Assembly: GCA_032691205.1 (NCBI GenBank)
Contig: GCA_032691205.1_4541.1
Source of the DNA: a phage
Reading direction: 5' to 3' (one strand)
Length of the DNA: 64,000 bases
Shown: positions 1-64,000 of the stretch, one piece after another
How positions within the stretch are numbered: position 1 is the first letter of the stretch
Layout of the letters: each line of letters opens with the position of its first letter
Position numbers and translations under genes: made by a program
Notes under the pieces: model-generated
Told to the model about the DNA's origin: nothing
What the model saw: only the letters and a program-made list of their open reading frames with translations
The model's database searches: none

Positions 1-45
1 GCGAGCTTTAGTTCACTCTACCGAGGGCAATGACTGGGAAGATTA

Positions 46-249
46 ATGGCTTACAATTATTACTGCATTTATGCACATGAAAAGAAAAAAGGTGACACTG
101 GGACTAACGTTTATGCGGAGTCCGAATCTCATGCAAAAGAGATTGGTGCTATCCTTTTATCACGCTGGACTGGAAATAACTACAGTGCAGAAGATATGTT
201 TGCAGAAGTGGATTCTAGTATCCAAGAAGACAACATAACAACTACGTGA
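46..249 (+). CDS. hypothetical protein (67 aa)
   Basis: ORF track; co-oriented with downstream block; weak RBS. Confidence 0.4.
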   Translation: MAYNYYCIYAHEKKKGDTGTNVYAESESHAKEIGAILLSRWTGNNYSAEDMFAEVDSSIQEDNITTT

Positions 250-294
250 TATACTTATACTCCCTTTTCGGAGGGAGTATTTTAAGGAGGGATT

Positions 295-489
295 ATGCAG
301 AGCGGAGAAGAACTTTTAGAGAAACAATTCTCAACGCGTCAACAAGCTTTAAGTTATATGGTTTTTCTAAGCAATCTTGATGTGAATGAGATACTTTTAC
401 AGCGCGAAGGTAATTTCTGGAGCGTTAAATATCATGCAACAAGGTCTGTAATCTACCTGGAAGAGGCGGAATTCTCTTTGGTAGAATGA
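295..489 (+). CDS. hypothetical protein (64 aa)
   Basis: ORF track; RBS AAGGAGGG upstream of ATG. Confidence 0.55.
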   Translation: MQSGEELLEKQFSTRQQALSYMVFLSNLDVNEILLQREGNFWSVKYHATRSVIYLEEAEFSLVE

Positions 490-1076
490 TCCGAGGAGTA
501 GTTATGCGTTCAACTTTCACTGGCAAAATAAATGCTGGTTTGATTTTTACAGCAGTAAGCATTCTTAGCAAAAAGTTTAAAGTTGTTAACTTACCTGTGT
601 GTGTCGATTTCGATCATGTTTTTGATCCTTCGAACCCCACTCGTTGCATAGTAAGGAGTAATGTTGAAAACCCAACAGAAAATCTTTTTTATGTAACAAA
701 ACCATCTCAAAGCATACTTAACCAGGTTGAGGCGAAATTGATACCTAACGGTAAATATTACTCCTTTTTACCTTGTAAGTCGGTTGAAGTAGAGAATAGC
801 AATACTTTCGCTAATAACTTGTCTGTATTCGTTTTCTTTGTTTCACAGGAAGACGAAACAGATGAAATGGTAGCAACAGTGAGATCACTTTATGACTCTT
901 TAGGGGTTGTTTATAGTCAACAGGTGTGCGAAAATAATAAATCCTGTGTAGATTTCATTATCAACGGTATTTGTGTTTGTAGAGTAGAATCTTTTTGGCT
1001 GCACGATACATATGTGACTGTAGCAGAGGTTATATCTGAACCAAGATTTAGTCATGCGGTTTCGTTAATAATTTGA
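486..1076 (+). CDS. hypothetical protein (196 aa)
   Basis: ORF track; ATGA stop/start overlap with upstream gene. Confidence 0.55.
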   Translation: MIRGVVMRSTFTGKINAGLIFTAVSILSKKFKVVNLPVCVDFDHVFDPSNPTRCIVRSNVENPTENLFYVTKPSQSILNQVEAKLIPNGKYYSFLPCKSVEVENSNTFANNLSVFVFFVSQEDETDEMVATVRSLYDSLGVVYSQQVCENNKSCVDFIINGICVCRVESFWLHDTYVTVAEVISEPRFSHAVSLII

Positions 1077-1086
1077 GGAGGAAGGA

Positions 1087-1416
1087 ATGGAAATTACTAC
1101 AGAACAAGCCCTTATCGACGAGGGTCGTAAAATCTTAGAAAAGTATTTAGAGGAGATTCATAAAACCCCTGGCTATTTGGGTTGGAGAATTGTTGAAGCT
1201 GTAGATTTCCTTCCTCGTAACAGTAAAAGCGTCGAAATGCGATCTCTTTTCTTATTAGTAAAGGTGGATGGGGATACACCTTTTAAAGATGCCGCAGAAC
1301 ATATTGAAAAAGTTGAAGAGAAAGCTTATGCAGAATTTGCCGATCTTGTTTTAGAACAAGAGATTGAAGGAAAGGTGAATATTTTTATTTTCTTAGATTT
1401 TGAGGAGGATAAGTGA
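1087..1416 (+). CDS. hypothetical protein (109 aa)
   Basis: ORF track; RBS GAGGAGG upstream. Confidence 0.6.
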   Translation: MEITTEQALIDEGRKILEKYLEEIHKTPGYLGWRIVEAVDFLPRNSKSVEMRSLFLLVKVDGDTPFKDAAEHIEKVEEKAYAEFADLVLEQEIEGKVNIFIFLDFEEDK

Positions 1417-2156
1417 TCATACACAGAGAAATTACTGTTAAAAGCGATCAAGATCTTTTTATAATTGGAGATCTACACGGTTGTTATAATTTGTATGAAA
1501 AAGGAAAGGCAAAGTTAGGTATCCGAGATACAGATGTGGTTGTATCTCTAGGAGATCTTACTGACCGTGGAAAGCAAAACTTTCGTTGTGTTTTAGAATT
1601 TACTCGTAAACACAATCGCTACGCTATTCGTGGCAATCATGAAGACATGATGATTAAAGGTATGCTGGAAGGAGATCGTAGCTACTACGAGTGTTGGTAT
1701 CAAAATGGAGGATATACGGTCTTTGAAGAATGTGGTGAAGAAGGAGCTACAGCCTTAGCAATGATGACAGAAGATTTACCTGTTGTTCTCATTGTTAACT
1801 ACAGAGGCATGAAACTTGCGTTTATTCATGGTGGGTATCCATCTTCTTTGGAATATCTCCCTGTAACAGATATTCCAGAATACATTTCGAAGATGACAAA
1901 AACACAGGAAAACCGTTTTGCTGAAGCACTTATGTGGGACAGAGATATGGTAGACTGTGCTAAAGAGGGAATGAAACTTCCTGTTGTGATGGGTGTGGAT
2001 TATGTGTTTCATGGACACTCTTATGTAAAAACACCTATTATCAATGCGAATCGTGTTTATATGGATACTGGATCTGTGTTCAATAATAACTTAACATTTG
2101 CTTATTTCGATATGGACGGTGGTCTTCAATTTTATTCAACTCTTGAGGAGGATTAA
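1413..2156 (+). CDS. PPP-family metallophosphatase (Ser/Thr phosphatase or ApaH-like)
   Basis: Motifs GDLHG, GDLTDRG, GNHE in canonical order in the translation. Confidence 0.8.
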   Translation: MIIHREITVKSDQDLFIIGDLHGCYNLYEKGKAKLGIRDTDVVVSLGDLTDRGKQNFRCVLEFTRKHNRYAIRGNHEDMMIKGMLEGDRSYYECWYQNGGYTVFEECGEEGATALAMMTEDLPVVLIVNYRGMKLAFIHGGYPSSLEYLPVTDIPEYISKMTKTQENRFAEALMWDRDMVDCAKEGMKLPVVMGVDYVFHGHSYVKTPIINANRVYMDTGSVFNNNLTFAYFDMDGGLQFYSTLEED

Positions 2157-2464
2157 TGTATAAGATTACAATTATTCAAAGTGTAGGTAATATCCGTAAA
2201 GAAGTTATCTTAGAAACAGAAGATGTTAATCTTGTTCGTAAGATTGTTCTTAAGGAAGATAACCTGCAAGCTGTAGAATCAGATGCACCGAATCTTATGG
2301 TGGATCAAGAATATTCTGAACTTCGTCGTATTTTTGAAGAGATTCAGAAGAAAGAAACACAACCGACCATAAAACCTTTTGGTCCTTATGATCCGAGCAA
2401 TCCTAGCAGTCCTTGGATCATGAGAAATACGGAACCGTATACACCTTTTGAAATTACTTGTTGA
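2156..2464 (+). CDS. hypothetical protein (102 aa)
   Basis: ORF track; start overlaps upstream stop. Confidence 0.55.
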   Translation: MYKITIIQSVGNIRKEVILETEDVNLVRKIVLKEDNLQAVESDAPNLMVDQEYSELRRIFEEIQKKETQPTIKPFGPYDPSNPSSPWIMRNTEPYTPFEITC

Positions 2465-2471
2465 GGTGATT

Positions 2472-3053
2472 ATGGCAGAACTGTTCTATACGGGAGTTGG
2501 AAGTAGAGACATATCCGAAGAAGAGTGGGCTTTGATGGTAGGCATAGGGAAATGGCTTTCAAACCTTGGGTTTAAATTAAGGTCTGGGAAGGCAGAGGGT
2601 AGTGATTCTGCTTTTGAAACAGGTGTCCAAGAGTCTGAAAATCCTACTAACAAGGAGATTTATGTTCCTTGGGAAAATTTCAAAGGTAATCAGATTCCAG
2701 GGGATGTTATTGTTCTTGCAAAACCAGATACAATGAACTATGCTATCTCTGTGCAATGGATCAAAGATGTTCACCCAGCCTATGAAAAGCTTAAGCAGGG
2801 TGCTAGAAAATTGCACCAACGTAATGTGCATCAAGTGTTAGGTAGAGATTTGGAGAATCCTGCTCCATCATGTTTCTTGTTGGCTTGTGCTAATACTGAT
2901 AAACATGGAGATGCAAAAGGTGGAACAGCTACGGCTTGGAAGATAGCTAAAGCCAATAATGTTCCTTGTTTAAACATTCGTGGGAAAACAAAACAAGAGA
3001 TTTACGATTTTCTACGACCTTTGGTAATGAGGGCAATAACAAGTGATTCCTAA
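2472..3053 (+). CDS. SLOG/DprA-like Rossmann-fold protein (putative)
   Basis: Start moved to ATG 2472 (RBS GAGGTGA); motif GVGSR ... SGKAEGSD resembles DprA/LOG-type nucleotide-binding loop. Confidence 0.5.
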   Translation: MAELFYTGVGSRDISEEEWALMVGIGKWLSNLGFKLRSGKAEGSDSAFETGVQESENPTNKEIYVPWENFKGNQIPGDVIVLAKPDTMNYAISVQWIKDVHPAYEKLKQGARKLHQRNVHQVLGRDLENPAPSCFLLACANTDKHGDAKGGTATAWKIAKANNVPCLNIRGKTKQEIYDFLRPLVMRAITSDS

Positions 3054-3555
3054 ACGTAAACGTGGTGAACAAAGAACAAACTTGGCAGAAATCTTAGATT
3101 ACAACATGGTTAATGATGTGACAAAAGAAATTCTGCCTGTTGTAGAAAATATTCTTCAAAGAGGGTTACGATTCTGCTCGGATCGGGTGCATTTCATGTG
3201 GACACATAAAAGTGACTCCGCTTTGAATTTCTATCCTTTGGACTATACTCTGAACAATACGGAGATGAAAGATATCAACAAATACTTAATGGGATATAAA
3301 GATATAACAGAAACTGTTCTTGGAGAATTGGCAGAGATCTTGGCTAATGATATCCTTAGAAATATTAATAAGGCTCTTGACAGAAGTCCAGCAGGAGTAG
3401 TAGTATCTTTTGCTGTGCCAGATATGGTTAAATATGAGTCTACAATACCTAATAAAGCTTATGCCTTTCTTCGGAGAGACGTTCGTGGAAATGTGTTGGA
3501 GATGGAGTCAAACTACAAGATTGAGGAGGTTTTATGGCAGAGTTCGGATCAGTAA
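3043..3555 (+). CDS. hypothetical protein (170 aa)
   Basis: ORF track; GTG start. Confidence 0.5.
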   Translation: MIPKRKRGEQRTNLAEILDYNMVNDVTKEILPVVENILQRGLRFCSDRVHFMWTHKSDSALNFYPLDYTLNNTEMKDINKYLMGYKDITETVLGELAEILANDILRNINKALDRSPAGVVVSFAVPDMVKYESTIPNKAYAFLRRDVRGNVLEMESNYKIEEVLWQSSDQ

Positions 3556-3824
3556 CAAGTTTTGAAAGTAACTTCGTTACCGCTTGGGAAGCTTGGGATG
3601 AAATGGGTGTTGGGGAACTTTATTTTTACAATGTAACACTACGTCCAGAGTATGCTTACCTGGTACCAGAAGGAACAGTTCAAATTGGCATGTATTTGTC
3701 TTCTCAAGACGGTGTTGTTCAATTTGAGTTTTATTCTAACACAACGGACAACGAATTTACATACCGCGCATTTCATGTCAACATGTCTTTAGGAGAGGAG
3801 AAATTTTATGACGACCAAGTTTAA
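3534..3824 (+). CDS. hypothetical protein (96 aa)
   Basis: ORF track. Confidence 0.5.
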   Translation: MAEFGSVTSFESNFVTAWEAWDEMGVGELYFYNVTLRPEYAYLVPEGTVQIGMYLSSQDGVVQFEFYSNTTDNEFTYRAFHVNMSLGEEKFYDDQV

Positions 3825-4005
3825 AACAGTAGAAGAAGCCGTAAAAGCAGCTTATGAGGCTTTAGCGGAAGCAGAGCAGTTAGCAGATGAGACTGGTAAA
3901 GGTTTCCGTTTCTCCCCTGAATATGGGATGGGTGGTTATTATGATCCAGAAGACGAAAATGAGAACACTGGAACAAATTGGCATCCATCTTCTTTAAGTT
4001 GTTAA
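3808..4005 (+). CDS. hypothetical protein (65 aa)
   Basis: ORF track; RBS GGAGAGGAG upstream. Confidence 0.45.
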   Translation: MTTKFKTVEEAVKAAYEALAEAEQLADETGKGFRFSPEYGMGGYYDPEDENENTGTNWHPSSLSC

Positions 4006-4016
4006 TAGGAGGTAAA

Positions 4017-4286
4017 GTGGGAATCGAAGATATCAAAGGTTATAAACCGCATACCGATGACAAAATTGGTAAAGTGAATGCTATTAAAGATGCTGAAGTT
4101 CGATTAGGATTAATCTTTGATGCTCTAATGTCTGAATTGTGGGCTGAACTGGATGATTGTGAAGATTTGGAAGAGTCTACCAATATATCCACCCGCCTTG
4201 ACCAAATTTCAATAGCAAAGACTAAGTTGAAAGAAGCTTCTATGTGGGCCTGTCGTTCCGTTTTCCAACCAGAGGAGAAATACTAA
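4017..4286 (+). CDS. hypothetical protein (89 aa)
   Basis: Track ORF 3978-4286 trimmed to in-frame GTG 4017 preceded by AGGAGG. Confidence 0.5.
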   Translation: MGIEDIKGYKPHTDDKIGKVNAIKDAEVRLGLIFDALMSELWAELDDCEDLEESTNISTRLDQISIAKTKLKEASMWACRSVFQPEEKY

Positions 4287-4504
4287 TGAGTGATCGTAAT
4301 GTTGAAGAATTAACTGAAAAAGCCCAAGCTATTATGGCTTTAGTGGACGAACTTACAAAAGAAGCTGAAGATGCTGGTTTTGGTCTTAGTTTAGAAAATG
4401 ACGCAATCTGTTTTGAAGATTGGCAATCCTCTTCTTGTTATGGTGAAGGTGATGATGGTTTCGTCGTTAATTCTCAAGGCGTTTGGCACAGTAGTAGCTG
4501 TTAA
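4286..4504 (+). CDS. hypothetical protein (72 aa)
   Basis: Track ORF 4244-4504 trimmed to ATG 4286 (RBS GAGGAG; TAATG overlap). Confidence 0.5.
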   Translation: MSDRNVEELTEKAQAIMALVDELTKEAEDAGFGLSLENDAICFEDWQSSSCYGEGDDGFVVNSQGVWHSSSC

Positions 4505-4513
4505 GGAGAGATT

Positions 4514-4786
4514 GTGGAGTCTGAAGGCGAACTGCTGATAAAAAAGAAAGTTAAAGAGATGGAACAAGCACAAAGAAAGTTTCGTAAGGAGATTGAAGAA
4601 CTTTGTGAACAGTTTCAGGAACAAGCTTGGATAGGTGACTACGGTAACGGAGAAACTTATTACCCTACAGGAACGCCAGCCGCAGATCACTATATTGATT
4701 TCATTTGTGAAGATTATGGTGTAGAGTTGGATGAAAATGGTTTAACCACAAGAGGTGTTTGGATCTCTTCTTCCTCAATGTGTTAG
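4514..4786 (+). CDS. hypothetical protein (90 aa)
   Basis: ORF track; GTG start after AAGGAGAG. Confidence 0.5.
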   Translation: MESEGELLIKKKVKEMEQAQRKFRKEIEELCEQFQEQAWIGDYGNGETYYPTGTPAADHYIDFICEDYGVELDENGLTTRGVWISSSSMC

Positions 4787-4796
4787 TAAATAATAA

Positions 4797-4817
4797 CCCG
4801 CTTCGGCGGGTTTTTTA
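4797..4817 (+). terminator. rho-independent terminator
   Basis: cccgcttcggcggg hairpin followed by T7 tract. Confidence 0.7.
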
Positions 4818-4876
4818 TTGACAGGAATCTGGAAGCTTGATAAACTTAACCTATCAACCAATAGAGGAGAAATATT

Positions 4877-5818
4877 ATGGTGTTAATTGGTAGCCGTGCA
4901 TTGCAAATTCATGCTATGGACATGGGAAAAGACTTGTATCGCCCTTGTGTAGATTTAGATTACCTGTGTACAGAACAAGAGTGGGAAGAATTATCAAAAA
5001 TGTTCTCTCAAGACGAGTTTGTTGAACTTGTAGAACGTAAAGGGAACAAAGGCCATGTCAAAATGATAGCTGGCGCACATTTGGAATACGATATTGCTTC
5101 TCAAGGAGATAGCACAGAAGCTTTGATTAGTTATTGTGAAGATTCTGATGATGTTCGTCGAACTTACGCTGGACATGTTGTTGCTCCTTTAGATGTGCTC
5201 TACCTTCTTAAAATGAGTCATCGTTTTAAAAAGGATAGTCCTCACTTCTTTAAAACTATGAAAGATATTCATTTCATGCGGTCACTGGGCGCAAAGATCC
5301 CAGAAAATCTTAAGAGTATTTATGAGTTGCGTGAGAAAGAAACATACACTTACTCTCATCCGAACTTAAACGTAAAAAGTAAAGACTTCTTTAAAGGTGA
5401 TGAGGTTCCGTATGTTTATGATCATGATTCTATCCATGAAGCAATCGCGGTAATGGATGCTCCAGCATATAAATCTTATATGAAAGATGGAAGTGAAGTT
5501 ATGACCAGCAAAGAAAAGTTTTTTGCTCAACCAAAACATGTGCGCCTGTTAGGTGTTTATGAAGAAGCGTGTGTTTTGGCTTTGGAACGTTCACAAATTC
5601 CTTTCGGTGAAGAGATCGGAGGTCCAACCCCTAAGCAAAGTTTTATAATGGCTTTATCTAAAGTCTGCACATCCATCACTAGTGGTTGGTTTAGGGAATA
5701 TGCTTGGGAAAACCTTTATGTTGTTATTAAGCTATATGAAAACATGGGCGAAAACGACTATGTTGAACGTTTTAAAGCTAATCAACATGTAGTAAAGCCT
5801 TTTGAAGGAGGTTATTAA
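4877..5818 (+). CDS. putative nucleotidyltransferase-fold protein (313 aa)
   Basis: RBS GAGGAG; N-terminal GSRA...DLDY resembles Pol-beta-type NTase G[SG]-x-D-x-D motif (weak). Confidence 0.55.
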   Translation: MVLIGSRALQIHAMDMGKDLYRPCVDLDYLCTEQEWEELSKMFSQDEFVELVERKGNKGHVKMIAGAHLEYDIASQGDSTEALISYCEDSDDVRRTYAGHVVAPLDVLYLLKMSHRFKKDSPHFFKTMKDIHFMRSLGAKIPENLKSIYELREKETYTYSHPNLNVKSKDFFKGDEVPYVYDHDSIHEAIAVMDAPAYKSYMKDGSEVMTSKEKFFAQPKHVRLLGVYEEACVLALERSQIPFGEEIGGPTPKQSFIMALSKVCTSITSGWFREYAWENLYVVIKLYENMGENDYVERFKANQHVVKPFEGGY

Positions 5819-5819
5819 T

Positions 5820-6215
5820 ATGTGTGGATATCTTTCAGAAAGTTATTTCAAAGTGACGCATGAGGATTTAGAAAAAGCACGATTGAAACTGACAGCTATT
5901 ATTGAACACTCTAATACTGTTGATCACAGATTAAAGACTACTAAAGTATCTGTTCCTTGTTGGTTAGGTTTACGGCATAAAATAATGTCTCAACATGCCC
6001 ATGTTGTTCGAGAGATGCATGGTTGGTGTTGGTTTCACGATGTGGCTCTGCATTTTGGTTATATTACAGAAGAAGAGCATAGATTCTGTGAACTAACATA
6101 TCGTATTCCAACCCTTCACGATTTAGATTTGTGGAAGAAAGCAAACGAGATTTTTCTTACAGAAAGTGATTGGCGTAAAGTTATGGCTTGTCTTGAATGG
6201 AGGGGTAATGAGTAA
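5820..6215 (+). CDS. hypothetical protein (131 aa)
   Basis: Track ORF trimmed to ATG 5820 after GGAGG. Confidence 0.5.
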   Translation: MCGYLSESYFKVTHEDLEKARLKLTAIIEHSNTVDHRLKTTKVSVPCWLGLRHKIMSQHAHVVREMHGWCWFHDVALHFGYITEEEHRFCELTYRIPTLHDLDLWKKANEIFLTESDWRKVMACLEWRGNE

Positions 6216-6891
6216 AACAGTTTTGTCTATGTTTGACGGATCTGGGATCATGGTGTTACGTTATGCCGAAGCAGGTCACAAGTGTTTTTGTGTAAACGCT
6301 GATGAAGGGGATCACGGTAAATACGAGGTTAGGATGGAGCACCCAAACATAACCTATGTGAATGCCTGGATAGATTCTACATTCAACCCTGAAGATCATG
6401 GGATACCTAAACCCGATATTATTTTTGGATTTCCACCTTGCACTATGTTAGCAGGTAGTGGTAGCAAACACGAACGTAGCACAGAGGAATTAGATGAAGC
6501 TTTAGCTAATATTCGTGTAGTGGAAGCTTTGGGTAACAAATATAATGTTCCTTGGATGATTGAAAACCCAGTAGGTAAACTTTCAACCTTATGGCGTAAA
6601 CCCGATTTTTACTTTGATCCTTATGAGTATGGTGGGTATTTGTTTGAAGAGGAAGGAAGCTTTCATCCTAAAATGCCTACCCGTGATGGGTATACAAAGA
6701 AAACTTGTATTTGGCACGGCAATGGTTTTGTTCAACCAGTGAAGAAACCAGTAGATCATATAGGCTGCTTCTGGGGTTGGAAAAGCTTAGGCGGAGCTAG
6801 TGCAAAAACAAAACAACTCAGATCACTAACCGCACGTGGTTTTGCTCGTGCAGTGTTTTTGTCTAACAATCTTCTAGATAAGGAGAAATAA
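6208..6891 (+). CDS. C5-cytosine DNA methyltransferase-like protein (putative)
   Basis: Start ATG 6208 after GGAGGGG; motifs FDGSG, GFPPCT (PC-type) and ENP (ENV-like). Confidence 0.5.
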   Translation: MSKTVLSMFDGSGIMVLRYAEAGHKCFCVNADEGDHGKYEVRMEHPNITYVNAWIDSTFNPEDHGIPKPDIIFGFPPCTMLAGSGSKHERSTEELDEALANIRVVEALGNKYNVPWMIENPVGKLSTLWRKPDFYFDPYEYGGYLFEEEGSFHPKMPTRDGYTKKTCIWHGNGFVQPVKKPVDHIGCFWGWKSLGGASAKTKQLRSLTARGFARAVFLSNNLLDKEK

Positions 6892-7508
6892 TGTCAAATT
6901 CAAAACCAGTAGTTGCTTATCAAGTAGATCGTAATGATGGTGAAGGTAGTGTTGTAGTTTTTGATACACATGGTCTTGCAGCAAGACGCAAAGGTGCTTG
7001 TCTACTGGACATTGGTGGTGAAGATGAATACTGCACTGTACGTAGAGTAAAAGAATTTGATCAATATGCTGAAAAAGGTTTTGTACCCGTGAAAGCACTA
7101 TTAGAAGCTGGATGGTGGATACCTAGTGCACATGATTATGATATTTTGGAAGATACAGATGAATTCAACAGTGAAGATTTTGTTTTTTCTCTGGATGAAA
7201 AATGCGTTTGGAAGGACTGGGATGAAATGGAACGCCATGCTTATTTTATAAACGAAGCATTAGATCGTAAAACTTGGTTTGAGAATACAGTTAAAGCAGC
7301 GTATCCTCAATTTACTTTTACACAGTTTTGGGGTGGCCCACATCATATTACTCATACAGCATATTTCGAGTTCCCAGGCTCACGTTATAAAGGTACTGTT
7401 TATTGGGATTGGGACGAGGACAAAGAACCTTCTGCTCAAGACTTCCGTTGCTATGTTTGTCAAGGTGATCAAGAAGCCCTTGACAAATACCTACAAAGTC
7501 TGGTATAG
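6891..7508 (+). CDS. hypothetical protein (205 aa)
   Basis: ORF track; RBS AAGGAGA. Confidence 0.6.
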   Translation: MSNSKPVVAYQVDRNDGEGSVVVFDTHGLAARRKGACLLDIGGEDEYCTVRRVKEFDQYAEKGFVPVKALLEAGWWIPSAHDYDILEDTDEFNSEDFVFSLDEKCVWKDWDEMERHAYFINEALDRKTWFENTVKAAYPQFTFTQFWGGPHHITHTAYFEFPGSRYKGTVYWDWDEDKEPSAQDFRCYVCQGDQEALDKYLQSLV

Positions 7509-7525
7509 TGCCAACATCTGAACAA

Positions 7526-7556
7526 AGCCTCCTGTTTCAGGGGGCTTTTCTTTTAT
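7526..7556 (+). terminator. rho-independent terminator (imperfect stem)
   Basis: gcctcctg/cagggggc hairpin followed by T-rich tract. Confidence 0.5.
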
Positions 7557-7566
7557 AGGAGGGAAT

Positions 7567-8052
7567 ATGTTTCAAGTAAATGTCAATGTGCATAATAGTT
7601 ACTCTGATTGTGAAACGTGTGGCTATAATTCATCTAATGTTATTCGTATTAGTGGCGATTTAGGAGAAGCTTCTTTTGGAGAAGAAGCAAGTTGCTTTAG
7701 TGGTATGGATGCAGAATGGAATGATATTGCACATTGGTTAGTGAGCAAACTAAAAGAAAAAGAGAAACCATTTCCTACTCTGCTTGATCGTTCTCTTGTG
7801 GAAGATGCAGGTAAAGCATATGCAGACTATGCGTATGCAGACGGGAAATATTTGGAAGATGATAAGGCTAACCATTTGCTTTATGTTTATTATGAAGCTG
7901 AATCTGCCTACGATAATTATTACAGCATGTCTAACATCCTACGTCTGTTTGCAGAGTTTGATATTTATTTCGAAGTAGAATTTTCAGAAGATGATGTTTA
8001 TGAATATGATTCTTATGATCCATTTGAGGAGGAAGAATGCCAAGACGAGTGA
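7567..8052 (+). CDS. acidic hypothetical protein (161 aa)
   Basis: ORF track; RBS AGGAGGG. Confidence 0.55.
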   Translation: MFQVNVNVHNSYSDCETCGYNSSNVIRISGDLGEASFGEEASCFSGMDAEWNDIAHWLVSKLKEKEKPFPTLLDRSLVEDAGKAYADYAYADGKYLEDDKANHLLYVYYEAESAYDNYYSMSNILRLFAEFDIYFEVEFSEDDVYEYDSYDPFEEEECQDE

Positions 8053-8852
8053 TTTTTGTAAGTGGCGCAGGACTATCTGTGGATAGCGGTATCCCAGCTT
8101 TTAGAACAGATACTTCTTCAGGGGAGGCGTTATGGTCTTCTTATAATCTTTCTGAAGTCTGTGACATTTTCAACTTCCGTGACGGGTATCAGCAAGAACA
8201 AGGTATTCTTGATGCTATGGGCGGTTTAGATGCGGAAGGATATAACCTCTACCGTAAAACTCACGACTTTTACAATAAACGTCGCGCGGAATTAGAGAAA
8301 GTTGACCCGAATCCGGCACATCTTCAGATTGGGGAATGGTTCAAAAAACATGGTGCAGAAAAGATTATTAACATCACTACTAACGTTGATGACCTCCTTG
8401 AACGAGCAGGAGTAGATAGGGAAGAAGTGCTACATGTGCATGGTTTTCTTCCTGAAATTACTTTTCAAAGAAAAGCTGGACAACCTACAATTGTAAAAGA
8501 TGTTGGTTATCAAGCCATAGATGTAGATGACTACCATTATGTAAAACCTAATGTAATCTTCTTTGGGGAAGCTGCTCCACTTTACACAGATATGTATCAT
8601 ATTTTTGATACACTGACGGCTCAAGATATGGTTATCGTTGTAGGCTGCTCTAACCAAGTAATCAACTTCAACTGGGAACTCTTCCCTGCCCTGAATATTG
8701 GGGTTAAGATGGTTGTAGTTAACCCAGGTTTGAATTTTGTAGAACAAACTCTCTACGAAGAACGTGGAGTGCTTGTCTACCGAGAGAAAGCAGGAACAGT
8801 CTTCAGTGATGAAGGCTTTATCAAAATGGTTGAAGACCATTTAAACAAATAA
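8037..8852 (+). CDS. SIR2-family (sirtuin-like) protein lacking zinc ribbon
   Basis: Motifs GAGLSVDSGIPAFR, TTNVDDL..HVHG, IFFGE, VVGCS; no Cys pairs. Confidence 0.75.
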   Translation: MPRRVIFVSGAGLSVDSGIPAFRTDTSSGEALWSSYNLSEVCDIFNFRDGYQQEQGILDAMGGLDAEGYNLYRKTHDFYNKRRAELEKVDPNPAHLQIGEWFKKHGAEKIINITTNVDDLLERAGVDREEVLHVHGFLPEITFQRKAGQPTIVKDVGYQAIDVDDYHYVKPNVIFFGEAAPLYTDMYHIFDTLTAQDMVIVVGCSNQVINFNWELFPALNIGVKMVVVNPGLNFVEQTLYEERGVLVYREKAGTVFSDEGFIKMVEDHLNK

Positions 8853-8860
8853 ACCACTCA

Positions 8861-8883
8861 AGGGGCTTCGGCCCCTTTCTTAT
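8861..8883 (+). terminator. rho-independent terminator (weak T tract)
   Basis: aggggcttcggcccct hairpin then ttctt. Confidence 0.45.
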
Positions 8884-8895
8884 TAGGAGAACAAA

Positions 8896-9168
8896 ATGAC
8901 TGAAGAAATCCGTGATTACTACCTTGCACATTACGTTTACTACTTTGCTAATGCTACACAAAAAGGGGAAGGTAATCTTTACTTGGCAACAGGGCATGGA
9001 ACAGGTGTTAGGAAATCAAATATTGATAATGCCTTGGCTCAAGTGGCTGCTGGGCTAGAAGATAAACTTCAAATACCTGTAGTTGTAGTGATGCAAAACA
9101 TAAGTTACCTAGCAAGTTGTACTGAAACCGAATTTAACGCGTCTGAAACGCAATCTAACGAAGAATAA
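8896..9168 (+). CDS. hypothetical protein (90 aa)
   Basis: ORF track; RBS AGGAGA. Confidence 0.55.
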   Translation: MTEEIRDYYLAHYVYYFANATQKGEGNLYLATGHGTGVRKSNIDNALAQVAAGLEDKLQIPVVVVMQNISYLASCTETEFNASETQSNEE

Positions 9169-9171
9169 AAT

Positions 9172-9204
9172 AAAGGCACCCACTTGGGTGCCTTTTCTAT
9201 TTTA
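9172..9204. terminator. terminator hairpin at convergence of plus and minus blocks
   Basis: aaaggcaccc..gggtgccttt stem with flanking A/T tracts. Confidence 0.6.
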
Positions 9205-9237
9205 GAGCGTCTCTGTTCGATTTAGGTGGGTTCTAGC

Positions 9238-9468
9238 TTACTTGTGTAGTGCTCTCTCGTATAACTCAATGATCAATTCATCCTCTACTGTAATACGCGC
9301 CATTTGATCCGTCTTAAGTATTGTTGGTTGGTAGTGGTGCATTTCACTATTGATACTACAATCCCATTCGTCATAACCTAAATACTCTCCTACATGGACC
9401 TTAACCATAAAGGGAAACGGGTTATCTACCAAAAATGCCATACAACCTTCTTCGATTTTATTTAACAC
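9238..9468 (-). CDS. hypothetical protein (76 aa)
   Basis: ORF track. Confidence 0.5.
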   Translation of the reverse strand: MLNKIEEGCMAFLVDNPFPFMVKVHVGEYLGYDEWDCSINSEMHHYQPTILKTDQMARITVEDELIIELYERALHK

Positions 9469-9493
9469 ACGACCTCCTATTGCTATAGATATG

Positions 9494-9515
9494 AAAAAAC
9501 CCGCCGAAGCGGGTT
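9494..9515 (-). terminator. rho-independent terminator (minus strand)
   Basis: acccgccgaagcgggt hairpin; U6 tract on minus strand. Confidence 0.65.
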
Positions 9516-9559
9516 CTATTGCTACGATAGGATCACTATCCTATAGTATTGTTTCTGTG

Positions 9560-9841
9560 TCAAGCCTTAGCGTAGAAAAACTTCTCATATTCAGATTTTG
9601 TTACGATTGTGGGGCAACCTTTTGTTCCATCCTCGATAACAGGGGCTTCTACCATTCTGGTGTTGAATAAGCAATAAGTTCCACGCATGTAAATACCCAG
9701 TTTTGTTTCTACGATGTGCTCTTTACTTACGCTTGAAAACTTAATCTCACCATCGGAGTCTCTTATAGCAATAAGTGCATGTTCGGGCCAATCTTTTCCT
9801 TTTGCTCCTAAAGCATTATACAATTCTTGAACGAGTTCCAT
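9560..9841 (-). CDS. hypothetical protein (93 aa)
   Basis: ORF track. Confidence 0.55.
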   Translation of the reverse strand: MELVQELYNALGAKGKDWPEHALIAIRDSDGEIKFSSVSKEHIVETKLGIYMRGTYCLFNTRMVEAPVIEDGTKGCPTIVTKSEYEKFFYAKA

Positions 9842-9853
9842 ATGACCTCCTTA

Positions 9854-10027
9854 TTAAATAACAAATTTTTCTTCTTCTGGCTTATCGTAATCTGGAGAAT
9901 AAACATGTGCGGGATTAAAACCTTTAAAATTTCCGCGACCTTTACGTGGACAGTTGAATGTGCGAGCTTGATGATCCCCAAAAGATTTCCCACAATGCAT
10001 ACATTTAAAATCAGTGCGTTTAGTCAT
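9854..10027 (-). CDS. small Cys-rich (zinc-ribbon-like) protein
   Basis: Track ORF trimmed to ATG 10027 after AGGAG; CxxC...C pattern. Confidence 0.5.
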   Translation of the reverse strand: MTKRTDFKCMHCGKSFGDHQARTFNCPRKGRGNFKGFNPAHVYSPDYDKPEEEKFVI

Positions 10028-10190
10028 GCCATATCTCCTTTTAAAAGGCTGCACCTATTGAAGATGCAGCTTTGATAGATTATTTAGATGAGTCTAAAAT
10101 GTCTTTTACTTTTGCCGTGATAACGTCTTGATATTTGTTAATAAGATAGCCTACAACTACACCTACGATAAATGAAACCATTATTTCTCC

Positions 10191-10799
10191 TTATTTAAGT
10201 GGTGAGAGAACAATCTCTCGGTTTTTTAAGAACCAAAGCATGTCATCTTGATCATAGTCTGATCCCTCTGTAGTAGAATTTTTGATAGAATCAAAAAACC
10301 AACGAGGTATACCAAAACAACTTCCAGATGACTGTATGTCTTTCTGCGACATTTTAAATGTGATTGGAAAATCACAATTATCAATCTCTCGGATATCTGC
10401 TGAAGATAAGATTGTAACTTCAACCAGTTCGTCGTTAGATGTAGTATCGTTGTCTTCCTGAATAATGTCAAATGCTTTTTGCACATCTTTTGCATCTAAT
10501 GTTAAACCTGTGGCTTTCTGAAAAGCCGAAACAAAAATTAGAGCTTCTTCAGAGCAAGGGGCTTCCAGCAAATGAGCCATAATAGGTGACAAGCAAATGT
10601 TAAGATCTTTGTCATACCAACGAACAATCCATACAGGCGTTGCTCCGTTTTGTTTGTCACGAGCCAAAATTGTAACGTGCTGACCTTCTTCTGGTATATG
10701 ATACAAACCAGAAAAACCAGGGCCTGTAGTAGATTTTTTGACACGTGCTACGTGTCCAACTTCTAAAGGATCTTTACCATCCCAAATCTTCTCTTCCAT
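10191..10799 (-). CDS. hypothetical protein (202 aa)
   Basis: ORF track. Confidence 0.6.
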   Translation of the reverse strand: MEEKIWDGKDPLEVGHVARVKKSTTGPGFSGLYHIPEEGQHVTILARDKQNGATPVWIVRWYDKDLNICLSPIMAHLLEAPCSEEALIFVSAFQKATGLTLDAKDVQKAFDIIQEDNDTTSNDELVEVTILSSADIREIDNCDFPITFKMSQKDIQSSGSCFGIPRWFFDSIKNSTTEGSDYDQDDMLWFLKNREIVLSPLK

Positions 10800-10807
10800 A
10801 TAACCTC

Positions 10808-11071
10808 CTAAATAACATCTTTGAAATAGTGAATCACTTCAATATTATGGTACAAAGTGCTTCGCTCTTTTGTGTACTCTGTTTTAGTAACAAACACTTT
10901 TGCAATACCGTACTTATGTGCTGGTAGGTTTGGATTGGTTTGCATAATTTCTTTCACTACACTTATAGTTTCGTGCTCGGATTCCCAATAAGTGAAGTAA
11001 CCCTCACTATCAACGATTAAAGACTCGTTTTCAAGATCTACAAAACAGAAAAATATTGACGGATGGCTCAT
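10808..11071 (-). CDS. hypothetical protein (87 aa)
   Basis: ORF track. Confidence 0.55.
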   Translation of the reverse strand: MSHPSIFFCFVDLENESLIVDSEGYFTYWESEHETISVVKEIMQTNPNLPAHKYGIAKVFVTKTEYTKERSTLYHNIEVIHYFKDVI

Positions 11072-11232
11072 TCTTTTTCTTCAACCTTCCTCAAAGCTTT
11101 TTGATCGAATATGGCGTGTTGCAATTCCCCGTTTTCATCGAACCAAGTTACTTTACAGGATTCACCATAACTTTCTATTACTGTCATTTGTTTGTTTGCA
11201 CCTTTAAGGCAAACCACATCACCTACTTGCAT
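11068..11232 (-). CDS. small protein (53 aa), not in ORF track
   Basis: Own translation MQVGDVVCLKGANKQMTVIE...; ATGA overlaps at both ends. Confidence 0.45.
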   Translation of the reverse strand: MQVGDVVCLKGANKQMTVIESYGESCKVTWFDENGELQHAIFDQKALRKVEEKE

Positions 11233-11681
11233 CATGATTGAGTTCCTTTTTGTTTTTCAATAGCTGCACGAATTTCTGCTAAAGGTTCTGCTACCAAATC
11301 TTCAACTTCTTGGATTTGTTCATTCATCACATCACGAACCATTTGAATCCGCTCTTCAAGGGAAACAGCAAGTTCATCTGCATAAGCCATATTAAGAACG
11401 TGGTAGAAATTTTCTTGTGCACTTAAAGCACCAGATAACAAATAATCCTGATCTTCCTCTGGTAAAAGCATGTGTTGCTCATATTCAGCAAAAGTGTTTT
11501 TGTTAATCTCAAGCAAAGCACCCATCATAACATCATACTGATAATCTTTATGACCAGGATTGTTTAAAATAACATCTTCAAAGATATTAAGAAGAATCTT
11601 AGTAACAAAAGCATTGTTTTCGGCACCTTCCATCTGACGGATTACCGTGATTACTTCTTTTTCTTTAACGTTTTGGCTCAT
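11232..11681 (-). CDS. hypothetical protein (149 aa)
   Basis: ORF track. Confidence 0.6.
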   Translation of the reverse strand: MSQNVKEKEVITVIRQMEGAENNAFVTKILLNIFEDVILNNPGHKDYQYDVMMGALLEINKNTFAEYEQHMLLPEEDQDYLLSGALSAQENFYHVLNMAYADELAVSLEERIQMVRDVMNEQIQEVEDLVAEPLAEIRAAIEKQKGTQS

Positions 11682-11871
11682 AGTATTTCTCCTCTGACTC
11701 TGCTTGGATATAACCCGTGGTTTTGCACGGATTACACTCGTAGATTTGACCTACATCCGCCATAACATACCCTGCACCACCACAATAGGGGCAAGGCATA
11801 GGAGGACAAGGTATGGACGTAGTGATTGTTACGACATTATCAATTTTCAACATTTTCGCCATTATTACCAT
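11665..11871 (-). CDS. small Cys-rich protein (68 aa)
   Basis: ORF track; CPPMPCPYCGG and CNPC motifs. Confidence 0.5.
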   Translation of the reverse strand: MVIMAKMLKIDNVVTITTSIPCPPMPCPYCGGAGYVMADVGQIYECNPCKTTGYIQAESEEKYYEPKR

Positions 11872-12113
11872 TCCGCTATTAACGTCAAACCAAGTGCATC
11901 GTTAAAACGCTCAACATTTGAGTATAGGTATGGAGGGGTTATTTGCTCTAAAATTTGTGCTGCTTCCACTTGGTGCTCTATGTTTTGAGAAGTTCGGGCA
12001 TAAACTAAGACACCCATTTTATTCAAAATAAAAACAGAATCAGACCCATCCAGCTTATCAACGGCTGCATACATTTTAGTCATATCTTCTCCTGGATTAC
12101 CATTCAGCAACAA
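11865..12113 (-). CDS. hypothetical protein (82 aa)
   Basis: ORF track. Confidence 0.5.
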   Translation of the reverse strand: MLLNGNPGEDMTKMYAAVDKLDGSDSVFILNKMGVLVYARTSQNIEHQVEAAQILEQITPPYLYSNVERFNDALGLTLIAEW

Positions 12114-12312
12114 GACTAGGATTCATAGCAAAAGCTTTGAAATTTGTTATGTCATGACTAACATTAAAACTAACACCTTTTACTTTCTCTAGTATTTGAA
12201 CTTTTGTCTCTCCGTCCCACGGTAGGATGATAACACCATCTCCTGTGATCAACCACCAATGGTTCTCTCCATCTCGTGAATCTTTTGCTTTGTATAGAAA
12301 ATTGGAACTCAT
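12097..12312 (-). CDS. hypothetical protein (71 aa)
   Basis: ORF track; RBS GGAGGAAG. Confidence 0.5.
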   Translation of the reverse strand: MSSNFLYKAKDSRDGENHWWLITGDGVIILPWDGETKVQILEKVKGVSFNVSHDITNFKAFAMNPSLVAEW

Positions 12313-12349
12313 TCTTCCTCCTGTTCGGTATTATTCACCTGTGAGACAC

Positions 12350-12379
12350 AATGTAACACAAGCTTTGTGAGTTTGTCAA
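12350..12379 (-). promoter_or_regulatory. sigma70-like promoter (TTGACA N18 TACATT)
   Basis: Read on minus strand upstream of gene 12097-12312. Confidence 0.5.
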
Positions 12380-12513
12380 GGATCTAATTACATTCTACAG
12401 AAGAAGAGGGTTAATAACTATAGGAATAGTCTTACTATAGGTGCAATACTAGTTAAGACTTAGATTGATAGGTAAGACTTATCTTAAACAGATAATTGAT
12501 AGGTGAATCAGCA

Positions 12514-12571
12514 TTGACTTTTTCAAAAAAATATGGTACCCTAAACATATGTTTACGAGCGATAGCGAGTA
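12514..12571 (+). promoter_or_regulatory. conserved promoter-leader element, copy A
   Basis: TTGACT N17 (TG)TACCCT then 14 nt then GAGCGATAGCGAGTA; near-identical to copy at 48479. Confidence 0.45.
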
Positions 12572-12672
12572 GTAGATTTCTATATAATAATGTTTCATGT
12601 TACTCACGATAGTGAGGTATGAAACGTAAGTGAAGGTAGATAAACTATGATCATCTATCTACCATCTATTAA

Positions 12673-12882
12673 TCAGTATAGATCCAATGTTAGACTAACA
12701 GTTATCCAACAAACAATAACAGTCCATATAACAAGTAATGATCTACAAACTACATCCCATTCAAATACATTGTATGTTAACCATTCTCCCATCACAACAC
12801 AAGAACCTAACCAACATCCAACAATAACTATAATCCAATAAAAGAATCCTACAGTAGAGTATATAGCAAAAGCTTTTAACAT
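12673..12882 (-). CDS. small hydrophobic membrane protein (69 aa)
   Basis: ORF track; strong RBS GGAGGAAAG; hydrophobic translation. Confidence 0.5.
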   Translation of the reverse strand: MLKAFAIYSTVGFFYWIIVIVGCWLGSCVVMGEWLTYNVFEWDVVCRSLLVIWTVIVCWITVSLTLDLY

Positions 12883-13295
12883 CTTTCCTCCAGAAGTTGT
12901 TCAACAGTTTGACGAGTATGATTGTCCCAGTAAACCTTAGTGAAGTCAAGAGTCCCTTGTTCGTTTCTCTTAGTTTCGAAGAAGTATCCGCCTTCTCTTT
13001 CTACTCTGTCTCTAATGTGCTCTATAAGGTGCTTTTTACAAGATGCTGATAAACAATAGTCATACTCCCCACGAAGCAATGCTATAGCTGCAAGCCTGTT
13101 ATCACCAACTTGAGATATTGTCCAAGAAAGCATACTACCTTTTATACCTAAAGGTGTTTGTCGAATGGAATATCCACCATGCCGACTGATAGAAATTATG
13201 GCAAGTGGTTCTCCTGTTAGGGATCTTCCTAATGCACCTTCTGTTGGACTTCCTTCAATAACACGTTTGAAAAAAGCTTTGATCTTACCTAACAT
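12876..13295 (-). CDS. hypothetical protein (139 aa)
   Basis: ORF track. Confidence 0.6.
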   Translation of the reverse strand: MLGKIKAFFKRVIEGSPTEGALGRSLTGEPLAIISISRHGGYSIRQTPLGIKGSMLSWTISQVGDNRLAAIALLRGEYDYCLSASCKKHLIEHIRDRVEREGGYFFETKRNEQGTLDFTKVYWDNHTRQTVEQLLEERC

Positions 13296-13312
13296 AAGTC
13301 CCCCTTAAAAAC

Positions 13313-13447
13313 TTACTTGTTTAAAGTATCTCTTACTTGTTCTGCTTGACGTTTAGTAATAAAAGTCCCAACCGAAACGTTAAATTCATTGACTACAGAG
13401 AACGATCCATCACGATTCTCACGAATATTAAACAATTTCTTACTCAT
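13313..13447 (-). CDS. small protein (44 aa), not in ORF track
   Basis: Own translation MSKKLFNIRENRDGSF...; RBS AAGGAGGT. Confidence 0.45.
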   Translation of the reverse strand: MSKKLFNIRENRDGSFSVVNEFNVSVGTFITKRQAEQVRDTLNK

Positions 13448-13643
13448 TTCTACCTCCTTCGATGCTTTGTGCCGTACCATCCCAAGCCATTAGAATATTT
13501 GCCAATAGTTCACGAGGCTCTTTAAACCAAACTTCCATTTCATCAAGAATCTCGTCCGTGTCGTAAGTATAACCTGGAACACCAAGTTCGCATTTCTTAA
13601 GATAGCTTTCTAACCAGCGGTGATAATTCTTAACCCCATTCAT
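13440..13643 (-). CDS. hypothetical protein (67 aa)
   Basis: ORF track. Confidence 0.5.
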   Translation of the reverse strand: MNGVKNYHRWLESYLKKCELGVPGYTYDTDEILDEMEVWFKEPRELLANILMAWDGTAQSIEGGRNE

Positions 13644-14016
13644 ACTGTGCTACCTTTTCTTTTACCCAATCTACACGATCTTTATCATAATGTTGAGTGC
13701 CAAGGAAAAGACCATTGTGGAAACTTTCCTCACCGAAAGGATAAATCGGATCTAAACCATCTTCTTCAAATAACATTTTTAGTCTCTGTGATGTAGATTT
13801 CTTAGTCTCTGAGTTGTAGTTTGTGGTTATAAGCCAATCTTCCAAACAACGACACAAACCTTGACGAGAATCCCAAGGAAAAACACAATCTCCAACAGGA
13901 GCTTTTTCCGCCCATTCCAACCAGCCTTTAAAAAAGTTATACAATATGTAGTCTTCAGTGTAATACATTAGCGCCTCCTTTACGTATACAATAACACCCC
14001 GAAGAACGGGGTGCAA
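13630..14016 (-). CDS. paralog family A member (FY..W / GLC / PF / WVxDR)
   Basis: ORF track; shared motifs with 5 other ORFs. Confidence 0.6.
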   Translation of the reverse strand: MHPVLRGVIVYVKEALMYYTEDYILYNFFKGWLEWAEKAPVGDCVFPWDSRQGLCRCLEDWLITTNYNSETKKSTSQRLKMLFEEDGLDPIYPFGEESFHNGLFLGTQHYDKDRVDWVKEKVAQYEWG

Positions 14017-14019
14017 CTG

Positions 14020-14631
14020 TTATTTAATCTGTTTGAAAATTTCGTTTGGAACGGTACCGTTTAAAATACCTTCTACGATCTCCTGTGCAGACGTGTAAGA
14101 GAGTCCAAAAGAAGCTACGCCTAAAATTGCCTCCTTCAAAGGATCTGGCAGGGGTTCAAAATTACCTGCAACAAAGCCACCTGCACAAGCAGCGCCTTCA
14201 TCATCCCAGAAAACAACTGCTACATCGTTACCATGCGAAGTTGTGCGATGTGCAATAACTTCAACTTCTGTTCCTTCTTTAGGAACAGAATAAGAACTGT
14301 CCCAAGAATATCTTTCCAAATCAGGAACAAAGATAACCTTTTCACCTACTGGCGGCAGTTCACAACGATAATACCAAGAATTTTTTTCGTTCATTGTTTT
14401 ATTTTCCTCCACGTCTTCAAAAGTAACGATCCAATCGTAGCCGTAAGAAAACGGATATTTTAGATCTAAAGAATAAGTTTGACCTAGATCGTCCTCAACA
14501 AGAACCATCCTGTCAAAGTTTGCGATGTTAGGATTATGTTTAATGATAGGGTATGTTTCCCCTACAGTAAATTGCCCCAAATGGTAAAGTTCATCTCTCC
14601 AAGTAATTTGGATATGAGTGCATTGAATCAT
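14020..14631 (-). CDS. hypothetical protein (203 aa)
   Basis: ORF track. Confidence 0.6.
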   Translation of the reverse strand: MIQCTHIQITWRDELYHLGQFTVGETYPIIKHNPNIANFDRMVLVEDDLGQTYSLDLKYPFSYGYDWIVTFEDVEENKTMNEKNSWYYRCELPPVGEKVIFVPDLERYSWDSSYSVPKEGTEVEVIAHRTTSHGNDVAVVFWDDEGAACAGGFVAGNFEPLPDPLKEAILGVASFGLSYTSAQEIVEGILNGTVPNEIFKQIK

Positions 14632-14635
14632 AAAA

Positions 14636-14908
14636 TCACCCCCAAGAAATATTTATATATCTTACAATGTTTGCACTGTCTAAAGCCATGTTTGCACCAC
14701 ACCCACGCTCGCGCCAGTAACTAACAATACCTTCACAGATACTCTCTTGTATCTTCTTATCACTTGGCATTTCTAGTATAAGACTTGGGTTGTGGATGTT
14801 TATGTTATAATATCCTTCCTCTGCGGCTTGAGCTACCAATTTACTTACTTTTTCAAAGTACGGGGAATTAGTGGCATCTGCCATTGTTTTTAAGGTTTGT
14901 CTATCCAT
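14636..14908 (-). CDS. hypothetical protein (90 aa)
   Basis: ORF track. Confidence 0.55.
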   Translation of the reverse strand: MDRQTLKTMADATNSPYFEKVSKLVAQAAEEGYYNINIHNPSLILEMPSDKKIQESICEGIVSYWRERGCGANMALDSANIVRYINISWG

Positions 14909-15273
14909 TATTCTGCCTCATCATAGAAGAAATCCAACTCTTGTTCCAGTTGTTTAACTCGATCCTTAACCCACTGTACACGTTTTTCATTAAACATGCA
15001 ACGTTTTTCCTTACACTCTTGCTCAAAAGATTTTGCTGTGTTAAACGGGAAAGTTGTATCTAAACCAGCATTTTCAAAACTGGCTAATTGCATACCATAA
15101 ACAGAATATGCTAAAGAATGATCGGCTCGAAATTCATCACTTATATACATACGTAGACCTCGGCATAAGCCAACATCAGCGTAACCACTTTCTCGTGGAA
15201 AGAGACGGAGGTGTTCTAACCAATTATTATAGAAATCTAAAAGAATCCTCTTACACTTCAAATCAATTGTCAT
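14908..15273 (-). CDS. paralog family A member
   Basis: Track ORF trimmed to ATG 15273 after AAGGAG; GLC, PFN, WVKDR motifs. Confidence 0.6.
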   Translation of the reverse strand: MTIDLKCKRILLDFYNNWLEHLRLFPRESGYADVGLCRGLRMYISDEFRADHSLAYSVYGMQLASFENAGLDTTFPFNTAKSFEQECKEKRCMFNEKRVQWVKDRVKQLEQELDFFYDEAE

Positions 15274-15673
15274 AAAAAGTTTCTCCTTCATCGAACAAGT
15301 TGGCAAGATTGTTCACCGCAATTTGGGTGGAAAGAAGACAACTGTTTGCAGACACATAAGCACGGGCTATTTTGTAAACATAAGCTTTCGTATTGCAATC
15401 TTCTAAAATCGGAAGACTTTCATCGATAGCATCTATAACACTAAACATCACATCTAAAACTTTAATGGTGAGTGTTGTATTTGTATCTTCGTAACCTTTT
15501 TCAATCCGACCTGAATAGAAAGTATAGTCCTCAACAGTTCGTCGTTTAAATTGGCGCATAAAATCAGAACCATCTGTAGCAGAATTGAACAAATTTTCAA
15601 AAAATACCTCCCATCCGGCAAAAAGGGCTGACAGCATGATTAAGTGATCTACAGATTCATTTTCTTGTTTCAT
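15263..15673 (-). CDS. hypothetical protein (136 aa)
   Basis: ORF track. Confidence 0.55.
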   Translation of the reverse strand: MKQENESVDHLIMLSALFAGWEVFFENLFNSATDGSDFMRQFKRRTVEDYTFYSGRIEKGYEDTNTTLTIKVLDVMFSVIDAIDESLPILEDCNTKAYVYKIARAYVSANSCLLSTQIAVNNLANLFDEGETFYDN

Positions 15674-15681
15674 ATCCTCTC

Positions 15682-16359
15682 CTATTTAATGTTCAATCTA
15701 GCACACAAGCGAGAAACAGTTTTAGCATCCCACTTACCACCACGTGCTGTTGCGATTTTCTTACTATTGAATTTTTCAGCAATAGTTTTGTAAGGTGTAT
15801 TTAAATCTCTAAGGATCTCCAAGCGTTCACGGAATGTCTCTGCAAAAGCGTCTGCTTTAACAGAATTGTATTCCATTTTTCCTTTTCTACGTGCAGCGGC
15901 AGTTTTAGGATTAGCACTGCCTAATAAAACACCTTTGCTTTTTGCTACAGCAAGACCCTTTTTAATACGATCAGCAATACCTCTGACTTCTTGTTCAGCC
16001 AGAACAGACAGAAGCTGTATAACCATTTTATCTGCATCTGGCATGATGGCTATCTTAACATCGATCATTTCTAGAAGAGTTGCTACGGAGGCGTTGTTAC
16101 GACCCAAGCGGTCAACTTTAGCTACCAATAAAGTTGCTCCGGTAGCTTTACACATTTCAACCGCTTTGACCAGTTCCTTACGTTGCTTCCAATCGCCCTT
16201 ACCCGAATAGTATTCAGAAAATTGACCAATAACTTCAGCATCAGGCACAGAGTCTAAGAAGTAACGGATATCGTTCTCTTGGCTCTCCATACCATATTGT
16301 GCCTCACCTTTTTTCTGTTTAGAAAGACGACTGTAAACAACAAACTTTTTCATAACCAC
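15682..16359 (-). CDS. small serine recombinase (resolvase/invertase family)
   Basis: N-terminal VYSRLSKQ..GMESQ and RLGRN motifs; C-terminal HTH-like region. Confidence 0.75.
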   Translation of the reverse strand: MVMKKFVVYSRLSKQKKGEAQYGMESQENDIRYFLDSVPDAEVIGQFSEYYSGKGDWKQRKELVKAVEMCKATGATLLVAKVDRLGRNNASVATLLEMIDVKIAIMPDADKMVIQLLSVLAEQEVRGIADRIKKGLAVAKSKGVLLGSANPKTAAARRKGKMEYNSVKADAFAETFRERLEILRDLNTPYKTIAEKFNSKKIATARGGKWDAKTVSRLCARLNIK

Positions 16360-16423
16360 TCCTAAACCATTGCTGTATTCTCACTTTACAAAACGAATAA
16401 ACACTTGTCAAGGTATTTATTAT

Positions 16424-16636
16424 TTACAGCCATTCTACTTTTAAGCAGTATTCTTCGACATGTTGTTTACGCTTGTTTTTGTCTATGTAAGTGTATTCAA
16501 CAAATGTCCCAAGATAATCCTTGTCCACATTGTGTTGGCTATTAATTGGACATTTAGTACGACAAACCCGTTGCCACTGACGAAGAATTACGGTTTTGTT
16601 TTTAGGATCAAAGGGATGAGGGTAATGTGCCTTCAT
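16424..16636 (-). CDS. hypothetical protein (70 aa)
   Basis: ORF track. Confidence 0.5.
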   Translation of the reverse strand: MKAHYPHPFDPKNKTVILRQWQRVCRTKCPINSQHNVDKDYLGTFVEYTYIDKNKRKQHVEEYCLKVEWL

Positions 16637-16960
16637 TCATGCCTCCTGTTTTAGTCGAAAAATATTTTGAATAACGAGAGATGTATAGTTATCACTTAGT
16701 CCCATAAGTTCTACTTCCAAGTTTCGAATATCTTCCACCGTAGGAGGATATGTTGGTAAAAATGCTTGAGCATTACCAGATCCAACCTCATTGCTGTAAG
16801 CAGTTGTAAAATTGTAAGATACAAAACATGAAACACCTTTTTGTCGGTACCCGATTAATCGACGAATACACCAGATAAGAGCCAAACCTATGAGAACACC
16901 TCCTAAACCAGCTAACAAGAAGGATAAGTTCATAATAGCTTCGTTAACAACTGCTTGCAT
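16637..16960 (-). CDS. membrane protein (107 aa, one TM helix)
   Basis: ORF track; hydrophobic stretch LSFLLAGLGGVLIGLALIW. Confidence 0.55.
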   Translation of the reverse strand: MQAVVNEAIMNLSFLLAGLGGVLIGLALIWCIRRLIGYRQKGVSCFVSYNFTTAYSNEVGSGNAQAFLPTYPPTVEDIRNLEVELMGLSDNYTSLVIQNIFRLKQEA

Positions 16961-16970
16961 TCTTTTCTCC

Positions 16971-17270
16971 TTAGTTATGTAAACCCAAATGTGCTACAAC
17001 TTCTCTACGATAAGATAACTGCATAGCGATTTTATAGCCAGGATGAAAACCATTTACATCAATGTCATCAAACCAAACCTCAAATGAACCGTGTTTAAGA
17101 GTCATTAAGTTAATATACCATTCAATAGTATAATGATCGTTAGCAATACCTTCGATGTAAAATTCTCGACAACAGTGAGATAAATCTTCACTTGTTTCAC
17201 GTTTCCAGTCTTTGATAGCACCCTTCTCTTTGGCTTTATTCAGAATGTGGATCAGGTCTTCAACTTGCAT
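16971..17270 (-). CDS. hypothetical protein (99 aa)
   Basis: Track ORF trimmed to ATG 17270 after AGGAGAG. Confidence 0.5.
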   Translation of the reverse strand: MQVEDLIHILNKAKEKGAIKDWKRETSEDLSHCCREFYIEGIANDHYTIEWYINLMTLKHGSFEVWFDDIDVNGFHPGYKIAMQLSYRREVVAHLGLHN

Positions 17271-17280
17271 ATTCTCTCCT

Positions 17281-17835
17281 TTAGTTCCAACTAATAATGA
17301 TGTGTTTGATAATCCCAAAAATACTGTGCTCTGCGGTTGCCAATGTTACATCCAAACCTTTTGCACGTAGTATTGTAGCTACAACATTTGCCCCTCTTTT
17401 CTGTTCACTTATCTGTTCATAAGAAGAAGGGTTATTGCACAAACCAAAACTGGAAGGTTCAAAGTATTTTTCAAACTTCCCTTGTTCCGCACAATCTTCA
17501 ATCTCTAATAGAACGGCGTCTACCATTTCAGTAAAATGGGAATTTGCTTGCAGTGCTTTATTACGCAGTTTATCACGTAAACTTCCCGTAGATTCTTCCT
17601 GCTCTTCTGTCTGTCCCTCTTCACAGAAAGGATGAAGTTCAGCCCAGTCCCAAGCATCTCCTTCTAAAGCAAATGGAGTGTTGTAATTGAAGAAAGTGCA
17701 GCGCGGATATTCCCCGTTGAAAGAATCTTTCAGCAGAATATATTTCTTACCATTTGCATGGAAGAGTTCTCCTTTGATAACCTTACCTACAAGGATATCG
17801 CTGTTAGTGGAACGGGTGCAAATAAACTTTTTCAT
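17281..17835 (-). CDS. hypothetical protein (184 aa)
   Basis: ORF track. Confidence 0.55.
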   Translation of the reverse strand: MKKFICTRSTNSDILVGKVIKGELFHANGKKYILLKDSFNGEYPRCTFFNYNTPFALEGDAWDWAELHPFCEEGQTEEQEESTGSLRDKLRNKALQANSHFTEMVDAVLLEIEDCAEQGKFEKYFEPSSFGLCNNPSSYEQISEQKRGANVVATILRAKGLDVTLATAEHSIFGIIKHIIISWN

Positions 17836-17897
17836 GATTTTCTCCTCTTTGTTTCGATGAGATGATTATGACAAAGACAAATCCTTCTGTCAACGAT

Positions 17898-18119
17898 TTA
17901 TTTCCATTCCCCTTGGTGTTCTTTGATTTCATAAGAGTAGTATTCGAACATGCTCATACAAACCACACCAGACATTTCTAAACAAAGAGGTTTACTATTA
18001 TAAAAGGCACTTATCATTCTTCCAGCTTTATCTGCTGACTCTTTAGTATCACATCCGCAAACTGTTCTCACCCAAGGATCAGGGCCATCATATTTAAGAC
18101 GTACAATCCACATGATCAT
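17898..18119 (-). CDS. hypothetical protein (73 aa)
   Basis: Track ORF trimmed to ATG 18119 overlapping upstream TGA. Confidence 0.45.
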   Translation of the reverse strand: MIMWIVRLKYDGPDPWVRTVCGCDTKESADKAGRMISAFYNSKPLCLEMSGVVCMSMFEYYSYEIKEHQGEWK

Positions 18120-18343
18120 TCTTCCATCTCGAACCATTCAGGGAACACTTTGTGGAAGACACGTGTTGTTTCTAAGAGAAATTCCAACTCTTTTTCCAAG
18201 TCTGGGTTCCAACCATTTATTTTAACACGGATTGCCAATGTACTTGCACGGCGACTCAATTCTTGACAGATTGGATCACGCAGAACTATTGAATCATAAA
18301 ACTGACAAACAGCTTCAAGTTCATACCAGTTATAATCCGACAT
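18116..18343 (-). CDS. hypothetical protein (75 aa)
   Basis: ORF track. Confidence 0.5.
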   Translation of the reverse strand: MSDYNWYELEAVCQFYDSIVLRDPICQELSRRASTLAIRVKINGWNPDLEKELEFLLETTRVFHKVFPEWFEMEE

Positions 18344-18669
18344 TATTCATCCTCCTCTGCAATACGATCTCTTACCCAATTAATTCTGTCCACGTTCAGG
18401 TGACAGGCATCTGTATCTGACTCTAAGACATATGCATCGTAGTTCTCATTGAAAGGGAGTCCTTGATTCAACCCTTTATGGTAAAACTGTGCGTGCATTT
18501 CATCTGACAAGGTTGTTATAATGGGGTTGTAATTACCTCTGTGCACATAATCGAACAAGTTGGCACACAAACCACAATCCCGCCGAAAAGGTTTACCATC
18601 AGGAGCACCAACATCAATCCATGCTAGATAAATTTTATAAAACTCCATCAAATCTTTACTTGTTTTCAT
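18343..18669 (-). CDS. paralog family A member
   Basis: ORF track; FY..W, GLC, PFN, WVRDR motifs. Confidence 0.6.
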   Translation of the reverse strand: MKTSKDLMEFYKIYLAWIDVGAPDGKPFRRDCGLCANLFDYVHRGNYNPIITTLSDEMHAQFYHKGLNQGLPFNENYDAYVLESDTDACHLNVDRINWVRDRIAEEDE

Positions 18670-19013
18670 TATTTTACCTCGATCACGTTGATAAATACAT
18701 CTTCACGACAATCTTTATCGTCCCCGTAGATTTGACCTAATCGTACACATGCGTTAAAGGCGGATTTTGCGGGAATTTGATATTTACGGACAGGACCATT
18801 GTCTTTTGTGTAGGAAACCTCAAAGAGACGAATAGTGTCATCCTCAATTACATGAAACCGACCACAATCCATAATCAAAGAGATACACAGGGTATCCCCT
18901 TCTTCGTCTGTAATATAAAACAAACCTGGATTATCTATAACTTGGGAAGCTAGATACTGCTTACCCTCTTTAAGGAACTCGACAGAAGACTCTGCACATA
19001 AAAGTTTAATCAT
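18669..19013 (-). CDS. hypothetical protein (114 aa)
   Basis: ORF track. Confidence 0.55.
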   Translation of the reverse strand: MIKLLCAESSVEFLKEGKQYLASQVIDNPGLFYITDEEGDTLCISLIMDCGRFHVIEDDTIRLFEVSYTKDNGPVRKYQIPAKSAFNACVRLGQIYGDDKDCREDVFINVIEVK

Positions 19014-19074
19014 TTTTCTCTCCTTATCTGTGTTGATAATGTATGTATACCATACATAAAAGAAATGTCAAGGT

Positions 19075-19275
19075 TTATCGACACAGATAGTTGTAACGAT
19101 CCGCTTTATCCTCTGCTTCAGCAAAGTCAGCAATCAAGGAAGTTTTGAGTTCTTCCAACTCTTTCACCCAAGAGTCGTAATCGTTCTGTGTTTCTCCAAT
19201 AGTTTGGAGAAAACAATCGTCGTAGCCAATAGACATGGCTAACTCGATAATACGTTCCAGTTTTTCTTCCATCAC
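19075..19275 (-). CDS. hypothetical protein (66 aa)
   Basis: ORF track. Confidence 0.5.
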   Translation of the reverse strand: MMEEKLERIIELAMSIGYDDCFLQTIGETQNDYDSWVKELEELKTSLIADFAEAEDKADRYNYLCR

Positions 19276-19634
19276 TTCTCTCCTTCTACAGACTTCTGTT
19301 TAACATAAAAGTAAGCACCACGAGCAAGATACAAATCATGTTCAATATCGCTCACAGGAAAACCATCTGGATTTTTAAAACCGTCTTCTACAGCCAAAAT
19401 GAGAGATCGTAAACTGATAGCTAACAACTCCATTTGATCTTGTAGTTTTCTATTTTCTGCATAAAGGTTTTTGCATTTTTGTTCTGCATTTTTCCATTGT
19501 TCTAATGCATGATCATAGTTTCGCATAAGGATAGCTTTTTCTTGTTCACGTTTAAAAGTTTCTTCACAAATGAAACCCGTGCCTAAACCAGTTTCTTCAT
19601 CTTTGACAAATACTTCAACAAAATCTTTAGACAT
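19272..19634 (-). CDS. hypothetical protein (120 aa)
   Basis: Track ORF 19272-19754 trimmed to ATG 19634 (RBS AGGAG) to avoid overlap with 19636-19899. Confidence 0.5.
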   Translation of the reverse strand: MSKDFVEVFVKDEETGLGTGFICEETFKREQEKAILMRNYDHALEQWKNAEQKCKNLYAENRKLQDQMELLAISLRSLILAVEDGFKNPDGFPVSDIEHDLYLARGAYFYVKQKSVEGEK

Positions 19635-19635
19635 A

Positions 19636-19899
19636 TTATCTCCTATTTGCTTTTGGATACTCCCAGCCCTCTGGGAGATCTTCTTTACACATCCACTCAA
19701 AAGGCCAGCGACAATAACTGTGCCACTTCCCATCGAGATACAAGCAATCTTCATCTACTGGTCCACAAGGATTGATAACTACAACACACCCTTTTGCTCG
19801 CCAATACTGAACTATTTCGGGGTAAAAGCAAGAAACGTCGGTCCACTCCCAAATACGTTCATCATTCAAACGATATGCTGCTGGCAATGTTTCTTTCAT
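19636..19899 (-). CDS. hypothetical Cys/Trp-rich protein (87 aa)
   Basis: ORF track. Confidence 0.5.
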   Translation of the reverse strand: MKETLPAAYRLNDERIWEWTDVSCFYPEIVQYWRAKGCVVVINPCGPVDEDCLYLDGKWHSYCRWPFEWMCKEDLPEGWEYPKANRR

Positions 19900-19903
19900 A
19901 TTG

Positions 19904-20362
19904 TTAAACCTGAATCAAAGAGTCACGCCAATTACGGCTGTCTCCTTCTCCTAAATACCAACAATCTGCAACATTGATTACTTCATAAGGAATACGCCAA
20001 GCATGAACGAAATCTGGAATCTCTGGCTTATGACTGTAACCATAACGATCACCACTTGAATCTGTTGTAATATAATTAACAAATTCAGGAACATCTAGAG
20101 TTTCACCTTGATATTGCACACGCTTAAACCCTTCTTCTACCTCCTTTGGCAAACCTTCTACTAGACAAGCAAGAAGTTGAATGTGAGGACAAGTGAAGTC
20201 TTGTCCTGGATAACGTGAACGAATATCGTCTAACAATGCGATCACAGCATCTAATAATTCTTTATAATCCTCGTATCTTACAAATGTCCCTTCTGTAGGG
20301 TCATCTTTACATAGAGGCCAAGCATCACTCCAATTTACACCATAATGTTTAACTTTAGACAT
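19904..20362 (-). CDS. hypothetical protein (152 aa)
   Basis: ORF track. Confidence 0.6.
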   Translation of the reverse strand: MSKVKHYGVNWSDAWPLCKDDPTEGTFVRYEDYKELLDAVIALLDDIRSRYPGQDFTCPHIQLLACLVEGLPKEVEEGFKRVQYQGETLDVPEFVNYITTDSSGDRYGYSHKPEIPDFVHAWRIPYEVINVADCWYLGEGDSRNWRDSLIQV

Positions 20363-20449
20363 TTAAACTCCTATTCATAAACTAAGCTACCTAAAAGAAA
20401 TATACACACAGTGAAAAATATGATTTCGAACATCTTACGGTGAACTCTC

Positions 20450-20848
20450 TTAGTGTTGAGTACAATCAGCTTCTAGAGTAAGAACATTTGTTATTGTTTT
20501 ATCATTTTTAAGAAATGCAAACCAAGCTAAAGTGTCCCGATATTCTGTGCGTAGCATAACCACTTCAGTAGTGCCAATAAATTGTTGTGAACCGTACATA
20601 GCACTACCATCTTTACTTTTTTCTCCTGTGTATTGCAGAATGCCACTCATCAAAGCACCACCTGAATTTTTAAGGATAAAGGAGTTATCTTTATTAATGA
20701 CAACAGAAGCCATTTTCTTAGGACCAGAAATCACTTCACCTTTCAGATTTTTAACAACCACATCTGACACACACTCATAAACTTGAGACGCATTTGCTGT
20801 TCCAAGTGATGCAATGAGTAACAAGAAACCTACGATGATCTTTTTCAT
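20450..20848 (-). CDS. secreted/periplasmic protein with signal peptide (132 aa)
   Basis: N-terminus MKKIIVGFLLLIASLGTANA. Confidence 0.6.
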   Translation of the reverse strand: MKKIIVGFLLLIASLGTANASQVYECVSDVVVKNLKGEVISGPKKMASVVINKDNSFILKNSGGALMSGILQYTGEKSKDGSAMYGSQQFIGTTEVVMLRTEYRDTLAWFAFLKNDKTITNVLTLEADCTQH

Positions 20849-20943
20849 ATAAACTCTCCTCTTTATTTACCCGACGCGCCCCTGTTGGGCGGAAAGGGTT
20901 GTACGCAAAATTTTTAGCTCCAATCGTCGGGTGTCCCGACTCC

Positions 20944-21150
20944 TTACGCTTTTAATGTTTTAACAGAATGACAAGCTTTGCAAACAATAACCGGAACAAG
21001 TTCATCTCCATTATCCGCATAAATCACTGTTTTCTTCATTTCGCCACCGCATGAACAATACTCTGTATGATCCGCAGGAATATTAAATATTCCGTAATCA
21101 CTTTCATACTGTTTCTTACATATGGACACTGCTTTCGTAAAACAAGACAT
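20944..21150 (-). CDS. small Cys-rich protein (68 aa)
   Basis: ORF track; CSCGG and CKACH. Confidence 0.5.
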   Translation of the reverse strand: MSCFTKAVSICKKQYESDYGIFNIPADHTEYCSCGGEMKKTVIYADNGDELVPVIVCKACHSVKTLKA

Positions 21151-21152
21151 GC

Positions 21153-21374
21153 CTACTCCGCAAGAACATTCACTTCGTCAGAGAAGAATACGTAATCACA
21201 ACCTTCCCAAACATCTTCTTCAAACCACTCCCATCCCTCAACTTTGGACATTTCTTCTATCGTAACAAAGAATGTTGTCATATCATCGCTAACAAGATGT
21301 GCTTCAACAACAAAAGGAATCTGAACATTCTCAAAACCAACATAACCCAATACATCACAAACTCTAATTTTCAT
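21153..21374 (-). CDS. paralog family B member (EWFxE...DYVFF)
   Basis: ORF track; similar to 25461-25691. Confidence 0.5.
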   Translation of the reverse strand: MKIRVCDVLGYVGFENVQIPFVVEAHLVSDDMTTFFVTIEEMSKVEGWEWFEEDVWEGCDYVFFSDEVNVLAE

Positions 21375-21375
21375 A

Positions 21376-21576
21376 TTATGCTCCTTTGTAGATTATGTTG
21401 GTGCGTTCACACTCTGCTACCAGCAAGCGATTAGCAATGTTGTCCATAGGAACATCAATCTCTACGCTCCAGGCATTGATATACACTTCTTCAATCTTTG
21501 CTCCAAGCATTTGTGCGATCAAAGCAACAGCCCCAGCATATTCAAGTTTAATCTCAATTACCATTTTGCACCTCAA
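21376..21576 (-). CDS. hypothetical protein (66 aa)
   Basis: ORF track. Confidence 0.5.
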   Translation of the reverse strand: MRCKMVIEIKLEYAGAVALIAQMLGAKIEEVYINAWSVEIDVPMDNIANRLLVAECERTNIIYKGA

Positions 21577-21578
21577 GG

Positions 21579-21779
21579 TTATTTATCTTGCTTGTATCTT
21601 ACAAGGCGATCACACTCCAGGTCAAGAAATTTCTCCGCATTTCGTTCATGTTTGAGCACAATACATTGTTCTTTCCAGTCTGTAGCTCTTTGCTGCGCTG
21701 CTCCTGGGTCAAAATCCCAAAGCCATGCCGCGAAAAGAACAACCATAACAATTACCAAGAAACTAAACACTATTGGCAT
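21579..21779 (-). CDS. small membrane protein (66 aa)
   Basis: Track ORF trimmed to ATG 21779 after AGGAGG; one hydrophobic helix. Confidence 0.5.
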   Translation of the reverse strand: MPIVFSFLVIVMVVLFAAWLWDFDPGAAQQRATDWKEQCIVLKHERNAEKFLDLECDRLVRYKQDK

Positions 21780-22084
21780 TGCACATCCTCCTGTGTAGCA
21801 TGATCTTTTACCCATTTTATACGGGCAGCATTCAAATGCAATAGCCCGTTTCTTTGTGCAAAATCATATTTAAACCAGTCTCCGTCATCAAACGGGTATT
21901 CTTCAGACAACCCTGCTTCGCGGAATTGCATTTGCATTTCATAATTTAGATCATCATAGCCACCAGACCAAAGATAGAGGCAACTGCACAAACCTTTATC
22001 ATGCCAGAAAGGATTATTATCTGGAGCACCAGCTAACAGCCAATTATGATAGGCTTGATAAAATTCTTTAAGTTCCTCTGACAT
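21770..22084 (-). CDS. paralog family A member
   Basis: ORF track; FY..W, GLC, PF, WVKD motifs. Confidence 0.6.
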   Translation of the reverse strand: MSEELKEFYQAYHNWLLAGAPDNNPFWHDKGLCSCLYLWSGGYDDLNYEMQMQFREAGLSEEYPFDDGDWFKYDFAQRNGLLHLNAARIKWVKDHATQEDVQCQ

Positions 22085-22282
22085 TTAGCCTCCCGTATGC
22101 AGTGTTGAAAGATACACAGCAAAAGCATTCTCGGCTGTTTTCACCTCCTCTTCAAGATCTTCACGCTCTGCTGGCGTTAGCGCATTTCGCACAGCAGCGT
22201 CTGCTTCTCGGATTTTTCTTACTAAACGTGAAACATCTTTCAGTTGTTGAAAAGTAGCCATAATCTTTCTCCTTTTAGTCAA
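22085..22282 (-). CDS. hypothetical protein (65 aa)
   Basis: ORF track. Confidence 0.5.
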   Translation of the reverse strand: MTKRRKIMATFQQLKDVSRLVRKIREADAAVRNALTPAEREDLEEEVKTAENAFAVYLSTLHTGG

Positions 22283-22508
22283 ACCAGTTGTATTCAGAAG
22301 GGTAACGAGCGTAGTTTGGCTTGTACCCCAGCCTTTTCATCTTAACAGACATACGAGTGAAGCCAAAGGTTGTTTTGCCCTTAGACATAAACTTCTTCCC
22401 ACTCTTCATTGGCTTCTTAGGATTTTTGATCGTCTGGTGTAACGCTCGCGCAAGCCACAAAGTGTATGCACTCGGTACCTGATTAACTTTCATCTTGTTA
22501 CCTTTCAT
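22275..22508 (-). CDS. basic hypothetical protein (77 aa)
   Basis: Track ORF trimmed to ATG 22508 after AAGGAGGT. Confidence 0.5.
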   Translation of the reverse strand: MKGNKMKVNQVPSAYTLWLARALHQTIKNPKKPMKSGKKFMSKGKTTFGFTRMSVKMKRLGYKPNYARYPSEYNWFD

Positions 22509-22518
22509 CGATACCTCC

Positions 22519-22746
22519 TTAGTGAACTTCGTGCCAAGTGCCAAACTCTTCTGCTGATACTTTAGGAACGGCATGAGTTTCTCGGTATTTGTTTAAAGCT
22601 TTCTCAACGGCTGTAGCAAAAATATCTTGAGATTTGTGAGGCATATAATAAGCGCGTCCCATATATGCCAGTGCATCACGTAATTCTTCTGCTTGCTCTT
22701 GTGTAACTGTCAATGTGATAGTAACCATTATTTCACCTCCGACCAA
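22519..22746 (-). CDS. hypothetical protein (75 aa)
   Basis: ORF track. Confidence 0.5.
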   Translation of the reverse strand: MVGGEIMVTITLTVTQEQAEELRDALAYMGRAYYMPHKSQDIFATAVEKALNKYRETHAVPKVSAEEFGTWHEVH

Positions 22747-23027
22747 TCAATAGTGATCCACTCGTATGCCCCGTTCAAATCCATTTCTTTATAAACAATA
22801 AGCCCACGCTCACGAAGAATTGCTACTGCTTCATCCATCCATTTCACCTGATTGTAGATTTCCCCTGGGTGGGTAGGGGAATTATCCAGACCAAAATCAG
22901 ATGGCGTGAAATTTCTTGAAGAGTTTCCCGCTCGTGCTTCAGCAAAACATGTCTCGATCACTTCTTCAACAGGGAAGTTGAAGGAAGCTTCTTTTGCAAT
23001 ACGGCGTAACTGTTCGGTCAGATTCAT
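22728..23027 (-). CDS. hypothetical protein (99 aa)
   Basis: ORF track. Confidence 0.55.
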   Translation of the reverse strand: MNLTEQLRRIAKEASFNFPVEEVIETCFAEARAGNSSRNFTPSDFGLDNSPTHPGEIYNQVKWMDEAVAILRERGLIVYKEMDLNGAYEWITIDWSEVK

Positions 23028-23054
23028 TTTATTCTCCTTTCGATGTGCGAAACA

Positions 23055-23492
23055 TTATAACAGATCTAATGCTTTCAACTCTTCTTTCAATGATTCAGGC
23101 AGGTCACATTCAATGTCAATCAGAGATAACAAGTGACCAACAATGCCTTCCAGATGTTGATACTCACTATAACTTATAAATTCAGAATTGTAAACAGAAA
23201 CATCCTTAGTTTCTTTCACAACTTCCCCCGCAGACACGCACATAAAAAAGTTACGCTCTCCGCGAGCTAACAATATCTCCCAACTCCTGAACGGATACTG
23301 TCCAGCTTCAATAATATCCCCGCTGTCCAATAAAGTCAATGAGCAAACAGACCCTGATTCACTAACATCTTCGACGCGGAAACAAGACCCTTCAATCAAA
23401 GCTGCCATTTTGAAATTTTCATCAGAGATCATAGAGAAAGCTTCACATGCAGCTTTGCTTTTGAAACAGTAAACAGCATTAACTTTGAACAT
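23055..23492 (-). CDS. paralog family C member (MFKV..VY.F N-terminus)
   Basis: ORF track; tandem with two related ORFs. Confidence 0.6.
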   Translation of the reverse strand: MFKVNAVYCFKSKAACEAFSMISDENFKMAALIEGSCFRVEDVSESGSVCSLTLLDSGDIIEAGQYPFRSWEILLARGERNFFMCVSAGEVVKETKDVSVYNSEFISYSEYQHLEGIVGHLLSLIDIECDLPESLKEELKALDLL

Positions 23493-23501
23493 AATAGCTC
23501 C

Positions 23502-24287
23502 TTATTTTATTACCGCAGTAGGCTCAATACTAACAACACCAATACGCTCATAGATCTCAACAGTAGAAATTGGGTATTCTTCCTTCATCTTTTTTGCTTC
23601 TGTGGCGATCTCTTCGTAAGAATGTGACACCAGTTGGACATTCATACCTTTAACAATAGCATAGTGTTTAAAATTCTCTGCGGGTTCCTCTTGTTTAGGC
23701 TCAACAGCATCTTTAATATTTTTAAAGTAAGGGTTATCGCTTTTGATTAGCAGTGCACAAGCTTCCTTGAACCAGCCTTCACCTGCTACATGATTTGTAT
23801 TACATACAAGCCTACGGATTGCTGTTACATCTTGTCCAACCATCTTTGTGATCACGAAAGGATCATCGCCAATAAGATCGGAAATTTTTCGGTTTACATT
23901 GTTTGTCGTTTGTCCGCCGTCAATATAATTGGCGAAAAGCTTACGATCTTGTTCACTTGCAAACTTATAGACACCACCTTCTACAAAGACACAGCCTCCT
24001 GTAGGAGAATCTTCATAATCTTCAGGAGTATGTTCTTCAAAACGAGTATAATCCATACAACTTACAAGCTTATAACCTTCAGGGAAAAGCCCAGAACCAG
24101 CTTCGATGATTTTATTTGTGTCTAATACCTTCACCTTAGATACAGAACCAAGAAAATCAACATCCAAAACTTTAAACTTGCTATCTTGAATGCAACCTAC
24201 AAAGAAAGCGTTACCAATACTAGCTTTACCAAAATTCTTTTTGGTATCTTCCGATTTGAAATTATAAACAAAACCTACTTTAAACAT
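23502..24287 (-). CDS. paralog family C member (261 aa)
   Basis: ORF track; N- and C-terminal similarity to 24300-24758. Confidence 0.6.
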   Translation of the reverse strand: MFKVGFVYNFKSEDTKKNFGKASIGNAFFVGCIQDSKFKVLDVDFLGSVSKVKVLDTNKIIEAGSGLFPEGYKLVSCMDYTRFEEHTPEDYEDSPTGGCVFVEGGVYKFASEQDRKLFANYIDGGQTTNNVNRKISDLIGDDPFVITKMVGQDVTAIRRLVCNTNHVAGEGWFKEACALLIKSDNPYFKNIKDAVEPKQEEPAENFKHYAIVKGMNVQLVSHSYEEIATEAKKMKEEYPISTVEIYERIGVVSIEPTAVIK

Positions 24288-24299
24288 AACATTCTCCTT

Positions 24300-24758
24300 T
24301 TAAACAAAAGATACACCGATGGTAGCAACAACCATACGTTTATAAACTTCAACCTCTTCTGTAGGATTAGCCATTTTATGCTCTGCGGCTTCTTTCAAAG
24401 CTTCTTCATAACTTTCAAATCCAGAAATACAGGTGTCATCAGTCATTACAACATACCACTCTTCTTTTGTTGTATCAACAGGTTCTTCTTGGGGTTTTCC
24501 ACGACCACCACGAACACCACCGTCAACAAAATAATCTATATGAGCAGAATTGATTATGTAACGATCCCCTTCACCAGCAGTGATAATACCATCTCTCATA
24601 CCTATTACAACCATTGACAAGATATTACCATTTGCATCAGTGCTCAACACCTCGAAAAAATTCTCTCCAATGATAGCCGCAATACTGCTATCAAAGGTAG
24701 AATATAGTCGCATATAATCCTCATCCTGGAAACGGTAGACATGACCTTCTTTAAACAT
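24300..24758 (-). CDS. paralog family C member (152 aa)
   Basis: ORF track. Confidence 0.6.
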   Translation of the reverse strand: MFKEGHVYRFQDEDYMRLYSTFDSSIAAIIGENFFEVLSTDANGNILSMVVIGMRDGIITAGEGDRYIINSAHIDYFVDGGVRGGRGKPQEEPVDTTKEEWYVVMTDDTCISGFESYEEALKEAAEHKMANPTEEVEVYKRMVVATIGVSFV

Positions 24759-25212
24759 TGCTCTCTCCTCCTAACTCATCATACCATTTCAAAGCGTCTT
24801 TTGGAAGCATACCAAAATCTTCTTTTAGTTCTTTTTCAATCTCTTCTTGCATTTCCATCAGCGTTTTCAGTTGACGGACTTTTTTGTGCATAGCCACATT
24901 CCTTTCATTAAGGTTTGTCACTACATTATTTGTACGACTCGGTGGAAATGACAAAGGTTTCACGGGAAGATAATCTTCGATATTATCTAGTGCGTTACGA
25001 AAATTATGATCCAAGAAACGCACATCTACACGATTGTAATCAGCAGCTACAACAGTGAACACTTTAAACGGCACATTGGATAAAGTATGTTGCACACAGA
25101 CAGTACCCATATTACCTTCAATTTTACTGGTAACTTCCAGCAAACCTGTATGAGCACTAACATAATCGTGAACACATTGCACATAAGCTGCCAGTATAGT
25201 GAATTGTCTCAT
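24751..25212 (-). CDS. hypothetical protein (153 aa)
   Basis: ORF track. Confidence 0.55.
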   Translation of the reverse strand: MRQFTILAAYVQCVHDYVSAHTGLLEVTSKIEGNMGTVCVQHTLSNVPFKVFTVVAADYNRVDVRFLDHNFRNALDNIEDYLPVKPLSFPPSRTNNVVTNLNERNVAMHKKVRQLKTLMEMQEEIEKELKEDFGMLPKDALKWYDELGGESNV

Positions 25213-25457
25213 TTTCTACCTCCCCATAATGCTAACATTTTATTGAAAATGGAAACGCGTCGTGCGCGAGATGCCATATCATAATTCATTCTTTCCGTCT
25301 CTGCAAGAAATTGATCTACTGTAATCAACGCTTCTGTCTTCTCTTTCAGAGTTTGCATATTCATCCATTCACATTCAGAGTACCAATTATCGAAATACAA
25401 ACTATCGAGAAGATCCATTGCTGCTTCATTCTGTTGTGGTGTGATCATTGCACACAA
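25209..25457 (-). CDS. hypothetical protein (82 aa)
   Basis: ORF track. Confidence 0.5.
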   Translation of the reverse strand: MCAMITPQQNEAAMDLLDSLYFDNWYSECEWMNMQTLKEKTEALITVDQFLAETERMNYDMASRARRVSIFNKMLALWGGRK

Positions 25458-25460
25458 CCT

Positions 25461-25691
25461 TTAATAGACAATTTCATATTCGTGAGGAAAGAAAACATAA
25501 TCTTCCCCTTCTCGTGCATCTATCTCGTCCCAAAACCATTCCTGCACTTCCATCATCTTCGAGAATCGCACATGAGCAAGCCCACTGTATTCCACAGTAG
25601 CTTCCAACACAAGTGGAAATTTTGCATGTGCCAATCCTTTATAACCACCATCATTCTCAATACGAATTTTCATGCGTTTCATGTTATGCAT
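25461..25691 (-). CDS. paralog family B member
   Basis: ORF track; EWFWDE..DYVFF. Confidence 0.5.
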   Translation of the reverse strand: MHNMKRMKIRIENDGGYKGLAHAKFPLVLEATVEYSGLAHVRFSKMMEVQEWFWDEIDAREGEDYVFFPHEYEIVY

Positions 25692-25893
25692 CCTTCAGAC
25701 CCTTAATAAAGTAACGACCAACCGGATTCCCTCGGAAGTATTCGTTAATGAAATCGATAACACACGTTTCACTGCCTGTCACAACGGACGGCTTAAAGTT
25801 TTGGAATTCTACAACTACACGGCTGGCTTTAGCCAGTGCTTGCACACGTGTAGGATCAGTCAAGAACATTGTGACAGTTTTCAAATTCTTCAT
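25684..25893 (-). CDS. hypothetical protein (69 aa)
   Basis: ORF track. Confidence 0.5.
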   Translation of the reverse strand: MKNLKTVTMFLTDPTRVQALAKASRVVVEFQNFKPSVVTGSETCVIDFINEYFRGNPVGRYFIKGLKDA

Positions 25894-25942
25894 TTCATCT
25901 CCTCATTGGCTATCTGTTATGTCATCCATTATACAAACATCT

Positions 25943-26311
25943 TTATTCAATGCAAGCATTATTTGCATCTTCAATCCGATCTTTCACCCACTGAAGACGT
26001 AACGTGTTGGTATGACACGCCAAGTTTATACACTCTGAAAGGTAATCCATGCAATCCACATTGAACGGAAGATTGTAGTCCAGCCCTGCACATGTAAATT
26101 GTTTCCTCATTTCATATTTCAAACGGTCCAACAAATGATCACGCCATTTTCTATCTTCTTCTCTAGGTGTATCACCAACAAAATCATCTACATAATCTAC
26201 CAGACAACCACATAAGCCACTCGTTGTGCGATTCATTGCAGGATAGTTGGCAATCCATGCTTTATAGAAGCGAAGCAATGTTGCACTGCTCAACGGAATA
26301 CTATTTGTCAT
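25943..26311 (-). CDS. paralog family A member
   Basis: Track ORF trimmed to ATG 26311 after AAGGAGAG; GLC, PFN, WVKDR. Confidence 0.6.
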   Translation of the reverse strand: MTNSIPLSSATLLRFYKAWIANYPAMNRTTSGLCGCLVDYVDDFVGDTPREEDRKWRDHLLDRLKYEMRKQFTCAGLDYNLPFNVDCMDYLSECINLACHTNTLRLQWVKDRIEDANNACIE

Positions 26312-26645
26312 CTTTCTCTCCTTCATAATCTTGAATTCTATCTAGCACCCATTGTATACGATGTTTGTTTTTATGGCAAATATGTTTTTTATGTTCAAAG
26401 GTGTATTCCTCATAACCACCTTCATTAAACGGGAAATTGTAATCCAATCCTGCACCAATAAACTGTGATTTCATCTCCTGTTGTAGACGAGGTAACAGTT
26501 CATCAGGATATGTTCCCTCTACATACTTAATCAAACATATGCACAAGCCACTCGTTGTGTGACCTTCTACCTCACCAGCAAGCCAAGCTTTGTAAAACTT
26601 CATTAGACGTAAACTACTTAACGGAACATTTTTACTCTCTTGCAT
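26301..26645 (-). CDS. paralog family A member
   Basis: ORF track; FYKAW, GLC, PFN, WVLDR. Confidence 0.6.
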   Translation of the reverse strand: MQESKNVPLSSLRLMKFYKAWLAGEVEGHTTSGLCICLIKYVEGTYPDELLPRLQQEMKSQFIGAGLDYNFPFNEGGYEEYTFEHKKHICHKNKHRIQWVLDRIQDYEGEKDDK

Positions 26646-26985
26646 GACAATCTCCTCTCATCGTTAGCCATCTTTCATGGCAATCATCAATCACCAACAT
26701 CATACGATCAATCTTAAGGAATTACAATCGAATTATCATAGGGGATTCCTATCAATTATCCCATATATACCGATTATTTTTGACACCCCCACTCTTGTAT
26801 AAAAAGTAACCCAAAATATCTACGGGGAGAGATTATTTCGACACACCCTGTTTCATGGCAATCATGGCAAGAATATCTAATAGAATCAATATGATATGGC
26901 AAAAATCATGGCGCATACGTAAGAAGTGCTTAACGCGAATTTTCGGGCCGTCAGGTCCACGCAGCGACAATTCCCAAATATCATG

Positions 26986-27008
26986 CGAATGAGAATAATT
27001 ATCATTCG
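26986..27008. promoter_or_regulatory. Fur-box-like palindrome (candidate operator)
   Basis: cgaatgagaataattatcattcg, near-palindromic. Confidence 0.3.
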
Positions 27009-27338
27009 TATTCAATGACTTATGCAAGGCTCATGCCAACATAGCGACAAGGTGGGCCACCTGATTATAAATCACACAAACACTTATTTATCAATGGCTT
27101 GGCAACTTCATCATATGACGGAACAATGTCAACTGATCCCGCTCATGACAAGCAGACTATTATTTATATGAGAATGATTATTATTTAAACGTTTATTAAC
27201 ATAAAAACTAAAATAAATCAAGATTATTCTGATTTTATTTACGTTTAAGAGAAGGTGCTCAACATATCGCGTAGCGATAGTATTCGCCCCCAAAATTATT
27301 GACTTTTATTCTATTATGTGCATAGTGTGCAATGTATC

Positions 27339-27357
27339 GGAATGATGATAATCATCC
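27339..27357. promoter_or_regulatory. Fur-box-like palindrome (candidate operator)
   Basis: ggaatgatgataatcatcc. Confidence 0.3.
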
Positions 27358-27400
27358 TCCCATTGCCCCCATAATTATTGCCATGCTAATTGTTTCCTTA

Positions 27401-27423
27401 CATAATCATTACAATGATTATTG
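27401..27423. promoter_or_regulatory. inverted repeat ATAATCATT/AATGATTAT
   Basis: cataatcattacaatgattattg. Confidence 0.3.
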
Positions 27424-27901
27424 TTATTGCGCTAATGTTATGATCTTGGTAATTACATATAATGCTAATAATAAGCCAGCGCAATAAGTGTAAGCGTCAT
27501 TACGCTTGCAATTATTGCAAGCTACGCAGTAACAAGAAATAACCGTCACCGATGGTTATGATTGTTGGGGTGTAGTTGGCTTATTATTAGCTCGCTATGT
27601 GTCCGGCATAGCGTGCTAATGATGACTCTGTGAATGATTCGTTTTGTAATGATTTCATTCAGGCACTATTTTGCTAATAGTTATTATTTTAATGGTTTCG
27701 TTTGTTATTGTTCGTTAGTTGGTTGTTTTGTCGTGTTATCGTTATCTTGCTTAGTATTCATCATGGTTCGATTGTTTGTCGTTATCAATCATCTTGCTAT
27801 TATTCCTTTGATTATGATTAGTTTGCTTATTGTTTTATGTTGTTTGTTGGTTAGTTGTTGCGAACTATTATCAACATTATAATTATGCGCTTATATTGCA
27901 T

Positions 27902-27937
27902 AGATAATCATGGGTAGATGATAATGGTTATCATTGC
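27902..27937. promoter_or_regulatory. tandem Fur-box-like sites
   Basis: agataatcatgggtagatgataatggttatcattgc. Confidence 0.3.
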
Positions 27938-28142
27938 ACTAGAAAGGAGGTAAAAGGGTGTTTTTGATGGTTTGTTGTTGGTTGTTGATCGATTTTAACC
28001 GCTCTAAATGGCTCTCTAACAGCCTGTAACCCTGGGAGGTATGGTTATTCGTTTGCTGGTTGATTAGCTCGATACCGCAATTTATTCAGTTTTGTTCTGT
28101 GTCGGTTTTCCATAGGCGGAATCTATCAACATTGTTCGGGGC

Positions 28143-28169
28143 AAAAAGAAAGGGCGCTCGGTGCGCCCC
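28143..28169 (-). terminator. rho-independent terminator (minus strand)
   Basis: gggcgctcggtgcgccc hairpin; U-rich tract on minus strand. Confidence 0.6.
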
Positions 28170-28184
28170 TTGTTTTGTTGTCGA

Positions 28185-28604
28185 TTATAACGCTTCATAG
28201 ATTGAGTAGATCCGGTTTGCCAGGTCATTACGAAAGCGGAATTTTTCATCACGTTTAATCATCAGATCCTTAAAACCGTATTCTTTCAATGCTTCATTAA
28301 CTTTATGGCGGCAAACGTTCATATTATCCTGCGCGTCACCAATAAACTTATTACTGTGATGCATTGCTTTGATCTCTTCCTCTAATACCAGGGCAACTAC
28401 ACGGATCGGATCAAGCTGATATGCGGTAACATCCATGCGGCATTGTAAACGGCTTTTAACATCGTTTACCGGATACACTGCAACCTCTTCCCCGTCAACG
28501 TTCACGATAACCAATTTACCATCAATTTCGAAGCCTTTGGCGGCGCTACCGTGACAAAAAGCGTTATCGAAGGAGTAAGCTGGATTATTTGATTTAATGT
28601 TCAT
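28185..28604 (-). CDS. hypothetical protein (139 aa)
   Basis: ORF track; RBS AAGGA. Confidence 0.6.
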   Translation of the reverse strand: MNIKSNNPAYSFDNAFCHGSAAKGFEIDGKLVIVNVDGEEVAVYPVNDVKSRLQCRMDVTAYQLDPIRVVALVLEEEIKAMHHSNKFIGDAQDNMNVCRHKVNEALKEYGFKDLMIKRDEKFRFRNDLANRIYSIYEAL

Positions 28605-28639
28605 GGTGTTGTCCTTTGTTTCGTTTCGTTGTTTGCTGC

Positions 28640-28672
28640 CAGTGAGTTAAATATAATATAACGCCGATCCCC
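28640..28672 (-). promoter_or_regulatory. promoter with -35 inside a hairpin (TTGACA ... TATTAT)
   Basis: Minus-strand read cccctaTTGACAgggg...TATTAT upstream of 28185-28604. Confidence 0.45.
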
Positions 28673-28715
28673 TGTCAATAGGGGATAGCGCATTATTTAC
28701 ATTTCTTTACGTTAA

Positions 28716-28732
28716 AGGGCGCTTAGTGCGCC
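28716..28732 (-). terminator. GC hairpin downstream of 28746 gene (possible terminator)
   Basis: gggcgcttagtgcgccc. Confidence 0.4.
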
Positions 28733-28745
28733 CCCTTGTATAATC

Positions 28746-29114
28746 TTACTTTGTGCGGTTGTGAACGTTATCGCGTTCAACCATCAGGGCAAGGCGGATC
28801 AGTTGATCAGTTGTATCGCGTAAATTGTCGGGCCATGTTTTACTGTTCCAGCTATCCAGGTTTGATTGTATATAGGTTTCAATGGCTTGATCCATACTAT
28901 CAAACAAGTTTTCCTCCAAGCTCTCGGCTGTTTCACACTGGAAAGCATTAGCGACACTGTTAATCAATAAGCAAGCCAGTAAATCAGCATTACGCCAATT
29001 TTTACGGATAGTTTCATCTGTCAGATAACAAACGAGATTAACCTTTGCGCCAGTGGTTGACGTTGCGATCACTTCTTGTGCTTTTTCAAGTGCTTTAATT
29101 GCTGATTTGCTCAT
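28746..29114 (-). CDS. hypothetical protein (122 aa)
   Basis: Track ORF trimmed to ATG 29114 (RBS AGAGGA) so that it begins downstream of the promoter cassette. Confidence 0.55.
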   Translation of the reverse strand: MSKSAIKALEKAQEVIATSTTGAKVNLVCYLTDETIRKNWRNADLLACLLINSVANAFQCETAESLEENLFDSMDQAIETYIQSNLDSWNSKTWPDNLRDTTDQLIRLALMVERDNVHNRTK

Positions 29115-29131
29115 TTTATTTTCCTCTTTGT

Positions 29132-29192
29132 GGGCTTGCTGTATTGCTCGCCCTACGTGATAAATAATAATGTAAGCGTGATCCGGTGTCAA
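29132..29192 (-). promoter_or_regulatory. PeSL-like cassette (degenerate hairpin + TTGACA promoter)
   Basis: -35 tgtcaa at 29187-29192 (plus-strand spelling); gccctacgtg box. Confidence 0.45.
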
Positions 29193-29321
29193 TAGGTAGG
29201 ATTGTAAAGATTTGATAGTTTATCTCTTTGATGTTTTGTTGTTTGATAGGTATTAGCTATCGATATATAGCGGGATCTTCCGGTGATTATCTTCCCCTGC
29301 TCCCAGGTGCCGCCCGTTCAA

Positions 29322-29355
29322 TAAGTATAACAAAAAACAGGACAAAAACAAGCCC
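29322..29355 (-). terminator. rho-independent terminator (minus strand)
   Basis: aacaggg...ccctgtt hairpin; T-rich after it on minus strand. Confidence 0.45.
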
Positions 29356-29367
29356 TGTTTATTTATC

Positions 29368-29502
29368 TTAAAACCAGGTGCCAACCGTTTCCAATAGGTC
29401 GCTGACTACTAGGACAACATTGATCAGCACATGTTCAACCATGAAGGGGATAAGCGCCAGCGTTGCTACTACGATCCCCATTGTGATGATTACCTTTCTC
29501 AT
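29368..29502 (-). CDS. small membrane peptide (44 aa), not in ORF track
   Basis: Own translation MRKVIITMGIVVATLALIPF...; ATGA overlap with upstream gene. Confidence 0.4.
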   Translation of the reverse strand: MRKVIITMGIVVATLALIPFMVEHVLINVVLVVSDLLETVGTWF

Positions 29503-29789
29503 TGTTGGCGGTTTACGTAAGCTTTACCGTTTACGGTCATCGGTATGGCCTCAAGGTCTGGATCTCCCTTAAGGTCGCGTGCAAGCTCACCGCAGCGGGT
29601 ACCCTCGAATCCGTAGTACTCTGTTGTGCCGTCCTGGAAAGTTTTAGCGGCAAGGCATAGGCGATAATTAACGCCGATCCGGTTTATTGCGTTGATATCG
29701 GTTAGCGCGATGGATTCTGGCAACTCATTAGCCAGTACAGGCGCGTTAATACCAACAACCAGGGCAACTACTGCGATCATCTTTTTCAT
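29499..29789 (-). CDS. small secreted protein with signal peptide (96 aa)
   Basis: N-terminus MKKMIAVVALVVGINAPVLA. Confidence 0.55.
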   Translation of the reverse strand: MKKMIAVVALVVGINAPVLANELPESIALTDINAINRIGVNYRLCLAAKTFQDGTTEYYGFEGTRCGELARDLKGDPDLEAIPMTVNGKAYVNRQQ

Positions 29790-29843
29790 GCGTCTATCCT
29801 CTTCCTATTGCGTTTAATGGGGTGTTACCGCCCCGCTTATGGT

Positions 29844-30080
29844 TTATTGATTGATGTTATGATGAAAGTTATTTTCTTCAATAGCTTTTAAAATAAAAGC
29901 CGTGATCGCTTTCGTGTCTACTTGTTCGAACGTATCAGAATAAGCCCAATAATAATCATCCCCTACTTTCGGCGGGTAAACCTGGACAAGGAGATCGCCA
30001 CCTGGTTGATCTATAAGCTCAACATGCAAGCCGGATGATTCAGCGGTTTTAACGGCGTTTAATACTGTTGCAATACTCAT
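29844..30080 (-). CDS. hypothetical protein (78 aa)
   Basis: ORF track; GC hairpin in 5' leader. Confidence 0.55.
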   Translation of the reverse strand: MSIATVLNAVKTAESSGLHVELIDQPGGDLLVQVYPPKVGDDYYWAYSDTFEQVDTKAITAFILKAIEENNFHHNINQ

Positions 30081-30124
30081 AATCTTTTCCTTTCTGATGT
30101 GGGGCGTTGCCGCCCCTTTGTTGA

Positions 30125-30424
30125 TTAGATCGCTGTTTCCAGTAGTTCGGCTAACGTCTTACCGCCTGATAGTTGGTCTAACGTTTGCTCTTCTGGCAAG
30201 AAATTAGCTGATATTAAACCAACTTGATTTCCTTTGTGCCAGTTAGCCTGGCGGATGATTCCATCCTTTAAAGATTTTACCGCCATTGTGCAACCGTCGC
30301 CAAATGATTCATTTTTATGGTCCATCACTTCATAAGCGCCCAGTTTGCTGCTGTTAGGCACCATTAACGCGAACACATCACCAACAACCAGTTTTTCTAC
30401 GGTAACAATAGCGATAGTTTCCAT
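30125..30424 (-). CDS. hypothetical protein (99 aa)
   Basis: ORF track; RBS GAGGAAAG. Confidence 0.55.
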   Translation of the reverse strand: METIAIVTVEKLVVGDVFALMVPNSSKLGAYEVMDHKNESFGDGCTMAVKSLKDGIIRQANWHKGNQVGLISANFLPEEQTLDQLSGGKTLAELLETAI

Positions 30425-30442
30425 TTTACTTTCCTCATTATC

Positions 30443-30498
30443 GGCGGCACCATTGCCGCCCTACGTGGTAAATATTAGCACACTGCCGATCTGTGTCA
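30443..30498 (-). promoter_or_regulatory. PeSL-like cassette: TTGACA N17 TAATAT promoter + stem-loop ggcggcaccattgccgcc
   Basis: Hairpin 30443-30460; -35 at 30493-30498. Confidence 0.6.
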
Positions 30499-30505
30499 AT
30501 ACTTT

Positions 30506-30892
30506 TTATTCAATATAAATCAAATTATCTTCACCAATGTAAGCCGACACGTTCGGCATAAACTTAGCTGCATTTGTTAGGCGGTTGGCTGTGTTAGTGG
30601 TGTATATTTCAGGGCGATCCCAAAAGCCTACGCCGTGACTGTTACGGGTAAAATGTAAATCATTCCCGATCTGGTTGGCTGTTGCGCCGTCGCTCATTGC
30701 CTCAGAGATAGCGGCAAGATTAGCATTAATAAAGGCTGTTACATCCTGGGCGATCCGTTCGTCCGCGCTAGGAGAAAAATCATAATCAGTCATGTCATCT
30801 ATAAAATTACCTTCATGATCCCTTGCGGATTCAGCAAAAATAAAGGCTTCTTTATAACCGTTGATGATTTCAATAATGATTTCTGTTTTCAT
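30506..30892 (-). CDS. hypothetical protein (128 aa)
   Basis: ORF track. Confidence 0.6.
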   Translation of the reverse strand: MKTEIIIEIINGYKEAFIFAESARDHEGNFIDDMTDYDFSPSADERIAQDVTAFINANLAAISEAMSDGATANQIGNDLHFTRNSHGVGFWDRPEIYTTNTANRLTNAAKFMPNVSAYIGEDNLIYIE

Positions 30893-31104
30893 GCTGTACG
30901 CTCGACAATAATAATAGTTTGCGGGATCTCATTTTCTACTACTAACAAGGCTTTTTTCTGCGTAATAGATATTTTAACACGTTGTAACGTGGCGGTAAAG
31001 TCTTTCATCTCATTATGCGCGGATTTAGTGCAATGCCAGATCTCAGGCTTACCTATTTGCAAGCCGCGTAAAAATTCTGTTTTACCTGTCTTATTCGTGA
31101 TCAT
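30889..31104 (-). CDS. hypothetical protein (71 aa)
   Basis: Track ORF (TTG start) trimmed to ATG 31104 after AAGGTG. Confidence 0.5.
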   Translation of the reverse strand: MITNKTGKTEFLRGLQIGKPEIWHCTKSAHNEMKDFTATLQRVKISITQKKALLVVENEIPQTIIIVERTA

Positions 31105-31114
31105 TTGATTCACC

Positions 31115-31219
31115 TTAACCAATACCGTGGGAAGATAGGATCATATTAGCCATAGTTGCAACCAATCCAACCGATAACGCCAGGCCAACTATTACAACCG
31201 TGAAAATTTTCTCTAACAT
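31115..31219 (-). CDS. small hydrophobic peptide (34 aa), not in ORF track
   Basis: Own translation MLEKIFTVVIVGLALSVGLVATMANMILSSHGIG. Confidence 0.35.
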   Translation of the reverse strand: MLEKIFTVVIVGLALSVGLVATMANMILSSHGIG

Positions 31220-31237
31220 GATTCTACCCTCATTAAT

Positions 31238-31299
31238 GGGCGTTGCCTTATTGCCCCGCCCTACGAAATACATTCTATCAGATAACAAATTATCGTCAA
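31238..31299 (-). promoter_or_regulatory. PeSL-like cassette (variant hairpin gggcgttgcc..gccccgccc)
   Basis: -35 cgtcaa at 31294-31299. Confidence 0.5.
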
Positions 31300-31442
31300 G
31301 ATTTATTTTTTACTTCCCAAACGGAAAATTCGCTGCCTGTTGGGATCATCTTTTTAATCTTGTTTGCTGCCGCTACCAGGTCAACGGCTTGCACTGTAAT
31401 AATATAACCAATTGTCGAGGCTGTTGCGTTGAAAGTTTTCAT
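31296..31442 (-). CDS. small protein (48 aa), not in ORF track
   Basis: Own translation MKTFNATASTIGYIITVQAVDL...; stop lies within the downstream -35. Confidence 0.4.
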   Translation of the reverse strand: MKTFNATASTIGYIITVQAVDLVAAANKIKKMIPTGSEFSVWEVKNKS

Positions 31443-31486
31443 TATATTATCCTTTAATACAGGCGGGATTAATCCCGCCTTATTAA

Positions 31487-31657
31487 TTACTCTTCATCGT
31501 CGCCGTTATAGTATTCAATGCCGTTTTCATCGGTTACAGTGATGTTAACGCCACCGATAGCAACACGATCACGGGCAAACGTCATAGCTTCATTTAAATC
31601 TTCAGACCAAAAAATATTGTGACCTTTGCGCGATACATAAAACATAGTCGGGATCAT
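31487..31657 (-). CDS. hypothetical protein (56 aa)
   Basis: Track ORF trimmed to ATG 31657 because the cassette hairpin lies inside the track ORF. Confidence 0.45.
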   Translation of the reverse strand: MIPTMFYVSRKGHNIFWSEDLNEAMTFARDRVAIGGVNITVTDENGIEYYNGDDEE

Positions 31658-31680
31658 GATTTGTTTCTCTTCTGTTGTGA

Positions 31681-31741
31681 GCGGTGGACCATTCCGCCGC
31701 CCTATGTGGTAAACTTTACTACGTTGTTTGCGTGCTGTCAA
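31681..31741 (-). promoter_or_regulatory. PeSL-like cassette (hairpin gcggtggaccattccgccgc)
   Basis: -35 tgtcaa at 31736-31741. Confidence 0.55.
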
Positions 31742-31742
31742 A

Positions 31743-32078
31743 TTATTTTTTAATGTTTTGCCCTACAAAATTAATCATTTCCTTAAGCTGTCTCTCTGTC
31801 ATGATCGTACCTGGTAACTCTTCTTTAATTTCTTCCGGTAAATAAATATTACCGCGCCAGGTTAACAAACAACCGTTTTGATCTTCGCAGATAGAATAGG
31901 AAAACATCCACTCGCAATCATTTTCAAGCTCCCAAAAACACAAAAAGTCTTCTTTCCCTAAGTTTTCAACGGTTAAACATAATCCGCGACGTGCTGCATA
32001 ATTAGTTAGGCTTTTTGTGATTTTCATGATTTTTCTCTCTTCTTGTGAGCGGCACCATTGCCGCCCTACAAGATACAT
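31743..32078 (-). CDS. hypothetical protein (111 aa)
   Basis: ORF track. Confidence 0.55.
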   Translation of the reverse strand: MYLVGRQWCRSQEERKIMKITKSLTNYAARRGLCLTVENLGKEDFLCFWELENDCEWMFSYSICEDQNGCLLTWRGNIYLPEEIKEELPGTIMTERQLKEMINFVGQNIKK

Positions 32079-32104
32079 ATTACCAGACTAAGCCGACTTG
32101 TCAA
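32049..32104 (-). promoter_or_regulatory. PeSL-like cassette (hairpin gcggcaccattgccgcc)
   Basis: -35 tgtcaa at 32099-32104. Confidence 0.55.
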
Positions 32105-32105
32105 A

Positions 32106-32216
32106 CTATTTTTTCTTTTTCTTTGCTTCCAACCGTCTAAGGTTACGGCTTGACTTATTGCGCAAGGCGCTTAGATCGTCGTACCCTTTCCATGCTTGCA
32201 TATCTTTCGGATTCAT
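32106..32216 (-). CDS. small basic protein (36 aa), not in ORF track
   Basis: Own translation MNPKDMQAWKGYDDLSALRNKSSRNLRRLEAKKKKK; RBS AAGGGG. Confidence 0.35.
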   Translation of the reverse strand: MNPKDMQAWKGYDDLSALRNKSSRNLRRLEAKKKKK

Positions 32217-32225
32217 GTTATCCCC

Positions 32226-32387
32226 TTACTTGTTAGCCGGATTATATGCCAGGACCGCGCCGCTTGCTTTCACGCTTTCCGCTTCATAGTTGCGCAGATC
32301 GTTTTCTGTAAGGTTGAGCGCGATCACTTCCTCGATCTCAACGTCAGCGGCAAGGGCGATCTCTTTGATAATGTCTGTTGTTTTCAT
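32226..32387 (-). CDS. small protein (53 aa), not in ORF track
   Basis: Own translation MKTTDIIKEIALAADVEIEEVIALNL... Confidence 0.4.
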   Translation of the reverse strand: MKTTDIIKEIALAADVEIEEVIALNLTENDLRNYEAESVKASGAVLAYNPANK

Positions 32388-32397
32388 AGTACGCACC

Positions 32398-32517
32398 TTA
32401 TAAGATGATTGATAAGATAGTGATAACGAAAGCGATTATACTGATGGCAAATGTCATCTTTTTACCTTCGGATACTGCCGGATTCTCTACCGTGTATTCT
32501 ACTGTGTACTTGCTCAT
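32398..32517 (-). CDS. small membrane peptide (39 aa), not in ORF track
   Basis: Own translation MSKYTVEYTVENPAVSEGKKMTFAISIIAFVITILSIIL. Confidence 0.4.
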   Translation of the reverse strand: MSKYTVEYTVENPAVSEGKKMTFAISIIAFVITILSIIL

Positions 32518-32537
32518 CGTGTAATCCTCTCGTTTGC

Positions 32538-32597
32538 TTTGGGAACTATTCCCGCCGCCCTATGAATTAAATATACACTATCTCAAAATGATTGCAA
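32538..32597 (-). promoter_or_regulatory. PeSL-like cassette (hairpin gggaactattccc; -35 TTGCAA)
   Basis: -35 at 32592-32597. Confidence 0.5.
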
Positions 32598-32613
32598 GCC
32601 TTTTTCTAAATTT

Positions 32614-32928
32614 TTATGCAGTAAACAAACCATCATTTACAACGGCGGCGATGATCTCCCGCGCCATTGATTCAGGGAAAGGGGCGCTATAGTCCTGGCT
32701 TGTCTCATCGGTATCAGTGATCCAATGATAAGCTAACGAGTAAAAGCCTTTACTAACTGTTTTCAGTGAGATGACGATCACTCGGTCAAGCTTATTGGTG
32801 AATGTTGCCGTTAATGTGTTACCCTCCTGCGTCATGTTGGACAAGTAAGCGGGATCATTAATCAGGGAAAACATTAGCACGGTGTTAGCTTTACTCATGA
32901 TTGCATCCTCAAAGGGGCGCGGCACCAT
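32614..32928 (-). CDS. hypothetical protein (104 aa)
   Basis: ORF track. Confidence 0.55.
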   Translation of the reverse strand: MVPRPFEDAIMSKANTVLMFSLINDPAYLSNMTQEGNTLTATFTNKLDRVIVISLKTVSKGFYSLAYHWITDTDETSQDYSAPFPESMAREIIAAVVNDGLFTA

Positions 32929-32974
32929 TGCCGCCCTACACGATAACTATAACACAATGTAAAACAGGATCAAC
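32917..32974 (-). promoter_or_regulatory. PeSL-like cassette (hairpin gcggcaccattgccgcc; -35 TTGATC)
   Basis: Hairpin about 32919-32935. Confidence 0.45.
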
Positions 32975-33176
32975 CTTTATTTTTCCACGGTGTCAGCTTG
33001 TTAATCATTGGTGATAAATAGCGTTTACCAACGTAAAACAGCACGCCAACTGATGCAACGGCGGCGATCTCATGCATAGCCGACGGGAAACGGGTATCAT
33101 AATAAGATCCAATAATAGCAATAGCGGCAACGGCTGCAACGTCGATAATGATTTTTTCTTGTTTTGCGGTGATCAT
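32970..33176 (-). CDS. small membrane protein (68 aa)
   Basis: Track ORF trimmed to ATG 33176; two hydrophobic segments. Confidence 0.45.
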   Translation of the reverse strand: MITAKQEKIIIDVAAVAAIAIIGSYYDTRFPSAMHEIAAVASVGVLFYVGKRYLSPMINKLTPWKNKG

Positions 33177-33196
33177 AATATTTACCTTTTTGTATG

Positions 33197-33256
33197 GTGG
33201 GGGAACTATTCCCCGCCTGATGTAATACAGTTTAACAGGTCCGGTTATGGTGTCAA
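33197..33256 (-). promoter_or_regulatory. PeSL-like cassette (hairpin gggggaactattcccc)
   Basis: -35 tgtcaa at 33251-33256. Confidence 0.55.
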
Positions 33257-33262
33257 CCACTT

Positions 33263-33448
33263 TTAAAGATATTTTATACTGATAACGTTTTCCGGTTTAA
33301 CCTTGTTGTGATGTGCATCAACATAGATCAAACCATCGTCAGAAAAGCCCAGGATCACGCCCTGCGCAATAAAACCGTATTCGTCACGGTAACGCACGGC
33401 TATTTTTAACGTTGCGTTGTAGGCTGTTTTAAGCTCGCTTAAAGTCAT
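33263..33448 (-). CDS. hypothetical protein (61 aa)
   Basis: ORF track. Confidence 0.5.
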   Translation of the reverse strand: MTLSELKTAYNATLKIAVRYRDEYGFIAQGVILGFSDDGLIYVDAHHNKVKPENVISIKYL

Positions 33449-33465
33449 CTTTGTTTATCCTCTAC

Positions 33466-33496
33466 ATGTAAAAAGAAAGGGCGCTTGGTGCGCCCC
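33466..33496 (-). terminator. rho-independent terminator (minus strand)
   Basis: gggcgcttggtgcgccc hairpin; U tract on minus strand. Confidence 0.6.
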
Positions 33497-33504
33497 TTAT
33501 TATG

Positions 33505-33651
33505 TTAATCCTCTAAATCCATCCAATTATATTTGTCACTCTTCCCGCGCTTTGTTTTATTGCGCTTGTCGCCTTTGCGGATCACTTCCTCGTTCCAGGC
33601 CTTGCGGATCTTGGAAGATTGAATTTTTTCTGCGCGATTAGATGTATTCAT
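33505..33651 (-). CDS. small basic protein (48 aa), not in ORF track
   Basis: Own translation MNTSNRAEKIQSSKIRKAWNEEVIRKGDKRNKTKRGK... Confidence 0.4.
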   Translation of the reverse strand: MNTSNRAEKIQSSKIRKAWNEEVIRKGDKRNKTKRGKSDKYNWMDLED

Positions 33652-33671
33652 TTTGTTTCCTCTTCATATGA

Positions 33672-33724
33672 GCGGCACCATTGCCGCTATATTGTTAATT
33701 TAAGCTGTTTTGTAAAATTGTCAA
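33672..33724 (-). promoter_or_regulatory. PeSL-like cassette (hairpin gcggcaccattgccgc)
   Basis: -35 tgtcaa at 33719-33724. Confidence 0.55.
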
Positions 33725-33730
33725 GGTTTA

Positions 33731-34084
33731 TCATTCATAAGAGCAAGCAAGGATCACGCCTGCAATATAAAGCCAATAATTTTCCCTTTCTCGTTGGATT
33801 TTATCATCGCTGCTATTCTCTTTAATGTATCCCCAGGATGTTAACAAGCGATCAATTTCCCAATATTCGAAAGCGATATTGATATCTGATGGCAAACCTT
33901 GTAACCATGATGCAAGTGCTTTAACAATACTATAATTAAAACGTGATTGGTTATCAGGGTACCAGTACTCGGAATTAAAACGGCGCATCAATTCCGCGAT
34001 CTTCTCTTTTTCGGTTGTAATACCGTAATCATTAAAATCGATAGCGGCAAGTATGTACTCTTTAATTGCATTTTGTGCTTTCAT
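33731..34084 (-). CDS. hypothetical protein (117 aa)
   Basis: ORF track. Confidence 0.55.
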   Translation of the reverse strand: MKAQNAIKEYILAAIDFNDYGITTEKEKIAELMRRFNSEYWYPDNQSRFNYSIVKALASWLQGLPSDINIAFEYWEIDRLLTSWGYIKENSSDDKIQRERENYWLYIAGVILACSYE

Positions 34085-34103
34085 GGTCTTTCTCTCTTTT
34101 TGA

Positions 34104-34160
34104 GCGGGAACTATTCCCGCCCTACGTGTAACAGTTTACTAAAAATTAAATCGGTGTCAA
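34104..34160 (-). promoter_or_regulatory. PeSL-like cassette (hairpin gcgggaactattcccgc)
   Basis: -35 tgtcaa at 34155-34160. Confidence 0.6.
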
Positions 34161-34163
34161 GCT

Positions 34164-34385
34164 TTATTTTGTTACTACCATTTGGTACCCTGTTTCAATG
34201 TTAGTAAATACTGTTATTCCGTCCTGGCGTTCACTCATTAGCATACAAGGCGCTAACATCCTTTCTACTGCCTTGCACTCATTGTAAACGGCGGTTATGT
34301 CTCCTGCGGCCTTGTCTTCTGTGGTGAATGTATCGTTTACGTAAACCTGACCAGCGACAACGGCGACAATAGCGAAAGTGATCAT
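34164..34385 (-). CDS. hypothetical protein (73 aa)
   Basis: ORF track; begins ATGATCACTTT like the next ORF. Confidence 0.5.
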   Translation of the reverse strand: MITFAIVAVVAGQVYVNDTFTTEDKAAGDITAVYNECKAVERMLAPCMLMSERQDGITVFTNIETGYQMVVTK

Positions 34386-34459
34386 GATGTTTCCTTGTTA
34401 GTAGTGGTTTCTCTTCTCTATAGCGCCCATTATAAGGCGCTATAACGAAAAGTCAACGA

Positions 34460-34627
34460 TTATTTTTTAAGGCTTAAAGTACCTAACTTGTCAGCATGAC
34501 GCAGACCAGGGAAGATCCATTTTCCTGATTCATCTTTTACAGGGGCTTTAAGCGTAGCGCCCAGGTTGGCGGCGTTAACTTTACGGGCAACGTTGCGAGC
34601 GGCTTCACGGGTAGTAAAAGTGATCAT
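34460..34627 (-). CDS. small protein (55 aa), not in ORF track
   Basis: Own translation MITFTTREAARNVARKVNAANLGATLKAPVK... Confidence 0.4.
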   Translation of the reverse strand: MITFTTREAARNVARKVNAANLGATLKAPVKDESGKWIFPGLRHADKLGTLSLKK

Positions 34628-34651
34628 GATGTTTTCCTCTTCTCTTTGTTA

Positions 34652-34713
34652 GGCGGTGGACCATTCCGCCGCCTTGATGTAATACAGTTTACTTTATTTT
34701 TGCAGTATTGCAA
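34652..34713 (-). promoter_or_regulatory. PeSL-like cassette (hairpin ggcggtggaccattccgccgcc; -35 TTGCAA)
   Basis: -35 at 34708-34713. Confidence 0.55.
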
Positions 34714-34718
34714 GCGTT

Positions 34719-34931
34719 TTATGAAATAATCGTCAAAGTAAAATTGTAATCACCTGATTGGTACAATACTTTATCACCGAACGTTCCAACACGTTTAACA
34801 TTGCAATATATACCCATAACACTTTTTACATCTTTGATATTCTTCACGCCTGTAATATCTTTATTAAAATGATCGTGATCAGAAAATAAAACTTGACTTG
34901 CATTTTTTAACAGTGTGCGGATATTAGCCAT
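34719..34931 (-). CDS. hypothetical protein (70 aa)
   Basis: ORF track. Confidence 0.5.
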   Translation of the reverse strand: MANIRTLLKNASQVLFSDHDHFNKDITGVKNIKDVKSVMGIYCNVKRVGTFGDKVLYQSGDYNFTLTIIS

Positions 34932-34956
34932 CGTGATAATCTCTCTTCTGTTGTGA

Positions 34957-35012
34957 GCGGCACTATTGCCGCCCTACGTAATACAGTTTACTCTTTTTCT
35001 TTCCCGTGTCAA
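34957..35012 (-). promoter_or_regulatory. PeSL-like cassette (hairpin gcggcactattgccgcc)
   Basis: -35 tgtcaa at 35007-35012. Confidence 0.6.
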
Positions 35013-35021
35013 CAATCTTTT

Positions 35022-35249
35022 TCAGATTAATTCATCCAGGCATAACAGGCGATCAACGTTGAGATCGGTCAGGCTGATGGTTGGCACCTGGTAGGATTCG
35101 ATGTACTCGACGCTTGCATATTCCCCAAAATTAGCAATAGCCCACTTATTCAAGATCTCACATACATCATTAATCTTTTTGTTTGTTACAACTGCAATAA
35201 CCTGGGAAGTGCCAACGGTGCCGGATACGCGAACAATATTGATAGCCAT
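35022..35249 (-). CDS. hypothetical protein (75 aa)
   Basis: ORF track. Confidence 0.5.
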   Translation of the reverse strand: MAINIVRVSGTVGTSQVIAVVTNKKINDVCEILNKWAIANFGEYASVEYIESYQVPTISLTDLNVDRLLCLDELI

Positions 35250-35270
35250 AATCTTTAATCTCTCTGTTGT

Positions 35271-35330
35271 TGGCGGGAAACCACTTCCCGCCCTATGTGA
35301 TACATCTTACACTAATTTTAAACGTTGTCA
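35271..35330 (-). promoter_or_regulatory. PeSL-like cassette (hairpin ggcgggaaaccacttcccgcc)
   Basis: -35 tgtcaa at 35325-35330. Confidence 0.6.
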
Positions 35331-35340
35331 ACTGTTTTTA

Positions 35341-35580
35341 TTACATTCCAACCATCGCGGCGCGGATCGCAGTTTTACTATACTTAAAGCCGTCTGGCGT
35401 TGTAGTGATTCCATCCTGTTTCAAACGGTAGCACATTAAATCAGCCGCCTGATCTTTATTACCGCACTCATTGATCAATCCCAATGCAAACCGATACAAT
35501 CCCTCATCGTTATTAATCCACAGGCTTACATTCCAATGAGTTTTGTTTTTGTGACCGTTGTACATTTTAGATTTAGCCAT
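35341..35580 (-). CDS. hypothetical protein (79 aa)
   Basis: ORF track. Confidence 0.5.
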   Translation of the reverse strand: MAKSKMYNGHKNKTHWNVSLWINNDEGLYRFALGLINECGNKDQAADLMCYRLKQDGITTTPDGFKYSKTAIRAAMVGM

Positions 35581-35604
35581 GATTTTTCTCTCTTTTTCAG
35601 TGAG

Positions 35605-35663
35605 GCGGGAAGTGTTCCCGCTCTCTATGTAATACAGTTTACTCTTTTTATTCGTGCTGTCAA
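35605..35663 (-). promoter_or_regulatory. PeSL-like cassette (hairpin gcgggaagtgttcccgc)
   Basis: -35 tgtcaa at 35658-35663. Confidence 0.6.
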
Positions 35664-35669
35664 TGCTTT

Positions 35670-36023
35670 TTATAAATCTTTTTTACGTTTTACATCGCTT
35701 GCATGACTGTATACAGCGATCCCATTATCACGACAAAAACGGGTAAGGTATGATCCGCGTGAAAACTCTTTCCCTTCCAGGTCAACAACCTTGCTAAATT
35801 CTTCCAGGGCAACGGTATCAAAATGATCACCATAACCATATTGAAACGGCACGTTAACAACTTCAATCAATTTACCGCCGATCTCAACGTCCACGCTTAA
35901 AGAAAAATATGTGTTACCGTAGGACTGTTGAAACCAGCGACGGGCGCTAATGTGAACGGCTTCAATCTCACCAATTTTAAATTGAGTGTTACCCAGGATC
36001 GCAACGTTGATATTTTTAGCCAT
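35670..36023 (-). CDS. hypothetical protein (117 aa)
   Basis: ORF track. Confidence 0.55.
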   Translation of the reverse strand: MAKNINVAILGNTQFKIGEIEAVHISARRWFQQSYGNTYFSLSVDVEIGGKLIEVVNVPFQYGYGDHFDTVALEEFSKVVDLEGKEFSRGSYLTRFCRDNGIAVYSHASDVKRKKDL

Positions 36024-36048
36024 GATTTTTTCTCTCTTTTTGGTTAGT

Positions 36049-36100
36049 GGGAAGTGTTCCCGATAAAAGTTATTATGCTTATACTATCGTTTTTTGTCAA
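36049..36100 (-). promoter_or_regulatory. PeSL-like cassette (short hairpin gggaagtgttccc)
   Basis: -35 tgtcaa at 36095-36100. Confidence 0.5.
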
Positions 36101-36119
36101 TAGTATAAGACTAAAACTT

Positions 36120-36299
36120 TTAACGATAATCGTCGTAGGCTTTATTAACCTGGCGAATATAACATTCGAAAGCGAGATCAATAGAATCATATTCCCGCAC
36201 ATAATCCCCGTAAGAAACTACATACACACCTTTTTGATCCTCAAACGTCATGATGATAGAATCCAGGCCGATGATTTCAGTTTTAGCGATGATAGTCAT
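36120..36299 (-). CDS. small protein (59 aa), not in ORF track
   Basis: Own translation MTIIAKTEIIGLDSIIMTFEDQKGVYVVSYG... Confidence 0.45.
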   Translation of the reverse strand: MTIIAKTEIIGLDSIIMTFEDQKGVYVVSYGDYVREYDSIDLAFECYIRQVNKAYDDYR

Positions 36300-36320
36300 A
36301 ATAATAACCTTTTTATTGTT

Positions 36321-36377
36321 GGCGGCACCATTGCCGCCCTACGTGATAAACTATACCAGAATTTTAAACAGTGTCAA
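36321..36377 (-). promoter_or_regulatory. PeSL-like cassette (hairpin ggcggcaccattgccgcc)
   Basis: -35 tgtcaa at 36372-36377; -10 TATAGT. Confidence 0.6.
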
Positions 36378-36387
36378 ACGTTTTTTC

Positions 36388-36633
36388 TTAGTTTGCGAAA
36401 TATGGCGCGGCGGCTGATGCCGTTAATCTCCAAGTGATTTGGCTATCGATCAAGTATTCTTCATTCTTGATCCGCACGGTATCAATCGAGAAGTTACTGA
36501 AAGGCTTGCTCTTGATTTTACGAACAACCGTTACACGACGGTTATTTTTCATCTCTTTTAACTGAATCCAGGCGTAACCTTTTTCATTGACAAATATTTC
36601 ATTGTGATTGGTGATAGATGATAAGTGTTTCAT
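36388..36633 (-). CDS. hypothetical protein (81 aa)
   Basis: ORF track. Confidence 0.5.
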   Translation of the reverse strand: MKHLSSITNHNEIFVNEKGYAWIQLKEMKNNRRVTVVRKIKSKPFSNFSIDTVRIKNEEYLIDSQITWRLTASAAAPYFAN

Positions 36634-36654
36634 GATTTGTTTCTCTTCTGTTTT

Positions 36655-36714
36655 GAGCGGTGGACCATTCCGCCGCCCTATGTGTTACATCTTACTACTT
36701 TTTTAAACATTGTC
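36655..36714 (-). promoter_or_regulatory. PeSL-like cassette (hairpin gcggtggaccattccgccgc)
   Basis: -35 tgtcaa at 36709-36714. Confidence 0.6.
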
Positions 36715-36724
36715 AAGGATATTT

Positions 36725-37006
36725 TTAACTATATGATCCACATCGTTCGCAGTAGTGATCATCGTCGTCATCTGCTACCTGGCTGATAAAATGATCTACC
36801 TTTGCTTTCAAATTATTATAATTGCTTTCTACTTCCTGTAGTCGTCGTTGGTAGTATTCCAGGGCTTGCACATAGGCCATTTGTTCGGTTTTAGCTTGCA
36901 CAGCTAAATTCATGCCGCGCGTTTCATCGTATAACCAATAACCATCATTACATTCACTAATAGATAGTGTAGGGCTTAGTTTTTCGTGACGGATAACCTT
37001 GCTCAT
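36725..37006 (-). CDS. hypothetical protein (93 aa)
   Basis: ORF track; C-terminal CERCGS. Confidence 0.55.
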   Translation of the reverse strand: MSKVIRHEKLSPTLSISECNDGYWLYDETRGMNLAVQAKTEQMAYVQALEYYQRRLQEVESNYNNLKAKVDHFISQVADDDDDHYCERCGSYS

Positions 37007-37016
37007 GGTGTGCCCC

Positions 37017-37124
37017 TTACTTCAAAATGATTGTTGTGATAACTGCTACGGTGATCCAAAATGGAACGGCTAGAATGATAGCGTTAATCGTTCCAACCGT
37101 CAAACTATTTCCTTTATTAATCAT
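37017..37124 (-). CDS. small membrane peptide (35 aa), not in ORF track
   Basis: Own translation MINKGNSLTVGTINAIILAVPFWITVAVITTIILK; RBS AAGAGG. Confidence 0.4.
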   Translation of the reverse strand: MINKGNSLTVGTINAIILAVPFWITVAVITTIILK

Positions 37125-37153
37125 TGTAAGCCTCTTGCATAATTTCACTATGA

Positions 37154-37210
37154 GCGGCACCATTGCCGCCCTACGTGGTAAATATTATGCCAGTGGCGGC
37201 GATATGTCAA
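37154..37210 (-). promoter_or_regulatory. PeSL-like cassette (hairpin gcggcaccattgccgcc)
   Basis: -35 tgtcaa at 37205-37210 overlaps stop of upstream gene. Confidence 0.6.
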
Positions 37211-37773
37211 AGACTATTTTCAAAGTTTTCTAGTGCGATCCTTTTTTCTTCCTCTGTCGGCTGATAATCAGGAAAAGCATCAACACACAACAACGGCGGG
37301 ATCTCTTCGTACTCTTCCTCTTCCGTTGTCTCCTCGTCTTCCTCCTGGGCTATGGCTGCAATTTTGGCTAATTTTCTTTCAGCTTGAATCAATTTACCAT
37401 CAAGTACGTTTTTTGCCATGTTGTAAGCGGTCCAGGTGATGCGCTTACTTTCCAGGGCCTGATCGAGCGCCGCTATCTTGCTGGGGTATTCATCCAGGAC
37501 ACGAAAAGCCGGATCAACTTTGTACAAAGGATTATCTTTCGCGCCGTCGCTCGCATCTTCCGCACTGGATAAATCAGCGTTACCATTTGCCAGCCAGCCA
37601 GGGCGCACATAACGCGCTTTTACGTTGCCGTTACTACGTGCTAATCTGTTACCTATTTGCTCACCGCTATATCCCGTGGATTCATCGATAAGATGATCGG
37701 GAATGATGCGCGGATCATCTGCTTCATGTTTTACCCAAGACTGGATCACATATTCGCGGCCCATATTAACCAC
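37207..37773 (-). CDS. hypothetical protein (188 aa), acidic C-terminus
   Basis: ORF track. Confidence 0.6.
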   Translation of the reverse strand: MVNMGREYVIQSWVKHEADDPRIIPDHLIDESTGYSGEQIGNRLARSNGNVKARYVRPGWLANGNADLSSAEDASDGAKDNPLYKVDPAFRVLDEYPSKIAALDQALESKRITWTAYNMAKNVLDGKLIQAERKLAKIAAIAQEEDEETTEEEEYEEIPPLLCVDAFPDYQPTEEEKRIALENFENSL

Positions 37774-38023
37774 CTTTTTTCAACAATTGGCATACTTTAA
37801 AAAGACTTGCTGAATCCTTGCAAGGGTAGAAAGATGTACGATAATCACGTACGCCAACCTTGCGGATCTCGATGTTCTCGCATGTTGTTTGATCAAAGAT
37901 ATTTATTTCATCACGCCCCCTTATATAAACATAGTGGGGATGTATTAACGCATATTTTGCTAATCTGTAAAAAGCGTTATCTTTGAACGCGATCACGTGA
38001 CCTTTTAATTTGATGTAAAACAT
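37766..38023 (-). CDS. hypothetical protein (85 aa)
   Basis: ORF track. Confidence 0.5.
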   Translation of the reverse strand: MFYIKLKGHVIAFKDNAFYRLAKYALIHPHYVYIRGRDEINIFDQTTCENIEIRKVGVRDYRTSFYPCKDSASLFKVCQLLKKGG

Positions 38024-38041
38024 TCTACCACCTTACAAATA

Positions 38042-38096
38042 GCGGGAACTATTCCCGCTTTATGTAACATATTAACAAATTATTCGTTAATGTCAA
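38042..38096 (-). promoter_or_regulatory. PeSL-like cassette (hairpin gcgggaactattcccgc)
   Basis: -35 tgtcaa at 38091-38096. Confidence 0.6.
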
Positions 38097-38099
38097 GCC

Positions 38100-38372
38100 T
38101 TAAAGCAAAAACGCTACATCTTGCGCTTTTAGTGTAGTATCAACCATTTTCGGGCTTTTATAATCAACAAAGCGCGCGGTTTTTTCAATAGCGAAACCGA
38201 GATAATCTTGCTTGTTGAAATTACATTCTTTCTTAAATGTTTCCCGTGCAATGGCAATCGCTGCGTCCAGGGATAAACGCCCGTCAATATTGATATTAGC
38301 GAAAGATCCGCCACCGCTCATAGGTTTACCAGTTGTGCCAGCTACGATCATTGTTGCGCTATATGATGCCAT
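38100..38372 (-). CDS. hypothetical protein (90 aa)
   Basis: ORF track. Confidence 0.5.
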   Translation of the reverse strand: MASYSATMIVAGTTGKPMSGGGSFANINIDGRLSLDAAIAIARETFKKECNFNKQDYLGFAIEKTARFVDYKSPKMVDTTLKAQDVAFLL

Positions 38373-38407
38373 GATGATAATCTCTCTTCTGTTACGAGCG
38401 GGAAACC

Positions 38408-38466
38408 ACTTCCCGCCCTATGTGATACATCTTATCAGGTTGTTGTTTGTTGTCAATACTTTTTAT
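38408..38466 (-). promoter_or_regulatory. PeSL-like cassette (hairpin gcgggaaaccacttcccgc)
   Basis: -35 tgtcaa at 38461-38466 overlaps stop of upstream gene. Confidence 0.6.
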
Positions 38467-38660
38467 TCTATCCCTGCAATTTGATTAACGCGCTTGCATT
38501 TTGTAGCGTGCTGGTCTTCTGTAATGACTCCCATTTCTAACAGGGAATCAATGAAAGATAAAACCGTTTCATGATCATCCTGGGGATGACTGAACTCAGT
38601 AAAACCGTTTACTATTACGTTGATTTGTCCAGCTTTCGCCACAATGTGCAATGTTGCCAT
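38463..38660 (-). CDS. hypothetical protein (65 aa)
   Basis: Track ORF trimmed to ATG 38660 (RBS GGAG) because the cassette hairpin lies inside the track ORF. Confidence 0.45.
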   Translation of the reverse strand: MATLHIVAKAGQINVIVNGFTEFSHPQDDHETVLSFIDSLLEMGVITEDQHATKCKRVNQIAGIE

Positions 38661-38681
38661 GATCTTAACTCCAAATAGTGA

Positions 38682-38738
38682 GCGGCACCATTGCCGCGCT
38701 ACGTGGTAAATATTATGCCGCCACCTGGCGAACGTCAA
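38682..38738 (-). promoter_or_regulatory. PeSL-like cassette (hairpin gcggcaccattgccgc; TTGACG N17 TAATAT)
   Basis: -35 at 38733-38738. Confidence 0.6.
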
Positions 38739-38847
38739 CCACTTTTTCAATCTTTTTTATTTTCTTTTTGCTTGCTATATATAAAGGAAAGGGTTATCAT
38801 CTTTCTACCGCGCCAACCAGGGCGCACAACAAAGAAAGGGCGACACC

Positions 38848-39114
38848 ATGACAAATACTACATTACATCTTATGCACTCATTGGGCTGGCAAGGCGGCAC
38901 GGTGCACCAGGTAGCAAGCGCAACGGGCTTAAAGGTTGAAACCGTTCTCAACCTATCAGATTATAAGGTCGAGGATAGTTATCAATTACAAAGTTACACG
39001 GGCGGTTTTACCTGGGCGCGTGAAGGTGGGAAAGAAAGCAATATACCACATTGGGGAAAAGGTGATATTCATTTTTGGCTAGGTGTCCTGACCTGGCAAG
39101 AAAACAAAAAATAA
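38848..39114 (+). CDS. hypothetical protein (88 aa)
   Basis: ORF track; RBS AAGGG; isolated plus-strand ORF between minus blocks. Confidence 0.4.
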   Translation: MTNTTLHLMHSLGWQGGTVHQVASATGLKVETVLNLSDYKVEDSYQLQSYTGGFTWAREGGKESNIPHWGKGDIHFWLGVLTWQENKK

Positions 39115-39116
39115 TC

Positions 39117-39145
39117 TTGACAAGCCCAGGGATAGGGCTTATACT
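39117..39145 (+). promoter_or_regulatory. consensus sigma70 promoter TTGACA N17 TATACT
   Basis: Exact -35 hexamer; 17-nt spacer; -10 TATACT. Confidence 0.6.
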
Positions 39146-39151
39146 GTTTTA

Positions 39152-39370
39152 CATACAGAAGAGGAAGCGCCACCCCACGGCGTAAAGGCGGGGCTAACAT
39201 ACCAGGGGCACTGGTTGGAAGGTTGATCGCCGGTAGGCTGGGCGCTATATATTTGTAAAGAAATGTAAAGATAAAATAATCGCTTGCTTTCCTGGCTGGA
39301 TCTGTTATTCTTATTACATGGCGAGGGGACACGGGAGCGCGAGACAAACACCGCCCCTGCGCGTCATTCT
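39152..39370 (+). ncRNA. candidate structured small RNA (GC-rich island downstream of promoter)
   Basis: GC-rich self-complementary segments (gcgccacc..ggcgc; gaggggac..cgcccctgcgcg) with no convincing ORF. Confidence 0.3.
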
Positions 39371-39394
39371 CTAAATGAGAATGATTATCATTTA
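39365..39394. promoter_or_regulatory. palindrome CATTCTC-taaa-TGAGAATG plus Fur-box-like AATGATTATCATT
   Basis: 16 of 19 positions match the Fur-box consensus as I recall it. Confidence 0.3.
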
Positions 39395-39434
39395 CCTTAT
39401 CAAATAAGAATAAATCTCATTTATAAACTTAAAT

Positions 39435-39478
39435 GCGAATCATTATCATTTGCATTTCCATATGAGAACTCTTCTCAT
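39435..39478. promoter_or_regulatory. Fur-box-like site and ATGAGAA-ctc-TTCTCAT palindrome
   Basis: gcgaatcattatcatttgc ... atgagaactcttctcat. Confidence 0.3.
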
Positions 39479-39501
39479 TCTCACCTGCATAAAAATTTTT
39501 G

Positions 39502-39544
39502 TAAACTTTAAATTTTGCTTTTGTACTTTCATTTTTGTAAAAGC
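39502..39544. repeat. direct repeat copy 1 (about 43 bp)
   Basis: taaactttaaattttgcttttgtactttcatttttgtaaaagc. Confidence 0.55.
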
Positions 39545-39639
39545 AAAAAAACTTTAAATACTGTGGGCGCGCAAAATTTTTAAAATTTTCCTTGACTTTT
39601 GAGTTTTGTTTTGTATCTAACATTTTAAGATAATTTTCC

Positions 39640-39679
39640 TAAACTTTAAATTTTGGTTTTCAACTTTCACTTTTGTAAA
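39640..39679. repeat. direct repeat copy 2
   Basis: taaactttaaattttggttttcaactttcacttttgtaaa. Confidence 0.55.
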
Positions 39680-39921
39680 TTCTTAAAAAGTTTAAATAAT
39701 TTGAGGGATTTTTGAGATAATGGATAGTGGGAATTTGATATAACCTTTAATCTTATTAGTAGACCTTCAGGAACCCACCTAGATCGAATCCTAGTGATGC
39801 AAACTGAAAAAGATAAGTGTTTGTATAGGACAAAATAACAGGCTCTCTACGGTGCTGTAGGAGCCTTATTTCTGTGCTACAAAGTGACACCTTTGTTCTA
39901 AAAATGAAAAAAGTTAAAATA

Positions 39922-40464
39922 TCACAAATATCGTCTTTGCGGTATTTTGTCTGGGAAAAGTATTTCGATCAGTTTATTATGATATTTGCCTAAAAGATTC
40001 TGCCCTTTCCAGGTGGCAGGGTTTAGCACCCCTGGTTCATACATCCCCATTCCAATTCCGTAAACCTTATCGTAGGGGCTTGCTTCAACAAACGTTTTGT
40101 ATTGGTAAAGGTGTAAGTCTGCATACAAATCTGGATTCTGTACATATTTCAAGCATAAACCTCGCATAACAATACGCTCACGGTTCTCTTCCCATACATT
40201 GTTATCAAAATCCGACACTGCCCTACCCATACGTTTGTAATAAGCTTGGATCTTCTCATCTTTCCGTATCAAACTATGAGTCAGAATAGCCTGTGCAGTG
40301 TTGTGGTCATTAAAAAGCAAAGCTTTACGCCACATCATATATTGTTCGACACAATTAAATGTCTGATTGTAACCTGGTTCGGTTTCTGTAAAGGGTGCAA
40401 TATACCAATTACTAAAAACATCTTTATGTGAAAAGAAGAATACATAATCATCAGTTATTCGCAT
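39922..40464 (-). CDS. NADAR/YbiA-like (DUF1768) domain protein
   Basis: FFFSHKDVFSNWY, EQYMMWRKALLF, KRMGRAVSDFDNNVWE and EASPYDKVYGIG match the NADAR pattern as I recall it. Confidence 0.65.
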   Translation of the reverse strand: MRITDDYVFFFSHKDVFSNWYIAPFTETEPGYNQTFNCVEQYMMWRKALLFNDHNTAQAILTHSLIRKDEKIQAYYKRMGRAVSDFDNNVWEENRERIVMRGLCLKYVQNPDLYADLHLYQYKTFVEASPYDKVYGIGMGMYEPGVLNPATWKGQNLLGKYHNKLIEILFPDKIPQRRYL

Positions 40465-40675
40465 TTTTCATGCCTTCTAAAACTTTAGCTTGCCCGTCTT
40501 GAAAAGCTTTCATCAGAACTATCTTAAGATTGATTTCCAAACGTTCTTCATCCTCTCTATAACAATCCAACACTGCTTTAAGTTCATCATAGTGGTTCAG
40601 AATAGGTTTAAAGATTTCATGGTCTGCTAAACGTGCCATAGTTTCTCCTTTGTTAATCCATCCACCAGTAGCCAT
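40451..40675 (-). CDS. hypothetical protein (74 aa)
   Basis: ORF track. Confidence 0.5.
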   Translation of the reverse strand: MATGGWINKGETMARLADHEIFKPILNHYDELKAVLDCYREDEERLEINLKIVLMKAFQDGQAKVLEGMKNANN

Positions 40676-41018
40676 AAACTGCGTCTGCGTCGATGAGTTT
40701 GTGTTTGTTGTTCCGCATGTAGTCTAAGATAAGTAGACGTTTATTGTATCTGGAGAGATTATGACCCTCTTTTCCGCCATAGTCAAAATATTTTGCAAGA
40801 TCTTTACACTCAAACAAAATCAGTTCGGGAGTTTCTTCACACTGGTCTGTCTGGTACACTTGACGAATGATCATGTATACATCGTCGTCTTCCGCTAAAT
40901 GCTCTACTGGTCCACATCCAGCAGGAACAAATTCATAGTCCCATCTGATCAGATGTTTCTCTACTGCTTCAAAGAAGTCCATTCTTTCGTTGCGCATAAT
41001 TTGAACGTCAACTAACAT
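40653..41018 (-). CDS. hypothetical protein (121 aa)
   Basis: ORF track. Confidence 0.55.
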   Translation of the reverse strand: MLVDVQIMRNERMDFFEAVEKHLIRWDYEFVPAGCGPVEHLAEDDDVYMIIRQVYQTDQCEETPELILFECKDLAKYFDYGGKEGHNLSRYNKRLLILDYMRNNKHKLIDADAVYGYWWMD

Positions 41019-42472
41019 GTTTCCTCCTCTCTCATTATTCCACCTGCTTGGTTGATAGCACTTAAGACGATAGCCAAATCCTCGCGCAGGAAGGTTTCAC
41101 TATGACCATCTTTCATGTGCAAGCGTTCTACACAGCCAATAGACGGTAGAATCTGATCAGTCTTAGACTTTAGCTTACTCTCTAACGCCCTGCAAGCTTG
41201 GTAGGACGGCAGATCGAACAATGCTATACGGCGCATAGAGTAATTGTTGTTTGCATTCTGCCCTTTGATCCTGATATCACTGTCCTTTGCAATCCCCAAC
41301 TTGTAAGCTCCCGTGTCTTCTCCGTACTCATCAAGAATAATATTGATGTAAAATTCTTGCATATTTCTGTTCTTACAGCCTGGACAACCTTTCCCATTGA
41401 GATAATCGGTAGGTGTGATCGTTTGCTCTCCATGCTCCCTACATAGATATTTAAACTTGCTGTTATTGCTTACCTTATCAATGAATCCTATAAATTGATC
41501 CCCTCGTTCCTGGCAAGCTTTGGTCATACGGTAGGCCCATTGTTCAGGAGTGTAATGATAATATTTAGAACAACGGCAAGGAAGGCCACCCCTTTTCAAA
41601 TGACTCATCTTCATCTCAAATTTATTATCGCATAAGCCTTCTTTACAATAATCATCCTCTGCACATATAGGACATTCTACAGTCCAGTAAACCTGACGAC
41701 CTAATCTATCTACTCTATCGCTACGATAATATTTACGCTCTACATTATCAGGACAAGCTTTTATAAAATCTTCAACATGTTGTTTATCCTCCATTGTATT
41801 CCTTTGTTTCGTCATTTCTCTTTGACAACTGTAGCATCCAGTCCCTTGTTTAGCACTGTTTACAGTGGTAGTGCACCATTGACCATGAACCTTACACTCA
41901 CAAATCAACTTAGTGCGGGAACCGTTCCACGGTTCCACATAGCCTCTAACAATCCAGGGTTTTTCTTTATAAGCTTCTTCTACTTCTTCTTTATGTTTCT
42001 CCCATGCAATCGATGTTCTTTCTCTGTTTGCTTCTCCCATACACTTCCTGCATCCACTCCCGTTTTTCGCAGAAGATATAGAAGTAGACCTCCACTCCCC
42101 ATGTAAAGCACAACAACAAACCAGTTTAGTATTCCATCCTTTCCATTCTCCGTGCCATCCTGTAACAGTCCAAAACTTACCTGCCTGATTGTAAGTGGTT
42201 TGCACTTCTTCTTTATATTGCTCCCAGGTTTTTGATTTGTTTATAGATACTGCTTTACTTATAATCTCCCTACCGCATTCTGGACAACCCCTCCCTAGTT
42301 TAGCGGTATTTATGCTTGTTGTTTTCCATTCTCCATGCAGAGCACAGATGCATCTAAGTTTAGTTTTATTGCCGTTCCACGGCTCAATATAATCTACAAC
42401 AGTCCAAGACTTACCTTGATAAGCTTGTTTTATATCTGTTTTATATTGTTCCCAAGTGACTATTTTTGGCAC
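41012..42472 (-). CDS. zinc-ribbon tandem-repeat protein with C-terminal T5orf172/GIY-YIG-like domain (putative)
   Basis: Three-plus repeats of W.V..Y.EPWNG..TKL.C.C..HGEW.TT....AK.G.GC..C; C-terminus FYINIILDEYGEDTGAYKLGIAKDSDIR. Confidence 0.6.
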   Translation of the reverse strand: MPKIVTWEQYKTDIKQAYQGKSWTVVDYIEPWNGNKTKLRCICALHGEWKTTSINTAKLGRGCPECGREIISKAVSINKSKTWEQYKEEVQTTYNQAGKFWTVTGWHGEWKGWNTKLVCCCALHGEWRSTSISSAKNGSGCRKCMGEANRERTSIAWEKHKEEVEEAYKEKPWIVRGYVEPWNGSRTKLICECKVHGQWCTTTVNSAKQGTGCYSCQREMTKQRNTMEDKQHVEDFIKACPDNVERKYYRSDRVDRLGRQVYWTVECPICAEDDYCKEGLCDNKFEMKMSHLKRGGLPCRCSKYYHYTPEQWAYRMTKACQERGDQFIGFIDKVSNNSKFKYLCREHGEQTITPTDYLNGKGCPGCKNRNMQEFYINIILDEYGEDTGAYKLGIAKDSDIRIKGQNANNNYSMRRIALFDLPSYQACRALESKLKSKTDQILPSIGCVERLHMKDGHSETFLREDLAIVLSAINQAGGIMREEETC

Positions 42473-42527
42473 ACCTCCCCCTTTAGCTATTAGTGCGAGC
42501 CTACAACAAAAGAATAACTAAAATCCC

Positions 42528-42554
42528 TCCATAACAAATGCCCCTTGCGGGGCA
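42528..42554 (-). terminator. possible terminator hairpin (minus strand)
   Basis: atgccccttgcggggcat. Confidence 0.45.
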
Positions 42555-42560
42555 TCTTTA

Positions 42561-43700
42561 TTAGAACACGCTACCAAGTGTAGTGGAACGTTGTGTTACA
42601 GGCTCCAGCACCACTCGCAGAGTGTTTCCTGGTGTAGTGCTCATCACCAGAATCTTACCACCTTCAATCAGATCACAAGTTAGACCATCAGCAGTTGCAC
42701 ATAGATCAATATGTGGATCGCCATCTTCGTCTAGGATAACATAACTGTTGGTTTCCATTGCTTCCACTTCATCATCTTTCAAGCTTTGCAGATAGATGTT
42801 CAGGGAACAAGCACCCGACAAAAACTTAGTAGGGGTGAAGTCGTGCCAGTTATTGATCCAATTCACCTTCAAGGTTTTGCCATTAGCTACGATAGAAGCC
42901 ACATTCCATTTAGCATCGTTGCCTAAAGAAATACCCATCATTTCAAGACATTCTTTAAAAGTCATTTTTGGATAGAAATTCAATTCTTCTACAATGCCTT
43001 GAATAACATCGAAAGACAACTCTGTGCTAACATCCCATAAACGTTGGAAGTTATCTACGTGCTTTTTATTTACCAAGTTCTTATCCAAGTAATCTAACAT
43101 GGTTTCACTAGACAGTTTATCGTAATTGAAACTGTAATAGATACGACTAGGACGGTTTACAAAATATTCCGAGATATAGCCACTATTTTTAGTGAGGATG
43201 TAAAGTTTATTCCCACTTCCTGTTCCATCCAACAAGGTCAACAGTGCTTCCTGATCTTCTTTTTTAGCGTACACTTTATCAAATTCGTCAAATAAAACAA
43301 CAGCACGATCTGTAATTTTACTCATAAATTCTAAGAATCCAGCATCTGTGTAAGGTTGTGTAACCAAAATGGTTGGAATACCTAAACCTTCTGTGGACAT
43401 TAAAGACATGCTAATCAGTTTAGCTAACATCGTCTTACCACTGCCCTTTGTCCCTGTCAGTAACACCCCAGTATTTTTACCTTCTTTACTACGACGAGCA
43501 AATGTTTTAATAACATGTGCGGCGCGGTCTTTAGTTTCCCCATAAAGAGTGTTCGGAAGAGAGAAACTTTCGCCACGCACTAAAGAGTAGTTACCGTGCG
43601 GATCGCAGTTGACAACCCAAACTCCAGCAGGAAGTTTATTAGCTTCAACGCCATATTCCTTATTTACAACAGCCACATCTCCAAAAATAGTGTATTTCAT
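42561..43700 (-). CDS. P-loop NTPase (AAA-like ATPase)
   Basis: Walker A GTKGSGKT; Walker B-like VVLFDEFD. Confidence 0.7.
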   Translation of the reverse strand: MKYTIFGDVAVVNKEYGVEANKLPAGVWVVNCDPHGNYSLVRGESFSLPNTLYGETKDRAAHVIKTFARRSKEGKNTGVLLTGTKGSGKTMLAKLISMSLMSTEGLGIPTILVTQPYTDAGFLEFMSKITDRAVVLFDEFDKVYAKKEDQEALLTLLDGTGSGNKLYILTKNSGYISEYFVNRPSRIYYSFNYDKLSSETMLDYLDKNLVNKKHVDNFQRLWDVSTELSFDVIQGIVEELNFYPKMTFKECLEMMGISLGNDAKWNVASIVANGKTLKVNWINNWHDFTPTKFLSGACSLNIYLQSLKDDEVEAMETNSYVILDEDGDPHIDLCATADGLTCDLIEGGKILVMSTTPGNTLRVVLEPVTQRSTTLGSVF

Positions 43701-44086
43701 TAGAACGTTTCTCCTTTTAAAATAATTACTGTAAACTTTGCAGTTTTTTCACTCTTAATATTCTTGATTAATAAGTATTCTCCTCCAGGGGCATCTTTAT
43801 ATTGTTTAATAGCTACTATTTCATTTTTGCAAGTGGCTATAATCGAATAAAAAGGACGTTCCGTGTTATCTTCTTTTCCTGTATATGCCTCAACATCTTT
43901 ACACTCTTCTAGAACACCATTTCCAGGTGTATAGTAAAATTTGTTGCCTGTGATCACAACATCTTTACCAATATCCGTTTTAACTGCTACAAATTTTTGA
44001 GCGTAAGTGGTGAAGCTTACGGTAGCCAGCAATGTGGCTAAGATTAATTTTTTCATAAACTTCCCTCCTATTCCCACAACATACAA
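43700..44086 (-). CDS. secreted/periplasmic protein with signal peptide (128 aa)
   Basis: N-terminus MKKLILATLLATVSFTTYA; RBS AGGAGGGAAG. Confidence 0.6.
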   Translation of the reverse strand: MYVVGIGGKFMKKLILATLLATVSFTTYAQKFVAVKTDIGKDVVITGNKFYYTPGNGVLEECKDVEAYTGKEDNTERPFYSIIATCKNEIVAIKQYKDAPGGEYLLIKNIKSEKTAKFTVIILKGETF

Positions 44087-44232
44087 ATCGCAGCGACAAA
44101 CATATTAGCAATAGCCGCACCAAGAACTATAAACATCGCCAGTTCTGAACAATATTCACCAACCAGAGGGGATACTATTGCACAAAGTAGTCCCAATGTC
44201 AAACACAAATTGATGATGAAGTTTAAAATCAT
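44068..44232 (-). CDS. possible small membrane peptide (54 aa), not in ORF track
   Basis: Own translation MILNFIINLCLTLGLLCAIVSPLVGEY...; overlaps next gene by 19 nt. Confidence 0.3.
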   Translation of the reverse strand: MILNFIINLCLTLGLLCAIVSPLVGEYCSELAMFIVLGAAIANMFVAAICMLWE

Positions 44233-44241
44233 ATTCTCTCC

Positions 44242-44433
44242 TTACAACCAACCCTTTGCCCGGTAGCCTTTAGAAAATCCATCTTCCCATTCTTCGAATT
44301 CCTTTTTGTGTGTCTTTGGACAATATGGATTTACTTTATTAAACATACCAAACTTGAACCCTGCGGTATACCCTTTCTTAAAAGCTATTGATTCTAAAGA
44401 GATCATATTCTTTCTCCTCTTAGAACTCGACAA
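44242..44433 (-). CDS. hypothetical protein (63 aa)
   Basis: ORF track. Confidence 0.5.
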   Translation of the reverse strand: MSSSKRRKNMISLESIAFKKGYTAGFKFGMFNKVNPYCPKTHKKEFEEWEDGFSKGYRAKGWL

Positions 44434-44671
44434 TGATTTTGTCTAAGTGTTCTGCTTCAACTTGGGATAATGTTAACACCTGCACCAAACCTCTGTCAAT
44501 GCCTAATTTGATCACTTGCAAATAATCACCGAAAAGATCAGAGATTTCAATCTGGTGTTCAGTAACCACCACGACCTCGTTACCCTTGGTATACTCTCTC
44601 CAGATTCGTCCACACTTGTAAATGAAATCTTTCTGGTCTTCACTGATCATCTTAGGCTTAACGCTTAACAT
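44420..44671 (-). CDS. hypothetical protein (83 aa)
   Basis: ORF track. Confidence 0.5.
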   Translation of the reverse strand: MLSVKPKMISEDQKDFIYKCGRIWREYTKGNEVVVVTEHQIEISDLFGDYLQVIKLGIDRGLVQVLTLSQVEAEHLDKIIVEF

Positions 44672-45027
44672 TACATACTCCCGTATTCTGGTTCAATATT
44701 ATGTTTACGACAAATGGTATCCCAACGTTCATTACCAAAACTTCTTCCATGTAGAGCGTTAAATGCGAAATGCTCTGCCAACCACAATACTACATCATCA
44801 GGATCTGTGTCAAGAGGAATTCTAAACTCTCGATCATAACGCATACGCAGAATAAAATCCTTATCATCTTCAAGGAGATACATGTGACTTTTAGCCCGTG
44901 ATGCCAAATCAAAGAAAGGAGGCTCATCTTTCCAAACGTGACGCTCAACTTCAACACCATGATCAACTACCAGAGTAGCAATCACCTCTCTCATTTCTTT
45001 ACTAAACATATTACCTCCATTAACCAA
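44671..45027 (-). CDS. hypothetical protein (118 aa)
   Basis: ORF track. Confidence 0.55.
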   Translation of the reverse strand: MVNGGNMFSKEMREVIATLVVDHGVEVERHVWKDEPPFFDLASRAKSHMYLLEDDKDFILRMRYDREFRIPLDTDPDDVVLWLAEHFAFNALHGRSFGNERWDTICRKHNIEPEYGSM

Positions 45028-45208
45028 TTAGTTCAACCGATTTGCAAATGTAAATCCAAACTGGAGTGAGCATAAGAGCTATACCGAATACACAATTCCA
45101 CTTAATTCCCATTTCCTCTATTAGAGACATGATTAAGCCAACAGCACTAATAATCAGATAGATCCCTAAGAAAGCCATTGTGAAGAATTCAGACATATTT
45201 AGCTCCAA
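45020..45208 (-). CDS. small membrane protein (62 aa)
   Basis: ORF track; two hydrophobic segments. Confidence 0.5.
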   Translation of the reverse strand: MELNMSEFFTMAFLGIYLIISAVGLIMSLIEEMGIKWNCVFGIALMLTPVWIYICKSVELIG

Positions 45209-45555
45209 AGATTATCAAAATAACTAGCGAATAAAAGACGGCCCTCTAATCGTGCCTTCCTTTGATCTTCAGCATACACGATTTCTGGATTACCACTATC
45301 AATAAAAGCATTCTCCATCTTTTCTAAAATATTTAACCACTCTCTTCTACCTGTCTCCTCTTCTTCATCTGTATACGGCGCACTTCTATTTGGATACAAA
45401 ACACGCATCAGTTTAGTGGGGATCATGACAAACGTGCTATTGTTTGCCTTCTCACGGAAGGCTTTAATTCCTGCATAGATTACCTTCCCCAAAGCTGCAT
45501 CCAAATCCATCAGGTCACTTTCTTCTATTTGAATTTCATCGTGTACAATTTTCAT
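45199..45555 (-). CDS. hypothetical protein (118 aa)
   Basis: ORF track. Confidence 0.55.
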   Translation of the reverse strand: MKIVHDEIQIEESDLMDLDAALGKVIYAGIKAFREKANNSTFVMIPTKLMRVLYPNRSAPYTDEEEETGRREWLNILEKMENAFIDSGNPEIVYAEDQRKARLEGRLLFASYFDNLWS

Positions 45556-45839
45556 CGTGCCTTCTCCCGATCTGCATCTAATTTCAACAAGAAAGCTGTA
45601 TACTCTTCCGAACCTTGGTGTAAAAACATGCGATAAGAGCTTACCAGTTTCTTCGTTGTCGTATAACGTTCCATTTCCCCAACAACACCTCCACCTAGTG
45701 TGTAGAGCACAATACCTTCAACTCCAACATAGGTTACTACTTCAACCAAATCTGTGTTATCCCAATAGTAGTTAGGTGACACAATAAGATCGCCCACTGC
45801 CAGTTTAATGTTTGCTACTTCATCTTGTGAATAATACAT
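45552..45839 (-). CDS. hypothetical protein (95 aa)
   Basis: Track ORF trimmed to ATG 45839 after GAGGAG. Confidence 0.5.
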   Translation of the reverse strand: MYYSQDEVANIKLAVGDLIVSPNYYWDNTDLVEVVTYVGVEGIVLYTLGGGVVGEMERYTTTKKLVSSYRMFLHQGSEEYTAFLLKLDADREKAR

Positions 45840-45876
45840 TTGGTTCTCCTCTCTTAATTGATGGAAATAGTATACC

Positions 45877-46368
45877 TTACCACATAATCTCGCGCAACTC
45901 TTTTTCTTCTTTAAAATTACGCAAGTTTTCCAGTGCACGGTTTAGGTCTTCTTCCGTCTCTGCTTTCTGGACTTTTTCCATCATTTTTGCAACAATATTT
46001 TTCTTAACTTGCAAATCTGGAACAGGCATACGTTTTTCCATTTCATAAACTTCTCGTTTATGGCGTTCCTCCATCTCTGCTTTTTCTTTTACCCAATCCG
46101 CCTCGTCCATTGCACCTTTGCAGACACAAGTGTAACCTTTAATAGTATAATCACCATGTTCAATACCAGGTTGAAGAGCTAAGGCTTCATTACCACAATA
46201 CGCGCACAACGGACGACCTGGCATTTTCAAAGTTTTGGTAGCCTTAGCGCCACATTGACTATCCCAGCTTGTTTTATAACTGGAACCGTTGTCTCCGTGA
46301 GAACGACCAACCAAGAAGTTACGGAAGAAACCCATAGCACGTTCGTCAATGTAATCAGGGTAAGCCAT
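45877..46368 (-). CDS. Cys-rich hypothetical protein (163 aa)
   Basis: ORF track; CAYCG and CVCKG motifs. Confidence 0.55.
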   Translation of the reverse strand: MAYPDYIDERAMGFFRNFLVGRSHGDNGSSYKTSWDSQCGAKATKTLKMPGRPLCAYCGNEALALQPGIEHGDYTIKGYTCVCKGAMDEADWVKEKAEMEERHKREVYEMEKRMPVPDLQVKKNIVAKMMEKVQKAETEEDLNRALENLRNFKEEKELREIMW

Positions 46369-46380
46369 TATATTCTCCTT

Positions 46381-46674
46381 TCACATTAAGACACGTTTTG
46401 TGTCGATGGGTGCATTATCAAACATGTTAAGAACATTGTCAAGCAGTTTTACTAATTCGTTTGTAATTTGTTCCTTTGAACGGGAGGAAGTGAGCACTTT
46501 GCTTTCACCAACAATATGCATAACTTTTATAGGAGCGTCTAAAATGATGTTGTGCTGACGATCCTCTTCAAAAGAAGCCAACCATTTCTCATTGTTACCG
46601 TGCAAGGCTACAATCACACCAAAACCGTTAATTGTTTCAGAAATATTCTTAGTTGCTAAAGTAATGTTCATCAT
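46381..46674 (-). CDS. hypothetical protein (97 aa)
   Basis: ORF track. Confidence 0.55.
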   Translation of the reverse strand: MMNITLATKNISETINGFGVIVALHGNNEKWLASFEEDRQHNIILDAPIKVMHIVGESKVLTSSRSKEQITNELVKLLDNVLNMFDNAPIDTKRVLM

Positions 46675-46729
46675 CTACCTCTCTTGTTAATGTTCATACA
46701 TGATACCTGAAAATAATTTCAGATCAAGT

Positions 46730-46757
46730 ATTGACATACTTTTTAATCTTGTTAAGA
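46730..46757 (+). promoter_or_regulatory. sigma70-like promoter TTGACA N16 TAAGAT in divergent region
   Basis: Upstream of the plus-strand block starting at 46789. Confidence 0.55.
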
Positions 46758-46788
46758 TCAACTCCTACCAAACAAAAGGAGAAAACAA

Positions 46789-47232
46789 ATGCAAAACATC
46801 CAAAACATCAAACTGACTTGGCCCGAAGCTAAAGAAGCAATGAAGGAAGGTAGACGTGTTGAGCACCGCCATTTTTGTGGTGGCGAATGGTTTGAGATGC
46901 GAGATGGTGTTATTCTCGACGAACAAGGTTATAACATGGAAACTTGGTTCAGAGGGGAAGCTTGGCAGGAAGAGGGTTGGTCTGTAATTGAAAAAGAGGA
47001 CAGTAAGGAAGAAGGCGTGTTGTCTAATGTAGAACGCGAGGTGAGGGAAACAAAGACACCTGTTTTGGATTTTGTATACCTGGAAGAACTTGTGGCAGCA
47101 TCTTTTGTAGCAGGAAACCTTTGGAATACACCTGTTAGCCGACTGGAGAACCAAAATAACCCGTCTGCTCGTAATCACAAGCTTTATAAGGGTAAAGGTC
47201 ACAACAAATTAAAGAAAGGAAAGAAGAAATGA
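46789..47232 (+). CDS. hypothetical protein (147 aa)
   Basis: ORF track; RBS AAAAGGAGAA. Confidence 0.6.
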   Translation: MQNIQNIKLTWPEAKEAMKEGRRVEHRHFCGGEWFEMRDGVILDEQGYNMETWFRGEAWQEEGWSVIEKEDSKEEGVLSNVEREVRETKTPVLDFVYLEELVAASFVAGNLWNTPVSRLENQNNPSARNHKLYKGKGHNKLKKGKKK

Positions 47233-47375
47233 TCTACAAAAACAAGTTCACTGGTTGTCTCCGTAAATTTATCGATAAGAAAGGGTTTGTTTCTCTTGAC
47301 AACGGGGTTACATGGACAGAGAATGGCACTTCAGAACAGTTAATCAAAGCTTTGCCTTACTACGAGGAGGTTTAA
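47229..47375 (+). CDS. small protein (48 aa), not in ORF track
   Basis: Own translation MIYKNKFTGCLRKFIDKKGFVSLDNGVTW...; ATGA and TAAATG overlaps. Confidence 0.45.
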   Translation: MIYKNKFTGCLRKFIDKKGFVSLDNGVTWTENGTSEQLIKALPYYEEV

Positions 47376-47699
47376 ATGTCAAACAGTCTGTTTAGCGTGT
47401 CAATTGCACCACGTGTCAATATCCGTTGTCAGTTTGTTACTTTACCTGGTGTAACGCATATCACATTAGAATACGATCCTCGCTCACGAGACAACCCAAT
47501 CACAGGGAAAATTGATTGTGCTTATGGTGATTTTGTTATGGATCACCAAACCATCTTATGCTGTGTGCAACGCTTACAGGCAGGATCTTTATACATCTTT
47601 AAGAAAACTGTGTTCCAAGAGATTGCTCAAGCAGTTGAAAGTGGTATGGAGACTCTTAACGCTATGATTGAAGCAGCCAACAAGAAGGAGGTTTTATGA
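47376..47699 (+). CDS. hypothetical protein (107 aa)
   Basis: ORF track; RBS GAGGAGG. Confidence 0.55.
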   Translation: MSNSLFSVSIAPRVNIRCQFVTLPGVTHITLEYDPRSRDNPITGKIDCAYGDFVMDHQTILCCVQRLQAGSLYIFKKTVFQEIAQAVESGMETLNAMIEAANKKEVL

Positions 47700-47956
47700 C
47701 ACTTTATCACGTAACTACAGAAGGCGACTGTGAAGGCCGCACTACAAAAGATTTGGGGTATGTTGAAGCAGATTCACCTGAACATGCTATCAAATACCTG
47801 CATTCCATCGGGAAGTATGCGGGTTATGAGTATACTATCTACGAGGTTGAAATTATTAACCTTATACAAGTGGCAACTCCTATGGCAGAGTTGAAACATC
47901 TTAAGGCAAAAGTAAGACCTGGTATAGTGTCCGATTACAAAGGGGAAGTAAAGTGA
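47696..47956 (+). CDS. hypothetical protein (86 aa)
   Basis: ORF track; RBS AAGGAGG. Confidence 0.55.
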   Translation: MTLYHVTTEGDCEGRTTKDLGYVEADSPEHAIKYLHSIGKYAGYEYTIYEVEIINLIQVATPMAELKHLKAKVRPGIVSDYKGEVK

Positions 47957-48165
47957 GTGGATGGATTAAAGTATCTGGTACTGAGGATGTTCCTATCGGA
48001 GAGTGGCTTGTAATCATGGCAAACGGCAAGAAGGGATTCTGTGAAGTTAACAAAACACGCAATGGCACGATAGCTGTTATCAATGGTCATTTTTATTTTG
48101 ACTTGGCACCTGTGATCGCATACCATGAACTACCAACATATGAAGAGGAGATTAACAATGGCTAA
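47953..48165 (+). CDS. hypothetical protein (70 aa)
   Basis: ORF track; GTG start. Confidence 0.5.
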   Translation: MSGWIKVSGTEDVPIGEWLVIMANGKKGFCEVNKTRNGTIAVINGHFYFDLAPVIAYHELPTYEEEINNG

Positions 48166-48475
48166 CAAAGAACCACATGTATATACTGCACTGGTAAAAC
48201 ATTTGAACAAAGAACGTAACAGGATCATTGCAGATTATCGTAAATTTAAACGTAGTAGTCTAAATCGTAAATACATGCCACATGCAGCTTTTGACGCTAC
48301 ACGTGCAGTGTTTCGTGCAAAGATTGCGGAAATGGATAATCTGCTTAAGCTTGCACGATTATCTATTCAGGCATCCAAAGTAACAGGGGTCACTCACTTC
48401 TTTGACTTCGATACTAAAGCACTATATGCACCAGAAGCAGGTGAACAATTGATTTATCTACTTACCAAAAAATAA
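48158..48475 (+). CDS. hypothetical protein (105 aa)
   Basis: Track ORF trimmed to ATG 48158 after GAGGAG. Confidence 0.55.
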   Translation: MANKEPHVYTALVKHLNKERNRIIADYRKFKRSSLNRKYMPHAAFDATRAVFRAKIAEMDNLLKLARLSIQASKVTGVTHFFDFDTKALYAPEAGEQLIYLLTKK

Positions 48476-48478
48476 GTG

Positions 48479-48536
48479 TTGACTTTTTTCAAAAAATATG
48501 CTACCCTAACCCCGAAGGGTCGAGCGATAGCGAGTA
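48479..48536 (+). promoter_or_regulatory. conserved promoter-leader element, copy B
   Basis: TTGACT N17 (TG)TACCCT then 14 nt then GAGCGATAGCGAGTA; same spacing as copy A. Confidence 0.5.
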
Positions 48537-48651
48537 TAGATTATGTAATAGATTAATCTCTATCGTTAGATGTTCGAAGAACAGAGATTTAAGTACTTGT
48601 TCTTATCGGTAGATGATCGTAAGATCAAGAACAATAATAGGAGAGTGTGTT

Positions 48652-48849
48652 ATGTTAGTCAGTGAAATACTACCTGACTCTAATGGTAATCAGATCACTA
48701 TTGATTGGTTTCCTGGTACTGGTACGCTAGATCTAACTGCTGAATGGTCTGGTGATATTTATGGAGAAGGTGTATTATCATTGTCTACAGAACAAATGAT
48801 CATCCTTCGTGACTTCTTAATTAGTTTAGATCTAGGAGAAAACAAATGA
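48652..48849 (+). CDS. hypothetical protein (65 aa)
   Basis: Track ORF trimmed to ATG 48652 after AGGAGAG. Confidence 0.5.
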   Translation: MLVSEILPDSNGNQITIDWFPGTGTLDLTAEWSGDIYGEGVLSLSTEQMIILRDFLISLDLGENK

Positions 48850-49115
48850 GTAAAACTTCTGTTGAGTTTATCGAGAAATCCCCTGTTCCAAAGTTATACC
48901 GTTTATCTGAAATTGAACCTATGTCTGTTTTCTACTATTACATTGCAGAAGTAGATGAACAAGAACGGGAATACTATTTGGCTACAGATACAGGTGCAGT
49001 GTGCTTAACAGGTTCTCGTGCAGGAGAATACATTGTGAATAGTCGTTTTAATGAAGCAGACTCCTGTTGGGCTAAGGTTGAAACTAAGATTGTCATCAAC
49101 ATCACCAATCATTAA
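48846..49115 (+). CDS. hypothetical protein (89 aa)
   Basis: ORF track. Confidence 0.55.
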   Translation: MSKTSVEFIEKSPVPKLYRLSEIEPMSVFYYYIAEVDEQEREYYLATDTGAVCLTGSRAGEYIVNSRFNEADSCWAKVETKIVINITNH

Positions 49116-49197
49116 GACTAATCTGACAAAGAGTTACTTGACATGTGCAAAGCTCTTTGTGTAGAATAAAGATTCACTTACTAAGGAGATTTTATAA

Positions 49198-49395
49198 ATG
49201 GCTACAAAGAAACAGAAAATGAAATGTCTTACTCTCACTGAACTGGGTCAAGCTTCCAACTGCGTTACTGTTGGTAAGATTTATTCTACAGTTCTTGATA
49301 AAGACAACAACAGTTTTACTTTCAAAGATGATAACGGAAACCCTCAAGTTGGAATCTACCCTTCCTGTGCTTTTGGTACTTGGGAAAAAGTTTAA
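49198..49395 (+). CDS. hypothetical protein (65 aa)
   Basis: ORF track; RBS AAGGAG. Confidence 0.55.
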   Translation: MATKKQKMKCLTLTELGQASNCVTVGKIYSTVLDKDNNSFTFKDDNGNPQVGIYPSCAFGTWEKV

Positions 49396-49414
49396 TTAAC
49401 TGATCGGAGGGAGT

Positions 49415-49588
49415 ATGCAAGACAAGAAAAACAATGTTCGTTATGCTTTGTACGGACGTATGGGCGTAGATTGTGAATGGAGACTTCTGTTACAGCGTAT
49501 TCCCTCTTATCAAGAAGCTATGACGAAGCGAGAACATTATAAGAAGACGTGGAGACACGTTGTTTGCAAACATTACGAGGAGGCATAA
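49415..49588 (+). CDS. small protein (57 aa), not in ORF track
   Basis: Own translation MQDKKNNVRYALYGRMGVDCEWRLLLQ...; RBS GGAGGGAG. Confidence 0.45.
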   Translation: MQDKKNNVRYALYGRMGVDCEWRLLLQRIPSYQEAMTKREHYKKTWRHVVCKHYEEA

Positions 49589-49896
49589 TGAGCACATTAT
49601 CAACAGCAGTCAAGTTCCACCAAGATTATGAAGAAGCTGTCAAAGATGCTGACAATCCTTCCTCATTAGTGTTTGAGGATCGTACAGGTTTGAAGTGGGT
49701 TAAATCTTTCGATGAGATCTATTTCTGGTATCCGCAGGGAGCCACAAGCGATAGTTCTCTGTATAGCTACGAACTGGAATACCGTGGCCCTGTAGACGAA
49801 GATGAAAACTTTATCATGTATTTCGTAAATAATGGTTGCGGTGAAACGTTTAATGTTGTATTCTCTAAAGCAGATGAGTCTGACGAGGAGGTGTAA
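49588..49896 (+). CDS. paralog family D member
   Basis: Track ORF trimmed to ATG 49588; FIMYFVNNGCGETFNVVF similar to next gene. Confidence 0.55.
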   Translation: MSTLSTAVKFHQDYEEAVKDADNPSSLVFEDRTGLKWVKSFDEIYFWYPQGATSDSSLYSYELEYRGPVDEDENFIMYFVNNGCGETFNVVFSKADESDEEV

Positions 49897-50201
49897 TGTT
49901 GTATAACCCGACTTTAAGCTTGGCAGTTGCAGCCCACATGCTGTACAATGATTCTGTGAAGGATGAGTTGTCGCCTGTGAGTTTAGCTTTCTATCTGATA
50001 GACAGGGATTGGATGTTCTCTGGCGAGGATGAAATCTACTACGTAAATTCACGCGGTTTTATTGAAAGTTTTGAACTTGAACATCGCGCACCAACAGCAG
50101 AAGATGATCGTTTTATTATGTTCTGTGTAAATGATGGTTACGGAGAGGTATATGACGTAGTATTCTTCAAAAACCGACAGAAGACTGAAGAGGAATTCTA
50201 A
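49896..50201 (+). CDS. paralog family D member
   Basis: ORF track; FIMFCVNDGYGEVYDVVF. Confidence 0.55.
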   Translation: MLYNPTLSLAVAAHMLYNDSVKDELSPVSLAFYLIDRDWMFSGEDEIYYVNSRGFIESFELEHRAPTAEDDRFIMFCVNDGYGEVYDVVFFKNRQKTEEEF

Positions 50202-50564
50202 ATGAAAAGGCTACTTTGTGTCCTGATGTTGATGATTGCCACCAATGCTACAGCCGCCCGTGATGGTTTCAAGATTGGGGTGGAAGGTAGCCAATTCTTC
50301 ACTTGGTATGGTGGGGAGGCTGTCTACCAAGTGGATGATAAAAAGTATAACTGCAAGTTTGATCGTATAGATCGTGGAGTGGATAATTGGGGTGACGCTT
50401 ACAAAGCCACAGGTTTCTATTGCACAAAAGATTTATATATTACAGTCAAAGAACCACAAGACAACAGAAAGGTGTTGTTCATTGTGGTAAACCCTGCTAA
50501 ATTTGAAGAACGTAAAGCTTACTATGCAGATATGTTCATTGAATACAAAAAGGAGGAAAAATGA
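50202..50564 (+). CDS. secreted protein with signal peptide (120 aa)
   Basis: N-terminus MKRLLCVLMLMIATNATA. Confidence 0.6.
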   Translation: MKRLLCVLMLMIATNATAARDGFKIGVEGSQFFTWYGGEAVYQVDDKKYNCKFDRIDRGVDNWGDAYKATGFYCTKDLYITVKEPQDNRKVLFIVVNPAKFEERKAYYADMFIEYKKEEK

Positions 50565-50923
50565 GAGAAACAATCGTAGATGTTGTTATTAATGGTCAAC
50601 GTTATGTGCCTGTTGTAGAGAAAGCTGAACCAGATGCTTTAGATGTTGTTTTTGAAGACGATGATCTTGGCACTGTTACTGTGCGTGAATATTTCAGACG
50701 ACTGCTCTCTACGCTTTGGGAAGAAGAAGATAGTTTCAGTGGAAAACGCCCTTTCGGTAACTCTTGCTGGCAGTTCGATTTGATTATTGGTTTGATCGAT
50801 GCTGGGTACCTGGAAGGTAAAGTTTATCGTGACGAAGATGGTGGTATAGAAGATACCGACTATGATCGTGAAGAAGCAGATAAACTCATCCAGGGTCTGA
50901 TCGCACGTATGTGTTTAGGTTAA
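50561..50923 (+). CDS. acidic hypothetical protein (120 aa)
   Basis: ORF track. Confidence 0.55.
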   Translation: MRETIVDVVINGQRYVPVVEKAEPDALDVVFEDDDLGTVTVREYFRRLLSTLWEEEDSFSGKRPFGNSCWQFDLIIGLIDAGYLEGKVYRDEDGGIEDTDYDREEADKLIQGLIARMCLG

Positions 50924-50924
50924 T

Positions 50925-51293
50925 ATGAAGGTATTAAACTTTTACCATTTAGGCAAAACAATCCCAGAAGGTGCTGTTTATATTGGTAGAGCAATGCCAC
51001 ACATGGGGCTAAAAGCCTCCAAGTTTGCAAACCCTTTTAAGTTAAAAGATGATGAACCACGAGGATCAACTATACAAAGGTATAAAGAGTGGTTGTGGGA
51101 GCAAATTCGTTGTGGTAAGATCACTCTTGAAGATTTATTAGGGTTAGAAGGGAAAGATTTAGTTTGTTTCTGCTCACCTCAACCTTGTCATGGAGATGTA
51201 TTGGTAGCAGCCGTAGCTTGGGCTAGAAAAGAGTGGGACAAAAGGCATCCTACTTATGTAGACAATTATTGGATTTGGGAGGAGAATTTTTGA
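50925..51293 (+). CDS. DUF4326-like protein (putative; CFCSPQPCHGDVL motif)
   Basis: ORF track; motifs YIGR, SKFANPF, CFCSPQPCHGDVL. Confidence 0.5.
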   Translation: MKVLNFYHLGKTIPEGAVYIGRAMPHMGLKASKFANPFKLKDDEPRGSTIQRYKEWLWEQIRCGKITLEDLLGLEGKDLVCFCSPQPCHGDVLVAAVAWARKEWDKRHPTYVDNYWIWEENF

Positions 51294-51643
51294 AAAATAT
51301 TATTGATGTGGATGTGTTTGGTATCACAACACTACAAGACAAACAAGCAACATTGTATTATCATAAAAAAGAGGACCAAGCTTACATCTACATCGGGGCA
51401 GAAAAGTTTGGTGTCGGAGATATGGTTTTAAATGTTGAAGGAGATCTTCCTTTAGAACAAAAGTTGAAAGTTTTTCGTTTCACAGGAGATGTTAAACTAG
51501 ATGGCGTTATCGCAATCCTACAAGAAGACCATTATTATATGGTAACTTTCGTTACTCCTGCTTTCTCTGGCCTTAATGGAGAAGAAGCTCTTAATGATGT
51601 TATTATCTTAAAGATTGGTAATGCTCTAAACGATGTAAACTAA
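51290..51643 (+). CDS. hypothetical protein (117 aa)
   Basis: Track ORF trimmed to TTG 51290 after GGAGGAG. Confidence 0.45.
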   Translation: MKNIIDVDVFGITTLQDKQATLYYHKKEDQAYIYIGAEKFGVGDMVLNVEGDLPLEQKLKVFRFTGDVKLDGVIAILQEDHYYMVTFVTPAFSGLNGEEALNDVIILKIGNALNDVN

Positions 51644-51650
51644 AGGGGGA

Positions 51651-52166
51651 GTGAGTATGTTCTTTGATGCAAATTCTCTTTTTGTATCTACAGCAGGGCA
51701 GTCTGCTGTTAATGCAGAATTTGAGGAAAGAGAAGAATGGATTGATAATCACAACTACGATCCAAGTAATTTAAACTGGTGCAGTTTGGATGTTGGTAAT
51801 CTTAGTAGAGATAATGCACTTAGAGCATACTACTCTGTATATACTGTTGACAATCTTTATCAATACTACGTGTTTCGTAGTCTTATTGTTAATCTTAATT
51901 TAGCTGGACGTTTAAAGAACAATAAGGCATTCACATTGGGACATTATATTCCCTTCCGTAAAGGTGGTGTGCATTTTCCATGCAATTGGATTATTCAAAC
52001 ACGAAAAGAAAACAGTTTAGCAGGAGACACCATGCCAAGATTTAAAGATAAGTGGACATGGGAAAAACAAATGGGGTACATTAATGCACATTTGCCACCT
52101 AATCTAAAAGAACCTTACGCCAGCAGAGCTAAGGAAATGATGAGGATTGTCAAGAGTTTTTATTAA
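51651..52166 (+). CDS. HNH-type nuclease-like protein (putative)
   Basis: HYIPFRKGGVHFPCNWIIQTRKEN resembles the His-Me finger pattern. Confidence 0.5.
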   Translation: MSMFFDANSLFVSTAGQSAVNAEFEEREEWIDNHNYDPSNLNWCSLDVGNLSRDNALRAYYSVYTVDNLYQYYVFRSLIVNLNLAGRLKNNKAFTLGHYIPFRKGGVHFPCNWIIQTRKENSLAGDTMPRFKDKWTWEKQMGYINAHLPPNLKEPYASRAKEMMRIVKSFY

Positions 52167-52180
52167 GAGAGGAGAAATAC

Positions 52181-54811
52181 GTGTCTACACAATTGAGTTT
52201 TACACCTACTGATGAACAATACGCTATTGAAAGCGGGTATAAAGAAAATCGTTTCGTTACAATTCAAGCTAAATCTGGATCAGGTAAAACGTCAACACTG
52301 TATATGTTGGCTAATGGCACAAATGATAGTATTCTATATTTGGCATTTAACAAAAGTATGGCAGAGGAAGCTCGACGTAAAATGCCGCCCAATGTTATGT
52401 GCCGAACGCTACATTCAATCTGTTACCAACGTCTTCCACAAAACCTTCGACACAAATTGTCTCGTCCAGAAGGTCAATATGTTAACGTAGCTGGAACTGG
52501 TAGTGAGATTGCCAAAAAATTCAAGATTCAGAATTTGATTGATAAGAATGGTAAAGTGCTACTGACTCGTGCAATGATCGGGTTAATGGTAAAACAAACT
52601 TTAGCTAAATATGAGTTTTCTGACGATGAACATATTGGACATAAACATTTTCCTAAAGTGCATATGTCAGATCTTAAACGTAAGAACATCAACGAACAAA
52701 AACTTATTAACGAAGTTGTTAAATATGCGAAGCAACTTTGGCGTGAGCGTATTGATCCTAAATCAGAAACCATTATGACTCATGACACCTATGTGAAACT
52801 CTTTGAATTGAGTAAAGAAGATTTAGGATACGATATTATTTTTGGAGATGAATTCCAGGATGTTAACCCTGCATTCCTGTCTATCCTTCGCAATGCTAAA
52901 TCGGCTAAACGTATTGTTGTTGTGGGTGATGAGTTTCAGTGTGTGTCTGAGAACACTTTGCTTAACACTGAACAAGGGAAAGTTTTAATGAAAGATCTTC
53001 AGGTCGGGGATAAAGTAGAGTCTTACTTAAACGGTAAAGTGGTGTTTAAAACAGTCACAAACAAAACTTTATCTACTCGAACAGAAGGCAGAAACATTAT
53101 TACATCCAAAGGGAATACGTTAGACATGACTCACAATCATCGCATATGGGCTTCTTCTTACACTTTAAAAGAAGACCAAATGATTGTTTACCTTATGTGG
53201 AGAAAAGATTTAGGCTTTCGTGTAGGAATTACTAACAAATTCGATGATAAAGAAGGTTTTTCTAAACTGGGGCAACGTACACGTTCTGAAAAAGCACAGA
53301 AATTGTGGGTGTTGGATATTGTTGAAAACCGTGAAGCTGCTATGGAAAAAGAAATGGCATACAGTTTACAATATGGCATTCCTACTTGTGTATTTGAAGC
53401 AAGTTCACGCAGTATTAATCAAGAAAGGGTCAATAACATTTTTGAACAATTCGGACAAAACGGTTTTAAACTTTTAGAGGATAAAGATTATCATTTTGAC
53501 TATCCTCATTGGCACAGTATTAACTCTTCAACAGAGAATCGCAAAATGCTTACTGTCTCACTGCGTGCTCAAGGTAAGAAAGGGACTGAGGTGCACTTTG
53601 AATGGACAGAAGAAGAGATGCAGATTTTCGATACTTTGGTAGAGGCAGGTGTTAAGATAAGTAATGCTAAAAATGCAGGTCGTTTCCGTGTTCGTAAGTA
53701 TTTTGCATCTTATAGTGAAGCTTTAACTTTCGCAGAAGAAATTTTAACTATTATTCCTTTCGCCTCTTTGAAAGAGTCTATGGCATCTGTAGATGGTGTA
53801 AAGTATAACTTAATACCTGCCGCAGGATTGTTTAAAGGAATGTCTGTGCTTGTTAAAAACGGGGATACTGTTGTTGCTGAAGAGATTGTAGAGATTGAAG
53901 ATACTCAAGGTTTCTACTATGATGTAGAGATTGAAGATACTGCAAACTTCTTTGGGAATAACATTTTAAGTCATAATTGTATCTACCAGTTCCGAGGTAG
54001 TTCTAATATGATGGTTGAGACTGCCACATATGGGGTTGAGTTGCCTCTGACAGCTTGTTTTCGCTTTGGTCCTAAAGTTGCGGACATTGCTAATGCGATC
54101 CTTTCTGATCGCTCACCTCTGAAGCATCCGCTGGTAGGGAAAGGTTATGATACTGTCACTGGAAGTTTTCATTCTGATGTGGTAGATTATAGTAAACCTT
54201 ACACCATTATTTTCCGTAAGAATTTGACCCTGTTGCTCGAAGCTATGGATCGAATCGCTAACGGAGAAGAGATTATTATTAACGTAGATACCAAAGATTT
54301 CATTTCTATGGTTGATAGTGTTAATGCTTTACGTAGAGGTGATTTGGACAAAGTTAAGCATGAGACAGTTCTACCTTACACTTCTTGGGAAGAATTTGTA
54401 GAGTGTGCAGAATCAGATCCTGATGCAAAACGACTTTTAAACATCGTTGTTTCTGGTAAAGCTAATAATATTGCATACACTTTACGTATGCACCGTAACT
54501 CTCCAACGGCTAAAGTTACTTTAACTACAGCCCACAAATCAAAAGGTTTGGAATGGGATCAGGTTATTGTTGCAAATGACTTCCCTTCTAATTATGATAA
54601 GAAGGGTGAGTGGGTAGGTCTTGAAGAATCAGAACGAAATCTTCTGTATGTTGCACATACACGTTGTATTAAATGTCTGCAATGGAACCGAACTGTTCAA
54701 GAGATTTTAGACATGCATCGTTTAGGTAAGAGCACGGCTCCTGTATCTGAAGAAGATAAGCTTATAGCTGCCCTTGCTCGTAAGATTAATCAAATCAGAG
54801 AGGATCGTTAA
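52181..54811 (+). CDS. UvrD/Rep-like SF1 helicase interrupted by an intein
   Basis: Walker A SGSGKTST; VVGDEFQ then intein then CIYQFRGSS (motif III); TAHKSKGLEWD; YVAHTRC. Confidence 0.8.
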   Translation: MSTQLSFTPTDEQYAIESGYKENRFVTIQAKSGSGKTSTLYMLANGTNDSILYLAFNKSMAEEARRKMPPNVMCRTLHSICYQRLPQNLRHKLSRPEGQYVNVAGTGSEIAKKFKIQNLIDKNGKVLLTRAMIGLMVKQTLAKYEFSDDEHIGHKHFPKVHMSDLKRKNINEQKLINEVVKYAKQLWRERIDPKSETIMTHDTYVKLFELSKEDLGYDIIFGDEFQDVNPAFLSILRNAKSAKRIVVVGDEFQCVSENTLLNTEQGKVLMKDLQVGDKVESYLNGKVVFKTVTNKTLSTRTEGRNIITSKGNTLDMTHNHRIWASSYTLKEDQMIVYLMWRKDLGFRVGITNKFDDKEGFSKLGQRTRSEKAQKLWVLDIVENREAAMEKEMAYSLQYGIPTCVFEASSRSINQERVNNIFEQFGQNGFKLLEDKDYHFDYPHWHSINSSTENRKMLTVSLRAQGKKGTEVHFEWTEEEMQIFDTLVEAGVKISNAKNAGRFRVRKYFASYSEALTFAEEILTIIPFASLKESMASVDGVKYNLIPAAGLFKGMSVLVKNGDTVVAEEIVEIEDTQGFYYDVEIEDTANFFGNNILSHNCIYQFRGSSNMMVETATYGVELPLTACFRFGPKVADIANAILSDRSPLKHPLVGKGYDTVTGSFHSDVVDYSKPYTIIFRKNLTLLLEAMDRIANGEEIIINVDTKDFISMVDSVNALRRGDLDKVKHETVLPYTSWEEFVECAESDPDAKRLLNIVVSGKANNIAYTLRMHRNSPTAKVTLTTAHKSKGLEWDQVIVANDFPSNYDKKGEWVGLEESERNLLYVAHTRCIKCLQWNRTVQEILDMHRLGKSTAPVSEEDKLIAALARKINQIREDR
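52940..53977 (+). other. intein (346 aa) within helicase motif III, possibly with a homing-endonuclease domain
   Basis: Starts Cys (CVSENTLL), internal TLDMTHNH block, ends ...NNILSHN followed by Cys. Confidence 0.7.
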
Positions 54812-55063
54812 ATGGCAGGGTATCACATAACAGACATTAAGAAACAATCTTACGGAAGCATAGAAAAGATTAAAGAGGAAGTGGAAGAACTTTTCGATGC
54901 TGTTGAACAGGATTGCAAAATAATGCAACTTGTTGAACTATCTGATATTATAGGTGCTGTCGAGGGAGTGTTAGAACAACAGTTCCCAGGTACGACTTTA
55001 CAAGATTTGATCATTATGTCAAACATTACTAAACGTGCGTTTCGCACAGGAGGAAGGTCATGA
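54812..55063 (+). CDS. MazG/HisE-like NTP pyrophosphohydrolase (putative, 83 aa)
   Basis: EE/ExxD-rich helices IEKIKEEVEELFDAVEQD ... VELSDIIGAVEGV. Confidence 0.45.
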   Translation: MAGYHITDIKKQSYGSIEKIKEEVEELFDAVEQDCKIMQLVELSDIIGAVEGVLEQQFPGTTLQDLIIMSNITKRAFRTGGRS

Positions 55064-55617
55064 ACACAGGTGTGATTGCCGAAGCCATCCAGAGTTATGG
55101 ACGCTTTGCTGAAATGTTAGATGTTCCTTATTTAGTGGATGCAGATATTTTGGCATTCACACTGCCACCTGGCAAAGAAGATGCTCCTTTGGGGCATCCT
55201 AATGGGAAGTTTTATGTTGCCAGTGCCGAGCAATCATTCTTGCAAATGGAAAAGGATGGCTACGAGTTTATCGCTGGTCATCCCTACATGGCCCTGACAC
55301 CATGTTACCGCACAGAGGAAGTGTTGGATGATTCTCACTTCAACATCTTCTTGAAGCTGGAGTTGATTGAGTTCTATCCCAGCTTTGGTGAAGTGAAAGA
55401 GTATGCCGAAGAAATGCGATACTTCTTCTGGACCTACTACAAAGTCCAAACAAGAATTGTAGAAACAGAAATAGGGCTTGACGTGGAAGACATGAATGGT
55501 TTAGAATTAGGGTCATTCGGAACAAGATTGTCCCCACAAGGTCATCCATATATTTATGCAACAGCCATAGCCGAACCTCGTGCATCTATGGCAATTAACA
55601 GGAGGAATCATGATTAA
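55060..55617 (+). CDS. hypothetical protein (185 aa)
   Basis: ORF track. Confidence 0.55.
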   Translation: MNTGVIAEAIQSYGRFAEMLDVPYLVDADILAFTLPPGKEDAPLGHPNGKFYVASAEQSFLQMEKDGYEFIAGHPYMALTPCYRTEEVLDDSHFNIFLKLELIEFYPSFGEVKEYAEEMRYFFWTYYKVQTRIVETEIGLDVEDMNGLELGSFGTRLSPQGHPYIYATAIAEPRASMAINRRNHD

Positions 55618-56995
55618 TAAATTTGCCCGTAAACAGGAAGTTGCTGAAGCAGCACGTCGCGCTGGTGTGTATGACAAATTGTGTGAAGGTATTGTGAAGG
55701 TGTATGGCTGGGAGGGAGAAGATGATCCAACCTGTTCAGGTGATTTTGCAATGAACGATATGACCTTCCCATATATTTCCTACAATGCCTCCACTGGTGA
55801 AATAAACGGTGTAACCAGCACCAGTGTTGATCGTTATCCAGACGCAGAACAAACCACAGGAGGTTACATGTTAGATCTGATTCTTAAGAAATCAGGGTTA
55901 TTGGGAATCGAAGACGTTTTCGTAGATGCAGATAGTTTATCATTAGGAGATGTTGTTAAACTACTGGTAGACTTTAGATTTGCAACAGGTAAAAGCTTCT
56001 GGAAGCCAGAAGATGCTGAACGTTTGAAGACAATCGATCCAAGTATGTATGAACTGCCACAATATAAAGATAAACAATTCCGCAAGGTTATCTTCTTTGA
56101 TCGTCAAGCAGGCTTAGATGCAATGCATATTGAAGTTGGGGATTTACCACGCCCACACTCTGCTGCTACTGGTGATCGCGGCCTTGTAGAAGTCACGGCT
56201 CAAGAATTTAAAAATATGTTTGCTGCGAAATACGATGAAGCTGCGCCTGTGCCAAGTATTGAAGAGCAAGAGGAAGAACAGTTTGTAGCGGAAGATACTG
56301 CATTTGAATATCTGCCGAACACAGGTGTTATGCCTTCAGAAGATTTCGTGCAGGTTCGCTTCAACAATGGTCAAACAGATGTTGCTAAGGGAACAGTATT
56401 CACTTGGAATATCGACAATCTGGAAGAGTGGGCGATTAAAGAATACTTCATTCTCCCGCGCACGGCAAAATACAACTATAATAATGGTGGACACCGCCCT
56501 TGTGGTGGTCACGTAGAAGTTCTCTTTCGTGACGGAACTACGGATAGTGGATCGGCTACGCATTTCACTTGGGGTCATGTTGGATATGATCGGGATATTG
56601 TTGGTTGGCTTCCAACTAACAACCCTAAACCACGTTACCGTAAGCCTCGTAAGAAGCCTCCGGTAGGTAAGAAGAGTGTCGTTCGTGTCCTCTACACTAC
56701 GCAACAGACCTACACATTTAAAAATGTGGTAGACGTGCAAGTAACCGAGGAGCGAGTTTATATCCAATATGATCGTGAAGTTACAGAGGGTATCAAAGAA
56801 TCGGTTACTACCGAAATTGAAAATAAGCTTGTTATGGCAATCATTGTGGAAGAAAGTAAAGTAGAGAACGGTAAAGCCTATACTGTTCGTGATAGCTTCT
56901 TGCGTAATATCGATGGAACCTGGGATTACAATGGACACGATGGGACCGCTGTGAAGAACGGTAAGATCATGGGAAGACAATTCCTCTCCAAATGA
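55610..56995 (+). CDS. hypothetical protein (461 aa)
   Basis: Track ORF trimmed to ATG 55610 after AGGAGGAA. Confidence 0.6.
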   Translation: MINKFARKQEVAEAARRAGVYDKLCEGIVKVYGWEGEDDPTCSGDFAMNDMTFPYISYNASTGEINGVTSTSVDRYPDAEQTTGGYMLDLILKKSGLLGIEDVFVDADSLSLGDVVKLLVDFRFATGKSFWKPEDAERLKTIDPSMYELPQYKDKQFRKVIFFDRQAGLDAMHIEVGDLPRPHSAATGDRGLVEVTAQEFKNMFAAKYDEAAPVPSIEEQEEEQFVAEDTAFEYLPNTGVMPSEDFVQVRFNNGQTDVAKGTVFTWNIDNLEEWAIKEYFILPRTAKYNYNNGGHRPCGGHVEVLFRDGTTDSGSATHFTWGHVGYDRDIVGWLPTNNPKPRYRKPRKKPPVGKKSVVRVLYTTQQTYTFKNVVDVQVTEERVYIQYDREVTEGIKESVTTEIENKLVMAIIVEESKVENGKAYTVRDSFLRNIDGTWDYNGHDGTAVKNGKIMGRQFLSK

Positions 56996-57004
56996 TAAAA
57001 CTTA

Positions 57005-57028
57005 AAGGCGCACTTTGCGCCTTTTTTG
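57005..57028 (+). terminator. rho-independent terminator
   Basis: aaggcgcactttgcgcctt hairpin followed by T6. Confidence 0.7.
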
Positions 57029-57098
57029 ATTTCCCTCAAAGCTTTTTTCGGTTGAAAGAGGTAGAATAATAGTTCTACTCACAAAATAAGGATTAATA

Positions 57099-57971
57099 AT
57101 GAAAGATTTGTACCAAGATGTTTTTTCTTTTTTAGATCGCACTTCAGAAACATACACTAGAGAGAATGCAAACAAACCTTCCCACCTTGTTAACACGCAC
57201 AGGGATCTCTTGGCGGGGATTTTAAGCAAACATATGGCAATGACACAGATACTGCCAAAAAACTTGTCAGAGTGGCATACAGAAGGTTTTGGACATATTC
57301 ACGACTTGGATTATCTGCTCTCTCCTCTTACAAACTGTTGTCTTGTTAATTATCAAGATATGTTAGAGAATGGTTTTAAGATCGGTGCTGCACAGATAGA
57401 AAAACCAAAATCTATTGGAGTAGCTACTACAGTGCTAACTCAAATCATCCAAGCTGTTGCCTCCAGTCAGTATGGAGGTCAGACGTGTGCTCACATTGAT
57501 AAAGGTCTTAGTCCTTATGTTGAAGCCAGTTTCCTTAAAAACATGGAGATAACCAAACGTCGCTACGGTTGTTATGCAAGGAAAGAAGCCCTAGAAATGA
57601 CCGAACAAGATGTATATGACGCTATGCAAACTCTCTTGTATCAGGTTAACACTTTAATGAGTGTTAATGGACAATCTCCTTTTATTACAATCAGTATGGG
57701 TCTGGATACCTCTGTTTTTGGCAGAATGATCACAGCTAACTATCTTAAAGTGCATAGTAACGGTCTAGGCAAAGATCATGTAACGCCTGTATTCCCTAAA
57801 GTTATTTTCTTTTTACAAGAAGGTGTTAACATGAAACCTAGTGATCCTAACTACGACCTTAAGCAACAAGCTTTGGCATGTTGTGCTGATCGTATTTATC
57901 CAGATTTTATTTCTGTTCCTTTGAACAAAGAAGTTACGGGATCAGCAGATGGTACCGTTACGAGTATGGGT
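57099..57971 (+). CDS. nrdD: anaerobic ribonucleoside-triphosphate reductase, exon 1
   Basis: NrdD-like N-terminal translation; exon ends at ...VTSMG (codon ggt ending in T) before the in-frame stop. Confidence 0.8.
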
Positions 57972-58740
57972 AAACTATAACTGCTCATGTAAAATCTGCC
58001 TAAACGGGGGAACTCTCAACGAGACAATCCCGTGCTAAACGTAACAGAACTCCCAACACAGAAGAAGGGGGTACTGATATGAGAAAACAAATTCGTGATT
58101 TTGAAGGGTATGAAATTGACGAGCTTGGAAATGTTTATTGTACCAGGTATAAGGATGAAAGAATCCTTCGCTCGTGGGAAGAAATAAACACAGGATACCA
58201 ACTTGTCAGAATACGTAAAAACAAGAAAACTGTTTGCTTTCGGGTGCACAGACTTGTAGCTGAAGCGTTTTTACCCAATCCAGACAATTTACCTTATGTG
58301 AAGCATAAAGGTGACAATAGGAAAGACAACAGTGTATACAATCTTGAGTGGGGATCTTGTCCAGACAACACGCAAGAGGGTTACGATAATAACTGTTATG
58401 CTTTCTATACAAGGTGTCACAGTGTAAAAGCTACTCATAAGGCTACTGGTGAAGTTTTTTACTTTAAAAGTCTGAGATGTTGTGCTGACGCTTTAGGGTT
58501 GGACAGAAAAAGAATATCTGCAATCTTAAAGCGAGGAGCACCAAATAATTATGATTATGAGTTCTGTTACGAAATGCCTAACGACTAGCTGTGATGAATG
58601 TAGCAGCGTAGGGTGTAAGCCTATGACACCCCAAATGGTAGACATGCTTTAAGCATGAAGATATAGTCTGATCTGCATGGTGACATGCAGCAGCACGTAA
58701 TGGTGCGGGAGCGGCCTTGCGAGCCACTTTGAACATAATG
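57972..58740 (+). mobile_element. group I intron in nrdD (boundaries inferred)
   Basis: Splits the conserved ...TSMG/CRSFL... junction; ends in G; contains an HNH endonuclease ORF. Confidence 0.6.
58079..58588 (+). CDS. intron-encoded HNH homing endonuclease
   Basis: YEIDELGNVY (NUMOD4-like) and HRLVAEAF..VKHKGDNRKDN..NLEW (HNH_3-like). Confidence 0.8.
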   Translation: MRKQIRDFEGYEIDELGNVYCTRYKDERILRSWEEINTGYQLVRIRKNKKTVCFRVHRLVAEAFLPNPDNLPYVKHKGDNRKDNSVYNLEWGSCPDNTQEGYDNNCYAFYTRCHSVKATHKATGEVFYFKSLRCCADALGLDRKRISAILKRGAPNNYDYEFCYEMPND

Positions 58741-59682
58741 TGTAGAAGTTTCTTGTCGTACTATGCCACCGAACAAGGAGAAAAATATGATGGACGATTC
58801 AACCTTGGAGTAGTTTCTATCAACTTGCCTCTGATTGCTGCGGAAGCGAGAAGTAAAGGAGAATCTTTCACCGATCTTCTTAATAAACATATGGAGATAG
58901 CCTACGATGCTCACATGTTACGTGTAAACCGTATCAGACATACCAAAGCATCGGAAAACCCTATTCTTTTCATGGAAGGGGCTTTAGCGCGTTTAAATGC
59001 CAACGATGAAATTGGTGCTTTGTTTGAAGGTGGTTATGCTTCTATTAGTATTGGTTATGTAGGTCTTGCCGAAGCTTTGGAAATCCTTTATCCAGAGGAA
59101 AAAGATAAAAAGGAACTAGGTAAAAACATTCTGCAACATATGAAAGATGTGTGTGCTGTGTTTAAAGAACGATCTAAGTTGGCATTTAGTCTTTATGGAA
59201 CTCCAGCAGAATCCTTGTGCTATAAATTTGCAACAGCTTTAAATGAAAAATATCCAGGTCTGGTAGAAAGAGACTATCTTACTAATTCTTTTCATCAACC
59301 TGTAGGGTTGGTAACAAATCCTTTTGAAAAATGGGATTATGAAGCAGGTTTTGCACAGATTAGCAATGGTGGTAACATAAGTTATGTCGAAACACCAAAC
59401 TTAAAGAATAACTTAGAAGCTTTGGAGACTTTAGTAGACTACGCTTATGAACATATTCACTATTTTGGTATTAATCAGCCCGTGGATCAATGCTTTAAGT
59501 GTGGTTTTCATGGAGAATTTAAGGCAACGGCTAAAGGGTTTGAGTGTCCTGATTGTGGCAACCATGAAGAAGAAACTATTTCTGTAGTTAGACGTGTATC
59601 AGGGTATCTTTCTGCCCCTAATTCACGGCCTTATAACAAAGGTAAAATGCAGGAAGTTTTGCAAAGGGAGAAACATCTTTGA
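58741..59682 (+). CDS. nrdD: anaerobic ribonucleoside-triphosphate reductase, exon 2
   Basis: C-terminal Cys cluster CFKCGFHG..CPDCG and glycyl-radical motif RVSGYL. Confidence 0.8.
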   Translation, partial: CRSFLSYYATEQGEKYDGRFNLGVVSINLPLIAAEARSKGESFTDLLNKHMEIAYDAHMLRVNRIRHTKASENPILFMEGALARLNANDEIGALFEGGYASISIGYVGLAEALEILYPEEKDKKELGKNILQHMKDVCAVFKERSKLAFSLYGTPAESLCYKFATALNEKYPGLVERDYLTNSFHQPVGLVTNPFEKWDYEAGFAQISNGGNISYVETPNLKNNLEALETLVDYAYEHIHYFGINQPVDQCFKCGFHGEFKATAKGFECPDCGNHEEETISVVRRVSGYLSAPNSRPYNKGKMQEVLQREKHL

Positions 59683-60149
59683 ATTTTGCAGGATATGAAC
59701 CTGTAGATCTTATTAATGGTGAGGGAGTTAGGTGCTCCCTCTGGGTTAGTGGTTGTAGCCACGGTTGTCGTGGCTGTTTTAACCAGAAAGCCTGGTCTTA
59801 TTCTTATGGGAAACCGTTCACTAACGAAAATGTAGAGCAAGTTTTAAAAGATTTGTCAAGACCATTTGTAAAAGGTTTAACAATTTTAGGAGGAGAACCA
59901 TTAGATCCGCAGAATATTTACAATGTTAAAAACCTTATAGAAAAGGTTAGAGACGTTTATGGGTCAAGCAAAGATATAATGGTGTATACAGGATATACTT
60001 TTGAGGAAGTGCCTTTGTATATTAAAAATCTTGTTGACATTATTGTAGACGGAAAGTATGAAATAAACAATCCAACCACAAAACCTTTCAGAGGGTCAGA
60101 TAATCAAAGATTATGGACCAAAACGGCAAGTGGTTGGCAATCAGATTAA
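59679..60149 (+). CDS. nrdG: anaerobic RNR activating protein (radical SAM)
   Basis: CSLWVSGCSHGCRGC motif; immediately downstream of nrdD. Confidence 0.8.
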   Translation: MNFAGYEPVDLINGEGVRCSLWVSGCSHGCRGCFNQKAWSYSYGKPFTNENVEQVLKDLSRPFVKGLTILGGEPLDPQNIYNVKNLIEKVRDVYGSSKDIMVYTGYTFEEVPLYIKNLVDIIVDGKYEINNPTTKPFRGSDNQRLWTKTASGWQSD

Positions 60150-60162
60150 CTTAGGAGGTTTC

Positions 60163-60354
60163 ATGGTTACATATTTTGCTGTAGGAGATAGAGTAGGGAC
60201 GGCAGGAGAACTTTTGAAGAACAGTGATCGGGACGTTAAGGACATTCTTGCAACCCTTGCGGATATTTTACAAAGAAAAGAGTTGCTTTCTGATCGAGAT
60301 GTTGCTAAATTACTTGATATCGGAGGAGATGAACTTCAAAGACTTCCATTTTAA
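60163..60354 (+). CDS. hypothetical protein (63 aa)
   Basis: Track ORF trimmed to ATG 60163 after AGGAGG. Confidence 0.45.
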   Translation: MVTYFAVGDRVGTAGELLKNSDRDVKDILATLADILQRKELLSDRDVAKLLDIGGDELQRLPF

Positions 60355-60369
60355 GTGAGGAGATAAGTA

Positions 60370-60975
60370 ATGCAACATAGTGTAGTAGTCAATATGCCGA
60401 ATAGTGGGGATAAATCTTTTGGTGTCCCTGCTAAAAAAGTGTGGAAAGCCCATTTTCATCTTACTTTATCTAACGTTAGTTCTGAAGAGTTGATGAAAGC
60501 AGCTAAGATTATTGGTGCCAAATGCACAACAATTGATTTACATCGGGATACAAAGTCTCAACGTGATCGTATGTTAACAAAGTATCAAAGCGATCTCGAC
60601 ACTACTTTAATGTTGCAGTGTGTAGAAAAACTTGAGAATGCAGGTTTCAATGTTGTTCGTTACAAACTGGAACGAATGTTTAAACATGTTGCCTGTGTTC
60701 TTTTCATGGATCTAAGTAAAGAAAATTATGGAGAAGTTCACATTAAGACTTCAGCAAGTGATCCCGAAGTAGAAACAAACTTCTTCCGTATTTCTTCTAA
60801 TGCTGAAGAAATTGATTACCGATTTTATAATGCTCGCTTATATTCCGCAGAAGATAAGTTGCGTTTCAATGAAGCGTATGATATGCTCTTGAACAGTGGG
60901 ATACAGATAAAAGGCTACCACATAGAACAAGTTGTGGTAGACAGTAACTTAAATCTTGATGCGTGGTGGGCCTAG
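60370..60975 (+). CDS. hypothetical protein (201 aa); one HxTx motif
   Basis: RBS GAGGAG; FHLTL resembles a 2H-phosphoesterase motif but no clear second copy. Confidence 0.55.
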   Translation: MQHSVVVNMPNSGDKSFGVPAKKVWKAHFHLTLSNVSSEELMKAAKIIGAKCTTIDLHRDTKSQRDRMLTKYQSDLDTTLMLQCVEKLENAGFNVVRYKLERMFKHVACVLFMDLSKENYGEVHIKTSASDPEVETNFFRISSNAEEIDYRFYNARLYSAEDKLRFNEAYDMLLNSGIQIKGYHIEQVVVDSNLNLDAWWA

Positions 60976-60976
60976 T

Positions 60977-61633
60977 ATGACAATAAAACATATTTCTTTT
61001 GATGTATGGAATACTCTTATTTCTGCCAATCAAAACTATGCAGATGCACGTACGCACACTATTGCTACATATGGTAGAATGTCTGAACGTGCGGCAAAAG
61101 AAGCATATAAAGATGCCAAAGAAATTATGGATAATGCTGCACTAAATGGGTGTGCAGAAGGTGTAGCATATGCATGGAATATGTTGGGAAGAAAGATAGG
61201 TTTAACCCCTGTAGAATCTGCACAAATGCGTTTTGAGTGTGAGCAATGGTTTCTTAAATTTCCTCCACATATCGCTTTAGATTTGCCAGTTTGTTTGCTA
61301 TACTTGTCTGGTAAATATGATCTTAGTATTAAAAGCAATACTAATTTTATATCTGGGGATATTTTGCGTCGTGCTTGTATGTTCGACAGTTGGAATTGTT
61401 TTGAATTTATGCATTTTTCAGACGAACATCTGTTATGTAAACCAGATCCTAGATTCTTTGTTAGGACCGCCACATATTCAAGCATTCCTTTGAAGGCTGA
61501 AGAGATTTTACATGTTGGGGACAGCGAAGAATTTGATGGTAAATGTGTTGACATAGGGATTAACTTCTGTCATATTAAGAACCCTAACGATTTACTAGAG
61601 AAACTTAAAAGAGGAGAAATTGTAAATGCGTAA
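60977..61633 (+). CDS. HAD-like hydrolase with non-canonical motif I
   Basis: FDVWNTL (second Asp replaced by Trp), KPDP, GDS. Confidence 0.55.
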   Translation: MTIKHISFDVWNTLISANQNYADARTHTIATYGRMSERAAKEAYKDAKEIMDNAALNGCAEGVAYAWNMLGRKIGLTPVESAQMRFECEQWFLKFPPHIALDLPVCLLYLSGKYDLSIKSNTNFISGDILRRACMFDSWNCFEFMHFSDEHLLCKPDPRFFVRTATYSSIPLKAEEILHVGDSEEFDGKCVDIGINFCHIKNPNDLLEKLKRGEIVNA

Positions 61634-62453
61634 TCAAACTCAAATTTTTGCAAATAAATTTGATGACCTGGAAACTGCTACTTTTGATATCAAAGACTAT
61701 TCAAAATTGAAATTTGGTTGTAACCAAGCTGCGCGTCGTATGGGTAAAGAATTGGCACTTCAGTTTTTTGCTCAAGTGGCAATGAAACATATTGGGGAAC
61801 AATTTGTTATCATCCCTTCTCCTTATAACCATGTGCACAATGCTGCAACAATGATGACAGATCATTTTATTAATTACTTTAATATGTTGCAAGCACAATA
61901 TGATCAAGGTCGTTCAGCAGAACTGGATATTATTCATCGTAAAGTTAGCTATATCAACGATTATGGTTTCTTGGATAAAGCTAGTCGTAAGAAACTTATT
62001 GATGGGGATACATTCTACTGCAACAAAGAATTCTGGGGTGATAAGAAGCTTGTGTTCATTGATGATGTAAATATCACCGGAACTCATGAAGACAAACTGA
62101 TTGAGATTCTTGATGAAAATCAAGTTAAAAATGATGTTTACTTCTTGTATTTTGCAAAATATGAAGGTAATCAAGCAGATACTGAAGCTAAACTGAATTT
62201 TAACTACATCAATACACCAGAAGCGTTTGTTAAAATGATTAATGAAGAACGTGATGCACAGTGTCTTGTTCGTCCTATTAAGTATCTTATGGGCCAAAAT
62301 CACGAAGACTTCAAAATCATTCTTAGCCAATTGCCACACTACTATGTAGAGCAACTTTTCTTCGGATGTTTGGGAGAAGGTTACAACCGAATTTCAAAGT
62401 ATGCTGAAAACTTTGAATTCTTGGATCGTTACACAAAACAACACATTCTGTAA
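61626..62453 (+). CDS. type I phosphoribosyltransferase-fold protein (putative)
   Basis: KKLVFIDDVNITGTHEDKL resembles the PRPP-binding loop. Confidence 0.55.
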   Translation: MRNQTQIFANKFDDLETATFDIKDYSKLKFGCNQAARRMGKELALQFFAQVAMKHIGEQFVIIPSPYNHVHNAATMMTDHFINYFNMLQAQYDQGRSAELDIIHRKVSYINDYGFLDKASRKKLIDGDTFYCNKEFWGDKKLVFIDDVNITGTHEDKLIEILDENQVKNDVYFLYFAKYEGNQADTEAKLNFNYINTPEAFVKMINEERDAQCLVRPIKYLMGQNHEDFKIILSQLPHYYVEQLFFGCLGEGYNRISKYAENFEFLDRYTKQHIL

Positions 62454-62466
62454 TAAGGAGCTAAAA

Positions 62467-62940
62467 ATGCTTAAAATGAAAACAGGTAATCTTATTGATG
62501 CCGCTAAAGCAGGTGAAGTAACTGTTATTGCTCATTGTTGCAATTGTATGTGTAATATGGGAGCAGGAATTGCTCCGCAAATTAAACGAGCATTCCCTTA
62601 TGCATATGCGGCAGATTTAGACACAATGGCTGGTGATCAAAGTAAGTTAGGTTCTTTTAGTTTAGGGGTGCCAGACGAACAATCAGACCCTTTGGTATAT
62701 AATCTATACGGGCAATACCGTTACGGATACAATGCTAAAGGTCGTCAGTTGGACTATGATGCACTTTACGATGCACTAATAGCTATGGCTAATGATTTGC
62801 TTCTCCGTGACCAAAAATGTAAGATAGGTTTACCTATGATTGGAGCGGGACATGCCGGAGGTAATTGGGCTATCATCCAAGTGATGATTGAAGAAACTTT
62901 AGTAAAAACAGGTCACGATGTGACTATTTATAAACTTTAA
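62467..62940 (+). CDS. macro domain protein (ADP-ribose binding/processing)
   Basis: Start ATG 62467 after AAGGAG; VIAHCCNCMCNMGAGIA and GLPMIGAGHAGG. Confidence 0.7.
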   Translation: MLKMKTGNLIDAAKAGEVTVIAHCCNCMCNMGAGIAPQIKRAFPYAYAADLDTMAGDQSKLGSFSLGVPDEQSDPLVYNLYGQYRYGYNAKGRQLDYDALYDALIAMANDLLLRDQKCKIGLPMIGAGHAGGNWAIIQVMIEETLVKTGHDVTIYKL

Positions 62941-62952
62941 GAGGAGATTAGT

Positions 62953-63174
62953 ATGGGTGTTTTTGCAGGTATTGTTGCAGTGGTAAGCTTTTTTGTTATT
63001 GCTTTTATGCTTAGTTTGATTCCAGCTTGGTTACTGTTGCTGGCTTACAACTATGTTGCTGAAGTTATGGGTCATGCAGATATCACTGTCCCAGTAACCT
63101 TCTGGACCGTGGTTTGTGTTTCGTTTATTTTGGCGGTATTACGAGGAATCTTTTCCTCTCATTCAACAAAATAA
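62953..63174 (+). CDS. small membrane protein (73 aa, two TM)
   Basis: ORF track; RBS AAGAGGAG. Confidence 0.55.
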   Translation: MGVFAGIVAVVSFFVIAFMLSLIPAWLLLLAYNYVAEVMGHADITVPVTFWTVVCVSFILAVLRGIFSSHSTK

Positions 63175-63177
63175 GTG

Positions 63178-63236
63178 TTGACATAGTTCTTAAAAAGAGT
63201 AAGATATATCACATGAAGCGGGGAATAGTTCCCCGC
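63178..63236 (+). promoter_or_regulatory. PeSL-like cassette on plus strand: TTGACA N16 TAAGAT + stem-loop gcggggaatagttccccgc
   Basis: Hairpin 63218-63236 is the same family as the minus-strand cassettes (reverse complement of gcgggaactattcccgc type). Confidence 0.55.
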
Positions 63237-63252
63237 AAAGAGAGGAGAAAAG

Positions 63253-64000
63253 AATGCAACTCGGTTTCCCAATTATTGATGTAGTTGTTTTAGTTGGTAT
63301 TTTAGCATTGTCTATTGGTATCGATTTCTTTGGTCATAAAGAGAATAAAGAAATTGGAATTAAATCTGCTTTGCTTTGGTCTGTTTTTTGGATTGCTTTA
63401 GCTTTAGGGTATTACGCATTCATTTGGGTAGAACATGGTAAAGAGTTTGCCGCGCTTTTCCTAAGTGGCTATGTGTTGGAAAAGAGTCTTTCTGTAGATA
63501 ACCTAATGGTGTTCATGGCAATTTTTGCAAGCTTTGGAATTAAGAGCACACATCTCCAACATAAGATTCTACTTTGGGGGATTGCAGGAGCCATTGTCTT
63601 CCGAGGTATTTTTGTTGCAGCAGGGACCGCTTTGTTTAACCTTCATTGGTCGGTCCAAGTGTTGTTCGGTTTGATTGTAGCTTGGTCTGCCGTGGCTATC
63701 ATCAAAGGTGGTGACGAAGAAGAGGATATTGATTACTCTAAACATTGGGCTGTTCGTTTAGTAGGTAAAGTTCTGCCTGTGCACAATGCACTGGATGGTG
63801 AAAAGTTCATCACCATTAAGAATGGTATTAAATATGCAACTCCTGCTCTTCTTTGTGTGTTTGTTATTGAGCTTACAGATATTGTCTTCTCTTTTGATTC
63901 AGTTCCGGCTGTGATCGGTGTGACACAAGAACCTCTGCTAGTTTATTCTGCAATGCTGATGGCTGTTCTTGGTTTACGTGCACTTTTCTTTGTGTTAAGT
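63253..64000 (+). CDS. TerC-family integral membrane protein (partial, runs off window end)
   Basis: Own translation from ATG 63253 (RBS AGAGGAGAA): multiple TM helices; not in ORF track because no stop. Confidence 0.6.

Follow-up and report, generated by a model that had tools for sequence, protein, structure and literature searches.

The window, by which we mean the whole stretch of phage DNA analysed here (64,000 nt), is 99% identical across its first 8 kb to Escherichia phage ECML-183-2 and 96–99% identical to many phAPEC8/ESCO13-like phages (genus Phapecoctavirus, subfamily Stephanstirmvirinae). Close to its start, a tightly packed string of co-directional plus-strand genes contains a gene for a SLOG domain protein (Table 1). 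The ORF is a real gene; its product has exact counterparts (100% identity) among the annotated proteins of WPEC2, vB_EcoM_EP57 and TSP7_1, and the RefSeq record of ESCO13 annotates both a CDS and an RBS at the equivalent position. ATG 2472, rather than TTG 2448, was taken as the start codon because of the GAGGTG element in front of it; the upstream ORF ends with a stop at 2462–2464. As an object the gene is already known, being identical to annotated GenBank genes and assigned to a named PHROG, and the window by itself provides one more copy of it and no new biology.

The phosphatase encoded upstream matches Pfam Metallophos (PF00149, 2.7e-13, residues 17–203), phrog_246 'NinI-like serine-threonine phosphatase' (1.8e-75) and NCBIfam PrpA/PrpB-like models (1e-26), the last with 94 and 83 bits against equivalog cut-offs of 326 and 332. 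The preliminary description had set this enzyme immediately upstream of the SLOG gene; its PPP-family identity holds, but a 102-aa ORF lies between the two genes. A terminator-like hairpin found downstream by consensus scan probably closes, at its 3′ end, the transcription unit with the phosphatase and SLOG genes, and SLOG probably shares its timing with other accessory genes of early or middle expression.

Table 1. Features of the SLOG locus and ADP-ribose-related genes of the window
Feature	Position	Strand	Remarks
PPP/calcineurin-like metallophosphatase gene	1413–2156	+	NinI/lambda-PPase-like; one gene from SLOG in the co-directional string
102-aa ORF of unknown function	2156–2464	+	phrog_15301; between phosphatase and SLOG genes
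Shine–Dalgarno GAGGTG of SLOG gene	2463–2468	+	3 nt before ATG 2472; read from sequence
SLOG gene	2472–3053	+	193-aa stand-alone DprA-type SLOG domain protein, phrog_768
Codons of G8-V-G-S-R12	2493–2507	+	Loop after strand 1; DprA 'G-S/T/A-R' motif
Codons of R37-S-G-K-A-E-G-S-D45	2580–2606	+	Glycine-rich loop with GxD signature
Codons of L114-H-Q-R-N118...Q121..G124	2811–2843	+	Helix after strand 3; fits DprA [F/L/Y]-x-x-R-[N/D]
Codons of K149-G-G-T-A-T-A155	2916–2936	+	Corresponds to DprA 'SGSLxTA'
Strong terminator-like hairpin	4795–4812	+	Followed by a sigma-70-like promoter (4818–4846); consensus scan
SIR2-family (sirtuin) gene	8037–8852	+	Pfam SIR2, E 3.2e-21; separate gene 5 kb downstream of SLOG
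Stand-alone NADAR gene	39922–40464	-	PF08719, 7.8e-36; phmmer 1.6e-24 to the NADAR half of P0257
Stand-alone DUF4326 gene	50925–51293	+	Pfam, 3.8e-21; phmmer 1.7e-13 to the DUF4326 half of P0205
Macro gene	62401–62940	+	Pfam, 22.8 bits (cut-off 22); PADLOC DarG, 2.6e-10

Fold, conserved pocket and family assignment

A Rossmannoid α/β fold is common to DprA, LOG, YpsA, MCP, ThsA-SLOG and TRPM N-terminal domains. The protein encoded in the window is a member of the SLOG superfamily with a DprA-like Rossmannoid domain. It is organized as a single domain (residues 4–191 of 193) with the three-layer α/β fold of the superfamily, a glycine-rich loop (G8-x-G10-S11-R12) and a GxD signature (G43-S44-D45); GxD/E at the start of helix 2 is a mark of YpsA-clade SLOG domains (PMC6459960). 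The phrog_768 HMM matches it at full length (E 2e-62, 211 bits; residues 2–182 on profile positions 2–180 of 191), and next to the annotated family members ESCO13 gp069, phi92 gp047, phiKZ gp207, RB49p164 and Pakpunavirus K5 gp016 it is an ordinary member with no distinguishing feature.

Comparison of 47 relatives (~40% average identity; 27% mean column identity) disclosed 21 invariant columns, mostly glycines or polar residues of the SLOG motifs: G10, R12, R37, G39, A41, G43, D45, G51, W67, H115, R117, N118, Q121, G124, S133, G150, G151, T152, T154, A159 and N168. S11 and A155 are each conserved in at least 90% of the relatives. The preliminary description had likened GVGSR ... SGKAEGSD to the nucleotide-binding loop of DprA/LOG/SLOG domains, and this assignment is confirmed, the two segments corresponding to residues 8–12 and 38–45 of a SLOG domain; the stretch R37–D45 aligns with 'SGLARGID' of DprA (PDB 3maj/3uqz, E. 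coli Smf). The L114–N118 segment was equated with the second DprA motif by motif, order and collinearity with 'FPRRNRIISGLS' of E. coli Smf, not by residue-level superposition. In the H. pylori DprA–ssDNA structure, G-[STA]-R and [FLY]-x-x-R-[ND] are the signatures of the ssDNA pocket, set there against the LOG signature PGGxGTxxE (PMC3950713). Both DprA signatures are present in the phage protein, as G10-S11-R12 and L114-x-x-R117-N118. Together, the conserved residues line a deep pocket composed of G10/S11/R12, R37-G39-A41-G43-D45, W67, H115-R117-N118-Q121 and G150-G151-T152-T154.

Profile searches place the family next to DprA. Pfam PF02481 (DNA_processg_A) is matched at E<0.1 by 42 of the 47 relatives, with a best value of 2.6e-7. 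The window protein itself stays under the PF02481 gathering cut-off (12.7 versus 29.6 bits, E 0.073, residues 9–52 only). As a single query against PDB sequences it gave no significant match; searched with the family profile, the same collection returned DprA alone (E 0.014, residues 5–48). The Pfam models YpsA (DUF1273) and YspA/YAcAr (PF10686) matched none of the 47 members. Among BFVD models, DprA-like phage proteins superpose at TM 0.7–0.8, viral YspA-like proteins at TM 0.40–0.45 only. LDcluster4 is weakly matched by eight of the 47, with otherwise no significant sequence similarity to LOG, PpnN or the Moco carrier protein. The isoelectric point of the family (median 8.3) does not separate the hypotheses considered below.

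The phage protein nevertheless departs from DprA/Smf (PF02481; PDB 3maj, 4ljk, 3uqz) in several respects. It lacks the SAM and C-terminal winged-helix (DML1) domains, being 193 aa long against 374 aa for E. coli Smf, and it carries a ~40-residue insertion after strand 3 that contains the invariant W67 and an HP motif. H115 and Q121, specific to this family within the LxxRN region, are additional invariant residues relative to DprA. The family further differs in its occurrence in phages and in its fusions to NADAR and DUF4326.

In LOG/PpnN enzymes and the Chlamydomonas Moco carrier protein (PDB 2iz5, 1rcu, 5wq3, 9us2), the domain carries the catalytic PGGxGTxxE, which is missing from the phage protein. 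The corresponding position holds K149-G-G-T-A-T-A-W-K157, with no conserved Glu there in the alignment of relatives. An N-glycosidase of LOG/PpnN type, acting on ordinary or modified mononucleotides in nucleotide-pool metabolism, would share the Rossmannoid fold; with the catalytic glutamate and its motif replaced by KGGTATAWK, and with LOG-clade SLOG domains confined to a small number of phages (PMC9503650), we regard this role as very improbable.

ThsA offers a second comparison. It holds 3′cADPR through G289/S290, R371, K388, G399 and E403 (10.1101/2022.05.07.491051), and its SLOG domain (PDB 7uxs) has the G-S loop in common with the phage protein. E403, at Gly+4, contacts the distal ribose, whereas the positions four residues beyond G150/G151 are, by motif, T154/A155. 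ThsA moreover fuses its SLOG domain to a SIR2 effector; the phage protein stands alone, with no SIR2, Macro or TM effector fused to it.

ShosA of the ShosTA system (PDB 8zva) combines its DprA-type domain with a SAM domain and adjoins a PRTase toxin, and the window gene has neither. Were the phage protein an antitoxin mimic, its ShosA-like DprA domain would neutralise host PRTase–SLOG (ShosTA-type) abortive-infection toxins. The PADLOC ShosA model does pick up the protein (E 0.02 over 39 residues), but the match is limited to the shared SLOG loops, the SAM domain needed for ShosA stability is missing, and contextual support across the family was not found. A PRTase_3 gene in the window (61626–62453), 59 kb from the SLOG gene, has no ShosT match. 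Such mimicry is thus the most remote of the readings considered, and we give it hardly any weight.

Distribution, neighbourhoods and fusions of the family

By tblastn, the family occurs in 1,469 of 50,697 phage records (~3%), with carriers among rV5/phi92/phAPEC8-like phages, Pakpunavirus, T4-like RB49, Jiaodavirus, Slopekvirus, T5-like vibriophages and phiKZ (gp207). It thus reaches model phages (phiKZ, RB49 and the rV5/phi92/phAPEC8-like group) as well as PAK_P1-like therapeutic phages. Against 1.84 billion cluster representatives, the family profile yielded 2,124 matches at E<=1e-30. Scanning 185,579 species genomes with a single peptide pattern returned six loci only, all in MAGs, and 29 plasmids carry the family. 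The phrog_768 SLOG is therefore essentially a mobile-element family of large tailed phages and a few plasmids.

For the comparison of gene context, ORFs were called in 80 IMG/VR loci, each taken with 6 kb on either side of its SLOG gene, in the ESCO13 locus and in the initial 9.1 kb of the window. The 76 loci with a called SLOG ORF fall into 33 lineages at 60% SLOG identity, and neighbouring ORFs were clustered. Single-protein scans of IMG/VR with RB49p164 and phiKZ gp207 gave just three loci apiece, which left the set of lineages no broader. No neighbouring gene is universal across the 33 lineages. phrog_15301 precedes the SLOG gene in two lineages only (lineages 0 and 14), both rV5/phAPEC8-like relatives, and PhoH lies within 6 kb in nine.

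A functional pairing of the SLOG protein with the phosphatase, both of which the preliminary description considered possible sensors or destroyers of nucleotide immune signals, fails on this comparison. A PPP phosphatase lies within 6 kb of the SLOG gene in four of the 33 lineages and within 1 kb in two, and we rejected it as a conserved partner; we read the phosphatase of the window as transcribed together with SLOG but functionally unconnected to it. The same counts bear on the idea of a ThsA-like SLOG protein that senses, soaks up or degrades soluble cADPR-type signals and, as a pair with the phosphatase, destroys nucleotide messengers. The shared G-S loop would fit this idea, but the ThsA/LOG glutamate is absent, DprA-like features dominate, and the presumed partner is a lambda-PPase/PrpA-like enzyme found near SLOG in few lineages. 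We consider it improbable.

NAD-related genes recur in another set of lineages. A Macro gene, its assignment confirmed by Pfam, lies 0.35–1.7 kb upstream of SLOG in five of the 33, and the NARP1 NAD+ reconstitution pair, Adps (Prs-like) and Namat (NAMPT-like), lies 0.5–4.6 kb upstream in four. Pakpunavirus K5 carries, one after another, genes for RNA ligase, ATPase, Adps, Namat and phosphatase (Macro), then two small ORFs and SLOG. The arrangement is that of the NARP1-AP operon, in which the Macro protein Adpp extends NARP1 (Osterman et al. 2026, 10.64898/2026.01.28.702374), and SLOG comes last in it. The location of the SLOG gene at the distal end of NARP1/NARP1-AP operons, seen in Pakpunavirus-like phages and one other lineage, is absent from the cited literature. 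The NARP1/Macro lineages amount to about three independent phage groups. From a NARP1 prevalence of 859 in 20,185 genomes and the fraction of the genome sampled, well under one lineage would be expected, a rough figure that ignores the clustering of accessory genes. The proximity of NARP1 and SLOG exceeds this rough expectation, but the excess is only suggestive because accessory genes cluster in large phages.

In about 24 of the 33 lineages, a NAD-related neighbour is absent within 6 kb of SLOG. Other contexts include PhoH, ribonucleotide reductase, dCMP deaminase, RNA ligase 2, Dda helicase and T5-type ligase/replication genes. In T5-like River4 the SLOG gene sits between two NAD-dependent ligase genes of the replication module; in T4-like Jiaodavirus RNA ligase 2 directly precedes it; at another locus it follows a Dda helicase and an HNH gene; and on a conjugative plasmid it lies near an SOS-response-associated peptidase.

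Domain fusions are stronger evidence for a NAD link than the neighbourhood. We surveyed the 150 best of the 2,124 representatives matched at E<=1e-30, among which 11 exceed 280 aa, and scanned ten of these with Pfam. NADAR is fused to the family SLOG in five of the ten, in both domain orders (NADAR–SLOG in P0138 and P0217; SLOG–NADAR in P0257) and within multi-SLOG proteins of ~1,480 aa that join the family SLOG, a YAcAr SLOG, LDcluster4 and NADAR (P0121 and P0122). DUF4326 is fused to the family SLOG in one of the ten (P0205). Where the remaining four show a partner, it is phrog_2072 or phrog_9995; these C-terminal fusions recur (phrog_2072 in P0119 and P0189, phrog_9995 in P0201 and P0207), and neither Pfam nor PHROG gives them a function.

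The fusions also weigh on the assumption that the protein is a classical DprA-like recombination mediator, which would bind phage ssDNA and load or modulate RecA/UvsX-type recombinases, or protect intermediates of replication and recombination, with no connection to NAD. The database name suggests as much; 'DprA-like DNA recombination-mediator protein' is a label transferred by homology. Against this assumption, the SAM and C-terminal domains of DprA are absent from this 193-aa, one-domain protein, its PF02481 score falls below gathering (12.7 against 29.6 bits), and its alignment to E. coli Smf covers 38 residues only. The recurrent fusion partners are NADAR and DUF4326, not recombination proteins, and the extra invariant residues R37, W67, H115, Q121, S133 and N168 suggest a ligand more specific than generic ssDNA. 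We also count against it that the SLOG carrier RB49, a T4-like phage, already has UvsY as its mediator. On balance, a recombination-mediator function is unlikely.

Both fusion partners are encoded as stand-alone genes in the same phage, together with a Macro gene and a gene for SIR2, a NAD-utilising domain (Table 1). The Macro protein matches the NARP1-linked Macro family (phmmer ~1e-29). These genes are scattered at 5–59 kb from SLOG; SIR2 is nearest and none is adjacent.

Proposed role in NAD+/ADP-ribose counter-defence

A link between viral SLOGs and NAD/ADPr has already been published. Iyer, Burroughs, Anantharaman and Aravind (Viruses 2022, PMC9503650) found viral SLOGs enriched in large phages, fused to Macro, NADAR and DUF4326, and co-occurring with them above chance. 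They proposed that these experimentally uncharacterised proteins sense ADPr-derived immune signals or cleave the ribosyl–adenine bond. The phrog_768 family likewise includes stand-alone proteins enriched in large phages, with fusions to NADAR and DUF4326 and neighbouring Macro genes that connect it to the same ADPr network, an independent reproduction of the published pattern. It departs from that account in its affinities: the viral SLOGs were placed mainly in a 'YpsA-like clade', with cADPr degradation predicted for them, whereas the phrog_768 family matches DprA and not YpsA or YspA/YAcAr, and it is also without the LOG/ThsA glutamate. In the literature on DprA-like phage proteins, phiKZ gp207 and YspA/SLOG, we found no experimental result for any family member and no later test of the 2022 proposal. 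The NAD-nucleotide connection drawn in the preliminary description is supported by fusions, neighbours, genes of the same window and PMC9503650, but its analogy with ThsA is not, the glutamate being absent.

We tentatively place the SLOG protein in the phage NAD+/ADP-ribose counter-defence set, as a protein recognising an ADPr-containing ligand, and rate this at slightly less than an even chance. By analogy, its pocket would hold one adenine-type nucleotide, because the DprA pocket holds one flipped-out ssDNA base and the ThsA pocket 3′cADPR. The ligand, which the protein may recognise and possibly process, might be soluble, as a derivative of ADPr, or might be a nucleotide, either ordinary or ADP-ribosylated, carried on single-stranded nucleic acid. 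Partners of the SLOG protein in trans would be the NADAR, Macro and DUF4326 proteins encoded by the same phage and, in other phages, NARP1 enzymes.

NADAR hydrolyses ADP-ribosyl-guanine on ssDNA, and T4 NADAR (AdfN) overcomes DarTG1 (PMC11125620, PMC11825919). Recognition of a nucleotide, ADP-ribosylated or ordinary, on single-stranded nucleic acid would unite the DprA-like and the NAD-linked evidence, since the substrate of NADAR is ADP-ribosylated ssDNA and DprA grips a flipped base. A NARP1-linked Macro protein is an ADPR-1″P phosphatase (10.64898/2026.01.28.702374), and 2′/3′cADPR is cleaved by RyR-domain proteins, not SLOG proteins. A soluble ADPr ligand and a nucleotide on single-stranded nucleic acid are equally possible, and enzymatic processing by the SLOG protein is speculative because the catalytic signature of SLOG N-glycosidases is absent.

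A narrower form of the ADPr reading, possible though rather doubtful, is that the protein serves as a counter-defence factor for a NAD-derived product of host immunity, which it would recognise and might cleave or sequester. One candidate product is an ADP-ribosylated base on phage ssDNA, generated by DarT-type toxins and passed to the phage NADAR or Macro protein. The other is a soluble ADPr derivative that would yield ADPR for the NARP1 pathway; if so, SLOG would be a fourth, overlooked component downstream of the Adps–Namat–Adpp operon in Pakpunavirus-like phages. If the NAD/ADPr link is true, the family would add a further layer to the phage–bacterium contest over NAD+, beside NARP1, Adpp, NADAR/AdfN, Tad and RyDEP, and would be a host-range determinant of phages used therapeutically against E. 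coli, Klebsiella and Pseudomonas.

Other genes in the window with domains linked to NAD+ and ADP-ribose

Apart from the SLOG gene, the window encodes stand-alone NADAR and DUF4326 proteins, the same two domains that are fused to SLOG family members in other viruses. The NADAR fold is also that of T4 AdfN, a counter-factor of DarTG1. A phage-encoded SIR2-family protein had no PADLOC defence match; for sirtuins of rV5-type phages, a role in RNA repair has been suggested (Iyer et al. 2022). Near the end of the window, genes for a HAD-like hydrolase, a ComF-like phosphoribosyltransferase and a DarG-like Macro protein form a co-directional cluster, and the Macro protein is akin to the NARP1-associated Macro family. 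In ShosTA, a defence system of PRTase toxin and DprA-like antitoxin, the PRTase is paired with a SLOG protein; the window PRTase instead adjoins Macro, with the SLOG gene 59 kb away, and returned no ShosT match.

Features of the window, with strand and supporting matches
Feature	Position	Strand	Match
196-aa protein labelled 'histidyl tRNA synthetase'	486-1076	+	phrog_4806, E 2e-64
313-aa DUF7277 + DUF7275 protein, phrog_2141	4877-5818	+	E 8.6e-14 and 2.2e-75
SIR2-family protein	8037-8852	+	Pfam SIR2, 3.2e-21
~12-kb stretch, small ORFs only (<150 aa)	25200-37200	mostly -	
Stand-alone NADAR	39922-40464	-	PF08719, 7.8e-36; PADLOC PDC-M42C, 1e-35
486-aa protein with five CapR-homology repeats, adjoining 379-aa AAA/STAND-like ATPase	41012-43700	-	E 3.3e-28
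Stand-alone DUF4326	50925-51293	+	3.8e-21
HAD-PRTase_3-Macro cluster (three genes)	60956-62940	+	
HAD-like hydrolase	60956-61633	+	
PRTase_3, ComF-like phosphoribosyltransferase	61626-62453	+	E 8.9e-42
Macro domain protein, DarG-like	62401-62940	+	PADLOC, 2.6e-10

Neighbours and fusion partners of the SLOG family

In Pseudomonas phage K5 (NC_030910.1, 1507-6076) and at further phage loci (L056, L079, L072 and L015), a SLOG gene occupies the distal end of an operon of NARP1, the Adps-Namat pair for NAD+ reconstitution, or of NARP1-AP, which adds a Macro phosphatase. The genes run from Adps and Namat through the Macro phosphatase and then one or two small ORFs to SLOG. The NARP1 and aRES papers mention no SLOG or DprA-like gene, and the Macro scan of the aRES paper spanned only two genes on each side of each NARP1 system.

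Other settings differ. In the T5-like Vibrio phage River4 (NC_055847.1, 3357-6461), the NAD-dependent DNA ligase is encoded as two separate pieces within the replication module, and between them lies the SLOG gene, accompanied by two small ORFs. On the conjugative Novosphingobium plasmid pLA1 (MOBF/MPF_F; NZ_CP009294.1, 5992-6504), the family member lies amid a run of small hypothetical genes, with genes for an SOS-response-associated peptidase and a DUF736 protein nearby; as a guess, this string could be a leading-region set for anti-defence or ssDNA handling.

Recurrent fusion partners among the long SLOG proteins include phrog_2072, which forms the C-terminal ~150 aa of P0119 and P0189 and contains the motif VFVFGSN..G.HGAG, and phrog_9995, the N-terminal ~125 aa of P0201 and P0207. 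Neither fused segment had a Pfam match.

Remaining genes and regions of the window

The 'histidyl tRNA synthetase' label is probably a propagated misannotation, because it lacks Pfam support and a HisRS is far longer than this 196-aa product. The whole window contains no tRNA genes; a tRNA cluster is present elsewhere in related phage genomes. The DUF7277-DUF7275 gene probably opens a new transcription unit, directly 3' of a predicted terminator/promoter pair (4795-4846). In the stretch of small ORFs, G+C rises to 0.41-0.43 and the AT skew is negative.

Follow-up and report, generated by a model that had tools for sequence, protein, structure and literature searches.

A compact Dcm-like gene in a Phapecoctavirus genome probably encodes a complete orphan DNA cytosine-5 methyltransferase

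Bacterial C5-cytosine methyltransferases (MTases) are about 320-470 aa in length and carry a target-recognition domain (TRD) of 90-150 aa. In their canonical mechanism, the Glu of the ENP in motif VI protonates N3 of the cytosine. The E. coli K-12 strain MG1655 is dcm+. In phages, the Dcm-like protein of K42 is the trigger of the retron Ec86/Eco1 defence (10.1101/2023.08.16.553469; Wang et al., Cell Rep 2024;43:114857). Its expression raises the 5mC of the retron Ec86 msDNA as measured by LC-MS, and both this rise and the toxicity of the protein to retron-carrying cells are gone in the quadruple mutant C82A/E128A/K175A/K176A, of which K175 and K176 are described as substrate-binding residues (10.1101/2023.08.16.553469). 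Phages that escape retron Ec86 carry a disrupted dcm, and in the CCTGG of the msDNA all three CC substitutions abolish defence (10.1101/2023.08.16.553469). The CCWGG target in that study was assumed from the E. coli Dcm literature, without mapping, and the empty-vector control in MG1655 has low msDNA 5mC (10.1101/2023.08.16.553469). Klebsiella phages KP15 and KP27 carry genes named 'Dcm', which may or may not belong to the family described here, and are EcoRII-resistant, a property that is confounded by the host Dcm. In BASEL, phage MTase genes have no simple link to restriction resistance.

We analysed a 64,000-nt stretch of phage DNA (the window), which belongs to a Phapecoctavirus, a phAPEC8-like E. 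coli myovirus. On the + strand, an ORF at 6208-6891 (start ATG at 6208, stop TAA at 6889-6891) encodes a protein of 227 aa. A Shine-Dalgarno-like GGAGGGG, read from the sequence, stands upstream of the ATG (6199..6205, +), and the MSK N-terminus of the protein agrees with the N-termini of its homologues. The gene is already known. Phage ECML-183-2, which is 99.4% identical, has a CDS annotated as 'Dcm' at the same coordinates, and phages tuntematon and EF1-1, whose isolation host was K-12 MG1655, encode 100% identical proteins annotated as Dcm or DNA methyltransferase. With identical proteins deposited and annotated, and one homologue studied experimentally, the finding is real but ordinary. 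From the ORF, its phrog_757 profile match, the AF2 model, the Foldseek matches and the homology to the KarlJaspers Dcm-like protein, we annotate the CDS as a predicted compact orphan C5-cytosine DNA methyltransferase. We put at roughly 85% the probability that the protein, which belongs to the compact 'Dcm-like' phage family phrog_757, is a complete DNA cytosine-5 methyltransferase, catalytically competent and standing alone as an orphan.

The protein matches the phrog_757 profile over its full length (E 1.8e-84, 283.7 bits; residues 1-225 against profile positions 13-223 of 247), and homologues occur in 1488 of the 50,697 phage records (about 3%). Pfam PF00145 scores the protein at 11.6 bits, below the gathering cut-off of 22 (E 0.18, covering motifs I-IV alone), and in a Pfam scan of 69 diverse family members it reaches E<0.01 in just one. 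A search of NCBIfam with the protein gives no match. Sequence and profile searches against the PDB (with the single sequence, and with profiles of 40 and 69 sequences) reach a best E of about 0.08. In the single-sequence search, residues 5-87 align to residues 3-80 of M.HaeIII (E 0.081), spanning FxGxG and PPC, and for the 69-member profile the best weak match is DNMT2 (E 0.098), which covers motifs I-IV only and is not significant. The family is abundant in phages yet unseen by Pfam PF00145 and NCBIfam, and an assignment of methylomes to genes that starts from PF00145 would overlook it.

The AF2 model of the protein (pLDDT 89.7, pTM 0.88) has seven beta-strands in the order of a class-I MTase. 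Foldseek against the PDB finds 85 matches at E<=1e-3, and the best 50 of the 85 are all DNMT3A/3B catalytic domains. Their best E is 3.1e-8, at a probability of 1.0 and a TMq of 0.53-0.57; the likeness to DNMT3A/3B is moderate (TM about 0.53, rmsd 6-8 Å). The structural matches in BFVD are viral cytosine methylases, the top one with a TM of 0.93 and 56% identity. As modelled, the protein has the class-I AdoMet-MTase fold on which the original prediction of a compact, C5-MTase-like gene had been made to depend, and that prediction stands.

The FDGSG, GFPPCT and ENP motifs had also been read, in this order, as C5-MTase motifs I, IV and VI. The ORF is present, the motif residues are invariant in homologues, and by this conservation of sequence the motifs are not chance matches. 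Motif I (FDGSG, aa 9-13; 6232..6246, +), the predicted AdoMet-binding loop after strand 1, is conserved and has weak HMM alignments to motif I of M.HaeIII and DNMT2. Motif IV (GFPPCT, aa 74-79; 6427..6444, +) includes the predicted catalytic nucleophile Cys78, and motif VI (ENP, aa 119-121; 6562..6570, +) is paired by hhalign with the ENV of E. coli Dcm. Among 40 homologues with 60-93% identity, D10, G11, S12, G13, F75, P76, C78, T79, E119, N120 and P121 are invariant. Among 69 diverse members with 33-59% identity, P76, C78, E119, N120 and P121 still are, and the wider family has the pattern F-D-x-[ST]-G in motif I.

Two further conserved elements, YTKKT and (T)K.(L/I)RS.TPRGFA.AVF, stand where motifs VIII (QxRxR), IX and X (GNAVP) are expected, and may be their equivalents. 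The motif-VIII-like YTKKT (6691..6705, +) includes K164/K165 and runs into strand 7; in the family alignments Y162 never varies, and the conservation of K164 and T166 is 90% or higher. R205, S206, P209, G211 and A215 are at least 90% conserved family-wide, and we infer from this conservation and from a helix at 210-219 in the model that RSLTARGFARAVFLS (6820..6864, +) is a motif-X-like helix. The YTKKT is separated from RSLT(A/P)RGFARAV by a spacer of 41 residues (34-54 among 69 members), which bears out the earlier remark that the protein of about 227 aa lacks an obvious TRD. The large TRD between motifs VIII and IX is absent, and what lies between YTKKT and RSLT is a variable stretch of just 35 residues or so (aa 172-204). 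This mini variable region (6721..6819, +) is, by its variability and insertions, the sole candidate target-recognition element. Within it, aa 181-197 are the most variable stretch and the insertion hot-spot in the C-terminal half of the family; the mean entropy of aa 181-190 is about 3.0 bits, and the insertions fall at position 187.

The KarlJaspers (Bas06) protein bas06_0055 aligns end to end at 50% identity (E 1e-71; residues 5-220 here with 6-234 there), with FPPCT, IENP and KKTC aligned. We take its numbering as that of K42 Dcm because E128 falls on the ENP Glu, and C78, E119, K164 and K165 here are then C82, E128, K175 and K176 of K42 Dcm. The 227-aa protein would itself, we infer, be active by canonical C5-MTase chemistry. 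The FDGSG loop would hold AdoMet, the target cytosine would flip out, Cys78 of FPPCT would attack C6 and Glu119 of ENP would protonate N3; the methyl group would move to C5, and beta-elimination would free the enzyme. The catalytic loop, together with the roughly 35 variable residues at aa 172-204, would read the sequence in place of the 90-150-aa bacterial TRD, a mini recognition architecture that would be closest to the DNMT3 catalytic domain. As a product of an early or middle block of genes in its phAPEC8-like myovirus, the enzyme would methylate the replicating phage DNA, and the progeny would be protected from 5mC-sensitive restriction enzymes. The cost would be that host defences can sense methylation, as when msDNA methylation by the homologue (retron Ec86/Eco1) triggers abortive infection. 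Its homology makes the protein a candidate for triggering retron Ec86/Eco1, and this matters for which retron-carrying hosts, E. coli B/BL21 for example, phAPEC8-like therapeutic phages can infect.

The MTase gene may be part of a putative four-gene unit. By consensus scan, a TG-extended promoter-like site, TTGACA-17-TAAACT (4818..4846, +), may start the unit, and a terminator-like hairpin with an 11-bp stem and a T-run (7524..7548, +) would close it. Another terminator-like hairpin, at 4795-4812, lies immediately before the promoter-like site. The first gene of the putative unit (4877..5818, +) encodes a 313-aa DUF7277/DUF7275 protein (PF23940 E 2.2e-75, PF23942 E 8.6e-14; phrog_2141). The ORFs on either side of the MTase gene were identified from the ORF list and their phrog matches: upstream is an ORF of 131 aa (5820..6215, +; phrog_16551), the last 8 nt of which overlap the MTase start, and downstream one of 205 aa (6891..7508, +; phrog_8514), its ATG overlapping the stop codon of the MTase in TAATG. 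We considered this translationally coupled downstream ORF as a conserved partner, a nuclease or a protein of 5mC processing, and rejected it: it has 22 homologous clusters only, restricted to one phage lineage (contigs of about 150 kb or fragments), and its AF2 model (pLDDT 81.5) has no match to PDB folds at E<0.5. The neighbours of the MTase gene (DUF7275/7277, phrog_16551, phrog_8514, phrog_9509 and Sir2) include no restriction endonuclease that could make up a type II restriction-modification system, and nothing adjacent is conserved, as the neighbours are completely different in four other lineages (RB49, DrSchubert, mEp515 and KarlJaspers). The MTase gene is an orphan, without a cognate nuclease gene.

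A small protein with a poor PF00145 score could be a decaying remnant of a full-length C5-methyltransferase, having lost the TRD and the C-terminal motifs. Its 227 aa against the 320-470 aa of the bacterial enzymes, and a sub-threshold match to motifs I-IV alone, would suit such a remnant, but the length and the end-to-end alignment are kept in 1467 of the phage records with a homologue, which cover at least 80% of the query. The family counts 1883 representative clusters with 200-260 aa as the length norm, and its best 150 clusters are mostly in that range and aligned over profile positions of about 2-224. The C-terminal 60 residues (TK.IRS.TPRGFA.AVF), which a remnant would have lost, are among the most conserved of the family; the fold is compact and confidently modelled, and a homologue just as long is active. 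The conservation of length across the family refutes a truncated MTase, which the original prediction had entertained, and we give it next to no credence. We think it very improbable that the protein is catalytically inert, an MTase-like decoy, AdoMet sink or DNA-binding anti-restriction factor. A cognate nuclease and a canonical TRD are indeed absent, and anti-defence proteins abound in phage early regions, but the nucleophile Cys, the ENP Glu and the motif I Gly are invariant, and a decoy would have no need of them; in the homologue, the quadruple mutation of those residues abolished both toxicity to retron cells and 5mC formation. There is likewise only a slim chance that the substrate is something other than duplex DNA, whether tRNA/RNA as for DNMT2, free nucleotides, or only single-stranded or hairpin DNA. 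DNMT2 is the best weak PDB sequence match of the family profile, and the msDNA hairpin is the only demonstrated substrate of the homologue, but that match is non-significant and confined to motifs I-IV, the best 50 of the 85 fold matches all act on DNA (DNMT3A/B), and the msDNA stem is itself duplex DNA. To our knowledge, C5 methylation at the nucleotide level is the work of thymidylate-synthase-like enzymes and not of the C5-MTase fold, which also counts against such a substrate. The anti-restriction decoy and the nucleotide-modifying enzyme, both raised in the original prediction, fit neither the (nearly) invariant Cys, ENP Glu and KK pair nor a 50%-identical homologue that forms 5mC in DNA in vivo.

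For an active DNA C5-methyltransferase, the reading we prefer, CCWGG (EcoRII-type) is the most plausible target, plausible but unproven. CCWGG is unavoided in the window (96 observed against 84 expected, O/E 1.14), for which the host Dcm could equally account, and CCSGG is avoided (1 observed against 9.7 expected, O/E 0.10), the pattern expected if CCWGG is methyl-protected. Many palindromes are strongly avoided in the window, among them, besides CCSGG, GGATCC (0 observed against 12.2 expected), CGATCG (0 against 11.7) and CCGG (O/E 0.34). A literature search gave no mapped specificity for phrog_757 members, and no methylation or restriction data on Phapecoctavirus. With so tiny a recognition element, and no relation between the protein and the host Dcm, the target could be other than CCWGG, either a shorter or more relaxed sequence or the outer cytosine of CCWGG; we hold such a target to be rather unlikely. 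It would fit an hhalign probability against E. coli Dcm of just 0.8%, a variable region of only 34-54 aa, and closest folds (DNMT3) that read a 2-bp site. The msDNA of dcm+ MG1655 is low in 5mC until the phage enzyme is expressed, which by our analysis hints that the phage enzyme differs from the host Dcm, and the CCWGG of the preprint was borrowed. Against a different target, it is the CC of CCTGG in the msDNA whose substitutions all abolish defence, the window leaves CCWGG unavoided with CCSGG nearly absent, and the phages with 100%-identical genes came from MG1655, where RmC or YmCGR methylation would be self-defeating, as K-12 has McrBC and McrA.

As a tentative proposal that we would not bet on, the family may be the smallest class of C5-cytosine DNA MTases (about 225 aa), in which a loop of about 35 residues reads the site, possibly in a DNMT3-like dimer, with a specificity or substrate preference unlike that of the host Dcm (for example hairpin or nascent DNA, the outer C, or a shorter site). 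If true, the difference from Dcm would account for a retron Ec86 msDNA that stays silent where the host is dcm+ but is methylated once the phage enzyme is present. Since PF00145-based searches fail to pick up the family, methylome surveys would then systematically leave a considerable part of the 5mC methylation in phages without an assigned gene. The protein, with its 225 aa or so and hardly any TRD, is an attractive minimal scaffold for studying the sequence specificity of C5-MTases.

The KarlJaspers/K42 Dcm-like enzyme and the protein described here belong to the same phrog_757 family, are similar in size (236 and 227 aa, respectively) and have identical catalytic and binding residues. Both genes are orphans in a phage early region, and the AF2 model of the K42 authors and ours both superpose best on DNMT3A. 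The phage lineage differs, a 150-kb Stephanstirmvirinae myovirus here and a 51-kb Drexlerviridae siphovirus for KarlJaspers, and so do 50% of the residues, including most of aa 181-197; specificity may therefore diverge from that of the K42 enzyme. The DNMT3A/DNMT3B catalytic domains (e.g. PDB 8EIH, 2QRV, 6F57) are the best structural matches (E 3e-8 to 1e-6, TMq 0.50-0.57), and share a recognition element that is small relative to bacterial enzymes, but identity is just 13-20% and the rmsd is 5-10 Å. The DNMT3 catalytic domain has about 280 aa and a longer TRD loop, and reads CpG as a DNMT3A/3L tetramer; the FDGSG of motif I here presumably resembles the 'LFDG' loop of DNMT3A. With E. coli Dcm and the M.EcoRII type (PF00145) the protein is expected to share the 5mC chemistry, and motifs IV and VI align (PC...ENV in Dcm, PPC...ENP here), but Dcm has 472 aa against 227 here, where the large TRD is lacking and, unlike for Dcm, no vsr adjoins the gene. 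We rejected the protein as an orthologue of the host Dcm: when the 69-member family profile is aligned to K-12 Dcm with hhalign, that 0.8% probability comes with E 0.07 over 71 aligned columns, motifs IV-VI only, and the name 'Dcm' therefore does not stand for orthology. Finally, M.HaeIII (1DCT) and M.HhaI have motifs I, IV and VI in the same order, and differ in that their motifs VIII and IX are set apart by a TRD of about 80-100 aa, against the 41-aa spacer here, and in a GNAV-type motif X, where RSLT(A/P)RGFARAV is the last motif of the phage protein.

The methyltransferase ORF (MTase) runs on the + strand from an ATG at 6208 to a TAA at 6889-6891 and encodes 227 aa, with a Shine-Dalgarno-like GGAGGGG at 6199-6205 (+) on the 5' side of the ATG. 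A longer start at GTG-6166 is unnecessary because the starts of the homologues fall at the MSK... position, and a CDS is annotated at the same position in phage ECML-183-2 (99.4% identical). The original prediction placed three C5-MTase motifs here, and all of them are found on the + strand in the proper order: motif I, FDGSG, at aa 9-13 (nt 6232-6246), motif IV, GFPPCT, at aa 74-79 (nt 6427-6444), and motif VI, ENP, at aa 119-121 (nt 6562-6570). Residues D10, G11, S12, G13, F75, P76, C78, T79, E119, N120 and P121 are invariant in 40 homologues with 60-93% identity, and P76, C78, E119, N120 and P121 are also invariant in 69 diverse relatives with 33-59% identity. Judged from sequence, the motifs are not chance matches. 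The observation is confirmed, and its interpretation is partly supported.

The prediction was to fall if no AdoMet-MTase fold appeared in structure prediction, and such a fold is what the prediction gives. The AlphaFold model, a confident one (pLDDT 89.7, pTM 0.88), has seven strands in the class-I methyltransferase order (4-8, 25-30, 48-52, 71-74, 116-121, 134-136 and 166-171), with FDGSG after strand 1, PPC after strand 4, and ENP at the end of strand 5. Foldseek reports 85 PDB matches at E<=1e-3, of which the best 50 are all DNMT3A or DNMT3B catalytic domains (best E 3.1e-8, probability 1.0, TMq 0.50-0.57); against predicted viral structures, family members come first (TM 0.93 and 0.78), followed by assorted viral cytosine methylases. 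At the level of the model, structure settles the fold as that of a class-I AdoMet-MTase.

Sequence methods barely detect the kinship with canonical C5-MTases. The Pfam profile PF00145 reaches only E 0.18 and 11.6 bits (cut-off 22), over motifs I-IV; NCBIfam gives no match; and PDB searches with the single sequence and two profiles do no better than E 0.08, with M.HaeIII and DNMT2 as targets and alignments likewise confined to motifs I-IV. Just one of 69 members of phrog_757, the family of compact phage "Dcm-like" C5-MTases, matches PF00145 at E<0.01. When the family profile is aligned to E. coli K-12 Dcm with hhalign, PPC pairs with PC and ENP with ENV, but the probability is 0.8%, and sequence profiles thus detect no orthology with Dcm. 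With a sequence relation so nearly invisible, the public label "Dcm" denotes an activity class, not orthology.

That the protein might be a truncated MTase is not borne out. Its full-length PHROGs match is phrog_757 "DNA methyltransferase" (E 1.8e-84). A tblastn search finds homologues in 1488 of 50,697 phage records, 1467 of them covering at least 80% of the query, in Drexlerviridae, Webervirus-type Klebsiella phages, Krischvirus RB49, Vequintavirinae, and Felix-O1-like, lambdoid and P1-like phages. In an exhaustive profile search, 1883 representative clusters reach E<=1e-3; among the matches listed, most complete clusters are 200-260 aa long and align end to end, so the small size is the family norm. 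The family is known and widespread: 100%-identical proteins occur in phages BI-EHEC, tuntematon and EF1-1, and the latter two copies are already annotated as "Dcm" or "DNA methyltransferase". The surrounding DNA (5500-8000) matches 124 phage records by megablast (top identity 99.4%), from Phapecoctavirus (Stephanstirmvirinae), phAPEC8-like E. coli myoviruses of ~150 kb. Five of these megablast records carry the label "Campylobacter phage", with C. jejuni as host, and a homologue with 62.5% protein identity occurs in Campylobacter phage C4 (49.9 kb); such labels on coliphage-like records may reflect mislabelling or contamination in public records.

The lack of a conventional target-recognition domain (TRD) does hold. 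In bacterial type II C5-MTases such as M.HhaI and M.HaeIII, the TRD has roughly 80-150 residues. Here, a conserved YTKKT (in 69 diverse members, Y162 is invariant, and K164 and T166 are at least 90% conserved) is separated from the C-terminal TK.(L/I)RS.TPRGFA.AVF by 41 residues, and by 34-54 in 69/69 diverse members. We infer that YTKKT is motif-VIII-like and the last helix motif-X-like. Within the C-terminal half, variability is highest inside the spacer, at aa 181-197, where insertions also concentrate; this is how a specificity-determining element would look, yet the candidate region has only ~35 residues. An anti-restriction decoy is not likely; the protein is C5-MTase-like, and most probably an active orphan DNA C5-methyltransferase.

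Small early/middle genes form a + strand block around the MTase, which shares 8 nt with the end of an upstream ORF (5820-6215, +, phrog_16551) and whose stop overlaps the start (TAATG) of a translationally coupled downstream ORF (6891-7508, +, phrog_8514). Consensus scans, as pattern matches only, place a hairpin (4795-4812) just before a promoter-like site (4818-4846, +), and a strong terminator-like hairpin at 7524-7548 (+). Together these suggest a single four-gene unit, whose first gene would encode a 313-aa DUF7277/DUF7275 protein (4877-5818, +; PF23940 E 2.2e-75, phrog_2141). A further neighbour is phrog_9509. The 6891-7508 ORF has just 22 homologous clusters, all from the phAPEC8-like lineage; its model (AF2 pLDDT 81.5) finds no counterpart among solved folds (best E 0.53), and invariant residues are numerous, among them W75 W76, W172-D173-W174 and H116/H155. 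The neighbours are entirely different in RB49, DrSchubert, mEp515 and KarlJaspers, so the MTase is an orphan that has neither a conserved partner nor a cognate nuclease. Nearby, we also observe a 271-aa Sir2-family protein two genes downstream (8037-8852, +; Pfam SIR2 E 3.2e-21, phrog_2162) and an upstream early-gene block (486-3555, +) with a 196-aa phrog_4806 protein labelled "histidyl tRNA synthetase", a NinI-like Ser/Thr phosphatase (1413-2156, +; Metallophos E 2.7e-13) and a DprA-like protein (2448-3053, +; phrog_768). ECML-183-2 has a second small "putative DNA methyltransferase" (70826-71335; L001 1789-2298; 169 aa, VOG0822) that would fall ~700 nt before window position 1, and four methyltransferase CDSs are described in a paper on the related phage BME3.

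Numerous palindromic restriction sites are very strongly avoided in the window, and several are absent: GGATCC (12.2 expected), CGATCG (11.7), CTGCAG (10.2), CCATGG (7.7), GCATGC (7.2) and GGCGCC (6.9). Over the whole window, O/E is 0.34 for CCGG, 0.38 for GTAC, 0.40 for GGCC, 0.43 for CTAG, 0.21 for CTSAG and 0.10 for CCSGG (1 observed, 9.7 expected); GATC (1.06), GCGC and CGCG are at expectation, and CCWGG is unavoided (96 against 84.1 expected, 1.14). This pattern fits a phage shedding most restriction sites and keeping methylation-protected ones, and the non-avoidance of CCWGG cannot separate phage from host methylation. E. coli K-12 MG1655, on which phages carrying the identical gene were isolated, has McrBC and McrA; this argues against a target creating RmC or YmCGR. 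MG1655 is also dcm+. Control MG1655 with empty vector had low 5mC on CCTGG-containing retron Ec86 msDNA until a phage enzyme of this family was expressed (10.1101/2023.08.16.553469). This suggests that the compact phage enzyme may prefer other sites or substrates than host Dcm. In that study CCWGG is taken from the E. coli Dcm literature, assumed rather than mapped, and the msDNA mutants are consistent with it (10.1101/2023.08.16.553469).

Such an enzyme would probably shield phage DNA against 5mC-sensitive restriction. Which sequence is recognised, and how so small an enzyme reads it, are matters for the whole of phrog_757 rather than for this locus.

The closest studied system is phage K42, the source of selected retron Ec86 escapers and a KarlJaspers/Bas06-like Drexlerviridae phage (10.1101/2023.08.16.553469; later Wang et al., Cell Rep 2024;43:114857). 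A 711-bp "dcm" gene was disrupted in 4/4 K42 escapers; its product, when expressed, was toxic in retron-carrying cells only and raised msDNA 5mC by LC-MS; the C82A/E128A/K175A/K176A mutant did neither; defence was lost when msDNA CCTGG became AATGG, ACTGG or CATGG; and the authors superposed their AF2 model on DNMT3A (6F57) (10.1101/2023.08.16.553469). The KarlJaspers (MZ501090) counterpart bas06_0055, "Dcm-like C5 cytosine methyltransferase" (711 bp), is 50% identical to the MTase (E 1e-71, query 5-220, subject 6-234). Their FPPCT, IENP and KKTC all align, so C82, E128, K175 and K176 of the K42 enzyme correspond to C78, E119, K164 and K165 here. By homology, the MTase may be a trigger of retron Ec86/Eco1; with this identity and these aligned residues, it belongs, at full length, to a family of which one representative has been studied functionally.

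Follow-up and report, generated by a model that had tools for sequence, protein, structure and literature searches.

Two proposals, both in silico, have been published for the phage sirtuin family to which the gene described here belongs: a deacetylase that activates host enzymes and a remover of RNA 2′-phosphate. Skliros et al. (2016) reported in silico that a zinc ligand is missing in the sirtuins of phiSt2 and KVP40, and named T5, SPC35, GAP32, My1 and JD001 as carriers (PMC5107563). Iyer, Burroughs, Anantharaman and Aravind (2022) proposed RNA 2′-phosphate removal for a 'distinct clade' of proteobacterial phage sirtuins, naming Escherichia phage V5, Proteus phage Mydo, phage SP15 and Serratia phage BF (PMC9503650, section 3.7.3).

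Papers have already described the family and its missing zinc ligands (PMC5107563; PMC9503650); the protein is not new. The literature searched contained no experiment, whether enzymatic, genetic or structural, on any phage sirtuin of this family. With homologues in 987 of 50,697 phage records, the family is among the most widespread phage enzymes without a tested function. Its carriers include T5-like, rV5-like and phAPEC8-like phages of therapy cocktails.

A sirtuin gene in a Phapecoctavirus genome

The window, the 64,000-nt stretch of DNA that was analyzed here, is from a Phapecoctavirus of E. coli. The region shares 98.9% identity with Escherichia phage ECML-183-2 and is akin to phAPEC8/ESCO5-type Phapecoctavirus genomes, which confirms the phage origin assigned to the protein in an earlier note made from the sequence. 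The sirtuin gene, the gene before it, and all motifs and signals given for the two are on the plus strand.

The gene (8037..8852) is an open reading frame with an ATG start, and its 271-aa product belongs to the phage sirtuin clade PHROG 2162. The product matches the Pfam SIR2 profile (PF02146) over profile positions 1–178 of 180 with 76.5 bits (E=3.2e-21; the cut-off, or gathering score, is 24 bits), and PHROG 2162 over its full length (residues 2–271, E=4.2e-96), both well beyond chance. Its amino acid identity to nepoznato_84, annotated as a 'Sir2-like protein' in phage nepoznato, is 99.3%. Besides the Pfam score, the motifs GAGxS, (T/S)xN(I/V)D, HG, FGE and G(T/C)S and the C-terminal Asn place it in the sirtuin superfamily. 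So does the two-domain fold with a Rossmann and a small domain. A prediction lacking the Rossmann fold would have spoken against the earlier note, but the AlphaFold model has a Rossmann/sirtuin fold with a pLDDT of 88.7. The top Foldseek match of this model is E. coli CobB (1s5p, E=4e-16).

Because a related record carries the label 'Sir2-like transferase', a second sirtuin was sought. None was found in the window by tblastn with 269 sirtuin queries: 270 matches fell at the 8-kb locus, with single strays close to 7 kb and to 52 kb. Phage ime has a second product named 'Sir2-like protein', but it is MazG-like.

The family is phage-restricted. Its signatures, NxTTNVDD and VINFNWE[LI]FP, occur at 55 IMG/VR viral loci versus one MAG contig among 185,579 species genomes. 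The window sirtuin joins this clade by its full-length PHROG match, both signatures and its occurrence in a phage, and is 47% identical to the sirtuin of Vequintavirus 'ime' and about 56% identical to T5-like sirtuins. The family is acidic with a median pI of 4.9 and a net charge of −14, which would be unexpected for a general RNA-binding enzyme.

Catalytic residues and the former zinc module

Conservation was examined in 120 cluster representatives of sirtuin homologues with 49–99% identity. Fifteen residues, G10, A11, G12, S17, F22, R23, N116, D118, H135, G136, F176, E178, G203, S205 and N229, are unchanged among them. The sirtuin motifs listed in the earlier note were all located, with GAGLSVDSGIPAFR at residues 10–23, TNVDD at 115–119, HVHG at 133–136, FFGE at 175–178 and VVGCS at 201–205.

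The first of them is the NAD-binding loop (8064..8105), aligned to CobB GAGISAESGIRTFR, in which G10, A11, G12, S17, F22 and R23 are kept in 120/120 homologues (119 for G10–G12, with one gapped). TTNVDD (residues 114–119; 8376..8393) is the TQN(I/V)D motif with N116 and D118 retained and Gln changed to Thr, and T115, N116 and D118 are found in every homologue. The Gln in TQNID of canonical sirtuins contacts the NAD ribose. Thr in this motif mostly tracks zinc-less relatives, and Gln tracks Cys4 relatives. HVHG (8433..8444) is aligned to CobB HMHG and contains the catalytic His135, which is accompanied by G136 in 120/120 homologues. FFGE (8559..8570), the FGE substrate/NAD loop, is aligned to CobB V187...F190-G-E, and V173, F176 and E178 are likewise invariant. 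VVNP (residues 227–230; 8715..8726), aligned to Sir2Af2 IIVN, contains the conserved Asn of the adenosine-ribose site, N229, again in 120/120.

Two features point to class III. FYNKRR (residues 78–83; 8268..8285) is aligned to CobB FYNARR, and its Y79 and R82 correspond to CobB Y92 and R95, the class III Tyr-x-x-Arg pair; Y79, R82 and R83 are kept in all 120 homologues. C42 (8160..8162), also Cys in 120/120, falls on the position of CobB A76 by residue counting in the CobB alignment. This position is equivalent to that of SIRT5 A86, and it is the small residue there that opens the acyl pocket of class III. CobB A76, Y92, I131 and V187 are named as pocket residues in titles of engineered CobB structure entries. 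Thus, the pair and the small pocket-opening residue of class III are both present by alignment, with pocket geometry deduced from alignments alone.

The substrate side is less canonical. VVGCSNQVINFNWELFP (residues 201–217; 8637..8687), aligned to Sir2Af2 GSSLVVYPAAELP, is a GTS-type motif that leads into the clade signature VINFNWE[LI]FP, which was picked by a tool as a clade-specific pattern. G203, S205, V208, I209, F211 and N212 are found in 120/120 homologues. The signature stands where canonical sirtuins have the V-Y-P substrate-staple loop, and model confidence is low there (pLDDT 68–70). Because this loop is replaced and modeled at low confidence, peptide binding may not be conserved.

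The protein has nearly no cysteines, as the earlier note had observed, just C42 and C204, neither of which is at a zinc-module position. Residues 136–174 (8442..8558) are a cysteine-free zinc-ribbon remnant. No Cys occurs in the 39 residues that separate HG from FFGE. E. coli CobB has C155/C174/C176/C177 there, and Cys4 relatives align their CxxC...CxxC to this segment; the Cys4 zinc site of canonical sirtuins (classes I–IV and U) is missing. Among the 120 homologues, this segment has no Cys in 91 and one Cys in 29. No conserved replacement metal ligands were found in its Cys, His, Asp and Glu columns except a nearly invariant E140.

The earlier note had the zinc module absent, and this holds for the Cys ligands but not for the module itself. 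The HG-to-FFGE segment is 44 residues long versus 46 in CobB, and is modeled as a β-hairpin (strands 136–144 and 152–155; block pLDDT 94–96). According to the model, what was once a zinc ribbon is kept as a short hairpin minus all four Cys ligands. This module is the most variable part of the protein, with an entropy peak at residues 141–160, and the helical module of the homologues has a variable insert of 9 or about 29 residues. Sequence variation sits mainly in the parts that form the substrate cleft of canonical sirtuins. Gene contexts of the Cys4 relatives are mixed: a phage-like contig, a Mollicutes-like contig with LplA next to the gene, and a short contig with ankyrin-repeat and diacylglycerol-kinase genes.

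Gene neighborhood and allelic variation

The sirtuin gene is preceded by an open reading frame for a 161-aa acidic protein (7567..8052; PHROG 9509, E=2e-62); the two frames overlap by 16 nt at its stop and the sirtuin start. A Shine-Dalgarno sequence, GAGGAGG (8026..8032), was read from the sequence within the upstream frame, 4 nt ahead of the sirtuin ATG. The two proteins are probably co-translated. The 161-aa protein has only 9 homologue clusters, in which C15xxC18, C43 and C158 are invariant. It has no Pfam domain, and its model (pLDDT 78.8) has no significant Foldseek match in the PDB, the best E being 0.076 with TM at most 0.25.

Ahead of the two-gene unit, a consensus scan predicts a promoter-like TTGACA-18-TATAGT (7480..7509) with 11/12 matches and an extended TG. 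A terminator-like hairpin with an 11-bp stem and then a T run (7524..7548) closes the preceding unit, and the Phapecoctavirus relative Schickermooser has a terminator annotated at this position. Another such hairpin lies right after the sirtuin stop (8860..8877), and is also annotated in Schickermooser.

Genes within 6 kb on either side of the sirtuin belong to PHROGs with 'unknown function', the sole exception being a C5-methyltransferase-like gene, and Pfam gave no informative match for the ten neighboring frames. No RNA-repair, NAD-salvage or macrodomain gene was found within this range. In the whole window, there are no tRNA genes and no homologues of the RNA-repair cassette (Rnl1, PseT, phosphoesterase, DNA ligase and MazG). 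A NinI-like metallophosphatase (1413–2153) is encoded 6 kb upstream of the sirtuin, and a NADAR domain protein is encoded at 39925–40464.

In the RNA-repair neighborhood described by Iyer et al. (2022), the sirtuin accompanies RNA ligase, 2H, cREC, kinase, MazG, HAD or calcineurin-like phosphoesterase genes. This neighborhood is lacking at the window locus, but is present with the Vequintavirinae homologues. The Vequintavirinae-type locus contains metallophosphoesterase, P-loop kinase, Rnl1, cREC-like, sirtuin, DNA ligase and MazG genes, each partner at 13–16 loci of the 15-locus lineage. Schickermooser has a complete Rnl1/PseT/phosphoesterase/DNA ligase/MazG cassette that does not include the sirtuin and lies about 30 kb from it, and this Phapecoctavirus cassette is homologous to the Vequintavirinae one. 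Among Salmonella phage records, 289 have the sirtuin versus 15 with Rnl1, and in T5-like phages the sirtuin occurs with no Rnl1-type ligase. The sirtuin is separable from the RNA-repair cassette. In Mydovirus, genes for nicotinamide phosphoribosyltransferase and PRPP synthetase lie about 5 kb from it, and this proximity to NAD salvage fits an enzyme releasing nicotinamide.

As an allelic cassette, the sirtuin gene has sharp boundaries, and it adjoins an insertion site of a homing endonuclease. In the nearest relatives, this endonuclease is inserted at the very start of the sirtuin. Sirtuin alleles are 67% identical in protein between phages with 98–100% identical flanking genes. Phapecoctavirus alleles differ by up to 33% in protein, together with an indel of 5–6 residues in the ex-zinc module. 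Nucleotide identity between alleles is 56–63%, so synonymous sites are saturated.

Possible functions and comparison with known SIR2 groups

Residue conservation points, as the best if tentative reading, to an active, zinc-independent, class III-derived sirtuin that is probably a protein deacylase. NAD+ would be bound in the GAG/TTNVD/GCS/N229 site. A nucleophilic oxygen of the substrate would then attack C1′ of the nicotinamide ribose as nicotinamide leaves, and His135 would subsequently activate ribose hydroxyls for the adduct to be resolved. This is standard sirtuin chemistry, established for the family. The substrate may be an acyl-lysine on a host or phage protein, presumably with a short or negatively charged acyl group of succinyl or malonyl type, because the class III triad C42/Y79/R82 and the lysine-tunnel residues V117, H135, V173 and F176 are all invariant. 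The rewired cleft, having the hypervariable ex-zinc module, the helical insert and VINFNWELFP for V-Y-P, suggests a client set unlike that of the host CobB. The sirtuin would be co-expressed with the small acidic protein from a two-gene unit in an early/accessory region. If the enzyme is a deacylase, the phage would have a direct route for editing the host acyl-proteome.

Several observations count against a deacylase. The TQNID Gln is Thr in 120/120 close homologues, and the Tyr/Arg pair could hold phosphate as well as carboxylate. Also, the Vequintavirinae gene is embedded in a cassette of RNA ligase, kinase and phosphoesterase genes, the basis of the published RNA proposal (PMC9503650).

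The chief rival, RNA repair, is possible, though doubtful. Here the sirtuin would remove RNA 2′-phosphate like KptA/Tpt1, for example from a tRNA cut by a host anticodon nuclease. The 2′-phosphate of broken or religated RNA would attack NAD+, and the ribose 2′′-OH activated by His135 would free ADP-ribose 1′′-2′′ cyclic phosphate and 2′-OH RNA. Such two-step chemistry parallels that of sirtuins, with Tyr/Arg potentially holding the phosphate, and the identities to the 'ime' (47%) and T5-like (about 56%) sirtuins place the window sirtuin in the clade of Iyer et al. The Vequintavirinae-type neighborhood was reproduced, T5-like loci have a HAD-type gene two genes downstream of the sirtuin, and the same phage genus has the orthologous Rnl1/PseT/phosphoesterase cassette and 10 tRNA genes. 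However, such genes are missing within 6 kb of the sirtuin and cassette genes are missing in the window, the Schickermooser cassette is complete without a sirtuin some 30 kb off, and most sirtuin-bearing phages, being T5-like, lack an Rnl1-type ligase. Moreover, the protein is strongly acidic, its hydrophobic lysine-tunnel residues are invariant, and an invariant RNA substrate would not obviously favor a hypervariable cleft.

An NAD+-consuming effector or ADP-ribosyltransferase for host takeover or counter-defense, acting for instance by NAD+ glycohydrolysis, by ADP-ribosylation of host proteins, or by destroying or converting an NAD-derived immune signal, is rather improbable. Conflict genes typically look like this sirtuin gene, a bounded allelic cassette (67% versus 98–100% in the flanks) whose variation falls on the small domain that faces the substrate, but allelic mosaicism is more simply explained by the homing endonuclease inserting at the sirtuin start. 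ADP-ribose chemistry is in play in the same phage with its NADAR protein, and ADP-ribosylation is known for some canonical sirtuins (PMC4518038). On the other hand, nothing beyond the common fold links the sirtuin to NADase-type SIR2, and it keeps HG without a macrodomain neighbor, as opposed to the QG and macrodomain partner of the ADP-ribosylating class M. Bulk NAD+ depletion would also harm the phage, and related phages encode NAD+ salvage beside the sirtuin gene. An inactive decoy, or a relic carried by the neighboring homing endonuclease, is very unlikely. The structural zinc site is lost, the TQN motif has the Q-to-T change and model confidence is poor at residues 201–220, yet every NAD-binding and catalytic residue is constant among 120 representatives with identities as low as 49% and across several phage families, the frame is unbroken and preceded by a strong ribosome-binding site, and the fold is confidently predicted. 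Among the options raised in the earlier note, the deacylase still leads, the NAD-consuming effector is kept as a lesser rival, and the decoy is unlikely given the invariance of those residues.

It is also conceivable, if doubtful, that large virulent phages retargeted a canonical-fold sirtuin, rid of its structural zinc, to a non-classical substrate, either the 2′-phosphate of damaged RNA or a host protein caught up in an arms race. In the arms-race version, specificity would be set by the hypervariable ex-zinc module, which phages would exchange as an allelic cassette. Activity on RNA would make the enzyme the first sirtuin to use a nucleic acid as its substrate. This analysis narrows future tests to a protein that is predicted to be active and zinc-free, has a class III-type pocket, is separable from the RNA-ligase cassette and has a hypervariable substrate-facing module.

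Class III sirtuins (E. coli CobB, Archaeoglobus Sir2Af1 and human SIRT5) are the top structure and sequence matches of the window sirtuin. They have the same NAD site, catalytic His and acyl-pocket determinants (Y79/R82 as CobB Y92/R95, and a small residue at CobB A76). Unlike them, the window sirtuin lacks Cys4, has Thr for the TQNID Gln, a replaced V-Y-P loop and a variable helical insert, and is phage-restricted. Its identity to E. coli CobB is 29%. It scores 80.8 bits against a cut-off of 320 for the housekeeping CobB equivalogs (NCBIfam NF040867, PRK00481) and 95.7 bits against 243 for the best NCBIfam model (NF001753), missing all equivalog cut-offs. The orthology to a housekeeping CobB that would have contradicted the earlier note was not found. 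Acquisition of a housekeeping CobB from the host was rejected on this identity, the sub-cut-off scores, and bacterial genomes being without the protein save one MAG contig.

Defense SIR2 NADases (ThsA, DSR1/2, SIR2-HerA, SIR2-APAZ and Avs5-SIR2; Pfam SIR2_2) share with the window sirtuin a Rossmann-type core with Asn/His and the lack of a Cys4 module. The likeness to defense- or NADase-type SIR2 suggested in the earlier note did not extend further, as profile and structure comparison show only the common fold. A defense/NADase-type SIR2 (ThsA, DSR, SIR2-HerA or pAgo-associated) was rejected because the protein has neither a SIR2_2/PADLOC match nor its closest structure there.

In class M, SirTM carries QG where the window sirtuin has an invariant HG, and it also has a zinc domain and a macrodomain gene next to it (PMC4518038). 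The window sirtuin has neither a zinc site nor a macrodomain neighbor. A class M ADP-ribosylating sirtuin was rejected on the invariant H135-G136 and the macrodomain missing among the neighbors. KptA/Tpt1, with its NAD-dependent two-step ADP-ribosyl transfer, is the functional analogy proposed for the sirtuin (PMC9503650). The Vequintavirinae sirtuin sits inside a cassette of RNA-repair genes, whereas the window sirtuin has none adjacent. The sirtuin (Rossmann) and KptA/Tpt1 (ART) folds are unrelated.

Lastly, TTNVDD, VINFNWE[LI]FP and the lack of Cys ligands are common to the PHROG 2162/pVOG 1363 family (T5, rV5, phAPEC8, Salmonella phage 7-11, My1 and KVP40/phiSt2-type). The window sirtuin does not differ substantially from this family and is one of its alleles.

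The sirtuin gene and its fold

The ORF at 8037..8852 (+) starts with ATG and encodes a 271-aa protein, in which all the motifs quoted in the earlier note were located: the NAD-binding motif GAGLSVDSGIPAFR (aa 10-23), TNVDD (aa 115-119), HVHG (aa 133-136), FFGE (aa 175-178) and VVGCS (aa 201-205). The near-lack of cysteine was likewise confirmed, C42 and C204 being the only two. Almost the entire Pfam SIR2 profile (PF02146) is matched, at E=3.2e-21, which together with the motifs makes the sirtuin observation real and far beyond chance. PHROG 2162, 'Sir2 (NAD-dependent deacetylase)', matches end to end (E=4.2e-96), and the family is acidic (median pI 4.9).

A structure model built from an alignment of 43 homologues has a mean pLDDT of 88.7 and a pTM of 0.86. 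Its top Foldseek match in the PDB is E. coli CobB (1s5p, E=4.4e-16, target-normalised TM 0.85), followed by Sir2Af1, Sir2Af2 and SIRT5, and all 50 of the 50 matches listed are canonical sirtuins. The best NCBIfam matches are CobB-type deacylase models, with scores far under their cut-offs, and PADLOC defence models give no credible match. Thus, the protein is a sirtuin of canonical type, closest to class III, rather than the defence- or NADase-type SIR2 to which it had been likened. Defence-type SIR2 is ruled out also with SIR2_2, a Pfam family typical of defence proteins, which has no significant match (E=0.2). Orthology to host CobB is ruled out by the sub-cut-off NCBIfam scores.

The zinc-ribbon module had been described as absent. 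This holds for its four ligands, which are all lost, but the module itself is kept. The segment from HG to FFGE has 44 residues versus 46 in CobB, and is modelled as a hairpin with strands 136-144 and 152-155 (pLDDT 94-96). It contains no cysteine here and none or one in 120/120 close homologues, and the homologue alignment has no conserved His/Asp/Glu set in this segment that could serve as replacement ligands. Of 141 representatives at the 50% clustering level, 49 are zinc-less, mostly with Thr in place of the Gln of TQNID, and 92 have CxxC...CxxC, mostly with the Gln kept. Because both groups have HGxLxE, GY and KPNVVFFGE in common, the phage clade descended from Cys4 sirtuins. Of the Cys4 relatives sampled, one comes from a phage-like contig, one from a Mollicutes-like contig where a lipoate-protein ligase gene adjoins it, and one from a short contig that also carries ankyrin-repeat and diacylglycerol-kinase genes.

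Distribution and allelic exchange

The sirtuin region shares 98.9% identity with that of Escherichia phage ECML-183-2 and 90-96% with those of many phAPEC8/ESCO5-type phages (genus Phapecoctavirus, Stephanstirmvirinae), and nepoznato_84, labelled 'Sir2-like protein', has 99.3% protein identity. By tblastn, homologues occur in 987 of 50,697 phage records, and among the carriers are T5-like Demerecviridae, Vequintavirinae, Stephanstirmvirinae, Salmonella 7-11-like phages, KVP40-like vibriophages and jumbo phages. When 185,579 bacterial and archaeal species, one genome each, were screened with two pattern scans, a single MAG contig was found. Therefore, the PHROG 2162 clade is essentially confined to phages. 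Incidentally, records MG065650.1, MG065689.1, MG065639.1 and MG065652.1, named 'Campylobacter phage', encode proteins up to 100% identical to those of E. coli Phapecoctavirus or Vequintavirus, and their host labels look doubtful.

Neither the gene nor its family is new, both having been annotated before, and the missing zinc ligands had also been published. The Sir2/CobB protein of phiSt2/KVP40 has been modelled (Skliros et al. 2016, PMC5107563), and Iyer et al. (2022, PMC9503650) place most viral sirtuins in a clade of their own. Our literature search found no experimental work on any member of the phage clade.

Between 4800 and 10800, the window is 97-100% identical in DNA to phage Schickermooser except in two sharp-edged blocks. 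One (6900-7400) holds a 205-aa ORF (PHROG 8514) at about 70% nucleotide identity, and in the other (~8050-8850), which holds the sirtuin, nucleotide identity falls to 56-79% and protein identity is 67%. The sirtuin and the 205-aa ORF two genes upstream are thus sharply bounded allelic cassettes. For its 205-aa allele, the window shares 93-100% identity with L012 and L013, two loci with flanks of only about 50% identity. Within the sirtuin, the most variable stretches are aa 51-70, 101-110 and 141-170, the third of which is the former zinc module, and the catalytic motifs are nearly invariant.

Of the phages with this sirtuin allele, nepoznato is the closest, and it has a 736-bp gene for a free-standing HNH homing endonuclease (L001 8265-9000; PHROG 99, E=2.5e-33) inserted right at the sirtuin start codon, exactly between 8036 and 8037 in window coordinates. 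The insertion is present in the nearest relatives with the same allele but not in the window phage. Co-conversion driven by the endonuclease would be a simple explanation of how these cassettes were exchanged; a more interesting alternative is selection on a surface that faces the substrate.

Expression unit and gene neighbourhoods

A Shine-Dalgarno-like GAGGAGG (8026-8032, +) precedes the sirtuin ATG, and the sirtuin start overlaps by 16 nt the stop of a probably co-translated gene (7567-8052, +) for a very acidic, Tyr-rich 161-aa protein. A strong promoter-like site (7480-7509) lies ahead of the pair, which is flanked by terminator-like hairpins at 7524-7548 and 8860-8877, both also annotated in Schickermooser. 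The 161-aa protein is restricted to Phapecoctavirus-like phages (9 homologue clusters) and has four invariant cysteines (C15xxC18, C43 and C158); no Pfam domain and no fold match for its model were found.

Clustering the ORFs of 58 loci gave three main contexts. The Vequintavirinae-type order is metallophosphoesterase, P-loop kinase, Rnl1, cREC-like, sirtuin, DNA ligase and MazG. The T5-like order is NrdD, small ORFs, sirtuin, small ORFs and then a HAD-type gene. The Phapecoctavirus-like order, that of the window, is DUF7275/DUF7277 protein, 137-aa ORF, C5-methyltransferase-like gene, 205-aa ORF, 161-aa ORF, sirtuin and 90-aa ORF. Its first gene (4877-5818, +; 313 aa; DUF7277 and DUF7275 at E=8.6e-14 and 2.2e-75) is upstream of the sirtuin in every Phapecoctavirus-like locus, even the divergent L052. 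The C5-cytosine-methyltransferase-like gene (6205-6891, +; PHROG 757) is small and has FDGSG, GFPPC and ENPVG motifs with no Pfam match; in Phapecoctavirus-like loci it is a near neighbour of the sirtuin, and in Salmonella 7-11-like ones (L055 5274-5999) it lies immediately upstream. In phage ime, ime_18 (L004 6779-7492), a 'putative Sir2-like protein' adjoining the true Vequintavirus sirtuin, is MazG-like, with 30% identity to a Schickermooser nucleotide pyrophosphohydrolase, so its label is a propagated annotation error.

On the sirtuin strand, 5-7.5 kb upstream, are genes for a 189-aa protein labelled 'histidyl tRNA synthetase' (504-1073, +; PHROG 4806, no Pfam match), a NinI-like metallophosphatase (1413-2153, +) and a DprA-like protein (2472-3050, +; PHROG 768). 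A NADAR-domain protein (PF08719, E=7.7e-36), NADAR being an ADP-ribose-processing domain, is encoded ~31 kb away from the sirtuin, at 39925-40464 (-). At about 60977-62450 (+; locus L007), HAD hydrolase and PRTase_3 genes adjoin a tellurite-resistance-type cluster (TerD, vWA-TerF-like, TelA and TerC in the Schickermooser annotation).

Activity and substrate

Across 120 cluster representatives of 49-99% identity, these residues are invariant: G10, A11, G12, S17, F22, R23, C42, Y79, R82, R83, T115, N116, D118, H135, G136, K170, V173, F176, E178, G203, S205, V208, I209, F211, N212 and N229 (G10-G12 in 119/120, the remaining one gapped). Such constancy argues for activity and against a decoy, one of the roles conceived earlier. 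By alignment, V117, V173 and F176 correspond to I131, V187 and F190 of the CobB acyl-lysine tunnel, Y79/R82 to Y92/R95, and C42 to A76. Y79/R82 and C42 form the signature of class III, by which SIRT5 and CobB make room for succinyl- and malonyl-lysine. The protein is thus a canonical class III-like sirtuin without zinc ligands and probably an active NAD-consuming enzyme.

One of two published hypotheses on the substrate, drawn from the gene surroundings in phages V5, Mydo, SP15 and BF (a Serratia phage), is that the clade strips 2'-phosphates from RNA like KptA (PMC9503650). This chemistry fits the same active site, and the proposal is therefore kept as an alternative less likely than deacylation. 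Profile searches of neighbour ORFs found no RNA-repair link in Phapecoctavirus-like loci. Schickermooser has an intact phosphoesterase/Rnl1/PseT-like kinase/DNA ligase/MazG cassette with no sirtuin in it, ~30 kb from its sirtuin and beyond the window (L066 16562-21440, genome 46.4-51.3 kb). It is orthologous to the cassette around the Vequintavirinae sirtuin (Rnl1 61% and kinase 73% identical to Mydovirus). Rnl1-type ligases, in 749 phage records, are distributed unlike the sirtuin, with 15 versus 289 among Salmonella phage records. Therefore, the sirtuin can be separated genetically from RNA ligation. Mydovirus has genes for NAMPT and PRPP synthetase ~5 kb from the sirtuin, in keeping with nicotinamide release by it.

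Given the invariant catalytic residues, the class III signature and the departures from canonical sirtuins, our tentative preference is for a protein deacylase that works without zinc and has a rewired cleft for client binding. Compared with these, the phage sirtuin has Thr for Gln in TQNID, the peptide-stapling V-Y-P loop is swapped for an invariant, poorly modelled VINFNWELFP, and the helical insert varies in length, with 9 or about 29 residues.
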